Origin: an uncultured Clostridia bacterium
Lineage (GTDB): Bacteria; Bacillota; Clostridia; Christensenellales; UBA1242
Assembly (NCBI GenBank): GCA_947627545.1
Contig: CANQWK010000007.1
Location: 668-64,667 of the forward strand
Reading direction: 5' to 3'
Length of the DNA stretch: 64,000 nucleotides
How positions within the stretch are numbered: position 1 is the first letter of the stretch; every line of letters starts with the position of its first letter. Positions 1 through 64,000 of the stretch are shown piece by piece. A model generated the notes under the pieces. It had not been told where the DNA came from. It made no database searches and worked only from the letters and a program-made list of their open reading frames with translations. Made by a program: the position numbers and the translations under genes.

Positions 1-3000
1 GTGGTGGAGGCAAAAAAGAATTTGACGAAGCCAAAATTAGTGTAGGCTCAGTTTCTCAGGTAGAATATGATGGAAATTCGCATATTTTTACCGTTTCTTA
101 TAAAGATGTAAAGGATTTAACAGTTACATATTCTCAAGCCAGAAATGGAACATTTGTTTCTGCCGCAAATTTAGGTTTGGTAGATGCTGGTGATTATGAA
201 ATTTATTATAAATTGTCTGCAGACGGCTATGAAGCTTATGTTTCGGAAACCCCTGTAAGCTTTTCTATAACAAAAAGGCTTTATGATTTTAAATATTCAT
301 CATCAAATTATACTTTTAACGTAAATAACGATTTTGATGAACATGCTGTAATTTCTTATAATGATAATTCAATTGCAAGGGACCATATTGTTCCTACTTA
401 CAACATTCATAGCAACAAAGATGGTAATTTAAAATTACCAACTAAAAAAGAAGAATTGGAAAACTTAGCCAATGAAGAATATAAAATTGAATTAGTTGGC
501 ATTGATGGCGATGGCGTTAACAACTATGAATTTTCAACTGAAAACGGATACGAAACCGCAAATTTAAAATTAATAGATAATGTGCTTATGACTCATAATG
601 GTAAAGAAACCTATTATCACACTTTAAAAGAAGCAATTAATAATGCCGAAGATAACGATGTTATTCAATTAAATGCAGATGTTGAAGTTGATGATGTAAT
701 TGAGTTTGAACACAGCATAAAAATAATAGGTAATGGTCATAAAATAACAGTTTCTAATGAATATGAGCCTACTTTTGCAGATGACACGGACAGCCGATAT
801 ATTTTCTTAAACAAATTTGACATAACATTAACTTTACAAAACATTGTTATAGACGGTGGCAACAAAGTAACATGTATAAAAATGAGCAATGGTAAACTTA
901 TTCTTGCAGACAAAGCTAAAATAACCAATGGCAAAAGATGTGTTGTAGGTCTAGAAACAGTAAGAGAAGTTGATAAATTGGTTGGTGGAGTTTACATAAC
1001 CGGAACTTCACAATTAGAAATGAAAGGCGGAGAAATTTCTGGCAATTCAAACGCCGAAGAACAATTAACCAATAATTATTTACAATATGCAAGCGATTTG
1101 TGGATTGGTTCTCAAGCTAGTGCTACAATTGAAGCAGGCAAAATTGGCAATATGTTTATAAATTCAAATTCTAGCAAATTTGAAGATGCGCAAACAATTG
1201 TTAAGGGCGGTGCAGAAATTACAAATGCTTATGTGGAATTTGATACAAACAATCAAGCTAAATTAGTAGTTGAAAACAATAATTTAATTCAAAACATTAT
1301 TGTTAAAATTGGCAATGGTGATACTGCCGAAAATTACATTACATATTCTAATAATCAGGCTGTTAAAGGAGAATATTATGGCGGAGTTGGTTTAAAATCA
1401 ATTACTATTAATGATGTTGTTTATAGAGATTTGCAAACCGCTATTGATAACGCACAAGATAATGCAATTATAACCCTTTACAATAACATTGAAGTTAAAG
1501 AACAAATTAATGTTCCAGCTAACAAAAAATTTACAATTAAATCGGTTGAAGATAAATTATATTCGATTACGGCAGCAAACGATTTTGTAGGCGACACAAT
1601 TTTAAAAGTTAAAAATGTTTCCGGCGTAGAAATTACCTTACAAGATGTTACGATTGATGGCAATAACAAAGCCGCATGCGTTTATGTTGATAATGCAAAA
1701 TTAACATTAAAATCAGGCACTAGCATAACAAATGGCATTACAATTGTAAATTTAGGCGATAGTTCCTTTGAAGAAATTGACAACCCTCAAAAATTAAATG
1801 GCGGAGTTTATGTAACCGGAACTTCTACTTTCTTAATGGAAGGCGGCACAATTGCCGATAATAGCAATGCGGTTAACAACGGCGCTATGTTTGGCGAAGA
1901 TAATTATTATAAATTTGCAAAAGATTTATGGCTAGGCAGCCAAGTTAATGCAACAATAAGCGGCGGATATGTAGAAAATGTTTGGGTAAATGCAAACAGC
2001 AAACAATTGCCAGAACGCACGGTTGAAATTAAAGATAGTGCAATTGTAGAGAATGCTTATCTTGAATATTACTGGGATAATGGCAAACCTTATGCAGCAA
2101 CTTTACAATACACACATAGTTCAACCGAAACTAACATTCAAGATAGCGGCTTAAAAAATCTTCATTTATCATTGGCTTACGAACAAGATGAAATAGAAAA
2201 TAAAACATATTTTACAGTTGAAAATCCTGCAATTAATAATTATACAGGCGGCATTGTAGCCGAAGTTAAAGCAGTTGTAAAAGAAGGTTTTGAAGTTCCA
2301 GAAAAGGATAAGAAAAACTTGCAAACCTTATATTTAAACATGGAAACACTTAACCTATATTTTGGAAGTGCAGATATTAGTTCACAAGATACGCCTGAAT
2401 TTTTAGAGGCTATGAAAATAACATTGCTTGCTAATTTGCAATTTTCAGCAACAACTGTAATTAAATTTAACACTATTATTGATGGTGCAGACCATATTAT
2501 TAAGGCAGTTACAGGCGAGAATGGTGAATTTGCCGCAGTTACCGAAGGAACATACGAAGGCGGTGAACATCAACAATTACCAAATAGGTCTTTGTTCATG
2601 ATACCTTATGGAGAAAATTACAAAAATATAACTATAACTTTAAATAATCTTACTTTAGACGGCAACGGAATTGCACGAGGCATATCTGCTTATAAAGGTC
2701 AATTTAATTTAAACAGTGTTACAATTCAAAACGGCAAAGATAATGATAGCTCATGGAGTGGCGGTGCGTTTATTACTAGCGATGCAAAATTAAATTTAAA
2801 CAATTGCACAATAAACACTAATGTTGAATATAACGAACAAACTGAAACTGAAAAATATGAAGCTAACCCTTATGATGCAGAATATATATCTGACTTATGG
2901 GTTGGTGCTAATGCCTTTGTTAATGTTGAATCTAGCACAATTGGCGGTGTTTGGGTAAACGCAAATAAATTTTCTGCAAACAACCCAGGCAAATTAACTT

Positions 3001-3986
3001 TAACAAGTGGAACAATTGATAGGTTATGGCTTGAATATGACAAAAATGAACAAGGCGAATATTTTGGTGCAGTGCTTGAATTTGTAGATGGAGCAATAAA
3101 TAAATTGGCAATTGCACAAGATAGCACAAATGTAGAACCTGCAATAATAAATAATCCGGTAAAAGGTAACTATGTTGGCGGTGCTAACGCCTTTTACACA
3201 AAAGAAGATGAAACAGTTGTTTATGATAAATTAGAAAAATTAGCAGGTATTGATGGCGTAACATCAATAGAAATTATAGCAAATGCCACTGTTAGCAAAG
3301 CAATAATTGTTGAAGGCAAAGAATTAACAATTTCTTCTAAAACTGAAAACCTTGTTGTTAAAGCAAATTCCGCTTTTACAAAAGAAACTTTAAATGATAA
3401 AGAATTGGCTACAATTTTCTATGTTAAACAAGGTGCAACTTTAACAATTAACAATTTGGAATTAAAAGGTGGCAATGTTGCTAGAGCAATTTCTTCTTTT
3501 GATGCAACCATAAATTTAACAGATGTTAAAGTTACTAATGGATTAAGAAACGACAATTATCGTTCAGGTGGAGTATTCCTTACTGGCTATTCAACTGCAA
3601 ACTTTAATAATTGTGAAATATCAGAAAATAGTTATTTAGATGGCGAAAATCAAAATTTGACTTATTCTGCTGATATGTGGATTGGCTCGCAAGCTACAGC
3701 AATAATTAACGGCGGAACTGTAAGCAATGTTTTTGTAAATGCAAATGAGTATAGCACTGGTGAAACAAATTTAACAATAAAAGGGAATGCTGAAATTACC
3801 GCTATGTGGGTAGAATATGACCAACAAAATGGTGCTCACGTAACCTTAGAAAGCGGAACAATTGAAACTTGCTATGTTGCTCAAGGTAATGATAATTCTT
3901 CATATTGGACAACATCCGATTTAACAGTGCAAGATTCTGACCCTAAAACAATAACCGGCGGAAATGACCCTACTACAATGGAATAA
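1..3986 (+). CDS. Giant secreted repeat protein, 5'-truncated by the window edge; YDG/MBG-like N-terminal segment followed by four divergent predicted parallel beta-helix modules
   Basis: The frame of track ORF 177..3986 stays open back to base 3 (GGGKKEFDEAKISVGSVSQVEYDGNSH...), so the true start lies upstream of the window. A GG(V/A)(Y/F)xT(G/S)...N(S/T)N...(L/M)W(I/L/V)G(S/A)(Q/N)..A.I..G.....(F/W)(I/V)N(S/A)N pattern recurs four times. A hairpin terminator follows the stop. Confidence 0.75.
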   Translation, partial: GGGKKEFDEAKISVGSVSQVEYDGNSHIFTVSYKDVKDLTVTYSQARNGTFVSAANLGLVDAGDYEIYYKLSADGYEAYVSETPVSFSITKRLYDFKYSSSNYTFNVNNDFDEHAVISYNDNSIARDHIVPTYNIHSNKDGNLKLPTKKEELENLANEEYKIELVGIDGDGVNNYEFSTENGYETANLKLIDNVLMTHNGKETYYHTLKEAINNAEDNDVIQLNADVEVDDVIEFEHSIKIIGNGHKITVSNEYEPTFADDTDSRYIFLNKFDITLTLQNIVIDGGNKVTCIKMSNGKLILADKAKITNGKRCVVGLETVREVDKLVGGVYITGTSQLEMKGGEISGNSNAEEQLTNNYLQYASDLWIGSQASATIEAGKIGNMFINSNSSKFEDAQTIVKGGAEITNAYVEFDTNNQAKLVVENNNLIQNIIVKIGNGDTAENYITYSNNQAVKGEYYGGVGLKSITINDVVYRDLQTAIDNAQDNAIITLYNNIEVKEQINVPANKKFTIKSVEDKLYSITAANDFVGDTILKVKNVSGVEITLQDVTIDGNNKAACVYVDNAKLTLKSGTSITNGITIVNLGDSSFEEIDNPQKLNGGVYVTGTSTFLMEGGTIADNSNAVNNGAMFGEDNYYKFAKDLWLGSQVNATISGGYVENVWVNANSKQLPERTVEIKDSAIVENAYLEYYWDNGKPYAATLQYTHSSTETNIQDSGLKNLHLSLAYEQDEIENKTYFTVENPAINNYTGGIVAEVKAVVKEGFEVPEKDKKNLQTLYLNMETLNLYFGSADISSQDTPEFLEAMKITLLANLQFSATTVIKFNTIIDGADHIIKAVTGENGEFAAVTEGTYEGGEHQQLPNRSLFMIPYGENYKNITITLNNLTLDGNGIARGISAYKGQFNLNSVTIQNGKDNDSSWSGGAFITSDAKLNLNNCTINTNVEYNEQTETEKYEANPYDAEYISDLWVGANAFVNVESSTIGGVWVNANKFSANNPGKLTLTSGTIDRLWLEYDKNEQGEYFGAVLEFVDGAINKLAIAQDSTNVEPAIINNPVKGNYVGGANAFYTKEDETVVYDKLEKLAGIDGVTSIEIIANATVSKAIIVEGKELTISSKTENLVVKANSAFTKETLNDKELATIFYVKQGATLTINNLELKGGNVARAISSFDATINLTDVKVTNGLRNDNYRSGGVFLTGYSTANFNNCEISENSYLDGENQNLTYSADMWIGSQATAIINGGTVSNVFVNANEYSTGETNLTIKGNAEITAMWVEYDQQNGAHVTLESGTIETCYVAQGNDNSSYWTTSDLTVQDSDPKTITGGNDPTTME

Positions 3987-3990
3987 AAAA

Positions 3991-4016
3991 ACTTCTGCAT
4001 TGCAGAAGTTTTTTTA
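3991..4016 (+). terminator. Rho-independent terminator of the giant exoprotein gene
   Basis: Palindrome acttctgca/tgcagaagt (3991-4009) followed by a T7 run, 5 nt after the TAA stop. Confidence 0.8.
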
Positions 4017-4157
4017 TTAACCTTAAAATTTTAAATTAGTATGAAATAGTTAAAAATTTTAAACTAAAACAAATAAAAATTAACTAAATAATTAAACTTA
4101 AAAAATCAATTTTAAAACTTAAAAACTTAAAACAATAAAAACCTAAATTTAGGTTAT

Positions 4158-4361
4158 TTAAATATCTTGTAAACCTAATAAATAATCGGTTGAAACGGAA
4201 AAATATTTTGCCATTTTAACCAAATTTATTATATCAGGGTAACTTTTGCCAAGTTCCCAAAGCGAAATTGTGTCCTGCGTTGAAGATATTATTTTTGCAA
4301 GTTGGCTTTGAGTTAAACCTTTGTCCTTTCTCAATTCTTTAATTCTTTTACCTATTTCCAT
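4158..4361 (-). CDS. XRE/Cro-C1 family helix-turn-helix transcriptional regulator (67 aa)
   Basis: IKELRKDKGLTQSQLAKIISSTQDTISLWELGK is a classic HTH_3 pattern. Hairpin aacctaa/ttaggtt (4140-4155) lies just after the stop. Confidence 0.8.
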   Translation of the reverse strand: MEIGKRIKELRKDKGLTQSQLAKIISSTQDTISLWELGKSYPDIINLVKMAKYFSVSTDYLLGLQDI

Positions 4362-4415
4362 ATTTTTATTTTACGAATTAAATTCATATATAAATTGTTT
4401 TACGCAAAATTCTCG

Positions 4416-4441
4416 TTGACAATATTTGACAAATATCGACA
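4416..4441. promoter_or_regulatory. Three T(T/C)GACA hexamers at exact 10-bp spacing, upstream of the XRE gene (candidate operator array)
   Basis: TTGACA 4416-4421, TTGACA 4426-4431 and TCGACA 4436-4441, each followed by A/T-rich (A)ATAT. Confidence 0.4.
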
Positions 4442-4564
4442 TTTACTATTTATAAATTGTTAATGTTAATAAAACAAATTTTTTAAAGCATTGTTTTTAT
4501 TTAATAAACATACTTCATTATTAGATATATTAAAAAATTTATTTGCGTTTATAAATTAATTTTT

Positions 4565-5362
4565 TTAAAAGAAAATTAAAATAGCAAGGCTTAAGATTAT
4601 TAAATATATTGAAAAATAAAACAATTTATTTTTGTTTAACAGTTTAAGCATAATTTTTATAGACAAAATGCCAAAAACAAACGATGTTAACATAACAGTA
4701 AAAATGCCTATCCAGTTTATTGTTATTTGAGCGGAAAACAATTTAAAACTTTCATAAACGGCACTGGCGAGTATAATTGGTATGCTCATTAAAAAACTAA
4801 AATCAACCGCTTGCTGTTTTTCTACCCCCATAAGCAAGCCGCAAACTAAAGTTGAGCCGCTGCGTGAAATTCCAGGTAGTAAGGCAAGCCCTTGAGCCAA
4901 CCCCATGCCAATAGCAGTTTTTTTATTAATTGACTTTTTGCCGCTAGACTTAAAATCGGCAATTACAAGCAAAACGGCGGAAATTAAAAAGCCCCAAATT
5001 AATGTTTTAGTAGAAAAACTTTGTTCAAAAAATTTGTTAAATAACAAAACTAATATTATGGTTGGAATGGTGGCTATAATTAAATTTGTGTAAAGTGTGG
5101 TGTTGCTATTTTTTTGCGGTTTTCTTCGCTTTAAAATTGAATTTATGTCATGCCCAAATTGGCAAAACAATTCTTTTAATTGTCTCCTAAAACAAAAAAT
5201 AACCGCAAAAAGTGTGCCAATGTGTGCCACCACACTTAGTAAGAGCAGGTTGTCCAACTCAAAAAATGAGCCAAACAACACAATATGTCCACTTGACGAA
5301 ATTGGCAAAAACTCAGTTATGCCTTGAATAAAACCAATAAAAATGTATTTTAAAATATTCAC
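4565..5362 (-). CDS. uppP: Undecaprenyl-diphosphate phosphatase (UppP/BacA)
   Basis: N-terminal GITEFLPISSSGH signature; 265 aa with about 8 hydrophobic segments; PGISRSGST second motif. Confidence 0.9.
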   Translation of the reverse strand: MNILKYIFIGFIQGITEFLPISSSGHIVLFGSFFELDNLLLLSVVAHIGTLFAVIFCFRRQLKELFCQFGHDINSILKRRKPQKNSNTTLYTNLIIATIPTIILVLLFNKFFEQSFSTKTLIWGFLISAVLLVIADFKSSGKKSINKKTAIGMGLAQGLALLPGISRSGSTLVCGLLMGVEKQQAVDFSFLMSIPIILASAVYESFKLFSAQITINWIGIFTVMLTSFVFGILSIKIMLKLLNKNKLFYFSIYLIILSLAILIFF

Positions 5363-5478
5363 AATATATTATATTTTTTCTTTTTAAAATTATTAAAAAA
5401 AAATATAAAAAAGCAAAATTTTTAATTAAAATTTAAATAATGAAATTAGCTGTCGATAATTTAATTTATTGCTAAATA

Positions 5479-5507
5479 GTTGAAATTTTTTAAAATTTAA
5501 TATATAA
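5479..5507 (+). promoter_or_regulatory. Sigma-70-type promoter for ychF
   Basis: TTGAAA (5479-5484), 17-nt spacer, TATAAT (5502-5507); about 25 nt upstream of SD aaaagga and the ATG at 5533. Confidence 0.6.
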
Positions 5508-5532
5508 TGTTTAAGTATTTAAAAGGAAAATT

Positions 5533-6627
5533 ATGAAACTAGGAGTTGTAGGCTTGCCAAATGTTGGCAAAAGCACTTTGTTTAATGCTATAACAAAGGC
5601 AGGGGCAGAAAGTGCAAATTATCCTTTCTGCACAATAGAGCCAAATGTTGGCGTAGTTGATGTGGCAGATGAAAGGCTAAATAAACTTGCAAAACTTTAT
5701 AATACCAATAAAATTATTCCTGCTCAAATTGAGTTTGTGGATATAGCAGGTCTTGTTAAAGGTGCAAGCGAAGGTGCAGGGCTTGGCAACAAATTTTTAA
5801 GCCATATTAAAGAAGTTGATGCTATTGTTCATGTGGTGCGAGTTTTTAAAAATGATAAAATCATTCATGTCGATGGCAGTGTTGACCCCATTAGAGATAT
5901 TCAAACTATAAATTTGGAGTTAATTTTAGCGGACATAGAAAGTGTTACAAAGCGAATAGATAAAGTGAAAAAACAAGTTCATGGCGGAGCGGCTGATATA
6001 AATACTCAAAAGGAATATGAACTTTTAAACAAAATTTTGGAACTTTTAAAGCAAGAAAAACCTGCAAGATTGTTGCAAGTTAGCGCCGAAGATAAAAAAA
6101 TTGTTGATGGCTTCTTTTTAATAACATCAAAGCCAATTATTTATGTTGCTAACACAAGTGATGAACTAGACAATTTTCAATTGGAAAACATAGAGAAAAT
6201 AAAGCAAATTGCGTCAACAGAAAATGCCGAAGTTATTTCGCTATGTGCAAAAACGGAAGAGGAATTAATTAACATGCCAGCCGAAGATAGACAAATGTTT
6301 ATGCAAGAGTTAGGCATTGATAGTTCAGGGCTAGATAAACTTATTGTTGCAAGTTATCACTTGTTAGGTTTAATTAGTTACATTACCGCCGGCGAAAAAG
6401 AAGTGCATGCGTGGACAATTAAAAAAGGCACACTTGCTCCACAGGCGGCAGGCAAAATTCACACTGATTTTGAACGTGGTTTTATTAGAGCAGAAGTTGT
6501 TAAATATGACGATTTAATATCGCTTGGAGATTACAACGCTTGTAAAGAAAAGGGCAAAATTATAAGTGCAGGCAAAGATTATGTTGTTCAAGACGGCGAT
6601 ATAATAGTATTTAAATTTAATGTTTAA
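5533..6627 (+). CDS. ychF: Ribosome-binding ATPase YchF
   Basis: G1 motif GLPNVGKST; 364 aa; C-terminal TGS-like IHTDFERGFIRAEV segment typical of YchF/OLA1. Confidence 0.92.
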   Translation: MKLGVVGLPNVGKSTLFNAITKAGAESANYPFCTIEPNVGVVDVADERLNKLAKLYNTNKIIPAQIEFVDIAGLVKGASEGAGLGNKFLSHIKEVDAIVHVVRVFKNDKIIHVDGSVDPIRDIQTINLELILADIESVTKRIDKVKKQVHGGAADINTQKEYELLNKILELLKQEKPARLLQVSAEDKKIVDGFFLITSKPIIYVANTSDELDNFQLENIEKIKQIASTENAEVISLCAKTEEELINMPAEDRQMFMQELGIDSSGLDKLIVASYHLLGLISYITAGEKEVHAWTIKKGTLAPQAAGKIHTDFERGFIRAEVVKYDDLISLGDYNACKEKGKIISAGKDYVVQDGDIIVFKFNV

Positions 6628-6788
6628 ACGACATAATAAAATAGTACAAATTGCAAAATTTAATATTTTTTTAACAAAAAGACAAAATTAACATAACATA
6701 GAAAAATGTTAAAAATGCTTAAATTAACATAATGTTTAAACAAAATTATAAAAAATGATTAATAATAATTTATTAAAATTTGATAATT

Positions 6789-7316
6789 ATGAAAAAGAAA
6801 AAACAAATTTTTAACAAAGGTAAAAAAATTAGAAATATACAAATAGATGCCAAAATACATTTAAGAATTTTGGCGATACTTTTAATTTTGTTTAATTTGT
6901 TTTTGTTTGTTTGTGCGGTAAGTATGGCGGTAATGCTAAATGTTTGGTATGTTTGGGTTCTTGACATTGTGTTAGTTACCTTTTGCTTGGTTAAAAGTAT
7001 AGTAACATATTTAAAAGGAGTTAAGCAATTTGGCTATGCTCTTTATGAAAATTGTATTTATTTAGATTCAATTTTATATGATAGTTCAATAGTAGAATAT
7101 CAACTTATAAAAAACATAAAGTTTAAAACCGGCATATTAGATAAGCTTTTTGGTAAAAAAACATATACGGTAACGCTATATTTAAATGACGAAATTCAAA
7201 CAAAGGTAAATTTATATTTGATAAAAGAGGACCCTGATAAATTATTTGAAGAAATTTTGCAGCATTGTCAATTGTCGTTTAACAATTTAAACAAAACCGA
7301 AATAGAAAAAAAATAA
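6789..7316 (+). CDS. Membrane protein with bacterial PH (bPH_2, YdbS/YdbT-like) domain
   Basis: Two N-terminal TM helices, then YENCIYLDS...VEYQLIKNIKFKTGILDKLFGKKTYTVTLY, which resembles the bPH_2 pattern. I prefer the ATG at 6789 over the track's TTG at 6780. Confidence 0.55.
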   Translation: MKKKKQIFNKGKKIRNIQIDAKIHLRILAILLILFNLFLFVCAVSMAVMLNVWYVWVLDIVLVTFCLVKSIVTYLKGVKQFGYALYENCIYLDSILYDSSIVEYQLIKNIKFKTGILDKLFGKKTYTVTLYLNDEIQTKVNLYLIKEDPDKLFEEILQHCQLSFNNLNKTEIEKK

Positions 7317-7350
7317 GCTTTTTGGCTTATTTTTTTTTAGCATTAATAAG

Positions 7351-8577
7351 TTATTTAACTTTTATTAAAAGATAATTTTTTTTGCCTTTTTTAAACAATA
7401 TTCCGTCTTTTAACGATTTTTTGTTTATTAACATAGTTGCATCAGTTATGGTTTTGCCGTCCATAGATAATCCATTTTGCTCTATAAGCCTACGCGCTTC
7501 GCCTTTTGATGCAACAAATTTTGCTGTTAACAACAGGTCTAGCACTCCAATTTGGTTAGTTTCAATTTGTAATTCAACCGTTGGAGCATTGGTTTTGTCC
7601 GTAGTGTTGCCAAATAAATTGTTGCTCATTTCTTCCGCTTGTTTTGCGTCTGCTTCGCCTCGTATAAATTTTGTTATTTCGTAAGCTAAACGCTTTTTGC
7701 TAACTACAATATCTTTCGCTATCATGCTGCGAATGTCTTGCATTGGAATGTCGGTAAACAAAGCAAACATCATTTCAACACAAGCGTCAGGCGTTTGATA
7801 CACTCCCTGATAAAAATCGTAAGCAGAAATTTTGTCATTGTCAATCCAAATTGCACCTTTTTCGGTTTTGCCCATTTTTTTGCCCTCTGGGGTAAGCAAA
7901 AGTGGGTTGGTTGCACCTATCATTATGCGATTTTTGTTATCTAAAAAATTCATTTTTCTGCCAAGTTCTACACCTGCAACAATGTTTCCCCATTGGTCCG
8001 CTCCGCCATATTGAAGAGTACAATTATAATTTTTGTTTAAATATAAAAAATCGTAAGCCTGCATTAACATATAACCCATTTCAAAAAAGGTTAATCCGCC
8101 TTCTTCTAGCCGCTTTGAATAAATTTCATTAGTTATCATTTTATTTACATTAAAATGCACTCCTACATCACGCATAAAATTTACATAATCATAGCCTTTA
8201 TACCAATCGGCATTATTAACAATAATGGCAGGATTATCTCCGTCAAAACGCAAAAATTTAGAATAACCACGTTTTATTCCTTCAATGTTTTTTTCAAGTT
8301 GTTGTTGACTTAACATTGGGCGTAAGTCGGTTTTGCCAGATGGGTCACCAATTGCAGCAGTAGCTCCGCCAACAAGCACAATAACTTTATGCCCTGCCTG
8401 TTGAAAACGCCTTAAAATTGCACATGGCACACAATGACCAATATGCATGCTGTCGGCAGTTGGGTCGGTGCCAGAATATATTGTTATTTGTTTTTTTGCT
8501 AACAATTTTTTTAATCCGTCTTCATCGGTTGTTTGATAAAGCAAATTTCGTTCTTTTAAAGTTTCAAATAATCCCAT
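7351..8577 (-). CDS. tyrS: Tyrosine--tRNA ligase
   Basis: HIGH motif (SMHIGHCVP), KMSKS-type motif (KKMGKT) and a C-terminal S4-like domain (GEARRLIEQNGLSMDG); 408 aa. Confidence 0.93.
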   Translation of the reverse strand: MGLFETLKERNLLYQTTDEDGLKKLLAKKQITIYSGTDPTADSMHIGHCVPCAILRRFQQAGHKVIVLVGGATAAIGDPSGKTDLRPMLSQQQLEKNIEGIKRGYSKFLRFDGDNPAIIVNNADWYKGYDYVNFMRDVGVHFNVNKMITNEIYSKRLEEGGLTFFEMGYMLMQAYDFLYLNKNYNCTLQYGGADQWGNIVAGVELGRKMNFLDNKNRIMIGATNPLLLTPEGKKMGKTEKGAIWIDNDKISAYDFYQGVYQTPDACVEMMFALFTDIPMQDIRSMIAKDIVVSKKRLAYEITKFIRGEADAKQAEEMSNNLFGNTTDKTNAPTVELQIETNQIGVLDLLLTAKFVASKGEARRLIEQNGLSMDGKTITDATMLINKKSLKDGILFKKGKKNYLLIKVK

Positions 8578-8650
8578 AATAATCCTTTTTATTTTTTAAA
8601 TTTTTATAAATATTTTTTAATTTTTCAATTTTTTTATTAATTTTTTTGTA

Positions 8651-8742
8651 ATTTTTTATTAATTTTTTGAATTTTTAATTATTTTTTATTAATTTTTTAG
8701 AATTTTTAATTATTTTTTATTAATTTTTTAGAATTTTTTATT
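8651..8742. repeat. Tandem 30/31-bp A/T repeat (3 copies) with three T-tracts per unit, directly upstream of tyrS
   Basis: attttttattaattttttgaatttttaatt (8651-8680), attttttattaattttttagaatttttaatt (8681-8711), and a third copy from 8712. T-tract starts are at 8682, 8693, 8703, 8713, 8724 and 8734. Confidence 0.85.
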
Positions 8743-8764
8743 TAAATTTTGCATTAAATTTAAT

Positions 8765-9544
8765 TTATCTTTTTCCCCAAGCAGTTGAAACCCAGCCTTT
8801 AATTAAATCTCCATCAATAATATATTTTTCAACTAATTTGTCGGTTCCATTATAAATAACGCGTTCAATAACTGTATTTTCTTGCACAAGCGGTTTTATT
8901 GTTTTGTTTACAAAAGGCAGTAAAGATAGCATAACCAAAATAAAGTTAAAAGACAAAATAATAACGGCGGCTTTTAATGCTCCAAAAATTGCTCCAAAAA
9001 TTTTGTTTAATGTGCCAAAAACGGCATTGCTTGTTATTTTATTTAACAATTTTGTTAATAAGAAAACTGCAAGTTTAAGCACAACAAACACCAATATTGC
9101 AGCAATAACAATCATTACAATTTTACCAATGCAAGTACCAACAATGGTTGAAACACTGCTTGTTTCTATTGCAACATCAACTGTTGCATTTTTAAAAATA
9201 ACCTTTATAAGTTGAGCAAGCATTCCGTTTGTTCCTGCTGGAATTGCGGCTATTAGTTCATCTTTGTTTTCATAGCCAAACGAATTTATTGGATTTTTAA
9301 AATAATCTCCTTGACCATTTAGTGCGCTGGCAATTTTTCGGCCAATTAGGTTAGAAAAATTGTATATTCCATTTATCCAATTAGCCACATATTTAGCCAA
9401 CATAATGGCAACTATAGCGCACACCACCCAACTAAAAAATGCCAAAATAGATTTAAAAAACCCTTTTTTAAAACCAATTATTGCGGCAATACCTAACGCA
9501 GATAAAATTATTATATCTAAAACTATTCCAATGGTTGAAAGCAT
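8765..9544 (-). CDS. cvpA: CvpA family membrane protein
   Basis: N-terminal LDIIILSALGIAAIIGFKKGFFKSIL pattern and 4-5 TM segments typical of colicin V production protein family; 259 aa. Confidence 0.7.
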   Translation of the reverse strand: MLSTIGIVLDIIILSALGIAAIIGFKKGFFKSILAFFSWVVCAIVAIMLAKYVANWINGIYNFSNLIGRKIASALNGQGDYFKNPINSFGYENKDELIAAIPAGTNGMLAQLIKVIFKNATVDVAIETSSVSTIVGTCIGKIVMIVIAAILVFVVLKLAVFLLTKLLNKITSNAVFGTLNKIFGAIFGALKAAVIILSFNFILVMLSLLPFVNKTIKPLVQENTVIERVIYNGTDKLVEKYIIDGDLIKGWVSTAWGKR

Positions 9545-9911
9545 AATATCTCCTTTTTTAGTTTAACATATCAATCAAAATTTGTAAAATCAATTTAACA
9601 TATTTTTTATTTTTTGTTTTTAATGCGATATATTAACGACTATAACTTTTTAATAATTACAAAATTTAATTATTAAATTTCTTGATTTTAATTCAGTAAA
9701 ACTAATTAAATTAAAGTGCTAAAATTTTGGAAGAAATATCATTATTTTCATTTTAAAAATATAAGAATTTTGTAAAATTTTTAATCATTTTGCCATAACA
9801 GTTAAAAATTCTTATTGTTGGCAATATTTTAAAATAAATTTACTTTTTATTATAGATAATCAATCAATTTATTCAAATAAAAACATTTTTCAATTTAGCC
9901 GTTAAAATTAA

Positions 9912-9940
9912 TTGTTATTATTTTTTAAATGTGATATAAT
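9912..9940 (+). promoter_or_regulatory. Extended -10 promoter for ftsH
   Basis: TTGTTA (9912-9917), 17-nt spacer containing TGa, TATAAT (9935-9940). SD gaggtg precedes the ATG at 9960. Confidence 0.6.
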
Positions 9941-9959
9941 ATCAACTACGAGGTGAATA

Positions 9960-12362
9960 ATGGATAAAAAACAAAAAAGTAGCCCATGGAAATCGGCAAT
10001 TATCTGGATTGCAATTTTTGCAATTGTTTTACTTTTAATTTATTGGGCAACTTCTAACAATAATTCTGGCGAAAAGATTAGCTACACTGAATTTCAAACC
10101 TTGGTAAAAGAAAATAAGGTTGAAGAAATTGATGTATATGGTTACACTATTCGCATTAGGTTGGTAAATGGCGTTAAGGAAGATGATTTTCCTTCTAAAA
10201 CAGACGCATATTGCACATTTATGAGCGTTAACGAATTGCAAGAATTTATTTCTAACCATAACGAAGAAATAACTAAAGACGAAAACCATGTTACTGAATT
10301 AGAAGAAAATGGCGACGTTAAAACTGATGAAGACGGCAACATTGTTTATAAAACCGATAAATTTGGCAATCGCATTTTAAAAGACGGCTTAATTGTTGTT
10401 AAGGCAAGTTATTCTTACGAGCGAGAATCTTGGCTTTCTAATTTGTTACCTTACATTAGCGTTGGCGTTATAATTATTATTGGCATTGTAATGTTTAAGG
10501 CAATGGCAGGCAACAAAAACGGCTTTGGCTTTGGCAGGTCTAAGGCGAGATTGGTTGTCTCTTCTAATGTTAAATTTAGCGATGTTGCTGGTGCAGACGA
10601 AGAGAAGCAGGAACTTAAAGAAATTGTAGAATTTTTAAAAAATCCAACTAGATTTACTGAATTAGGAGCAAGAATTCCTAAGGGAGTTTTGCTTGTTGGC
10701 CCTCCAGGAACGGGTAAAACTTTGCTTGCAAAAGCGGTTGCTGGCGAAAGTAAAGTTCCATTTTTCAGCATTTCTGGTAGTGATTTTGTTGAATTGTATG
10801 TAGGCGTTGGTGCAAGCCGCGTTAGAGATTTATTTGAAAGTGCAAAAGCAAATAGTCCGTGCATTGTGTTTATAGATGAAATTGATGCAGTAGGTAGGCA
10901 ACGTGGCGCTGGTATGGGTGGCGGAAACGATGAACGCGAACAAACTTTAAACCAATTGCTAGTTGAAATGGACGGCTTTGAAACCAACAGCGGAATAATT
11001 GTGCTTGCAGCAACAAACAGAGCAGATATTCTTGACCCTGCACTTACTCGACCAGGTCGTTTCGATAGGCAAATTTATGTACATCTTCCAGATGTTAAAG
11101 GCAGAGAAGAAATTATTAAAGTTCATGCTAAAAACAAACCAATGAGCGATGATGTTGACTTTAAACGCATTGCAAGGCTAACAAGTGGCCTAGCCGGTGC
11201 AGATATTGAAAATGTGCTTAATGAAGCGGCACTATTAACGGCAAGAGATGGAAGATATAAAATTACAATGATAGATATTCAAGAAGGCTTAAACAAGGTG
11301 CTTATGGGGCCTAAAAAAGTATCTAGGTTAATTACCGAACAAGATAGAAAAATTACAGCTATTCACGAAGCTGGTCATGCAATAGTGGCACAAACTCTTC
11401 CTAATTGCGATAATGTTCATGAAATTTCAGTAATTCCTCGCGGTGGGGCAGGTGGTTACACATTAACTTTCGATGAAAAAGATAGAACTTATATGACCAA
11501 GCAAAAATTAGAAGATACTTTAGTTATGATGCTAGGCGGTAGGTCTAGTGAAGAAATTATGCTTGATGACATAACCACAGGAGCCTCTAACGACATTGAG
11601 CGTGCAACCGATTTAGCACGTAAAATGGTTGCCGAATGGGGAATGAGTGAAAAATTTGGAGTTATAAGCTTTGGCGAAGGTGGACAAATTTTTGTAGGCA
11701 GAGATTATCAACGTCAAATTGCGTACAGCCAAGAAATTGCACGAGAAATCGATTTAGAAGTGCGTAAAATTATAGAAAAGGCACATTCAAGGGCTAAGGA
11801 AATTATTGAAAGCAAAAAAGATGTTATTTTAAAAGTTGAAAAAATTCTTTTAGATAAAGAAACAATTTATAAAGAAGAATTTGAGATGTTATACAACGGA
11901 GCAACTGTTGAAGAGGTTGAGGCCGCAATAGATAAAAAGGAACAAGAAAAGCGAGAATATCAAGAAAAAGCAAAAAATCAGGCTTTGGAAGAACGCAAAA
12001 TTAGAGATATAAAATTAAGGTTGGAAACAGCCGAAGCGTACGCAAAAGCAGGTGTAATTTCTAAACAAGTTTACGATAACATTAAGCAAGAAGCGGAAAA
12101 AGAACTAGAAGCAATTAAGTTAAACAGCCAAAAAACCGAAAATTCAAATGAACCTTCTAGTGAAAATGAAACAAATTTAAGTGGCGAAAAAGAAACAAAA
12201 TCAAATAATGAAAATGCAACAAAAACCGATTTGGAAAACACTCAAATAGATAAAAACTTGCCAAACGAAAGCAATAAGGCTAAAACTGAAACGGAAAAAA
12301 ATGGCAATAGTTCAAAATCTAAAAAGGGCAGTGCCGATAAAGGCGATAAAAATAATAAATAA
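9960..12362 (+). CDS. ftsH: ATP-dependent zinc metalloprotease FtsH, with an enlarged extracytoplasmic loop and a long K/E/N-rich C-terminal tail
   Basis: Walker A GPPGTGKT, Walker [13 protein letters not shown] region and HEAGHAIV zinc motif. It is 800 aa, against about 640 aa for a typical FtsH. Confidence 0.95.
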
Positions 12363-12411
12363 TAGTTGATTTAATTTATTATTTGTGATATACTAAAACA
12401 AGGAGAAAATT

Positions 12412-12972
12412 ATGGCTAAAAAAATAACAGCAATTGTAAGTTTGTCAATTATAGCGTTTATTATAATTGCAACAATAATTATGGCAAATGTTAAGGTGGA
12501 TTACGGCATTAAGTGTGCAACACCTAATGAAATTCACATCAGTTCGTCTTTAGATACTTTCGACCCTGCAGATGAACAAACAAAGTCTAAAATAGTTAGT
12601 ATAATTAACAAGGCAAGTAAAGAGTCTAGCCTTAACGCTTTGTTTAATGGCGGATTGTTTGCTCATGCTAAGGTTAATAGCGATACCGATAATGGCACAA
12701 CAACTATAAAAACTTCGTCTAACAGTGTGTATGTAAATTATGTTTATAGCACTCCACAAGTTTTAAAACAAGGCAACAAAAATTATAAAGACGATAACGG
12801 AAACAATTATTTATACAAAGAATTGTGCTTTGAAGTTAAAAACACCGATGGTGTTGAAGAAATTAAAGTGTATATTATTCCAGATTCACATGATTTTAAA
12901 AGATATTCATTATATTATACTTTGTCTGGGGATTTCAGCGAATTGTATAGTTATATAACTTCAATAATTTAA
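12412..12972 (+). CDS. Hypothetical N-terminally membrane-anchored protein (186 aa)
   Basis: SD aaggag 7 nt upstream of the ATG; one N-terminal TM helix (ITAIVSLSIIAFIIIATIIMA); followed by a strong terminator. I recognised no motif. Confidence 0.6.
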   Translation: MAKKITAIVSLSIIAFIIIATIIMANVKVDYGIKCATPNEIHISSSLDTFDPADEQTKSKIVSIINKASKESSLNALFNGGLFAHAKVNSDTDNGTTTIKTSSNSVYVNYVYSTPQVLKQGNKNYKDDNGNNYLYKELCFEVKNTDGVEEIKVYIIPDSHDFKRYSLYYTLSGDFSELYSYITSII

Positions 12973-12983
12973 ATTAATAAAAC

Positions 12984-13008
12984 AAAAAACGCCAATTGGC
13001 GTTTTTTT
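12984..13008 (+). terminator. Rho-independent terminator
   Basis: aaaaaacgccaa/ttggcgttttttt, a perfect stem with a T7 run. Confidence 0.85.
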
Positions 13009-13141
13009 ATAAGCTTTTATAAGGTGTTACGTGTTGTTATATGTTGTTGTGTGTTTTTATAAGCTGTTATAAGTTTTATATGTAGTTTAGGTTAATTTGT
13101 TTGTTTTTTAAACAATAAAATAAAAAAAGTGGCAATAGCCA

Positions 13142-13372
13142 CTATTTTTTGTTGATTTTTTTTATGTAATTAACAATATCTTCTACGGTTTTCATTTTAG
13201 CAACATCTTCGTCTGGAAGAGTAACGCCAAATTCGTCTTCAAATGTCATAACCAATTCTACAACATCAAGACTATCCGCTCCTAAATCCTCAACCAAATT
13301 GGTTTTAAGGGTTATTTGTTCTTTTTTCTTGCCAAGTTTTTCCGCAATTAAATTGATAATTTTTTGTTCCAT
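13142..13372 (-). CDS. acpP: Acyl carrier protein
   Basis: 76 aa; the LGADSLDVVELVM phosphopantetheine attachment motif (DSL) is in the canonical position. Confidence 0.92.
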   Translation of the reverse strand: MEQKIINLIAEKLGKKKEQITLKTNLVEDLGADSLDVVELVMTFEDEFGVTLPDEDVAKMKTVEDIVNYIKKINKK

Positions 13373-13547
13373 AAAACCTCCATTATTATTGTACTAAATT
13401 TGTTTTAATTTGTAAAGTAAAAATTAACAGATAATGAATTTTTAATTTCAACATTTTTACGGAATTTTAAACAAATATCACTTAAAAATTACAAAAGACA
13501 AAAAATTTTTTTAATAAATTTAAAATTATTGATATTAAAATTTATAT

Positions 13548-14474
13548 ATGCAAATAATTAAAGATAATTTTTTATTAAATTTAAAAAATATAATTAACAA
13601 AAATGCAAAATTTCAAAAAGTTATGCTTTTTTTTGATAAAACAGTTTCAAATTTAAACATTTCTAAAATTTATCAGGAAATAAAAGAAATTTGCGTGTTT
13701 AACAAAATGGAAATGGAAAATTTAAACCAGCAAGAAATTTATAATGGTTATAAACTTGCTATTTTTTGTTGTTCGGCAAATAGTTTTAAAAATTTAAATC
13801 TTAACTTAAGTGAGTTTATAAACATTTTTATTCCAACCGATTGTGGAATTATGCCATTTTTTTTAAACGAAAATTTTATTTTATGTAACAACAATAATTA
13901 TTTGTTTTTAACAACAAATCAAGTTGATGTTAATGTTTTGTTTTCAATTTATTTTAATAAATTTTACAATTACTTAAAAGATATAATGTTTAAGCAGGAG
14001 AGCAATATTTCTTTTGATTTTAACATATCGCAAATTACACAATTAAAAATTTTAGAGATGTTGCAACAAGAAAACGAATTAGAATTTATAGATGTTAAAT
14101 TTTTAAACAAATTTAAAATGGACTATAACAATTTGCCCTTAATAGATTTTTTGTTGTTAAATGCGTTTTGTGTTTTAATAAACAGTTTGCATGAAAACAA
14201 TGTTTGTTTGGTTGATATATATAAATCAATGAAAGATGAGTATAAACAAATAGATAAATATTATGCACTTGCCAACAATTGTGTTTTTAACCAAATTGTA
14301 AACTTAAATTTTTTGTGTTTAAAAGATGTGTTAAATTTTAGCATAAACAAACTTAAAGAATTTTCATTTGCAATAAAATTAGATAATAATGTGGTAAAAA
14401 ATTTAAAAGAATTTTGTAAAAATGAAGATAATTTATTAAATTATTTATATTTATACAATATTTTTGGCGAATAA
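13548..14474 (+). CDS. Hypothetical protein (308 aa), extremely AT-rich coding sequence
   Basis: A 308-codon open frame in sequence with about 10-20% G+C (hand count of three 60-nt lines). Stop codons should be very frequent by chance at this composition. There is no clear SD, so the start is uncertain. Confidence 0.5.
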   Translation: MQIIKDNFLLNLKNIINKNAKFQKVMLFFDKTVSNLNISKIYQEIKEICVFNKMEMENLNQQEIYNGYKLAIFCCSANSFKNLNLNLSEFINIFIPTDCGIMPFFLNENFILCNNNNYLFLTTNQVDVNVLFSIYFNKFYNYLKDIMFKQESNISFDFNISQITQLKILEMLQQENELEFIDVKFLNKFKMDYNNLPLIDFLLLNAFCVLINSLHENNVCLVDIYKSMKDEYKQIDKYYALANNCVFNQIVNLNFLCLKDVLNFSINKLKEFSFAIKLDNNVVKNLKEFCKNEDNLLNYLYLYNIFGE

Positions 14475-14521
14475 TTTGTTTTTTAGGTTTAAATTAAAAA
14501 TTTTGGCAATATATATTTTTA

Positions 14522-14944
14522 ATGAAAAAATTATTGATTGCCATTGTGCTTATGTGTATTTTAATTAGTTCAAATGTAAAAACAGATTTTAGTTTGTTAA
14601 ATTATTTTAGTGGGGAATATTATGCCTACACTAACAGGCAAGTATCTACAAGCAGCGTAAATTTAGGCAGTTGCTACATGAACAACTTTAAATTAAAAAA
14701 TAGTTCAATTGTAATTGGCGAAAGCATAAAGGTTGAAAATTTAGAAGTTGGTGCGGTTTTAAAAAGCCTTAATGCCAAAGTTATAAAAACCGAATATCTT
14801 GAAAGCGGTGCGGTGGTTATTTACGCATATAGCCCTAAAATAAGCAAAAGTGTTATGGTAAATTCAAATAAAGTTAATTTGCAAATTGCCAATTATGATG
14901 AATATTCTATTGTTGGCTGGCCATTAATTTTAGGAAGTTTTTAA
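14522..14944 (+). CDS. Hypothetical exported protein (140 aa)
   Basis: N-terminal signal-like segment MKKLLIAIVLMCILISS; lies directly upstream of the M23 peptidase gene. Confidence 0.5.
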   Translation: MKKLLIAIVLMCILISSNVKTDFSLLNYFSGEYYAYTNRQVSTSSVNLGSCYMNNFKLKNSSIVIGESIKVENLEVGAVLKSLNAKVIKTEYLESGAVVIYAYSPKISKSVMVNSNKVNLQIANYDEYSIVGWPLILGSF

Positions 14945-14996
14945 ATTTTTGTTTAAATAAAAAAAATTGGTCTAACATTGCAATAGGAGGCAATAA

Positions 14997-15614
14997 ATGA
15001 CCAAAAATCAAAATCAATCACAAAAGAAAAAAACAATAATCACTTGTATTTATGCAACAATTATAGGATTACTTATTCTTGCCTGTGCAATTGTTATTGC
15101 AACGGTAACAACAAAATCTAAATCCGGGCCAAAACTTGAATCTGGAAATGTGGGTGGCGGAAACGATGAACAAATTGTTGATGTATCTACCACTCCAAGT
15201 TGGGTTTTGCCTATGGACAATGCAACCATTGTTAAAGATTATTCTGGCACAAAATTACAATATAACGATTCGCTAAAACAATGGGAAATTCATAAAGCAA
15301 TAGATTTTGTTGCAAATGATAGCACAAATGTTTATGCAATAAGCGATGGCGTTGTAACAAAAATTAGCACCGATTATTTGCTAGGTACAGTGATTGAAAT
15401 TGCTCATTCTAATGGGCTTGTGTCTAAATATATGTCTTTGGCAAAAGAAGTGAATGTTGCAGAAAAGCAAAAAGTAACTGCCAAAACCTTAATTGGACAA
15501 GCTAGCAACAGCATGACAAGAGAATTAAATTCAGGCGTTCATTTGCATTTAGAATTGAGTTTAAACGGCGTTTTGGTTGACCCTAACAATTATTTATCTC
15601 TTGGTAATAAATAG
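14997..15614 (+). CDS. Membrane-anchored M23 family metallopeptidase
   Basis: HxxxD motif (HKAIDF) and HxH motif (VHLHLEL); N-terminal TM anchor; SD aggagg. Confidence 0.85.
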   Translation: MTKNQNQSQKKKTIITCIYATIIGLLILACAIVIATVTTKSKSGPKLESGNVGGGNDEQIVDVSTTPSWVLPMDNATIVKDYSGTKLQYNDSLKQWEIHKAIDFVANDSTNVYAISDGVVTKISTDYLLGTVIEIAHSNGLVSKYMSLAKEVNVAEKQKVTAKTLIGQASNSMTRELNSGVHLHLELSLNGVLVDPNNYLSLGNK

Positions 15615-15640
15615 AAATAACAAACTAAAACCCTTAACAA

Positions 15641-15667
15641 AAAAACCGCTTTAAAGCGGTTTTTTTA
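15641..15667. terminator. Bidirectional hairpin terminator between convergent genes
   Basis: aaaaaccgc-tttaaa-gcggttttttt, flanked by A-run and T-run. Confidence 0.8.
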
Positions 15668-15732
15668 ATGCTTGTTTAGATTTAATATTTTTTTAATTTA
15701 GTTTTTAAACATTTTAATTAAATAAATGTTTT

Positions 15733-17664
15733 TTATAAACTTGTTTTTGTGGCTTTAATTCGGCTAGCATATTTAACAACTTTGTAAGAATTTTTTGCAA
15801 GATTTGCAATTTCAGTTTCATATTTAGAATAGTTAGTGTTTGAAGTAAAGTTATTGCTGCCTGCTGGGTAAACTTTATCAAACAACATGTCAAAATATGT
15901 TTTGTTGGTTAATGGGCTAATTTTTTTAGTGTATAAATTTAAGCCTATTAAATCATTTTCTCTATTTACGCCTTCAATATAAACACTGTTTCTATCGGCA
16001 TAATTAATATCGTTGCCATAAACAGGGCCAACATAGTAAACAATGTGAACGCCATAACTTGTTATGCAAAAATCTTCAACTGGACTGTTAACATTTATTG
16101 TGCTTATGCGGTTTGGAGTGTTTAGTTCTTGATTGGTTTCATTTGTCATTAATTTTATACATTCTTCGGTAAAGGCTTCTTCCATGCCACTGTTGGCAGA
16201 AAAATCTTCATCTTCTTTATGAGAGCCAACAACATAAGGTGTGCCGCTTGATAATGAGCCAGGGTCTTGGCTATATTTAAACATAAAATTAACAAATTCT
16301 TCGGCATTAGGATTGTTGCATAAATCTTTATACTGACTGCCATTTAAAACATCTTTTAAAGTAAGTTCTTTTTCAACATTGCCAGAAACAACATCTCGTT
16401 GTTCAACTTTTGTGTTTAAAATTAATTCTAAATATTTTGCTGGGTCAGTTTCTTTATATTTGTCTAATTCAGTTTTTTGTTCATCGCTGAACTTAAACAA
16501 AGTGTGTAAGAAATAACCAAATTTAGTGTCGTCATCTATATAAGGGTGATACAAAATGCTGTCGCCATTAGTAGATAAATTTTTCATTGCTGATTTGTAA
16601 CTATCAATAGAATTTGTATATTCCGCATAGTTGTTTTCAATAATTTCTTTAAAAGCAAGCATCAATTCGTTAATATCCAAATTTTCATGCGCTAAGTAAT
16701 ATTCTTGCAAATTGGTTAAGTAGCGAGATTGAATTTGAGATTTTAATGTGCGTTCAAAATATCTAGTTAATAATCCGTCTGTATCTTTGATGTAAGGTTT
16801 GCCTTTTGCATCTCGCAAATAATATTCATAATTAATTAAATTTTGGCTTAGTTGTTTTAAAATGAAATTCTTAATTGCAGTGGCATTTTCTTTTTCACTT
16901 TCTTGCAAATCTTTTTCCAAATGTGCCAAATATTTTGTTTTAACGTTGTTTACTAAGTCTGCAAAACTATAATTTTCCAAATAATTTACTGTAACAAATT
17001 TTTCGTCTAAATATTCTTCGTATAAGCCGAAGTTAGCATCTCCAAACACGGGTTCGTCTTCACTAATATATGCAATTTTATATTGTTTTATTGTTTTAAA
17101 ATATTCAGTTTCAGTTTTAGAAATTTCTGTTAAACTTTCATTGGTGTAATAAACCACTTTTTCGCCATCTTCTACAAGTTTTGCACGTTTTTTAAATTGA
17201 TAATCTTCAATGCGGTTTAAAGTGGTTTCTTCTTCGTTGGCATCTTCTTCGCTTTCTGTTTCAATTTTAATGTTTAAATTGCGTTTTGCATCTTCAATTA
17301 AATCTTTAACTTCGCCATCTAAAGAATCAAAAATTGATACAGCAATTTCTTTAATTTGATAACCTGTTGGACAATATAAATTTTCTTCATTATTTTTTGC
17401 ATATTGATAAATTGCTGAACGGTCAATTAACATGTCTAGCGTGCTTTCTAAGGCAGAAGAATTATCTCCTGATTGAGTAAATACGTCTTGACCATAATTG
17501 TTATAAGCGTTTAAAAGGTCAAATCTGGTGATGGTTTCATCACCAACCTTGGCTAGAATTTCGTTGTAATATTTAACTCTGTTTACAGAAAAACCTGCAC
17601 AACCAGACAAAATGCAGGTAAGGGCAATTAACATACATATAATTAAACAAGATAATTTTTTCAC
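15733..17664 (-). CDS. Large PrsA/SurA-like lipoprotein (parvulin-type foldase-like)
   Basis: Lipobox ILSGC after a signal peptide; SurA_N-like KVGDETITRFDLLNAY; C-terminal SYGVHIVYY resembles the parvulin core. I prefer the GTG at 17664 (SD ggagag 4 nt upstream) over the track's TTG at 17694. Confidence 0.6.
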   Translation of the reverse strand: MKKLSCLIICMLIALTCILSGCAGFSVNRVKYYNEILAKVGDETITRFDLLNAYNNYGQDVFTQSGDNSSALESTLDMLIDRSAIYQYAKNNEENLYCPTGYQIKEIAVSIFDSLDGEVKDLIEDAKRNLNIKIETESEEDANEEETTLNRIEDYQFKKRAKLVEDGEKVVYYTNESLTEISKTETEYFKTIKQYKIAYISEDEPVFGDANFGLYEEYLDEKFVTVNYLENYSFADLVNNVKTKYLAHLEKDLQESEKENATAIKNFILKQLSQNLINYEYYLRDAKGKPYIKDTDGLLTRYFERTLKSQIQSRYLTNLQEYYLAHENLDINELMLAFKEIIENNYAEYTNSIDSYKSAMKNLSTNGDSILYHPYIDDDTKFGYFLHTLFKFSDEQKTELDKYKETDPAKYLELILNTKVEQRDVVSGNVEKELTLKDVLNGSQYKDLCNNPNAEEFVNFMFKYSQDPGSLSSGTPYVVGSHKEDEDFSANSGMEEAFTEECIKLMTNETNQELNTPNRISTINVNSPVEDFCITSYGVHIVYYVGPVYGNDINYADRNSVYIEGVNRENDLIGLNLYTKKISPLTNKTYFDMLFDKVYPAGSNNFTSNTNYSKYETEIANLAKNSYKVVKYASRIKATKTSL

Positions 17665-17775
17665 GTTACTCTCCAAATAAGCATTATTTTGCAATTTTTA
17701 TTTCGAATTTGCAAAAATCTTATAATAATACTTGACTATTATACAATAAAATATAAGAAAAATCAAGAGATTTAG

Positions 17776-20700
17776 CTAATTTGACGCCAAAAACTCAGTT
17801 AAATAATTTACAGCAGTTAACACGCTAAAATTTGCTGGATTTAGCGCAATTGTTGGTAGATTTGCTTGTTCAAATTTAATGTGTTTAAATTTGTTTACCT
17901 TAATTAAAAGTAAATCCATATTAACATCGGCATAAAAGGTTATATACATTTTGTGGCTGGTTATTGTTATGTTTTTAACCTTCTGTTTAACGCCTAACGC
18001 TTTAATTATTGCGATGTTAGTTAAATTGTAAATTTCGTTTGGAAGTTTACCAAAGGTTTTTGTTAATTCGCTTATAACTTGTTTTGCAGTTGCTTGGTCG
18101 CTTATTCCGGCAATTTTTGCAACAATTTTTAAGCGTTCTGCTTCTTCTGGTACAAAATTATATGGAATTTTGCTTGTAAGTGCTATGTCAATTTTAATTT
18201 CTCGCTCAATGTCCACATTTTCGCCAGATAAACGCTTTATTGTTTCGTTTAGCAAACGAGTGTACATGTCATAACCAATTTTTACAAGATGCCCATGCTG
18301 AACTTTACCTAAAATTTCGCCTGCACCTCTAATTTGTAAATCGCGCATTGCAATTTTAAAGCCGCTGCCTAGTTCGGTGTTTTCGGCAAGTGCTTGAAGG
18401 CGGTTTGATGAGTCCTCGCTAAGCACTTTGTTGCTAGGATAAGTAAAGTAAGCATAAGCTTGCTCATTGCTTCTGCCAACGCGTCCGCGCAACTGATACA
18501 TTTGGCTTAAACCTAAGTTATTGCTTTCAATTACAATTAATGTGTTGGCTTTTGGCAGGTCAACTCCGTTTTCTATAAGTGTGGTGGAAACAAACACATT
18601 TGTTTTGTTTTCATATAACCGCTTTATTGCGTTTTCTAAACTTAGCCCTGTCATTTGCCCATGTGCAACATCAAAATGAGCGTTGGGGTTATTTACGGCT
18701 CTTTCTAACCTAGACGCAAAGGCGTATATTTTTTCAATGCTGTTGTAAACTACCAAAATTTGACCGCCTCGCTTAAGTTCGTCATTGATTGCGTTGGCAA
18801 TAATTTCTTCGTTAAACTCTAACACATATGTTTTAATAGGAAGCCTATTTGTTGGCGGAGTGTTAATTATGCTAATATCTCGAATGTTCATAAGCGACAT
18901 ACTTAGTGTGCGCGGAATAGGGGTGGCGGAAAGGGTAAGCACGTCAATGTTGTTTTTTATTTGTTTAATTTGCTCTTTGGCTTTTACGCCGAAACGCTGT
19001 TCTTCATCTAAAATTAGCAGACCTAAATCTTTAAATTTAACATCACTGCTTAGCAGACGGTGAGTGCCACATATAACATTTATTTTGCCATCGGATAAGT
19101 CAGTTAAAATTTGCTGTTGCTCTTTTGCCGATTTAAACCTGTTTAGCATTTCAACATTAACTTTAAAATTTTGTGTACGCTTTTTTGCCGTTTCATAATG
19201 TTGCATAGAAAGAATGGTAGTTGGTGCTAAAATTGCAACTTGCTTGCCGTCTAACACTGCCTTAAACATTGCACGCATTGCAACTTCCGTTTTGCCAAAA
19301 CCAACATCTCCACAAATAAGCCTATCCATAACTTTGCCTGAAATCATATCTCGCTTTACATCGGCAATTGCTTGAAGTTGGTCGGGCGTTTCTTCATATT
19401 CAAAGGCATTTTCAAATTCCATATAAAGATAATCGTCCTCGCTATATTTAAAACCTTTACTTGCCTTGCGTTTTGCGTAAAGTTCAATAAGTTCTTTACT
19501 CATGTTTTCAATTGCTTTGGTTGCTTTTAACTTTTGCATTGCAAATTCTTTGCCACCAAGTTTGTTAAGTTTAACATTGTTGTCATCAGCCATATAAAGA
19601 GAAAGCGAATCGGCGGCCTCGCATGGAACGTAAAGTATGTCGCCTTTTAAATATGAAATTTTAAAAAATTCCTTTTCCACGCCCTGCACGGTCATAGAAA
19701 CAACACCTTCACATTTGCCTATTCCGTGAACGTTATGAACAACATATTCGCCTGCTTTTGGCAAATATTTTATTTGAGTTTTAACTTGTTGCTTAACTTC
19801 TTTTTTATGAGCAAAATTGGTTGAACCAATGTAAAATTTTTCGTCTTCTTTAAAACAGATGTTATAAGGAAATTTTAAATCGGTTAAAATAATGCCTTTT
19901 GAATTTTTGTTTTGGCTATAAGGAATGTTTAATTGATTAAAAATTTTAGCAATTGCATTTATTGTGTTTAAATTGTTAAGGCATAAATAAATTTGCTTTG
20001 TTGGAAATTTTAACAATTCAGTTTTTAATGAGTCAAGATTATTTAAAAAGTTAGAAAATTTTACACTTAAAAAATCTATGCTTTCAACTTGACAATTTAA
20101 CTTACTTTTTAAATCGGTTAAATTTAAATTAAAATTATCTAAAAAAATTAAATTTTTTGCAAAATTTGATAAAAAATCGTTAAAATTATAGTAATTTTTG
20201 CTGTTTTTAAAAATTTTTATTATTTTTTCATCTTTAAATGTGGAAGAAATTTTATCATTTATTGCCTCAAAAAGTTTGTCAATTTTAGGCATACATTCAA
20301 TTGCCGAAGAAAACACAATTGGTAAATTAAGTTCAGCAATACTTGTCAATTTACAAAATGGAGCAACAAATTCAAGTGGGATTTCTTCTTCTCGTTCAAG
20401 AACAGCAATTAGGTCTAAAAAAATATTATTTTCGGTTTTAAATTTTAATAGTTCCGCTATTAGTTTTTCGTTTTCAGGCTTGGCTAAATTTAAAAGTTTA
20501 TTTGGAGCAATGCAAATAGAATTAAATTCTTGTTGTTTTTCAAATGTAAGCAGTTCAAAACTAAAAATTTTTTCAATTGTTGTGTCAAAAAAATCTAATC
20601 TAGTTGGAGTTTCATCAATTGTGTTAAAAATATCTAAAATGTCCCCTCGCCTGCAAAATTCACCTTTTGCTGTAACGTTTTCCACCTTTTTGTAACCTAA

Positions 20701-21117
20701 TTCAATAAGGCGTTTTTCTATGTTTAAAATGTCATATTCGTTAGACTTGTCAATTTGCAATAAACTTGCTTTAAATTTGTTTAAATTAGGCAAAATTGTA
20801 AACAAAATGTTCGGCGTGGAAAGAACAATTGTGTTGTTACAGCACAAATTATATACCGCATTTATTAAATCAAATTTATTATCTTCACTTTGAAATTTGG
20901 AAAGGGTAAAAGGCTTATCAAAATCGTCAATAACAACACATTTTTTGTTAAATGCATTAAGTTGCAACTGCATGTTTCTGGCTTCATTTATGGTTGGAAA
21001 AATTGCAATTGCATTTTCTAGTTGATTTAAAATTGCACCTTGTTCGCCAAAGCCTAAATTATTGCAAAATATAGGTTTTTTTAATAAATTGTCAATTAAA
21101 CTGTTATATCTTGGCAT
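17776..21117 (-). CDS. mfd: Transcription-repair coupling factor
   Basis: 1113 aa; helicase motif I GDVGFGKTEVA; motif II LILDEEQRFG; RNAP-interacting and TRG region; the pth-mfd gene order is typical of Bacillota. Confidence 0.93.
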   Translation of the reverse strand: MPRYNSLIDNLLKKPIFCNNLGFGEQGAILNQLENAIAIFPTINEARNMQLQLNAFNKKCVVIDDFDKPFTLSKFQSEDNKFDLINAVYNLCCNNTIVLSTPNILFTILPNLNKFKASLLQIDKSNEYDILNIEKRLIELGYKKVENVTAKGEFCRRGDILDIFNTIDETPTRLDFFDTTIEKIFSFELLTFEKQQEFNSICIAPNKLLNLAKPENEKLIAELLKFKTENNIFLDLIAVLEREEEIPLEFVAPFCKLTSIAELNLPIVFSSAIECMPKIDKLFEAINDKISSTFKDEKIIKIFKNSKNYYNFNDFLSNFAKNLIFLDNFNLNLTDLKSKLNCQVESIDFLSVKFSNFLNNLDSLKTELLKFPTKQIYLCLNNLNTINAIAKIFNQLNIPYSQNKNSKGIILTDLKFPYNICFKEDEKFYIGSTNFAHKKEVKQQVKTQIKYLPKAGEYVVHNVHGIGKCEGVVSMTVQGVEKEFFKISYLKGDILYVPCEAADSLSLYMADDNNVKLNKLGGKEFAMQKLKATKAIENMSKELIELYAKRKASKGFKYSEDDYLYMEFENAFEYEETPDQLQAIADVKRDMISGKVMDRLICGDVGFGKTEVAMRAMFKAVLDGKQVAILAPTTILSMQHYETAKKRTQNFKVNVEMLNRFKSAKEQQQILTDLSDGKINVICGTHRLLSSDVKFKDLGLLILDEEQRFGVKAKEQIKQIKNNIDVLTLSATPIPRTLSMSLMNIRDISIINTPPTNRLPIKTYVLEFNEEIIANAINDELKRGGQILVVYNSIEKIYAFASRLERAVNNPNAHFDVAHGQMTGLSLENAIKRLYENKTNVFVSTTLIENGVDLPKANTLIVIESNNLGLSQMYQLRGRVGRSNEQAYAYFTYPSNKVLSEDSSNRLQALAENTELGSGFKIAMRDLQIRGAGEILGKVQHGHLVKIGYDMYTRLLNETIKRLSGENVDIEREIKIDIALTSKIPYNFVPEEAERLKIVAKIAGISDQATAKQVISELTKTFGKLPNEIYNLTNIAIIKALGVKQKVKNITITSHKMYITFYADVNMDLLLIKVNKFKHIKFEQANLPTIALNPANFSVLTAVNYLTEFLASN

Positions 21118-21626
21118 AACTCCCCACCAATAAATTGTTCAATAAGTTTGCAGGCTTTTTCTTGCGAAGTTTTTAAAATTTCTTTGCTTTCTTGGTCTAT
21201 TGTGGAAAGCACATAATCTTTTAAATCTAGCGTTTCATCTCGACCAATGCCAACACGTAAACGAGGGGTAATGCCAACTTTGTTTACAATATCTCTAAGC
21301 CCATTGTGTGTGCCAGCTGAACCGACTAGGCGAAAACGAACTCTGCCTTTTGGTTGGTCTATATCGTCAAGCACAATTAAAATATCTTCTAACTTGCACT
21401 TGAAATATTTTTTAAGTTCGTAAACACTATCTCCACTTAAATTCATATATGTTTGCGGTTTTGCTAAAACAAAATTTTCTGCAACAGCAATTTCAGCTTT
21501 GCATTTTTTTGTGTTAAATTTAAGATTATGTTGTTTTGCAAAAAAATCTATCACACTAAACCCAACATTGTGATATGTGTTATTATATTTTCCTTCTGGG
21601 TTACCTAATCCAACTATAATTTTCAT
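21096..21626 (-). CDS. pth: Peptidyl-tRNA hydrolase
   Basis: N-terminal VGLGNPEGKYNNTYHNVGF signature; 176 aa; overlaps the mfd start by 22 nt. Confidence 0.92.
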   Translation of the reverse strand: MKIIVGLGNPEGKYNNTYHNVGFSVIDFFAKQHNLKFNTKKCKAEIAVAENFVLAKPQTYMNLSGDSVYELKKYFKCKLEDILIVLDDIDQPKGRVRFRLVGSAGTHNGLRDIVNKVGITPRLRVGIGRDETLDLKDYVLSTIDQESKEILKTSQEKACKLIEQFIGGELCQDITV

Positions 21627-21900
21627 ATTGATATTATACCATATTTTATTTAAATTTCAACTAGGTTTTAATTTTTATTTTAAACAAAAAAATATAGTAA
21701 TTGAAAATTATAAAAATTATTAAAAATATCATAGTGAAAAATTCAAAAAATTTAAAAAAAATACAAAATATACTTATTGAAAAATATAAAAAATCTAAAA
21801 AAATTGCTAAAAATACATGTAATTTTGCGTTTTTTAGGCTAATTTTGGTTAATTTTTAAAATTTTTAGCCTATTTTTTAAAACTTTTTTAAAAAAATATC

Positions 21901-21928
21901 TTGACAGATTAAAATTTTGAGTTATAAT
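21901..21928 (+). promoter_or_regulatory. Near-consensus promoter upstream of the small hypothetical gene
   Basis: TTGACA (21901-21906), 16-nt spacer, TATAAT (21923-21928). Confidence 0.6.
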
Positions 21929-22057
21929 ACCGCTGTTATTATTTTACCGCCAATTTAAGTACGTTAATTTCTGTAAAAATAAGCACATTAAAAAGTGCAA
22001 ATTAATAAAAAACAAAAGATGACGCAACAAATAAAATTAGGCTCAGCGGAGAAAATT

Positions 22058-22369
22058 ATGAAAGGATTAAAAGTTTATAATTTATCTAAATTTAGCAACG
22101 AAGAAGCAAAAGAAATCGCAGAAAAGGGATTTAATGTTGCAGGAGATTTTTTGTATGTAAATGAATATAGTGCAGAATTAATTGAACAAATTATTAAAAA
22201 GTATCGCAAAGCTAAATCGGACGAAGAAAAAAGTATTGATGTTAAAGCAACTAACAAATTTAGTAATGAAGATGTTTTAAATGAAAATAAAAATGGCATA
22301 TATAATTATGCTAAGTTTGGCAAAGTGGAAAAAATTGATTATTCTAAAAAAACAAATAGAAATTTTTAA
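22058..22369 (+). CDS. Hypothetical protein (103 aa from the ATG at 22058; the track gives 21995)
   Basis: SD ggag (22048-22051) 6 nt upstream of the ATG at 22058, in frame with the track ORF. A terminator lies at 22436-22463. I recognised no motif. Confidence 0.45.
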   Translation: MKGLKVYNLSKFSNEEAKEIAEKGFNVAGDFLYVNEYSAELIEQIIKKYRKAKSDEEKSIDVKATNKFSNEDVLNENKNGIYNYAKFGKVEKIDYSKKTNRNF

Positions 22370-22554
22370 TTCTTAAATAATTTTTAATTAAAATTTGTAA
22401 AAAACAACAAAAATTGAAAATTTAATAGAAAAATAATAAAAAAGCACCAAGTGTGCTTTTTTTGATGTTATAAATAATGTTTTAATGAAAATAAAAGAAT
22501 TTATTAATTATAATTGTAAATTAAAAGTGTAAATAAAAAAGGTGCTAACAGCAC

Positions 22555-23841
22555 CTAAATTTTATCTAATTCTTCAGTTATTTTCGCTTTGTTTATATGT
22601 TGACCAATAAACACGAGTTTGACCATTCTATCGCCATAAGTTTCGTCCCAATCATGACGGAATTTTTCATCATTTAAAAGCAATTGCTCAATTTGATATT
22701 TTGGAAGGGTGGCATACCATGGTCCATTTTCACTTAAAACTTTTTGCCTACCTGCTTGCTCGTAAATATAACTCATGTTTTTGTCATTTGAAAAGTAAAC
22801 AAGTCCTTTTGTTCTAATTATTTGTTTTCCGTAATCTTTGTTTGCCCAATCTTCAAATTTTAGCCTATCAAAAGGGCGTCTGCGATAATAAACAAATGTG
22901 CCAATTCCATATTCTTCTGTTTCACCGCCTTCGTGTTCATGGTAATGCTCGTGGTGGTGTTCGTGATGCCCATGATGTTCGCCGTCTTTATGTTCATGTT
23001 CATTTTCATCGTGTTCGTCTTCGTCATCATCATGGTTTTCATCGTTATGTTCATTGTGATTAGCGTGTTTATGTTCGTTCTGCTCAACCACTGTTTCTTC
23101 GTCAAGGTCTTTGTCTATTTCTTGAAACCAACCAGCAGACGTTAGAACATTTTCCATATCAAAAAGGTTAGTATCTAAAATTTCTTTTAAATCCACATTA
23201 GAATAATCCGCCTCAATCATTTTTGCTTTTGGCTGCAAATTTTTAATTATGCGTTTAACTCGTTTTAATTCTTCGCGACTAACTTCACTTACTTTATTCA
23301 TTATTAAAATATCACAAAATTCTATTTGCTGAATAACTAAATTTTCAATGTCCTCTTCTTCAATGTCTTTCTTTAAAAGTTCATCTCCACAGCCAAATTC
23401 TTGCACCATGCGCAAAGTGTCAACCACACTTATTATTGCGTCTAGTTTGCAATAAACAGGCATGCCTTGTTTTTTAAAACTTTCAGTTAAAAAATTTATT
23501 GTTTGAGCAATAGGCATTGGCTCACAAATTCCGCTTGCTTCAATTATAATGTGGTCAAACCTTTTTTGCTTAATAATATCGTGAAGTTGTTCAATTAAAT
23601 CCTTTCGCAAAGTGCAACAAATACAGCCGTTTTGTAATGCTACAAGACTTTCTTCTTTTTTGTTTACAATTCCACCTTTTTCAATTAAATCAGCGTCTAT
23701 GTTAACTTCGCCAATATCATTAACAATAACTGCCACTTTATATCCTTTTGTGTTAGAAAGAATATGATTAAGTAAAGTGGTTTTTCCGCTGCCTAAATAA
23801 CCAGTAACAAGAGTAATTGGAATAGTTTTAAAATCTTTCAT
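22555..23841 (-). CDS. COG0523/CobW-family GTPase (putative zinc metallochaperone) with a His/Glu/Asp-rich insert
   Basis: Walker A GYLGSGKTT, GCICC metal motif (NGCICCTLR), and a His-rich stretch HKHANHNEHNDENHDDDEDEHDENEHEHKDGEHHGHHEHHHEHYHEHE. I prefer the ATG at 23841 (SD ggag) over the track's TTG at 23862. A hairpin terminator overlaps the stop (22534-22556). Confidence 0.85.
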   Translation of the reverse strand: MKDFKTIPITLVTGYLGSGKTTLLNHILSNTKGYKVAVIVNDIGEVNIDADLIEKGGIVNKKEESLVALQNGCICCTLRKDLIEQLHDIIKQKRFDHIIIEASGICEPMPIAQTINFLTESFKKQGMPVYCKLDAIISVVDTLRMVQEFGCGDELLKKDIEEEDIENLVIQQIEFCDILIMNKVSEVSREELKRVKRIIKNLQPKAKMIEADYSNVDLKEILDTNLFDMENVLTSAGWFQEIDKDLDEETVVEQNEHKHANHNEHNDENHDDDEDEHDENEHEHKDGEHHGHHEHHHEHYHEHEGGETEEYGIGTFVYYRRRPFDRLKFEDWANKDYGKQIIRTKGLVYFSNDKNMSYIYEQAGRQKVLSENGPWYATLPKYQIEQLLLNDEKFRHDWDETYGDRMVKLVFIGQHINKAKITEELDKI

Positions 23842-23945
23842 AAAATCTCCTTTAATTTGCAATTTGCCAATGATAAAACATTACATCACGAAAATTTAAA
23901 GAAGGGAAGAGTTATTATCTCGTTCTTTATTAAACTTTCTAATTT

Positions 23946-25586
23946 TTAGTTCTTTTTTAGTTCTTGATATTTCTCTGAAACTTGTTGTGCTTGCAACCTT
24001 TCAAACAATAAATTATTGTTTGCAACTGTTAAATTTTTTCCAATTTCAACCGGTTGCCAAGTAAAAGTTTTGTCTAAATTAAGTTTTTCTTTAATTTTTA
24101 AACAAGTATCTGGAATAAACGGTCCAAACAAATTTGCAATGTTAGCCATCATGTACACGCAAGTGTATGTGGTGTTATTAAATCCGTTTATATCTTCAAC
24201 AACTTGAATCCAAGGTTTTTGGTCATCATAATATTTGTTTCCAGCGCTAACATAGGCCATAGCCGTATCAAGCGCCTGCCTTAATTTGCCTTGCTCAATT
24301 AATGAACCAACTTTATCAAATGTTTCAGTTGTTAAATTTTTAATGTTTTCGTCAACTTTGCCATTTGGAATTTTTCCATCAAATTTTTTATTTATATAAG
24401 ATAAATTTCTATTTACAAAATTACCAAGCACGCCAACCATAAATTTATTGTGAATTTGAACAAAATCATCAATAGAAAAATTTATATCTTTTGTTTCTGG
24501 TCCGTTTGCCAACATGTAATAACGAATAGAATCCTTAGGAAATAAAGCTATTAAATGGTTAATGCTAATTAAATTGCCTTTACTTTTAGACATCTTCTCG
24601 TTGTTCATATTTACATATTCGCAAGATATAATGTAATCAGGCAAATTAATATTTTCATCAATCGACATTAACAATGCTGGAAAAATTACTGTATGGAAAG
24701 GAATGTTGTCTTTACCGTGGGCATAATAAGAGATAACGTTTCCTTTTTTCATAAACTCTTCAAAATTAATGTTTCTTGACTCTGCAACTTGTTGACCGGC
24801 TGTTAAATAACCTAGCACAGCCTCTATCCATACATAAATTTTTTTATCTTCAAACCCTTCAAATGGAACATCAACACCCCAAGACAACTGCCTTGTTACA
24901 GCCCTATCTATCAAACCCATATCTAAAAATTTATTTGTTTCACTTGTAGCGTTAATTCTCCACTGACCTTGCCTTTGCTCATTCAATTCCTTAACTTTAT
25001 TTTGAAATTTTGAAAGAGCAAAATATAGATGTGTATTTGATTTTTGAATAGTTGGAGAATGACATATACTGCATCTTTTATTTAAAACTTCAGAAGCATT
25101 CAATGTTGCCGAACAGTCATCACATTGGTCACCCTTAGCAACGCCTCCGCAATGTGGGCATACACCTATTATTTCACGGTCAGATAAAAATGTTTTACAT
25201 TCTGGACAATAATCTTGCATTTCTGCCTTTTTGTAGATGAATCCATTATCCATTATCTTTTTTAAATATTTTTTAACATTTTGTTCATGATATTGTGTCA
25301 TTGTTGAAGTGTAGAGGTCAAATGAAAAATCTAAATCTTTAAAATTTTTCACAAATTCTTCGTGATAATGTTGTGCAATTTTTTCTGGTGAAATTCCCTC
25401 TTTTTTTGCTCTAACAGTTATTGGCGTTCCGTGAGAATCTGTGCCAGACACATATATAACATTATCTCCGTGTTCTCTATAATACCTTGCAATTACATCT
25501 CCTGGTAACAAAGCTGCCAAATGCCCAACATGTAAAGAATTATTTGCATAAGGCCAAGCTCCTCCTATAAAAATATTTTTATTCAT
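23946..25586 (-). CDS. metG: Methionine--tRNA ligase (short form, zinc-knuckle type)
   Basis: HIGH-type SLHVGH, KMSKS present, and CPECKTF...CPHCGG plus CDDCSATL...CSICHS knuckles. I prefer the ATG at 25586 (SD aggagga), which gives MNKNIFIGGAWPYANN. Confidence 0.92.
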   Translation of the reverse strand: MNKNIFIGGAWPYANNSLHVGHLAALLPGDVIARYYREHGDNVIYVSGTDSHGTPITVRAKKEGISPEKIAQHYHEEFVKNFKDLDFSFDLYTSTMTQYHEQNVKKYLKKIMDNGFIYKKAEMQDYCPECKTFLSDREIIGVCPHCGGVAKGDQCDDCSATLNASEVLNKRCSICHSPTIQKSNTHLYFALSKFQNKVKELNEQRQGQWRINATSETNKFLDMGLIDRAVTRQLSWGVDVPFEGFEDKKIYVWIEAVLGYLTAGQQVAESRNINFEEFMKKGNVISYYAHGKDNIPFHTVIFPALLMSIDENINLPDYIISCEYVNMNNEKMSKSKGNLISINHLIALFPKDSIRYYMLANGPETKDINFSIDDFVQIHNKFMVGVLGNFVNRNLSYINKKFDGKIPNGKVDENIKNLTTETFDKVGSLIEQGKLRQALDTAMAYVSAGNKYYDDQKPWIQVVEDINGFNNTTYTCVYMMANIANLFGPFIPDTCLKIKEKLNLDKTFTWQPVEIGKNLTVANNNLLFERLQAQQVSEKYQELKKN

Positions 25587-25596
25587 ATAAATCCTC

Positions 25597-25659
25597 CTAC
25601 AATAAGATTTCATTCCATTTTTTATATTTTATAAAACATATCTTTTTATGTTTGTTCAT
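25597..25659 (-). CDS. Candidate 20-aa leader peptide (uORF) in the metG leader: MNKHKKICFIKYKKWNEILL
   Basis: ATG at 25659 preceded by SD aaaaggag at 7-nt spacing. Its TAG stop (25597-25599) is embedded in the metG SD (gTAGgagga). Confidence 0.35.
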   Translation of the reverse strand: MNKHKKICFIKYKKWNEILL

Positions 25660-25720
25660 GATTTTACTCCTTTTAACTTCTAACTAAAAAGGGGGAAAAC
25701 ACGTATATGTTAGCGTAGAT

Positions 25721-25749
25721 ATATTAGCACAATCATTTATAAAAGTCAA
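25721..25749 (-). promoter_or_regulatory. Extended -10 promoter for the metG leader
   Basis: On the minus strand: TTGACT (25749-25744), 17-nt spacer ending TGc, TAATAT (25726-25721). Confidence 0.6.
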
Positions 25750-25751
25750 AT

Positions 25752-25798
25752 AAAAAAACCGCACACATGCGGTTTTGATTAAAAAGGGCAAATAGCCC
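25752..25798 (-). terminator. Two consecutive hairpin terminators downstream of tRNA-fMet
   Basis: gggc-aaata-gccc (25786-25798) with a U-run, then accgca-caca-tgcggt (25758-25773) flanked by A7 and T4. Confidence 0.7.
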
Positions 25799-25801
25799 AT
25801 T

Positions 25802-25878
25802 TGGTTGCGGGGATTGGATTTGAACCAATGACCTCAGGGTTATGAGCCCTGCGAGCTGCCGTGCTGCTCCACCCCGCG
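25802..25878 (-). tRNA. Initiator tRNA-fMet (anticodon CAT), CCA encoded
   Basis: The reverse complement reads CGCGGGGTGGAGCAGCACGGCAGCTCGCAGGGCTCATAACCCTGAGGTCATTGGTTCAAATCCAATCCCCGCAACCA. It has the C1-A72 mismatch, three G-C pairs closing the anticodon stem and a CUCAUAA loop, very close to the E. coli tRNA-fMet pattern. Confidence 0.95.
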
Positions 25879-25899
25879 ATGTTATTTTAGGTTGTTTTT

Positions 25900-25928
25900 A
25901 GTATAACATATTATGCGTGTTGTGTCAA
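25900..25928 (-). promoter_or_regulatory. Consensus-like promoter for tRNA-fMet
   Basis: On the minus strand: TTGACA (25928-25923), 17-nt spacer ending TGt, TATACT (25905-25900); about 20 nt upstream of the tRNA 5' end. Confidence 0.65.
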
Positions 25929-26050
25929 TAATTTTACAAAAAAAATTTAAAAATTTTAACTTTTTGCGTGGTTTTTTAATGTTTTTTATATATTTTTTGC
26001 CGAATTTTTTAAATTTTTATTAAATTGTTGAAGTTTTTAAATTAAAACAA

Positions 26051-26071
26051 AAAACCAGCGAGGCTGGTTTT
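26051..26071. terminator. Bidirectional hairpin terminator downstream of the VirD4-like gene
   Basis: aaaaccagc-gag-gctggtttt, flanked by A-run and T-run. Confidence 0.7.
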
Positions 26072-26152
26072 TGATTTTTATTATTTTACTTTATTTTAAA
26101 CTTTTTAATTGGTTTATCTTGAATTTTAATTGTTTTATGTGCTTACAAATTT

Positions 26153-28177
26153 CTAGAATAAATCGTCGTCGTCATCATCGTCTTCATCTGCACCATTTTG
26201 TTTTGCTAAAAGGGAGTTGCGAGATTTAATATCGTAGAAAACTTTGGCTTCGTCTAACAACCTTTTTTGAGAATAAGATGTGCCAATTTTTGTTAAATCG
26301 AAGCATTTATTTAAATAAGCAGGAGTAATGGTTGTTTTTAGTGCAGCATTTGGAGTAAAGGTTTTTATTGCAACTTTACCTTCATCTCTAAATGTTGGCA
26401 ATTGTTCAGGGTAAGCAATTGGAATAGATAAATTTTGACTGCTGTAAGATTTACTTTCTTTGCCGTCTGGTCCAACGCTTTTATTTACATTTTCTTGCAC
26501 AATGGTTTTTTTGCCTAAAAGTTCGCTGAACTCTTTGTTTGTGGTTGTGTCTTCCGATGCAATATAAACTTGAATAGGGCAGTTATCTTTAATGATTTTG
26601 CCTTCGTCTTGACCATAAACCTGATATAATTGGCTATAAGATTGAACGCAAAGTTCAAAGAAAATTCCACGGCTACGACCGACAGTCATAGTAGAACCCC
26701 ATTCAGGGAATTTTGGCATGTTACCAAATTCATCTAGCATAAAGTAAACGTGCCTTTTTAATTCTCCACCTAAACTTTGTGCTTTTTCAACCAAACGTTT
26801 GTACAATTGAGTAACGAACAAAATTGCAAGCGAGTAACGAGTTCTAATTTCATCTGGAATAATTAGGAATATTGCGGTTGGTTTTTCGTCTATTTGAACA
26901 AAATCAACTTCAGTTTTTTCGGTTAAGAAGCAGATACCGGTATCGTTAAACATAACCATTTTGTTAGAAACAAAGCCCATATAGTTTTTTGTTGTGGATT
27001 CTGCATTTTGAAGGGCGGTAGAAGCAAGGTCATGAACCTTAGAAAATTGGTCGCGATAGTTAAACAAATATTGTTTTATTGTGGCATAAGTGTCCCTGCC
27101 ACTATCGGTTATGTTACATATTTTTGCTACATTATAGAAATTAAATTTTTCTCGTGTCATACCAAGTTCTGGAATTCGGCTATCTTCCAACATTGCTATA
27201 ATAACCGCTTTAATTAGGTTTTGTGCGGCCTTTTCCCAGCTTGGGTCCTTGCCTGATTCAATTGGGGCAATGGTGGTACAAGTGTCGTTAATGGAGTCAA
27301 ATGCCTTATCAACTAATTCTCGCGCCAAAACTTTTTGGTCTTGTTCTAATATTTCTTTATCGACATAGGCTTTGCCGTCAAATTCAAACCATGCGTTTGT
27401 GGTAAAATCAAACTGACGTTGAATTATTACATTGTGGTTTTTAGGGTTATCTCCTGCTGGGTGAACTTTAACTTCTTTGTCTAGGTTAAAACTGCGAGTG
27501 TACATATCGTAAGGATAAGTTAGCGGATTCCATTGCACCGAAGCAAACGGCGTACGCAAATCCAACACTTTTACATCGTAACCTTCATTTTTCAATTTGT
27601 TTGCACATAAATTATACAATTCGCCCTTTGGGTCGGTTATAACAAAAGATGGTTTTGCTGCTGTCATGCTCATAAGTTGAAGTGATGGGACTACAAATCG
27701 TTGTGTTTTACCGGCAGATGTTGTTCCTACAACTAAGGTGTGAATTGGTTGAACAAAATTAATTTCGGTGGTGTTGCCTTTAAGTTGTGCACGCACCAAT
27801 ATGCCATCTTTTTTGCAATTTCGCAAAGTTGCAATTGTGTTAGGGTTAAAATCTTTGTTTTTTGCTAAATCTTCATCGGTTAAAAAATCCCTACTAAAAA
27901 ATTGTTTTGTTTCCTTGCCTTTTTCGTCTTTAACCTTATCTTCCGCCTTGCCGGTTTTTTTATCACTTTTGCCGTCTATTAACTTCATAAGGTCAAACAC
28001 CAATAACAAACCTTCGGCAACAAATGTAACAATAAAAGGTATTCCGTCTTTTGTAATGTATGATATATCAAAAGATAACTGCTTGTCTTTTATATAAGAT
28101 GTTGCAAGCACGGCAATAACAAAAATTGCAATTGCACTAATTATATATTTTAAAACTACCTTTCCAAAATGCTTCAT
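26153..28177 (-). CDS. Type IV coupling protein (VirD4/TraG/TcpA-like ATPase)
   Basis: Two N-terminal TM helices, Walker A VVGTTSAGKTQR, Walker B VYFMLDEFGNMP, and a C-terminal poly-Asp tail (GADEDDDDDDDLF). I prefer the ATG at 28177 (MKHFGK, SD aaagga) over the track's 28240. Confidence 0.8.
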   Translation of the reverse strand: MKHFGKVVLKYIISAIAIFVIAVLATSYIKDKQLSFDISYITKDGIPFIVTFVAEGLLLVFDLMKLIDGKSDKKTGKAEDKVKDEKGKETKQFFSRDFLTDEDLAKNKDFNPNTIATLRNCKKDGILVRAQLKGNTTEINFVQPIHTLVVGTTSAGKTQRFVVPSLQLMSMTAAKPSFVITDPKGELYNLCANKLKNEGYDVKVLDLRTPFASVQWNPLTYPYDMYTRSFNLDKEVKVHPAGDNPKNHNVIIQRQFDFTTNAWFEFDGKAYVDKEILEQDQKVLARELVDKAFDSINDTCTTIAPIESGKDPSWEKAAQNLIKAVIIAMLEDSRIPELGMTREKFNFYNVAKICNITDSGRDTYATIKQYLFNYRDQFSKVHDLASTALQNAESTTKNYMGFVSNKMVMFNDTGICFLTEKTEVDFVQIDEKPTAIFLIIPDEIRTRYSLAILFVTQLYKRLVEKAQSLGGELKRHVYFMLDEFGNMPKFPEWGSTMTVGRSRGIFFELCVQSYSQLYQVYGQDEGKIIKDNCPIQVYIASEDTTTNKEFSELLGKKTIVQENVNKSVGPDGKESKSYSSQNLSIPIAYPEQLPTFRDEGKVAIKTFTPNAALKTTITPAYLNKCFDLTKIGTSYSQKRLLDEAKVFYDIKSRNSLLAKQNGADEDDDDDDDLF

Positions 28178-28444
28178 AGATATTCCTTTTAATAAAATAA
28201 TATATACATTATAATTGCATTTTAAAATAAAGTCAAACATTTTTGTATCATTAAGTTTTTGTTTAGGCTGACAAAAAGAAATTCAGTTTTTGCATAATAA
28301 ATTAAAAATAATGCAAAATAATAAAGATTTAAAAAATTTTTAAATTTTTATGCAAAAACAGTTGATTTTAAAATTTTAACTTGTTAGTATAAATACATAA
28401 ATTGACGTAATTTGACATTTTGCGTCGTTTAAAGGGGGAAATTT

Positions 28445-28738
28445 ATGGGAAGATTATTAGCAGGTGTTAGCACATCTTATGGTTGGTTAAACACTTTAAT
28501 TGATGCTGTTATTGGTTTAATTAATCCTATTTTGATTGTTGCATCAGTTGCAGGTATTGTTTATGCAATTTGGGTAGGTGTTAAATTTGTTAAAGCCGAT
28601 GATAAAACAAAAAGAGATGAAGCTAAACAACACTTAATTATGGTTATTGTTGGTATTGTGGTTGTTGTTTTGTTAATCGCTTTGTTCTATTTCTTAGCTT
28701 ACAACATTGACAACATCATCTCGCAAACTCAATTCTAA
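28445..28738 (+). CDS. Small two-TM membrane protein (VirB2/TrbC-pilin-like topology)
   Basis: 97 aa; two hydrophobic helices separated by the charged loop KFVKADDKTKRDEAKQH; SD aaaggggg; first gene of the operon divergent from the coupling protein gene. Confidence 0.45.
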   Translation: MGRLLAGVSTSYGWLNTLIDAVIGLINPILIVASVAGIVYAIWVGVKFVKADDKTKRDEAKQHLIMVIVGIVVVVLLIALFYFLAYNIDNIISQTQF

Positions 28739-28748
28739 GAGGTGGAAT

Positions 28749-29147
28749 ATGAAAAAAAAGTTTTTAACATTCGCTTTAATTTTAATGGTTTGTTGTTCTG
28801 CAATTTTCATTATGGCAGGTTGTGATGGTGAACCAACATATAAATTATCTTGCAATATAGGGACAGAACTTGATCCTATACCATTTGCTTTAAATGCTGA
28901 TGCTGATATGACTAATCGCAATGAAAGGAATGATATTATAATTGCAGGCTTAACCTCTGCCGGTGCAGTATTTAATTTAATTGAAAATGCAAAAGATGAA
29001 GGTATGTCAGTTCCGAATCAATTACCTATTAACGATGTTATCAATGGTGGCTCTGTATTGGGGTTTTCAGTTAATGCACCAGGAACATTTAAAATGACAG
29101 TTACTTATCAGGGTTACTCTTGCTATATTTATTATACAGTGGCATAA
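28749..29147 (+). CDS. Small lipoprotein (132 aa)
   Basis: MKKKFLTFALILMVCCSAIFIMAGC lipobox; SD aagaggtgg upstream of the ATG at 28749, in frame within track ORF 28707..29147. Confidence 0.65.
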   Translation: MKKKFLTFALILMVCCSAIFIMAGCDGEPTYKLSCNIGTELDPIPFALNADADMTNRNERNDIIIAGLTSAGAVFNLIENAKDEGMSVPNQLPINDVINGGSVLGFSVNAPGTFKMTVTYQGYSCYIYYTVA

Positions 29148-29184
29148 CATTAAAAGCAGTAATTAAAGAAATTGATATTATTTA

Positions 29185-29208
29185 AACGAGAGATATCTCT
29201 CGTTTTTT
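29185..29208 (+). terminator. Hairpin terminator after the lipoprotein gene
   Basis: aacgagagat/atctctcgtt perfect palindrome followed by a T6 run. Confidence 0.8.
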
Positions 29209-38358: not shown

Positions 38359-38559
38359 TAAAATTTCGACATTTTAACAAAATTTTACAATTTTTTTCGC
38401 TTTTTTAGTTTTTTTTAATTGTTATTAATCTTTTTTTATTTCATACAAATAATAAACTTTAAATTTGCCTTAAATTTAGAGTTTTTTATTTAATTTTTTT
38501 ATGCGAATTTTTAACAATTAACATTGTTGCAATGTTGTGGCTATTTATAAAGAATATTA

Positions 38560-38588
38560 TTGACTTTTGTCAATAAATGTAGTATTAT
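38560..38588 (+). promoter_or_regulatory. Promoter of the adhesin operon, with its -35 inside a perfect 8-bp inverted repeat
   Basis: TTGACT (38560-38565), 17-nt spacer, TATTAT (38583-38588). Inverted repeat ttattgac (38557-38564) / gtcaataa (38569-38576). Confidence 0.55.
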
Positions 38589-38721
38589 ACACATAATAAA
38601 AGAAAATTAGCTTTTAAGCTAAAAGCACAATTAAGTTAAATTTAGTTAATGTTTTAAAAAATTTAGACATTTTAAAACAAATGCAAGTAAGTTGCAATAA
38701 ATTTTTTTTGTAGGAGATAAT

Positions 38722-41700
38722 ATGAAAAAAAGAGTAATCGTTTCTATTATTATGTTACTATTGGTGTTAGTAGTTGCTGTGCCATCTGTTTATGCAGCAA
38801 CAAAATTTTCTGCACCAAGTAAATATGAAGTTGCTTTTTATAACGAGCAAGAATTGTTTTATAGTTACAAGGCAAAAAGGGGAGAACTTGTAGAATTTCC
38901 TAGCGACTACCCAGACAAACAACATGACAACGAATATTCATACAACTTTTTAGGTTGGGCAGTTGAAGGCACAACAGAAATTATTGATGTTTATACTGTT
39001 GTTGCCAATGTTAATTTTTGTGCAATTTACGAGGCTGAGCCAATTCCGCCTGCAACGGTTACCGTAACTTTTAAAGATGCACCTGAGTTTGGTGGAAAAG
39101 TTTTAGCAACAAAATCGGTTGAAATTGGCGGAACGGTGGAAGCACCTGAGCAACCATATCATTTAGGCTACATTTTTAGCGGCTGGAACAAAGAGTTAAC
39201 CAACATTCGCAGCAGAACAGAAATTGTTGCAGAATATAATAAAAAATCTTACAATTTTGTTAAAAATTATTTAGCGCAAACAACTAATGAAAATTTGCCA
39301 TATAAATCTAACATAAACTTGTCCAATCCAATTGAAGATGATGCACTAATTTTTGAAGGCTGGTTTTTAGATGAAAATTTTGAACACGAATTAACAAACA
39401 CATCTGTTTTAGATGAAACAGTTATTTTAGATGAAAATAATTTTACAATTGAAAAAGAAACCGAACAAATTTCAATCTATGCTAAATTTTCAATAAATGT
39501 ATCAAACCTTTCACTTCAAAAAACAGGAACATTAATTTATGGTGGCAACAATTTAATTTCAGTTGCAGGGCAGTTTAATAAAGAAGGAATTTCTTATTCT
39601 TACACTTGGCAAACTGACGAACAAAATGCGAATTTAAATGCAGCTAGCCTATCAGTAATAGACGCAGGCAAGCACAATGTTTCAGTTGAAATAAATGTTG
39701 AATATAAAGGGTTGCAGGCTCAAACCACACTTAACACAGAAATTGAAATTGAAAAAGCAACATTAACCGCAAATTTAACGGCAAATAATGTTGAATATGG
39801 CCAAAATGTAAATTTTGCATTAAACATTTCTGGCTTTAAATTTAGCGATGAACAAACCTTGCTACAAAAAATTAATGCCAATTTTAATTTAAACAGGTCA
39901 GATTTAAATAATAACATAACAACTTCAAACAAAGCAGGTTCAATTTCCAATTTACCTGTTGGCGAGTATGTGCTAAATGCAAACTTAACATATAATGAAG
40001 TCGATTTAAAAAATTACACTTTTGAAAACGAAAATTTAACTAAAAATGTTAATGTAAATAAAAAGGATTTAACAATATCATTTAAACAAGCAACAAAAAC
40101 AAATTATGTTTATGGCGAGCAACTTTCGTTTAATGAACAAGATTTAGAATTTAGCGGCTTTGTTTCAGGTGAAAGTGTAGAAAATTTAACTTCAAATTTG
40201 GTTTATGAAATTAAGCAAAACGGCGAAAATGTTATAAAATTTAATGCAGGTAGTTATACAGTTGATGTTAATAAAAATTCATATTCTTCAAACAATTACA
40301 ATATAATTTATCCGCAAAGTTTAAACATAACAGTTGCAGCAAAAGATATAACCATAACAATAAATGCAAGCAAATCTAACATAACTTATGGCGAAGAAAT
40401 TGAATTAACAAAATCTTACACAGAATTTGCTTATGCAGAGGACAAATCTGCCTTTGAAAGTTTAAATAGTTACACATTTAAAGATAGTGAACAACAAAGT
40501 TATAGTTTAATAAATCGTTTTGAATGCGGCTCATATTCTGTAGGTTTAAATATAGGAAACATAAACGAAAATGACACATTAAAAAATTATAATATTTCAG
40601 TTGAAGAAGCACAATTTAATGTGGGGAAAAGAGATTTAACAATATCATTTAAACAAGCAACAAAAACAAATTATGTTTATGGCGAGCAACCTTCGTTTAA
40701 TGAACAAGATTTAGAATTTAGCGGCTTTGTTTCAGGTGAAAGTGTAGAAAATTTAACTCAAAATTTTGGTTACGAAATTAAGCAAAACGGCGAAAATGTA
40801 ACAAAATTTAATGTGGGCAGTTATACAGTTGATGTTAATAAAAATTCATATTCTTCAAACAATTACAATATAATTTATCCGCAAAGTTTAAGCATAACAA
40901 TTGCAACAAAAGATATAACCATAACAATAAATTCAAGCAAATCTAACATAACTTATGGCGAAGAAATTGAATTTACAAAATCTTACACAGAATTTGCTTA
41001 TGCAGAGGACAAATCTGCCTTTGAAAGTTTAAATAATTACACATATTTTAAAGATAGCGAACAAAACAGTTACAATTTAACAACTAAATATTTTGATAAT
41101 GGCAAAATTTATGTTGGCTTAAATGTGAATAGCGAAAATGACATATTAAAAAATTACAAAATAACAATTAAAAAGGCCGAATTTAGCGTTCAAAAGCGTG
41201 AATTTAACATTAATTATGAAAAAATCATGAACAAAAACAGGTCGGCGGATTGGAGTTTAGTTCCTCAATTTGAGGGCGAAAATTTAGCATTATTCACTTT
41301 TGAAGGAACACTTAAAATAAACACAACTGAGCAATGTACAATTGAATGTGAAAATGCTAGTGAATTGCCACAATATTTATATTGGAATGGAAACGATTTT
41401 AAAATTACAATCAACGGCGGAAACGGCGAAGATGTTAAAGCAAATTTTGATATAAAATATAGTTTTAACATTGAATTATCTACATTTAATTTCCAATACA
41501 CACCATTAACAAATGTCAACATAGATTATGACGGCGAATCGCATAGTTATCCGCTTGGCGAAGTGCAAATTGCTGACCCTGAAATTGAAGCAGGCGAAAT
41601 AAAAGTTTATTATACATACGTAGTTAAATCAGGCAACGGCGAAAGCAATTTAAACAAAACTGAAACAGCACCATCGTTTGTAAATGCTGGCGTGTATGAA

Positions 41701-44700
41701 ATAAGTTATGAAATTACAGATGGCTACGAAACTGAAACGAAATCATTTACGCTAACAATAAACCAAGCGGAAAATGAATTGCAAAACATAGACGAAATTT
41801 TTACCGATTCGGCGGAAGAAACTGAGCCTAAAATTACAACCAAGCAAAATGAAACAGATGTAACCTATCAATTTACAGGCGAAGAGCATGAAATTAATTT
41901 GCAAAAAATTACCGCTTCGTTTGGTCAAAATGTAAAAATTGAATTGATATCTGCACCTAACAAAATTTTAAATTCTAAAATTAAACTTGCAGCGTTTGAA
42001 GATGTAGATTTATCGGCATTTAAATTTAGCAATGCAGGTGAATATGTATTTAAAATAACGGTTGCAGGAACAGGCAACTATACTGCAATTGAACACACAA
42101 TTAAAATTGTTGTGGAAAAAGCAAACTATGTAGTTAAAGCAGAAGGCATATCGGCAACTTATGACGGCTTAAACAAATTTAAGCAAATAGAAGTTACCGC
42201 AATAGCCGATGAAAAATTTAGTGTAAATTATGGTTTAACCGAGCCTAACTCAGAAACGCTAGAAATTATAAACGCTAGCGATTATACAGTTCATTTTAAA
42301 GTGTTTGGCAACAGCAATTTTAACGATTACACAGGCGAATTTAACATTAAAATTGAAAAATTTGCAATAACTCAACAAAATGTTGTTTTGGCAAATAATG
42401 AATATACCTTTAATGCTAAAAATCAGGGCGAAGGCGTTGAAATAATTAATGTTCCAGCTAGCCAAAATGTAAAAGTTTATTACGGCAACAGCGCTGAAAG
42501 TTGCAACAATTTAACCGCTCCAACTTACAGCAACGCAAATGCTTACACCGTGTTCTTTAAAGTTACAGGAGATGAAAATTACATTGAATTTAGTTCAAGT
42601 TACACAATTAACATTAAAAAATTTGAAATAACAAACCAAAACATTCAAATTCCTGAAAATGTTTTCACATTCAATAACAATTCGCAAGGCGAAGCGGTTG
42701 GCGTTATCAATTTGCCAGATGATGATTATATAATTAATTACACTTACACAGATACAACAGTGCAAACCAGCCAAACTGCACCAAAGTTTATAAATGCAGG
42801 CAGTTACAATGTTAATTTTGAAATAACAGGCAACAATTACACATTCTCGGCAGATAACAGCTACACAATTGTTATAAACAAGGCAAATTATTCGGCGGAC
42901 GCAGTGCCAGAAGCAACATTTAACCAAGATAAAAACATTATTTTAAAATTAGAAAAAGGCACAAAAATTTCTAATTATTTAACATTTAAAAATGAATTAA
43001 TAAATTGGAAAGAAGATTACACTTTGCAAGAAGGCTCAAAAACCTATTATGCAGTTTATAACCTAGATAGCAATAATTATAATGATTATGTTTATGAAAT
43101 AACCTTAACCGCAACTAAACAAACAGTTGAAGTTGATGAAGAAAGTTTATTAAAAACAATGGAAATAAATGTTGGCGAAACTGTTAGCCAAGGTATCAAC
43201 TTAAAAGATGTTAGTGGAACAGTTAAAAATGTTCAAAATTACTCGCAACAAGAACTTACTCACTTAGGCGAAACTATTAAAGTTAATTCAACCGGCATAA
43301 ACAATTCGGTTGGCGGAACTTATATTGTAGAATATACTTTTAAAATTGATAGTGAATATTTCAATTTAGCAAGCAATCAAAAAGTAACAGGCTATTGCAA
43401 AGTTAAATCGGTTAGCCTAGGCACAGATGTATTGTACACAATTGAAGATGCTTTAAACACCGCTGAAAACGGAACAATTACCCTTAAAGCAGACACTAAA
43501 TTTATGAGCAATGAAGATAAGCAAACCCTTAACGATGCAAACATAAATTTATATCAAGGCGAAGGCTATTACACAATAAAATCTGGCGTAAATTTGTTCT
43601 TGCCTTATAATCAAGGCAAAACAACGGTAAACGAAATGGATAGAAACTTTAGGTTGGCTATTGAAACAAAATCTGTTCAGTTAAAGAAGTTAGAATTAAC
43701 AATTCCTGCCGATATAACATTAACAAATAAAGGAACAATTCAAATTGGCGGAATAACAACAGGTGGAAACGGCGGCAAGTCTTATGCCGGACAAACAAGC
43801 AGCGATTATGCTCAAATTACATTAGGCAACAATGCCAAAATTGATAGTTATGGAAACATAGAATGCTACGGCTTTATTGTTGAAGAAAGTAACAATAATA
43901 ATTCTCAGGTTATAATGAACAGCGGCAATTTAACCATGCCATTTGTTGTGGTTGAACATAGAGGAGGCACCAATTTTAAAGACCTTGCTGGTGGATTTTT
44001 GGGGGCTCTTATGGGAAGTTTTAAAGGCGCTCCATTTAACCGATTCTTTATGCAAAACGTTATTGCAAAATTAACAATAAAATCAACTGCAACATTGTTA
44101 GGGCATGCTAACCTTTATGCAGGCGGCCAAGATAATACAACTAATATAAAACTTATAGGTTCAGCAAAAGATTGTTTAATTCAATTAAATGCAAATGCAA
44201 GGGTAGAAACTTATTATCATAACCCTGGCAGAAATATAGATTTAAACATTTTTGGCAATGCAACCATCAATGCGCTATCTTTATCAGTTTCAGGTGCTAA
44301 CATTTCAACAAAAAAAGTTTTGTTCCCAATAACTTGGTATTATAACATTAACTTATACACATTAGAAGGCGAAAGCAGTTCTACAATTAATTCAACAGGC
44401 ATTGAGGGTATAAAATTAATGCCAGGTGCAGCATTAACAATAAATAAAGGGGTAACGCTAAATGTTAAAAAGTTAGCAGTTTACGATAAATTCTCAGGTG
44501 ATAGCCTTGCAAACCCTACTCATTATGAAAATGAAAACACCACTCCTGCAAAATTGGTGGTTAATGGTACATTAGTTGCAGATGCAGTTGGCGGAGAAAT
44601 ATTAGCAGGAGAAACTGGCAATTTGCAAATTAAAGGAAATTCAGTAACTTCTTACGAGGTGGCAGATAGTGCTAAATATGTTGAATTTAAATTTACTTTG

Positions 44701-44778
44701 CAATTAAAAACTGCAACAGGAACAGTTAGCGATGCTGGAAATTATATTGCCGAAAATGGAGTTTGGAGAAAAGAGTAA
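38722..44778 (+). CDS. Giant surface adhesin-like protein (2018 aa): signal peptide, Listeria-Bacteroides (Flg_new) repeats, MBG/YDG-type repeats, C-terminal beta-helix-like domain
   Basis: Signal peptide ending VYA-A. YSYNFLGW / GYIFSGW / IFEGWF repeat signatures. Multiple K(K/R)DLTI...Y(V)YGE...GFV.GE....L MBG-like units. G-rich C-terminus (GGITTGGNGGKSYAG). I saw no LPXTG or other anchor. Confidence 0.8.
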   Translation: MKKRVIVSIIMLLLVLVVAVPSVYAATKFSAPSKYEVAFYNEQELFYSYKAKRGELVEFPSDYPDKQHDNEYSYNFLGWAVEGTTEIIDVYTVVANVNFCAIYEAEPIPPATVTVTFKDAPEFGGKVLATKSVEIGGTVEAPEQPYHLGYIFSGWNKELTNIRSRTEIVAEYNKKSYNFVKNYLAQTTNENLPYKSNINLSNPIEDDALIFEGWFLDENFEHELTNTSVLDETVILDENNFTIEKETEQISIYAKFSINVSNLSLQKTGTLIYGGNNLISVAGQFNKEGISYSYTWQTDEQNANLNAASLSVIDAGKHNVSVEINVEYKGLQAQTTLNTEIEIEKATLTANLTANNVEYGQNVNFALNISGFKFSDEQTLLQKINANFNLNRSDLNNNITTSNKAGSISNLPVGEYVLNANLTYNEVDLKNYTFENENLTKNVNVNKKDLTISFKQATKTNYVYGEQLSFNEQDLEFSGFVSGESVENLTSNLVYEIKQNGENVIKFNAGSYTVDVNKNSYSSNNYNIIYPQSLNITVAAKDITITINASKSNITYGEEIELTKSYTEFAYAEDKSAFESLNSYTFKDSEQQSYSLINRFECGSYSVGLNIGNINENDTLKNYNISVEEAQFNVGKRDLTISFKQATKTNYVYGEQPSFNEQDLEFSGFVSGESVENLTQNFGYEIKQNGENVTKFNVGSYTVDVNKNSYSSNNYNIIYPQSLSITIATKDITITINSSKSNITYGEEIEFTKSYTEFAYAEDKSAFESLNNYTYFKDSEQNSYNLTTKYFDNGKIYVGLNVNSENDILKNYKITIKKAEFSVQKREFNINYEKIMNKNRSADWSLVPQFEGENLALFTFEGTLKINTTEQCTIECENASELPQYLYWNGNDFKITINGGNGEDVKANFDIKYSFNIELSTFNFQYTPLTNVNIDYDGESHSYPLGEVQIADPEIEAGEIKVYYTYVVKSGNGESNLNKTETAPSFVNAGVYEISYEITDGYETETKSFTLTINQAENELQNIDEIFTDSAEETEPKITTKQNETDVTYQFTGEEHEINLQKITASFGQNVKIELISAPNKILNSKIKLAAFEDVDLSAFKFSNAGEYVFKITVAGTGNYTAIEHTIKIVVEKANYVVKAEGISATYDGLNKFKQIEVTAIADEKFSVNYGLTEPNSETLEIINASDYTVHFKVFGNSNFNDYTGEFNIKIEKFAITQQNVVLANNEYTFNAKNQGEGVEIINVPASQNVKVYYGNSAESCNNLTAPTYSNANAYTVFFKVTGDENYIEFSSSYTINIKKFEITNQNIQIPENVFTFNNNSQGEAVGVINLPDDDYIINYTYTDTTVQTSQTAPKFINAGSYNVNFEITGNNYTFSADNSYTIVINKANYSADAVPEATFNQDKNIILKLEKGTKISNYLTFKNELINWKEDYTLQEGSKTYYAVYNLDSNNYNDYVYEITLTATKQTVEVDEESLLKTMEINVGETVSQGINLKDVSGTVKNVQNYSQQELTHLGETIKVNSTGINNSVGGTYIVEYTFKIDSEYFNLASNQKVTGYCKVKSVSLGTDVLYTIEDALNTAENGTITLKADTKFMSNEDKQTLNDANINLYQGEGYYTIKSGVNLFLPYNQGKTTVNEMDRNFRLAIETKSVQLKKLELTIPADITLTNKGTIQIGGITTGGNGGKSYAGQTSSDYAQITLGNNAKIDSYGNIECYGFIVEESNNNNSQVIMNSGNLTMPFVVVEHRGGTNFKDLAGGFLGALMGSFKGAPFNRFFMQNVIAKLTIKSTATLLGHANLYAGGQDNTTNIKLIGSAKDCLIQLNANARVETYYHNPGRNIDLNIFGNATINALSLSVSGANISTKKVLFPITWYYNINLYTLEGESSSTINSTGIEGIKLMPGAALTINKGVTLNVKKLAVYDKFSGDSLANPTHYENENTTPAKLVVNGTLVADAVGGEILAGETGNLQIKGNSVTSYEVADSAKYVEFKFTLQLKTATGTVSDAGNYIAENGVWRKE
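40066..41200 (+). repeat. Tandem 567-bp (189-codon) in-frame duplication inside the adhesin gene
   Basis: Copy 1 starts at gatttaacaatatcatttaaacaagc (40066) and copy 2 at 40633. By eye there are about 20 substitutions over the first ~430 aligned bp, and the last ~130 bp diverge more. Confidence 0.85.
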
Positions 44779-44827
44779 AATTTTATAGTTTGCAAAAACT
44801 AAAACTAAAAAACATAAAGGAAAAATT

Positions 44828-45655
44828 ATGAGTAAAAAACACAAAAAGGGCAAGGCGGAGCAAACCTCCGCCAATGCACCAAAAAATTTAAACGACAATA
44901 AAGCAGAAAATTTAACAGATAATGCAAAAATTGTTGTAAAAATTGAAAATTTAAGCAAAAAATATTCAAAAAAAGCAGATTTTGCAATTAGCAATGTTAG
45001 TTTTTGCTGCAAAGAGGGTGAAATTTTAGGTTTGCTTGGACATAACGGAGCAGGCAAATCTACCACCATAAAATGCCTTGAAGGTATGCTTCCGTTTGAA
45101 AGTGGCTCAATTTCAATTTGTGGGTTTGATATAAAAAAACAACCAATACAAGCAAAAATTAACATGGGCTTTGTTACAGATAATCACGCCGTTTTTGTTA
45201 AAATGACTGGCATTCAATATATATCCTTTATGGCAGATGTTTATAAAGTTCCAAGCAAGGTTAGGCAAACTAGGCTTGCCGAATTGGAAAAAATATTTAA
45301 TTTAGGCGATGCAATTTATAATTTAATTTCTTCTTATTCTCACGGAATGCGTCAAAAAATATGCATGATGGCTTCACTAATTCATCAGCCAAAATTGTGG
45401 ATTTTAGATGAACCTATGACAGGGTTAGACCCAACCACCATGCACGCTGTGCAAAATTATATGAAAGAATATGCTTCAAAAGGCAATGCTATTATATTTT
45501 CTTCTCATTCATTAAACACGGTGGAAAATGTATGCGATAGAGTGGTTGTTATTCGCAAAGGGAAACAAATAGACACTTTAAATTTAAACGAAATTAAGAA
45601 AAACAATCCTGATTTTAACTTTGAGGAATATTTTTTAAAAAATGGAAAAAATTGA
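44828..45655 (+). CDS. ABC transporter ATP-binding protein with a Lys-rich N-terminal extension
   Basis: Walker A GHNGAGKST, signature SHGMRQK, Walker B LWILDEP; a ~35-aa K/N-rich leader precedes the NBD. Confidence 0.88.
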   Translation: MSKKHKKGKAEQTSANAPKNLNDNKAENLTDNAKIVVKIENLSKKYSKKADFAISNVSFCCKEGEILGLLGHNGAGKSTTIKCLEGMLPFESGSISICGFDIKKQPIQAKINMGFVTDNHAVFVKMTGIQYISFMADVYKVPSKVRQTRLAELEKIFNLGDAIYNLISSYSHGMRQKICMMASLIHQPKLWILDEPMTGLDPTTMHAVQNYMKEYASKGNAIIFSSHSLNTVENVCDRVVVIRKGKQIDTLNLNEIKKNNPDFNFEEYFLKNGKN

Positions 45656-47309
45656 TTTATCGCTTGTAAAAGCATTAATTAAAAAACAATGGCAAGAACG
45701 CATTTCAGCCTTTAAAAAAGGCAATTTTGATGTGATTGGTTTTTTGTTGCGGCTGGTTTTAATTGGCGTTTTTATTGCAGTTTTTGTTGTGTTTTTTGGC
45801 AAGTTTTTTGATATATATTTATCAATTAAATTAAATGGCCAAGTTGACCCATTAAAGCGTGCGTTTGAACTGCTTAGTATATGTTATTCGGCAATTTTAA
45901 TTTTTATAACAATTGCAGGCATTGGGCATATTAATCGCTCTATTTTTGAGGGGGAAGATTTAAACCTTTTTGCCGCAATGCCTATTAATGCAAACACGTT
46001 GTTTGTATCTAAAATTATGTCAATATACATAAGCCAACTTTTGTTTGCTTTGGTTACAATAATCCCTGTTAATTTAACAATTGGCATTCATGTTGGGTTT
46101 GGCTTTGGCTTTTACACTTTAACCGCTTTAATGTGTTTGCTTTTGCCAATAATTTCTATTGCTTTTGCCGCAATTTTAGTGTTGCCTTATAGATATATTA
46201 AAAAATTGTTAAAGCCATATTTTATTGTTAATTTTATTTTAATAACCGTTATAACTGCGGCACTTTTCTATTTATATTTCATTTTAATAAACGGAATTAA
46301 AGAGTTGTTGCTTGGAGATAGTTTAAAATATTTCTTTGACCAAAACATTATGACAAAAATAAACATAATTGCAACTTACATTTATCCTAGCAGTTGGCTG
46401 GCGAATATTCTTGTGCATAAAAGCATGGTTAGTTTTGTTTGCGTTTTGTTGTTGCTTGTGTTATGTTTTGCTATTGCTATGCTTACAATTAAAAGAATTT
46501 TAACTTGGGTGTTGCAAGCACGCGTTTCAGGCAACCAAAACTTTAAAATGAAAAAACGTAAAATTGGCAAAAAATCTAATGTATTTTTTAGCCTTATTAA
46601 AAAAGAATTTTTACAAATTTTCCGCACTCCTAGTTATGCGTTTTCGTACTTTTCGGTTGCGGTTATTGTGCCTATAATGGTTTACTTTTGCATGTCTATT
46701 GGCAGTTCGCTTATTGTAAAACTTGTTGGCATTAATGCAAATAAAGAACTTGCTATATTTTTAACCTTGCTGTTCAGTTCGCTTTCTAACGTGTTCTGTG
46801 CAACAAACATTAGCAGGGAAGGGCAAAACTTTTATTGCATTAAAGCCATGCCTATAAAACCTTACACCTTTATATTTTCAAAAGTTGTTTTGTGCTTAAT
46901 TGTTGCAACCTTCTCGCAAATTTTGTCGGCTGTTGTGTTGGTGGCTTCTGGCTTTGTTGGTGGCTGGGTTGCTTTGTTTGTGTTTGCAGTTGGCTTGCTG
47001 TTTAGTTTTGCTCAAATTTGTGTTGCCACTAATTATGACTTTAAACACGCAAAATTTCCAGCCGATGAAGATTGCCTTTTTTACGAAAGTTCAAACACAT
47101 CTAGCCTAATTGTTGTGCTAGGGCTTATGTTTAGCATGATTATTGGCGGCGGAGTGTTAGCGGTTAAATTGGTGTTATCTTTAAGGGGATTTGTTCATCC
47201 TAATTTAACTTTTGTGTTTGTTGGAAGTGTGGCGATTTTGTTTGCTATGGTAAGTTTTATTTATTTAATTGCAAATTTAAACAAAAGATATTATAAATTT
47301 GCTTTATAG
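45642..47309 (+). CDS. Large ABC exporter permease-like polytopic membrane protein (555 aa)
   Basis: About 12 hydrophobic helices in two halves separated by a basic loop (KMKKRKIGKKSN). Its ATG overlaps the ATPase gene by 14 nt, which suggests translational coupling. Confidence 0.65.
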   Translation: MEKIDLSLVKALIKKQWQERISAFKKGNFDVIGFLLRLVLIGVFIAVFVVFFGKFFDIYLSIKLNGQVDPLKRAFELLSICYSAILIFITIAGIGHINRSIFEGEDLNLFAAMPINANTLFVSKIMSIYISQLLFALVTIIPVNLTIGIHVGFGFGFYTLTALMCLLLPIISIAFAAILVLPYRYIKKLLKPYFIVNFILITVITAALFYLYFILINGIKELLLGDSLKYFFDQNIMTKINIIATYIYPSSWLANILVHKSMVSFVCVLLLLVLCFAIAMLTIKRILTWVLQARVSGNQNFKMKKRKIGKKSNVFFSLIKKEFLQIFRTPSYAFSYFSVAVIVPIMVYFCMSIGSSLIVKLVGINANKELAIFLTLLFSSLSNVFCATNISREGQNFYCIKAMPIKPYTFIFSKVVLCLIVATFSQILSAVVLVASGFVGGWVALFVFAVGLLFSFAQICVATNYDFKHAKFPADEDCLFYESSNTSSLIVVLGLMFSMIIGGGVLAVKLVLSLRGFVHPNLTFVFVGSVAILFAMVSFIYLIANLNKRYYKFAL

Positions 47310-47318
47310 GAGGTTTAT

Positions 47319-50300
47319 ATGAGAAAAAATGTTATTGCCCTTATGTTAATTTTGCCAATTCTGTTGGTGTTTGTTTTGTTTTCGTCTGGGCAAGTTGCTA
47401 GTTTGGGAGTGGTAATCTCTGCAAACGGAATTGAAATTTTGCAAAAGTTTGAAAATGATACTCTTTATTTGGACCTTGCAAAATATAAAAACGATTTTTC
47501 AATTAATGCTCAAGTAAAACCTCAAAATGCAAGCAATAAAAAATATACTTTTTCAGTTGGCCAAATTGAAGGAAGCGACTTTGCCGATGTTAGCGTTAAA
47601 GATGGTCAAATTATAGCCAATTCTCCTGGCATGGCTAAGTTAACTGCAATTAGTAACGATGGCGGCTACACCGACAGCATAACCGTTATTATAGGCAGTT
47701 CAAAGCCGGTTGATGTAGAATTTACTTTAATTTCACAAACAGGGGAACAACAAAATTTATTACAAAGTTCAAATGGGCTTGACGGAACAATAAATTCAGG
47801 CAAATATTCATATATATCAAAAGTTATTCCAAACGGATTTGAAAATGCACAACTAGAAGTTGAAGAAGGCTTTGCAATTATAAATGAAAACGAAAAAACA
47901 ATTTTATTTCCTTTTAGCGGCGAGGTTAAATTAAAACTTACATTAGAAGAAGCACTAAACGGAAAATTAGAAAAAATAATAGACTTAAATGTTCAAAAGC
48001 AACAAACTTCTTCTAATTTTACAATAAATGGAGCTGGTGCAACGGTAATAGGTTTAGAAATTCAACAAACAAGTGCAAGCTTTTATATAGAAGCAGCTGA
48101 AAAGCCAGAAATTGTTTTGTCGGAAGATTTGGTTAATGCAGAAATTGAAACAATAAAAGAAAATTGTTATCTTGCAAAAATTAATTTTAATGCAAATCAC
48201 AATTCAAGCCGTGTAAATGTAAACATTGTTGTTGGCGAAGAGCAAGAAGAAATTATATTTTCATTTATGCCGTTCGACTTTATTGTAAAAAATGAATTGC
48301 CTGTTTTTGATTATGATAATGTGGCAATTACAAAGGGCAAACCTGTAAAATTTTATGCTAGCCCTATAGTTGAAAAACCGGGCGTAACATACAAATGGTG
48401 GGTTAACGAAGAAAAACAAAATACCGTAAATTTGGTTATCAACGAACAAACCAACATCTGCTCGCTAACAGCCAACGAATTAGGCAATTTTAAATTATAT
48501 GTTCAAGCGTTTTATAACAACGTGGAAATGGACGTGTTTATTGTTGAAATTAACATAAATGTGGTGGAACAATTTAACAACGTTCAAATTACAAACAAAA
48601 CCGATGTGGGTTTGGCGGCTCGCACTGTGGTTGCAGGTTTAAAGGCAGACGATAACGGCAGCATAAGTGCAAATAATTATGAAATTAAAATTTTAGCGTA
48701 CAATCAAGGGGAAACATCAAACGATTTGTCCTCTTTTGAAATAAAGGTAAACAACCCAAGTTTGGCAGAAATTAATGTTGAAAATAATGCGGTTTATTTA
48801 ACTCCAAAGGGGGCAGGCGAGGTAGTTGTTAGCGTGGCTTGGTTAGGTAATGATTCTTACAACACCAATGTTAAAACAATGCTTACAATTGGCGTGGACG
48901 CCTCGGCAGTTGAAGTTTCAACAAGCAAACAACTTTTTGCTCAAACAAAAGCAGGAAAAGCAGTTGTTTTGGCAGTAGACATAATGCTAGATGCCGAAAA
49001 TAATAATTATGAAGCTATGCTAGGCACAATGCAATCTACATATAACACCGACTATTACAAACAATTAGGCATAATAGACCAAGCAAAAGTTAAATTTGTT
49101 ATGGAATTTAAAAACAATGTTTACGGAAACGGACATTTTATAAACGCGGAAAACTTTACAAATAGGCAAGATGCATCAGGTAAACCACTTTTATATAAAG
49201 GGCCATTATGCTTTGTTAAGGCAGGCGAACTAGCTTCGGTTGCAGGGCAAGATAACATAGCATTTTTAATGAGAACAAACGGCGTTACTTTATACAATGT
49301 AAAATTGTTAGGTTGTAATGATGAAAGTTTAATAGATGCAAATGGCTATAACCTTTCAAAGTTAGATAATGTAGGAACAACTCTTGACATAAATGCTAGC
49401 GTAAATGTTATAAATTGCCGCATTCAAAACGGAAGAAACGTCATTAGAGTTTATGGCGGAAACAAACAGGGAGATAATTATTTTGTTGATAGTTTAAATC
49501 AGTTATCAACTTGCGAAAATGAGCGTATAAATGTAAACATAAAAGGTTGCCGAATTTCACAAGGAAGGGAATTTTTGCTAAAGATTGGTGCAAACAAAGC
49601 ATTGCGTGCAACAAACGAAGCTGAGCCAGATTTATTAAATGAAAACGGAGAACCATATTCAAACCAAACAAACAATTATTTAAACGATGAATATTTTTAC
49701 AATCATTATGTTTTAACCGATGTAAATTTGCAAGATAGCGTTTTAGAAACTAGCGGATTGTTCTCGGTTGGCATAGAAAGTAATTTTGCCGGAATGTTTT
49801 TGTACAACGAAAATTTTGGCGATTTCACAAAAGGGTGGAATGGTACAGGCGGAACATCGTTTGCATCGGTTCTGCACCTAATTGGCGATGTAAGATTATA
49901 TGATTGGAAAGAACTAAAAAATGTAGATAGCAGCACATTAATTCAATCAGATAGCGCTAATCCACTTTTAAAATTAGATATTGCTCAAATGCTAAATTGC
50001 GTAAGGCAACAAGATATGGCCAATTTTGGAGATATTTTGTTAGAAGTAAAAGAAAACGAAAACAAAGTTTATGTGCATGGCGGAATTGCATTTTATGGTG
50101 GCGGAAAAAATTTAGCCCAATTAGATATGAGTTTGCTAAAAGAAAATTTAAAAGATTTAAAACAATACAATGTAAATATCAGCGTGCTAAAAAATGCCGA
50201 AGATACAAACTTGCAAAATCAGGGTAACATTCTTCCATTGGCAGCTGGTCAACAAGATTTTAGATTTTTCCTTTATAGTGCAAATAGCGGCAATAGTTTA

Positions 50301-50363
50301 GCACAACAAAATCAAACAGACGCTTTAAAATATGACGGCATACAACATTTCTCCGCATTTTAA
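47319..50363 (+). CDS. Secreted or anchored 1014-aa protein with Ig-like (Big_2-type) segments and a C-terminal right-handed beta-helix-like domain
   Basis: SD aggagg; N-terminal signal/anchor; AKLTAISNDGGYTDSITVII and GAGEVVVSVAW Big_2-like strands; NGHFINAENF...LYNVKLLGCND...INCRIQNGRNVIRVYGG pectate-lyase-fold-like turns. Confidence 0.65.
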   Translation: MRKNVIALMLILPILLVFVLFSSGQVASLGVVISANGIEILQKFENDTLYLDLAKYKNDFSINAQVKPQNASNKKYTFSVGQIEGSDFADVSVKDGQIIANSPGMAKLTAISNDGGYTDSITVIIGSSKPVDVEFTLISQTGEQQNLLQSSNGLDGTINSGKYSYISKVIPNGFENAQLEVEEGFAIINENEKTILFPFSGEVKLKLTLEEALNGKLEKIIDLNVQKQQTSSNFTINGAGATVIGLEIQQTSASFYIEAAEKPEIVLSEDLVNAEIETIKENCYLAKINFNANHNSSRVNVNIVVGEEQEEIIFSFMPFDFIVKNELPVFDYDNVAITKGKPVKFYASPIVEKPGVTYKWWVNEEKQNTVNLVINEQTNICSLTANELGNFKLYVQAFYNNVEMDVFIVEININVVEQFNNVQITNKTDVGLAARTVVAGLKADDNGSISANNYEIKILAYNQGETSNDLSSFEIKVNNPSLAEINVENNAVYLTPKGAGEVVVSVAWLGNDSYNTNVKTMLTIGVDASAVEVSTSKQLFAQTKAGKAVVLAVDIMLDAENNNYEAMLGTMQSTYNTDYYKQLGIIDQAKVKFVMEFKNNVYGNGHFINAENFTNRQDASGKPLLYKGPLCFVKAGELASVAGQDNIAFLMRTNGVTLYNVKLLGCNDESLIDANGYNLSKLDNVGTTLDINASVNVINCRIQNGRNVIRVYGGNKQGDNYFVDSLNQLSTCENERINVNIKGCRISQGREFLLKIGANKALRATNEAEPDLLNENGEPYSNQTNNYLNDEYFYNHYVLTDVNLQDSVLETSGLFSVGIESNFAGMFLYNENFGDFTKGWNGTGGTSFASVLHLIGDVRLYDWKELKNVDSSTLIQSDSANPLLKLDIAQMLNCVRQQDMANFGDILLEVKENENKVYVHGGIAFYGGGKNLAQLDMSLLKENLKDLKQYNVNISVLKNAEDTNLQNQGNILPLAAGQQDFRFFLYSANSGNSLAQQNQTDALKYDGIQHFSAF

Positions 50364-50480
50364 AATAGTTGTTAAAAATTTAATTGTTTCAAAAAAAGTT
50401 GCGTAAAAATTAAAAAAAATTGAAAAATTAGGCAAATTTTACAAAATTTTTAAAAAAATTTATAAATTTAATTAAAATAT

Positions 50481-50509
50481 TTGACAAACTAACAAAAATA
50501 ATGTATTAT
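50481..50509 (+). promoter_or_regulatory. Near-consensus promoter driving the SAM riboswitch
   Basis: TTGACA (50481-50486), 17-nt spacer, TATTAT (50504-50509). Confidence 0.7.
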
Positions 50510-50515
50510 TCAACA

Positions 50516-50648
50516 TATCCATGAAGAGTGGCGGAGGGACAGACCCTATGAAACCACAGCAACCTGCGTTAGTAAGGTGCTAATGTCTGAACGATGGGGT
50601 TTGAATTGTCGATAAAAAATCTCATCGTAACGATGGGATTTTTCTTTT
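50516..50648 (+). promoter_or_regulatory. SAM-I (S-box) riboswitch with terminator/antiterminator expression platform
   Basis: Core AAGAG-UGGCGGAGGGAC-AGACCC-UAUGAAACC-ACAGCAACC...AAGGUGCUAA matches the S-box consensus. Candidate P1 is 50516-50523 with 50607-50614. The terminator is a 10-bp stem (50618-50627 / 50631-50640, loop UAA) plus UUUCUUUU. An alternative 10-bp antiterminator pairs 50592-50601 with 50618-50627. Confidence 0.8.
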
Positions 50649-50678
50649 CACTTTTCATGGAAATTAAAAGGAGTTTTT

Positions 50679-50978
50679 ATGAAAAGTTTAAATGAAATTA
50701 TTGGCAAAGACAGGCACGTTTGGTTTGACATATGGGAGGAAGATTTCAAAGCATTTCTACAATTTGCAAAGGACAATGGTTGTAGGTGGATGAATGGTGA
50801 TGAAATCCAAGTTAATAAAGACCATATCGGTCATCATATGGGCATCAATAAAGATAGGCAACTTGGCTTTGTTTCAATGTGGTGTTGGTTTGCTAAGGCA
50901 AAAAATGAGCCACGCAAAATTAACTTTAAATCATTGTTAGAATTTAGTGATGAGAAAAAAACATCAAGTGATTATTAA
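50679..50978 (+). CDS. Hypothetical Trp-rich 99-aa protein downstream of the SAM riboswitch
   Basis: SD aaaaggag 5 nt upstream of the ATG; 5 Trp in 99 aa (HVWFDIWEEDF, GCRWMNG, SMWCWFAK); no signal peptide; I recognised no motif. Confidence 0.6.
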   Translation: MKSLNEIIGKDRHVWFDIWEEDFKAFLQFAKDNGCRWMNGDEIQVNKDHIGHHMGINKDRQLGFVSMWCWFAKAKNEPRKINFKSLLEFSDEKKTSSDY

Positions 50979-51003
50979 GAACATAATTGTTAAAGCACTA
51001 TTG

Positions 51004-51032
51004 TTGACATTATTTGCGTGAAATGATATAAT
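51004..51032 (+). promoter_or_regulatory. Perfect consensus extended -10 promoter
   Basis: TTGACA (51004-51009), 17-nt spacer ending TGa, TATAAT (51027-51032). SD aaggag and the ATG at 51054 follow. Confidence 0.75.
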
Positions 51033-51053
51033 ATAAGCAAGGAGAAAATATTT

Positions 51054-52994
51054 ATGGTTATAAGAGGATTTGATGAAACTACAATGAGAAAATCGTTTGA
51101 ATGGTTTTTGCACGACAGTAGTTTATCTTTTGGCGAGCGCAGAACTTTCCAAACAAGGAATGTTCAACATTCAGGAAAGGGTAGCAATGCGAATTTAAAT
51201 GATGAGCAGATGGAAGAAAGCGAAATAGAATTCAAAAATTCTATGGCACTTTTATACTTAAAAACTTTTTATGGCAAAAAGCCAGCCGATTTTAAAACAG
51301 AAGCATATAAAAAAGAATGCGAGAGATTCCGTTCGGTTATTGAATCTAGTCCAAATCCAAGCAGTTTAAATGCAAAAATAGAAAAATGCTTAAGAGATGG
51401 TCATGTTAATTATAATTCAGGAGAATTGCCAAGAAGTGTTTTTTACGAAAGATTAAGCGAAATAGGACTTTCAACAGATGATACAGCTCATAAAATATTT
51501 ATTTCACCAGAGTTTATTACACAGGCAAGAATTTACATCAATCCTTCTCGAAAAGACTATGCTCATTTAATGACTTTTTTATATGAGCGCGCCGCTAGCC
51601 AAGAATTGGCAATTGGAACAAAAACAAGAATGAGTTCAATTGGTGAAAGCAGTCTAGACAATATGATTATCTATACAACGGCCAAAGATTTTCCTAAAAT
51701 TGTTGAAATTTTAAATGAATATGGAAGAATATATCCGGACAAAGTGGCTCAGTTTGGCGATACAATTGAATGTCTTGGCAGAAGTGAACAAGATTGGTTT
51801 GGCTTTGGTTACGACATTCAAAGAGATATTAACGAAGTGTCAACTAGAGGAACATTTAACAACGCTATAGACGATTTGTTTAATAGTTATATTCTTCCAG
51901 CAATAATGTTCGATGATTTCGGCGAAATTACAAGGGAAATGGGAGAGGTTGAATTGACCGAAATTTTCAAGAAAATGTGTAAAGATGAAGATTTAGCGAA
52001 AGAAATTGCCTTGTCTTTGCAAGACCCAATACTTAGAAGAAAGTTTATAAATAATTTTTGCGATTTGACATATTTAAAAGAAAAATCTAATGGCTTTACA
52101 AGAGAAAACGCAAAATTATCTGAGGCGGAAAGAAAGGGTTGTTCACCTGAACAATTAAGATTTAGGGTCGATAATATAAGTGGTTCCGGTCAACCTAATG
52201 ATTTTATTATTTTGAGAAAAGAAAAAATTACCATTCCTTTAAGAGACGGCCGCTCTGTGGTATTTTCGAGGGCTGATATAGCGCAAATAATGAAGAGTAA
52301 TATATTGCGCACCGCTATGGAAAAATTTTATGACACAGAGGCGAAAGTGACTAGGGAAGTATCTCAAATGCTTTGGCTTTGGAAATATTCAGGGAAAAAT
52401 ATGCCTTATCTTAATGATACTTATCCATTTTTAAACAATGATATGGTTAGAGGTATTGAAGAATATGAGGCTTTGGAAACAATGTCAAAATCTGCAACCT
52501 CCAAGACCTCAACGAAAGAATTACCTGAATATGAAAAACAGCCAGAAAGACAGACGATTAAGGAAGGCATAGAAGAAAAACATAAGAGACAAGAGGAAAT
52601 AATCAAAGTCCTTTGCAGTGAAAATTTTCAGATTGCTTCTAAACTATTTAAGATGGGAGTAGCTCCTGAAGAAATGTACAGCTTATCACAAGCCAATATG
52701 GAAGAATTGTTCATTTCAAAAGTTGGTCTTGATAATGTTATTGAAGCAGCTAGTTATGTTAAATCAATAGAAACTGATAAAAACAAATTAAATCATAGAT
52801 ATGAAAACACCTTGCAAGCATTGAGATACAAAAGAGGAAAAGCTTTATGTGAAAAAATTAGGAATTTGCCATCAAAAAAAGAAAGAACTAGCTACGCATT
52901 AACACTATCTCAATATGCAAGAGAAGATGTTATAAAAGCATATCAAATGGAAAAGTGTATAGCGAAAATGGACGAATTTATAAGAAATTTATGA
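51054..52994 (+). CDS. Hypothetical cytoplasmic 646-aa protein
   Basis: Strong promoter and SD; no TM or signal peptide; conserved-looking core (ARIYINPSRKDYAHLMTFLYERAA...GTKTRMSS...LDNMIIYTT) and a K/E-rich helical C-terminal third. I cannot assign a family from the sequence alone. Confidence 0.65.
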   Translation: MVIRGFDETTMRKSFEWFLHDSSLSFGERRTFQTRNVQHSGKGSNANLNDEQMEESEIEFKNSMALLYLKTFYGKKPADFKTEAYKKECERFRSVIESSPNPSSLNAKIEKCLRDGHVNYNSGELPRSVFYERLSEIGLSTDDTAHKIFISPEFITQARIYINPSRKDYAHLMTFLYERAASQELAIGTKTRMSSIGESSLDNMIIYTTAKDFPKIVEILNEYGRIYPDKVAQFGDTIECLGRSEQDWFGFGYDIQRDINEVSTRGTFNNAIDDLFNSYILPAIMFDDFGEITREMGEVELTEIFKKMCKDEDLAKEIALSLQDPILRRKFINNFCDLTYLKEKSNGFTRENAKLSEAERKGCSPEQLRFRVDNISGSGQPNDFIILRKEKITIPLRDGRSVVFSRADIAQIMKSNILRTAMEKFYDTEAKVTREVSQMLWLWKYSGKNMPYLNDTYPFLNNDMVRGIEEYEALETMSKSATSKTSTKELPEYEKQPERQTIKEGIEEKHKRQEEIIKVLCSENFQIASKLFKMGVAPEEMYSLSQANMEELFISKVGLDNVIEAASYVKSIETDKNKLNHRYENTLQALRYKRGKALCEKIRNLPSKKERTSYALTLSQYAREDVIKAYQMEKCIAKMDEFIRNL

Positions 52995-53184
52995 TTATAA
53001 AAACATTAAATCATTTTAATGTAGATTATATAATCGTTTATTATGAGTGTTGGCAAATGCTTTAAATACTATTTGCTGGGCGAATAAAAACAATTATTAT
53101 AAAATTAGAACATTTGAACATTAAATAGGAATATGTAATATTATATTGGAATTCTAACTTAATAGTTAAAATTAAAAAAATTAC

Positions 53185-53214
53185 TTGACTTGAATTGTGG
53201 GAATGCTGTATAAT
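53185..53214 (+). promoter_or_regulatory. Promoter of the lipoprotein/ABC-2 operon
   Basis: TTGACT (53185-53190), 18-nt spacer, TATAAT (53209-53214). Confidence 0.5.
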
Positions 53215-53246
53215 TAAATTAATAAAATCGTGTGGGGAGAATTGGT

Positions 53247-56200
53247 ATGAAAAATAAATTTTTTAAAACACTTTTAGTTGCAGGCGTTGTGATTGGAGCA
53301 AGTGTTACGTTGGTAGGCTGCGGAGCGAATAAAAAGAATAATCCACAACCTACATATGAAATTTGCAATTTTGACACTGAGTTCGAATGTAACGAAACTT
53401 TTTCCATGGTGGGTGCAAAACTTAAAATAACCATGCCAGACGGAACGGAAAAAGAAATTGAAATTACAGATGAAATGATTAAAGAAATGCCAGATATGAC
53501 CACTCCAGGAACAAAAAAGGTCATTATTGTGTATGAAGGCGTTGAATATGAAGTAACAATAACAGTGTCTGCTATTGAAAATAGAGCTGAAGAAGCACTT
53601 GGCAAAATAGAATCCTTCTTAGCAGATATGAATACCAAGGACATTAAGAAGTCAAGTTTAAAAATAACCTTAAACGGTGACGCATCATTTTTGCAAAATA
53701 ACGCCGAGTTTAATCAGGAACTTTTAAGCATTGTAACCGAAGCTAGTCAATTAGACCTTAATAATTTTGATGTTTATCAGTCAACTAACGGCACATGGGT
53801 ATGCTATAAAGCGTTTGAAACGGCTGAGGAGATGTTTGCATGCGAGCAAGAAATATGCAAAATGTTTGCCTTTACCGATTTGCACATCGTATTTTTGCTA
53901 AATTGGAAAAACGCACCAGACTTGCAAACTGAACTAATTCCTGAGCAAAAAAATCTAGCATCTCAAATAGTAATTGATATGTCGCCATTTAATAAAGTAA
54001 GAGATTATCATAAAAGAATTGGGTGCGAAACATTTGAAGACTGCAAAGATTTATTACATTTGGTTGTAAATGATTGGCAAACTTTACAGCCACAAAACAA
54101 CAAAATTATTGCTAATTTGCTTGTTTCTAGCCTTATGTTGGTAAAAGACGAGGGCTTAACCACAGGCGTTTACATAAACACCGCAGTTGGCAGGCAAGTT
54201 TATACAAACATTATTAAACTTATCCTTAACGCTTCTGGCCAGCTAAAAAGTGAAAATATAACCGACCCAACAAATTTAAAAGCTAGTGTAGATTTAATTA
54301 AAACATTATCTCAAATAGATGCCAAAGCAACTGCACAACAATTTGTTAATTGGTTAGTTGGCAACATTTTGGTGCAAGATAGCCAAGTTTATGCCGAACT
54401 TGCCACCAACTACTTGGCAGAAATATTTAGCATTCCAACAGAAGACACTGCTCTTGATAATGCTGAGGGAGTGCTAAAAAATGGAATAGATAGTTTAAAA
54501 CAAAATTTTGACCTTAAAACTATTCATGACACAATTGTTGCATTAAACGAGGCATTGCAAGATGCCGAAGGAAATGAATTCTTCCTTGCACAATTAAACA
54601 ATTTAGTTAGTGGCTTAAAAGGCGACTATCAACACATGGCATCTAACATAGCATCTGCATTTAAGAATTTTGCTAGAATTGAAACAAGAGTGTTCCATGA
54701 AACATCAAACAAGAGCGAACTTCAAGACAACCCTGGTGCTGGTGTAAGAAGAGAGTTTGAACGCGAAGAGAACGGAAAATATTATTATTACGATGCAACT
54801 TCTGTTGCTGATGAAGAGAGACTTGTTAATAAATATTTTGATGCACTAACTGATATTATTAGAAGCATTGAAGATGCAATTATTCAAGCCAACGCTAATC
54901 AACAAACCAATGCTAGCCAACAAATCGATGTAAGGGAGTTTGCAAATAGTATTATTGAAAATTTGCGCAAAATGGATAGCGTTATTCAAGAAATGAAACC
55001 ACATGAAGCGGAAGAAGGCCCTAATAAATGGTGGAATGTTGCAGTAACAGATTTAGGCTTTACATTTATAAGAACCGCTGTTGAGCAATATAAACAAATG
55101 TATAACGAACAAATGTTTGACGCACTTTTTGAGGCTATGGGGCACATTTACCCAGCAGATTTTGCCTTAGATACAATGGTTGTTAAAGACGATGGCATGG
55201 AGCCTACAATTAAGAAAGGCCAACGTGTGTTTACAAAATATATTACACATCCTAATGACGGTGATATTAATGTAAATGATATTATTGTAAATGAATATGG
55301 AACATGCGCTAGAGTTATTGCTGTATTTACAGAAGGCGGAAAAATATATTATGTTACCCATGCTGATAATAAGCCTAATACAGACGGAAATACTTACCCT
55401 GAAGGGTATCAATGGGATATTAATAGATTAAATCAACAAAATCTTAGTGTGTCTTGGGTGTACAGCAATTGCCAAAATGTGGTACTTCGAGATAATAGCA
55501 GTGAAGTTTGTGTAGTAGATTTAAGCATATTCCTTCCTTTGCAATTGCCAGAACATCTTATTACAATGTTAACCAACTGCTCAAAGATAATATATGATGC
55601 CTTTAATGTAACCGAAGAACAAATTGACTATGTTCAGTTAATAGAAGACCTTTGCAAACAATTTAAGCTTAAAGCAAAAGACTATGTTGAAAAATATAAT
55701 AATGGTAGTTTGCATTTAATTAGAGATATTGCAGAAAAAACTATAATCAGCTATGAAGACAATTACGAAAATTATGCAGGCGAAGATAGGACAATGTTTG
55801 ACGCTTGCCTTGAAATGTGCGATTGGCTAGATGATGTTATTTTGAAAAAAGAACCATTTAATGTTACAACTTGCCTAGATAAAATCCACAACATTGCTAA
55901 TGAAATGTCAACTTATTTTGGCACACATGAAGAAGAAGCCAATGAAAGACTAAAAATGTTGTTGCCTTTGCTAACAATAATGACTGACACTTCTCAAGAT
56001 TGGCAAACAAACCTTAAAGCATACATTGACGTTAATAAACAAATGATAAGCGGACTTATTGCTCAACTATTCTGCCGCACAATTCCAGACCTTCCTGAAA
56101 ATGGTATGCAAGAATTCTCTAATTTGATTAACACGCACCTTGGCGTATATATTGAGGGTAATTTTAATGTTAAAGCACTAATTAATGATTTTACAACCTT

Positions 56201-56555
56201 TATAAACACTTATGCTAACGAATCTGGCAAAACAATTTATAAATCAGGGTTGGTTTTGGCTATAATTTTATCCAACATCAACAACCCAGATGTGAATTAC
56301 AGTGAATTATTTGAAGGAATAGAACTTCCTAACGAAATTGAAAATATAGGTTTTGATGTACTAATAAGGCAAACTTTACGAGATAAAGATGTTTATAAAA
56401 ATCTTATTGTTATTGAAAATGTTGAAATTCAATTTGTTGAGGATGCAAATGGCTCAATCAAAGAAATTATGACATTGACAATTAAATCAAATTACGACAT
56501 TTTAATTTCTTCAATGGATGCAACCACCACTCTAACATTTGAACTTGAATTTTAA
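53247..56555 (+). CDS. Giant lipoprotein (1102 aa) with an embedded catalytically inactive S26/S24 signal-peptidase-like domain
   Basis: Lipobox LVGC after MKNKFFKTLLVAGVVIGASVT (ATG at 53247, SD ggggag). The internal segment VVKDDGMEPTIKKGQRVF...NDIIVNEYGTCARVIAV parallels SPase I G-D-S-M-x-P-T...GDIVV...KRVIG, but has Gly for the Ser nucleophile (55194-55196) and Ala for the Lys general base (55308-55310). Confidence 0.7.
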   Translation: MKNKFFKTLLVAGVVIGASVTLVGCGANKKNNPQPTYEICNFDTEFECNETFSMVGAKLKITMPDGTEKEIEITDEMIKEMPDMTTPGTKKVIIVYEGVEYEVTITVSAIENRAEEALGKIESFLADMNTKDIKKSSLKITLNGDASFLQNNAEFNQELLSIVTEASQLDLNNFDVYQSTNGTWVCYKAFETAEEMFACEQEICKMFAFTDLHIVFLLNWKNAPDLQTELIPEQKNLASQIVIDMSPFNKVRDYHKRIGCETFEDCKDLLHLVVNDWQTLQPQNNKIIANLLVSSLMLVKDEGLTTGVYINTAVGRQVYTNIIKLILNASGQLKSENITDPTNLKASVDLIKTLSQIDAKATAQQFVNWLVGNILVQDSQVYAELATNYLAEIFSIPTEDTALDNAEGVLKNGIDSLKQNFDLKTIHDTIVALNEALQDAEGNEFFLAQLNNLVSGLKGDYQHMASNIASAFKNFARIETRVFHETSNKSELQDNPGAGVRREFEREENGKYYYYDATSVADEERLVNKYFDALTDIIRSIEDAIIQANANQQTNASQQIDVREFANSIIENLRKMDSVIQEMKPHEAEEGPNKWWNVAVTDLGFTFIRTAVEQYKQMYNEQMFDALFEAMGHIYPADFALDTMVVKDDGMEPTIKKGQRVFTKYITHPNDGDINVNDIIVNEYGTCARVIAVFTEGGKIYYVTHADNKPNTDGNTYPEGYQWDINRLNQQNLSVSWVYSNCQNVVLRDNSSEVCVVDLSIFLPLQLPEHLITMLTNCSKIIYDAFNVTEEQIDYVQLIEDLCKQFKLKAKDYVEKYNNGSLHLIRDIAEKTIISYEDNYENYAGEDRTMFDACLEMCDWLDDVILKKEPFNVTTCLDKIHNIANEMSTYFGTHEEEANERLKMLLPLLTIMTDTSQDWQTNLKAYIDVNKQMISGLIAQLFCRTIPDLPENGMQEFSNLINTHLGVYIEGNFNVKALINDFTTFINTYANESGKTIYKSGLVLAIILSNINNPDVNYSELFEGIELPNEIENIGFDVLIRQTLRDKDVYKNLIVIENVEIQFVEDANGSIKEIMTLTIKSNYDILISSMDATTTLTFELEF

Positions 56556-56558
56556 ATA

Positions 56559-56588
56559 AATATTCCACCACTTGTGTGGTGGAATATT
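56559..56588 (+). terminator. 13-bp perfect-stem hairpin between the lipoprotein gene and the ABC ATPase gene (attenuator or partial terminator)
   Basis: aatattccaccac (56559-56571), ttgt loop, gtggtggaatatt (56576-56588), then tt. It starts 4 nt after the TAA stop and ends 11 nt before the ATG at 56600. Confidence 0.6.
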
Positions 56589-56599
56589 TTGGATATGGT

Positions 56600-57313
56600 A
56601 TGATTGAAATAATTGATGTTAAAAAAAGTTATAAAGACAAAGAAGTTTTAAAAGGCGTCAGCTTTAATATCTTTGATGGGGAAATTAAGGGGATGATAGG
56701 CGTAAACGGCGCAGGTAAATCCACACTTATTGAAATTATTTGTGGCGTTAAAAAAATGGACAGCGGAAAAATTGTTATAAACGGAATAGACATTAAAAAC
56801 CGAGCGAAAAAGCGAGATATTCAAAACATAATTGGCTATATGCCGCAAACGTTTAGTTTGTTTAACGATTTAACAGTGTGCGAAAATTTGGAATATCTTT
56901 GCGCCGTGTACGGCCTAAGTAAAGCACGAGCGAATGAACTTATGGAAATGTGCCAAATTAAAGACCATGCCAAAACACTTGCTAGAAACTTGTCGGGTGG
57001 GTATAGGCAATTGCTGTCTATGGCTGGTGCAATTATACATTCGCCAAAATTTTTAATTTTGGACGAGCCTACCGCCTCTATGGACCCAATTTTTAGGCGC
57101 AAATTTTGGAAAATTGTGCATAAAATTAGGAGTAAAGATGTCAGCGTTTTGGTAATTACGCACTATATGGAAGAACTGGTTGAATGCGATAACTTCGTTT
57201 GCCTTTCAGGCGGAAATATCACTTTCAGCGGCAGTTTAAACGAATTTAAAGCAGACGGAAAATTAGACATTGAACAAATTCTTAATAAATATTCTGGAAA
57301 GATGAATGAATAA
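56600..57313 (+). CDS. ABC transporter ATP-binding protein (ABC-2 subfamily type)
   Basis: Walker A GVNGAGKST, signature LSGGYRQ, Walker B FLILDEPT. I prefer the ATG at 56600 (MIEIIDVKKSY), because the track's GTG at 56576 lies inside the hairpin. Confidence 0.88.
   Translation: MIEIIDVKKSYKDKEVLKGVSFNIFDGEIKGMIGVNGAGKSTLIEIICGVKKMDSGKIVINGIDIKNRAKKRDIQNIIGYMPQTFSLFNDLTVCENLEYLCAVYGLSKARANELMEMCQIKDHAKTLARNLSGGYRQLLSMAGAIIHSPKFLILDEPTASMDPIFRRKFWKIVHKIRSKDVSVLVITHYMEELVECDNFVCLSGGNITFSGSLNEFKADGKLDIEQILNKYSGKMNE

Positions 57314-64000: not shown

Follow-up and report, generated by a model that had tools for sequence, protein, structure and literature searches.

S-box (SAM-I) leaders of the Bacillus subtilis metK and yitJ genes are among the closest described counterparts of the leader analyzed here. 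They share with it the aptamer core, the K-turn, a pseudoknot between the P2 loop and J3/4, a P1 helix that serves as anti-antiterminator, and a terminator/antiterminator pair that acts as an OFF switch. In contrast to the B. subtilis leaders, the present one is a three-way junction without P4 rather than a four-way junction, carries an added segment behind the terminator that is predicted to pair with either the ribosome-binding site (RBS) or the aptamer 5' end, and regulates a gene for an undescribed small protein. This gene lies in a 64-kb stretch of DNA from an uncultured Clostridia bacterium, which we refer to at its full length as the window.

SAM-IV (RF00634) and SAM-I/IV (RF01725) riboswitches also keep a SAM-I-like core after the loss or relocation of P4. 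SAM-I/IV variants, which have been described previously (PMC2864571), have no P2 internal loop, whereas the window aptamer has one, and the 3' P4/PK-2 of SAM-IV is not evident in the window leader. A P4-less group has been reported from Actinomycetota, in contrast to the present leaders, which occur in Clostridia and in phages; natural P4-less SAM-I aptamers are reported to be functional with lower affinity, and SAM-I affinity drops as P4 is shortened (PMC12714719). Prophages are likewise documented to carry metK, as in Streptococcus agalactiae 12/111phiA (PMC8223999). Operons in which an S-box leader governs metK are a further parallel: in relatives of the window locus, the leader precedes metK either directly or with the small gene in between.

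As far as we are aware, bacterial MetK is viewed as an enzyme that works on its own and is regulated through its expression and through product inhibition. Eukaryotic methionine adenosyltransferase has a regulatory beta subunit, MAT2B, which is a protein of ~330 aa with an SDR fold. The small protein putatively shares with MAT2B the role of a non-catalytic tuner of SAM synthetase, but as a 90-aa alpha/beta domain, it has no sequence or fold relationship to it. Weak local similarity to the VOC superfamily and its metallothiol transferase FosB extends over ~45 residues where a beta-alpha-beta-beta-beta module begins; unlike these proteins, the window protein has neither a structural match in the PDB nor conserved metal ligands.

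The riboswitch class, its P4-less variants, and phage-borne metK are already known. The databases and literature that we searched held no description of the small-protein family, its universal SAM-I control, or its fusion to MetK, nor of phage SAM-I cassettes or a terminator and RBS platform built on a shared strand. The literature searched likewise yielded no metK operon with this extra ORF and no MetK with an N-terminal extension.

A P4-less SAM-I aptamer upstream of the small gene

The promoter and the aptamer of the window leader comprise the following elements.

50481 to 50509, + strand: sigma-70-type promoter (-35 TTGACA at 50481 to 50486, 17-nt spacer, -10 TATTAT at 50504 to 50509)
50516 to 50600, + strand: SAM-I (S-box) aptamer without a P4 helix, matching RF00162
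50518 to 50522 with 50594 to 50598, + strand: aptamer helix P1
50528 to 50557, + strand: aptamer helix P2, including the K-turn consensus
50558 to 50581, + strand: aptamer helix P3
50540 to 50589, + strand: aptamer pseudoknot, P2 loop CAGA (50540 to 50543) with J3/4 UCUG (50586 to 50589)

An Rfam scan of the 64-kb window returned a single riboswitch match, to RF00162 at 50516 to 50600, with a cmscan score of 58.1 bits (E = 7.4e-11) against a gathering score of 44.4 bits. The promoter upstream scores 11/12 against consensus and places the predicted transcription start at about 50516, which is base 1 of the aptamer. Equivalent TTGACA/-10 promoters, spaced as in the window, occur at two related loci (L017 and L073). 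The original prediction had named a near-consensus promoter and an S-box aptamer at these positions and had proposed the cmscan search; both elements hold.

Alignment to RF00162 deletes 17 model positions at P4, and an 8-nt linker stands in its place. P4 is likewise missing from the aptamers of all relatives aligned. Because the literature already accepts natural SAM-I members that lack P4 (PMC12714719), we take the missing helix as the mark of a variant and not as grounds for exclusion from the class.

Covariation was assessed in an alignment of 18 distinct homologous leaders. The SAM-bound structure (P1, P2, P3, pseudoknot, and terminator) is paired in 91.9% of cells and includes 11 pairs in which both sides have changed; the observed values were reached by none of 500 shuffles, and pairing fell to 34 to 43% when the partners were shifted by 1 to 3 columns. 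Considered separately, the P1, P2, P2b, and P3 helices are 87 to 100% paired, with compensatory changes. The pseudoknot is 100% paired, and three of its four pairs show compensatory changes (e.g., CAGC/GCUG in L001). The window leader is confirmed as a genuine, conserved SAM-I riboswitch, and its sequence class predicts that SAM is the ligand it senses.

Expression platform and ribosome-binding site

Downstream of the aptamer, the leader continues into an expression platform and the small gene.

50592 to 50627, + strand: antiterminator (SAM-free state), P1 3' strand and flank (50592 to 50601) with the terminator 5' arm (50618 to 50627)
50615 to 50648, + strand: intrinsic terminator (SAM-bound state), 13-bp stem (50615 to 50627 with 50631 to 50643), UAA loop, and U-rich tail
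50649 to 50660, + strand: post-terminator switch segment CACUUUUCAUGG, predicted to pair with the aptamer 5' end or the RBS region
50667 to 50673, + strand: ribosome-binding site AAAGGAG, with the ATG 5 nt downstream
50679 to 50978, + strand: gene for a 99-aa alpha/beta protein, core domain at residues 1 to 88 and lineage-specific tail at residues 89 to 99

The terminator and antiterminator are mutually exclusive and share a strand with P1, the arrangement that defines a transcription-attenuating platform. The terminator hairpin was found in all 18 aligned leaders. Across the same leaders, the antiterminator helix is 89.1% paired, with five pairs changed on both sides, and the CGAUGGG of the P1 3' strand recurs in the terminator 3' arm. 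Mutually exclusive helices at these coordinates were part of the original prediction, to which the alignment adds the covariation of the antiterminator.

A conserved segment immediately follows the terminator in every leader. In the window, complementarity between this segment (CACUUUUCAUGG, 50649 to 50660) and the aptamer 5' end (CCAUGAAGAGUG, 50519 to 50530) covers 12 of 12 positions, and in relatives 8 to 12 of 12. The resulting long-range helix is 87.5% paired in the 18 leaders and contains three doubly changed pairs, with CCAUG/CAUGG in the window lineage corresponding to CCAUA/UAUGG elsewhere. In a set of 41 distinct leaders, which takes in phage leaders that directly precede metK, the duplex is present in 39 (median, -12.5 kcal/mol; z = -5.15 versus shuffles). 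It is also included in the unconstrained minimum free energy fold of the full window leader (-54.3 kcal/mol; z = -4.36).

When P1 and the terminator are forced to form in the window leader, the predicted fold contains a hairpin that buries both the Shine-Dalgarno (SD) sequence and the AUG. The RBS pairs with the region of 50649 to 50660 in this constrained bound-state fold, as it does in the predicted folds of most relatives. We infer that CACUUUUCAUGG may act as an anti-SD sequence with SAM bound and may be neutralized by the freed P1 5' strand without SAM. Covariation and predicted energies suggest that SAM could control both transcription and translation.

The 99-aa protein and its family

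The ORF encodes 99 aa, including five Trp residues, and has a GGAG five bases before its ATG; the well-initiated, Trp-rich ORF described in the original prediction is thus borne out at 50679 to 50978. Comparison of the window with its relatives gave dN/dS values of 0.03 to 0.09. The ORF is a real gene under strong purifying selection.

A word-indexed search retrieved six close clusters, and a profile search of the word-indexed database with a family alignment made few additions. An exhaustive search (E <= 1e-3) returned 88 representative clusters at 50% identity, mostly of 83 to 125 aa, and a metagenome scan contributed five further family loci. All members are named "hypothetical protein" in their sources. 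The label "orphan," which the protein had been given earlier, is wrong, as its family numbers at least 88 clusters. No match to the small protein was found among GenBank phages and PLSDB plasmids, and protein-pattern scans of IMG/VR with two family alignments found nothing.

AlphaFold2 (AF2), run with a 59-sequence alignment, modeled residues 1 to 88 as a compact alpha/beta domain (pLDDT, 90.3) that starts beta-alpha-beta-beta-beta. Foldseek, which had been proposed together with the original prediction, found no similar fold in the PDB for this model (best E = 1.8); against BFVD, it retrieved only uncharacterized phage proteins (TM ~0.55; E >= 6e-3). Pfam, NCBIfam, PHROGs, and PADLOC held no usable family for the 99-aa protein or its relatives, and PHROG and PADLOC profiles gave nothing for the family at E <= 0.01. 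Residues conserved family-wide belong mostly to the hydrophobic core (F26, W37, and I43). No polar or metal-binding residue conserved across the family and no functional motif were found, a pattern that speaks against a catalytic site conserved in the family. Tandem duplications of the small domain occur in some members (P0022, P0074, P0075, and P0091).

Two identities were considered for the protein and rejected. A weak resemblance to FosB, in its second module (NCBIfam, E = 0.008, 16.3 bits versus a cut-off of 300; PDB profile, E = 0.02), lies far below curated cut-offs and is not accompanied by a PDB fold in Foldseek. The ORF is also not a fragment of MetK: it has no Pfam match, and residue 94 is where the MetK domains begin in P0067, a natural fusion.

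Association with the riboswitch across the family

A P4-less SAM-I riboswitch of the same type lies upstream of the small gene in 21/21 testable lineages, defined as those with at least ~170 nt of upstream DNA. Loci entered the sample on the identity or similarity of their proteins, which keeps it free of bias toward riboswitches. The 21 lineages are the window, L001, L006, L010, L017 to L020, L022 to L026, L028, L029, L031/33, L034, L036, L037, L039, and L073; for L073, the riboswitch was judged by sequence pattern, without Rfam. In L009, a partial RF00162 match was obtained where the contig end cuts the aptamer.

RF00162 scores in the relatives range from 46.8 to 58.9 bits, and the aptamer starts at a fixed distance of ~165 to 190 nt 5' of the start codon. 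Riboswitch-linked homologues span 24 to 86% identity to the window protein. Even members as divergent as P0059 and P0040, at 24 to 31% identity, still lie behind the riboswitch. The original prediction had suggested searching for homologues and examining their leaders; the 21/21 association is the outcome.

Association with metK

The small gene is directly followed by metK in L001 to L009, L020 to L023, L025, L027, L028, and L030. About half of the lineages have a metK that begins within 0 to 4 nt of the small gene or overlaps it, with the stop codon of the former gene and the start codon of metK separated by 1 to 3 nt or overlapping as ATGA. In about half, the window among them, no metK is found within the DNA seen. 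Several of the loci that pair the small gene with metK are phage genomes that also encode TerL, HNH, primase, and ParB-N6 DNA methyltransferases.

A single ORF of 457 to 461 aa encodes the small domain together with MetK in Christensenella sp. UBA7862, in a chromosomal neighborhood. Among the best 120 matches of a search with the fusion P0067, we counted at least 21 distinct 90% clusters of proteins in which the small domain is N-terminally fused to MetK (447 to 479 aa). Contigs encoding fused proteins reach 815 kb, and the fused MetKs sit on chromosomal contigs of 0.2 to 0.8 Mb with housekeeping neighbors. In P0067, the Pfam MetK domains (PF00438/PF02772/PF02773) begin at residue 94, so the small domain is an addition to MetK and not a piece of it. 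In an AF2 model of a natural fusion, the fold of the N-terminal domain is kept (pLDDT, 88 to 92; pTM, 0.73, without PAE).

The junctions vary between fusions. Some read ...LLENETHFETSESV, ...ILGDKMIRIVTSESV, or ...YLAENGEIVTSESV, others contain long NMNKYSYSG linkers, and some join the first MetK strand with almost no linker. Given this variation, fusion probably happened several times.

An undescribed tie between the 99-aa protein and SAM or methionine metabolism had been proposed from the sequence, and the constant riboswitch, the adjacency to metK in about half of the lineages, and the MetK fusions lend it strong support. The accompanying statement that the riboswitch controls this gene instead of a methionine or SAM gene understates the link, since in relatives the gene travels with metK. 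The 64 kb of the window itself contain no metK.

Genomic context of the window locus

The window is chromosomal, with genes for YchF, TyrRS, FtsH, MetRS, and a tRNA. Within it, the small gene is flanked by genes for large surface-type proteins and for ABC transporters; a tRNA and a TraG/VirD4 gene lie upstream of it, and this region may be an island. Several rabbit-gut assemblies carry identical copies with the same neighbors. In the closest other relatives, L017 and L018 ("uncultured Clostridia," 84 to 86% relatives), the neighbors differ from those in the window, and in L036, L037, and L039, the gene after the small gene is on the opposite strand.

The next gene in the window has a promoter of its own that lies outside the cassette.

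51004 to 51032, + strand: promoter of the next gene, 12/12 match to consensus, extended -10

This gene (51054 to 52994) encodes a 646-aa protein that matched no known family. The interval from 50978 to 51054 has no detected terminator, and some read-through into the 646-aa gene may therefore occur. A functional link between the two genes was rejected because the 646-aa gene is not beside the small gene in L017 and L018, the nearest relatives. Since the neighbors vary and the next gene is often on the opposite strand, the unit of selection is the promoter, the riboswitch, and the small gene. The perfect promoter that the original prediction assigned to the next gene is present, and the view that the riboswitch governs the small gene only agrees with the unrelated neighborhoods, the opposite-strand next genes, and the lack of synteny of the 646-aa gene.

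Phage leaders and other cargoes

Scanning IMG/VR for the P4-less aptamer pattern retrieved 31 contigs. The leader is directly followed by metK in 17 of these, by a divergent branch of the small-protein family in 8 (6 recognized by HMM; L042 and L066 by alignment), and by other small ORFs in 6. The divergent branch is homologous to the small-protein family (hhalign probability, 97.7%; E = 2e-12) and occurs among structural genes, without metK. The ORF types found behind the same leader in L065/L069 and in L053 have no detectable relationship to the family. Because the same type of riboswitch precedes unrelated small phage ORFs, riboswitch control alone is no proof of a role with MetK. The P4-less variant is a SAM-supply module of phages and Clostridia, with the small protein as one main cargo among others.

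Proposed mechanism

Three observations point to an accessory domain of MetK as the most likely identity of the small protein: its obligate riboswitch, the coupling of its translation to that of metK, and repeated fusion to the first strand of MetK nearly without a linker. We assign a probability of roughly 0.6 to the reading that the cassette is a self-contained SAM-OFF unit making a MetK accessory protein, which in the window organism would act in trans.

With SAM plentiful, the aptamer would bind SAM, P1 would close, the terminator (50615 to 50643) would form, and transcription would halt. In any full-length mRNA with SAM bound, 50649 to 50660 would fold onto the ribosome-binding site. With SAM scarce, the P1 3' strand would instead form the antiterminator with the terminator 5' arm and polymerase would pass, while the freed P1 5' strand would take up 50649 to 50660, leaving the SD sequence and AUG open. 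Under this OFF logic, the small protein would be produced at SAM scarcity, the condition that also induces MetK. The 99-aa protein would then act in trans on the MetK of the cell, raising or stabilizing SAM synthesis under SAM limitation. We infer that the long-range helix controls translation, that the small protein physically binds MetK, and that it acts in this direction.

A broader proposal, which we hold tentatively and at somewhat less than even odds, sees in the ~90-aa domain a hitherto overlooked part of bacterial SAM synthetase, either a regulatory subunit or a regulatory domain, which gut Clostridia would encode fused, operon coupled, or in trans. Phages would carry it, with or without a metK of their own, behind a dual-acting P4-less SAM-I riboswitch and would thereby control the host SAM pool during infection.

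If true, a riboswitch-controlled domain repeatedly fused to MetK would be a new layer in SAM homeostasis, and a function would be at hand for an unannotated family that is common in gut Clostridia (Christensenellales-like metagenome-assembled genomes) and their phages. Gut phages carry riboswitch-gated SAM-supply cassettes, which bears on how phage DNA methyltransferases may be fed in the evasion of restriction. The leader itself is a compact natural three-way-junction SAM-I aptamer in which a single strand appears to link termination with masking of the RBS; these properties make it useful as a model and possibly as a part for synthetic biology.

Alternative explanations

The small protein could have a SAM, methionine, or sulfur activity of its own, as a ligand-binding protein or a VOC-like (glyoxalase/FosB-type) dimeric enzyme or carrier, and its proximity or fusion to metK would then reflect a shared pathway rather than regulation of MetK. 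Such a role would accommodate the weak FosB similarity in both NCBIfam and PDB profiles, the beta-alpha-beta-beta-beta opening of the AF2 model, the stand-alone genes in half of the lineages, and the tandem duplications, which fit a unit working as a dimer. However, the FosB matches are far under curated cut-offs, Foldseek found neither a VOC nor any other PDB fold, and no polar or metal-binding residues are conserved family-wide. Independent fusions that repeatedly reach the first MetK strand with almost no linker suit a structural partner better, and we consider an activity of its own unlikely. Slightly less likely still is a phage-derived moron whose product, in infection or lysogeny, manipulates host MetK or SAM-dependent host processes (e.g., restriction-modification or BREX), with the window copy domesticated or left over in a mobile island. 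Close homologues do occur in phage genomes beside TerL, HNH, and ParB-N6 DNA methyltransferases; the P4-less leader is present in the 31 IMG/VR contigs, some with the homologous divergent branch; the gene for the relative P0038 is closely followed by a Fic gene and, after it, by one for a type I HsdM methylase; and a tRNA and a TraG/VirD4 gene precede the window copy. Against this stand the lack of any PADLOC or PHROG match, the lack of the protein in GenBank phages and plasmids, and expression limited to low SAM, which suits control of supply rather than attack. The chromosomal location of the fused MetKs, among housekeeping genes, also indicates that the small domain serves the MetK of the cell itself.

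A MetK accessory protein also has to be weighed against the reading that the small ORF is incidental, with the riboswitch either controlling the 646-aa gene by read-through or yielding a terminated leader that functions as a small RNA. Terminated S-box leaders of Listeria are known to act in trans, and the interval between the small gene and the 646-aa gene has no detected terminator. We nevertheless regard this as very improbable. The small protein has a confident predicted fold and dN/dS values of 0.03 to 0.09, and its family has been kept down to 24% identity with the riboswitch always present. A 12/12 promoter of its own precedes the 646-aa gene, which does not neighbor the small gene in L017 and L018, and in L036, L037, and L039, the gene that follows the small gene is encoded on the opposite strand.

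MetK partners and domain architecture

The MetK proteins (SAM synthetases) tied to the system form a distinct short subfamily of ∼360 aa (loci L001, L006, and L020 to L030; alignment A7, which includes fused and unfused MetKs), in which the GGGCFSSKNATKVDRSG motif is unusual and several cysteines are conserved. This subfamily is common to Clostridia MAGs and their phages, with 64 to 84% identity. When fused MetKs P0146 to P0152, which carry the family domain at the N-terminus, were compared with P0156 in A7, the exact N-terminus of unfused MetK (MNKYSYSGNVKTS...) was found inside the linker of some fused proteins. Judging from this alignment, an internal start codon could allow one fused gene to yield two isoforms, a long MetK with the domain and a short MetK.

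In four family members (P0022, P0074, P0075, and P0091), the ∼90-aa domain is duplicated in tandem within one polypeptide; a promoter, P4-less aptamer, and terminator lie upstream of P0074 (locus L073). The duplications hint that single-domain family proteins act as dimers.

Other phage genes behind the leader

On IMG/VR contigs L045, L051, L053, L065, L067, and L069, other phage ORFs of 76 to 372 aa also lie behind the P4-less SAM-I leader, complete with terminator and post-terminator segment; these are riboswitch-gated phage genes. Profile comparison detected no kinship with the family for the ORFs of L065/L069 and L053.

Genomic surroundings of the window cassette

Upstream of the riboswitch cassette, a tRNA gene lies between a MetRS gene and a conjugative coupling protein gene, together spanning 23946-28240 of the window. 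Features on both sides of the cassette are:

23946-25613, MetRS gene
25805-25878, minus strand, tRNA (anticodon CAU)
26153-28240, TraG/VirD4-type conjugative coupling protein gene
38722-44778, very large ORF (2018 aa)
47319-50363, very large ORF (1014 aa)
53232-56555, very large ORF (1107 aa)
58956-59864, HTH+Fic gene, ∼8 kb downstream of the family copy

Downstream of the TraG/VirD4-type gene are giant surface-type proteins without a Pfam match, two ABC transporter pairs, and the HTH+Fic gene. The region may be read as a tRNA-flanked integrated element that includes the riboswitch cassette.

At L034/L035 (3437-6604), family member P0038 lies directly 5' of a Fic-domain gene, and the next gene after Fic encodes the HsdM methyltransferase of a type I restriction-modification system. 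Fic occurs near a family copy both there, adjoining P0038, and in the window, which may be coincidence.

The three very large ORFs are nearly devoid of recognisable domains, with only Big_2/Big_3 Ig-like matches and a weak signal-peptidase-like stretch. ABC-2 transporters alternate with them.
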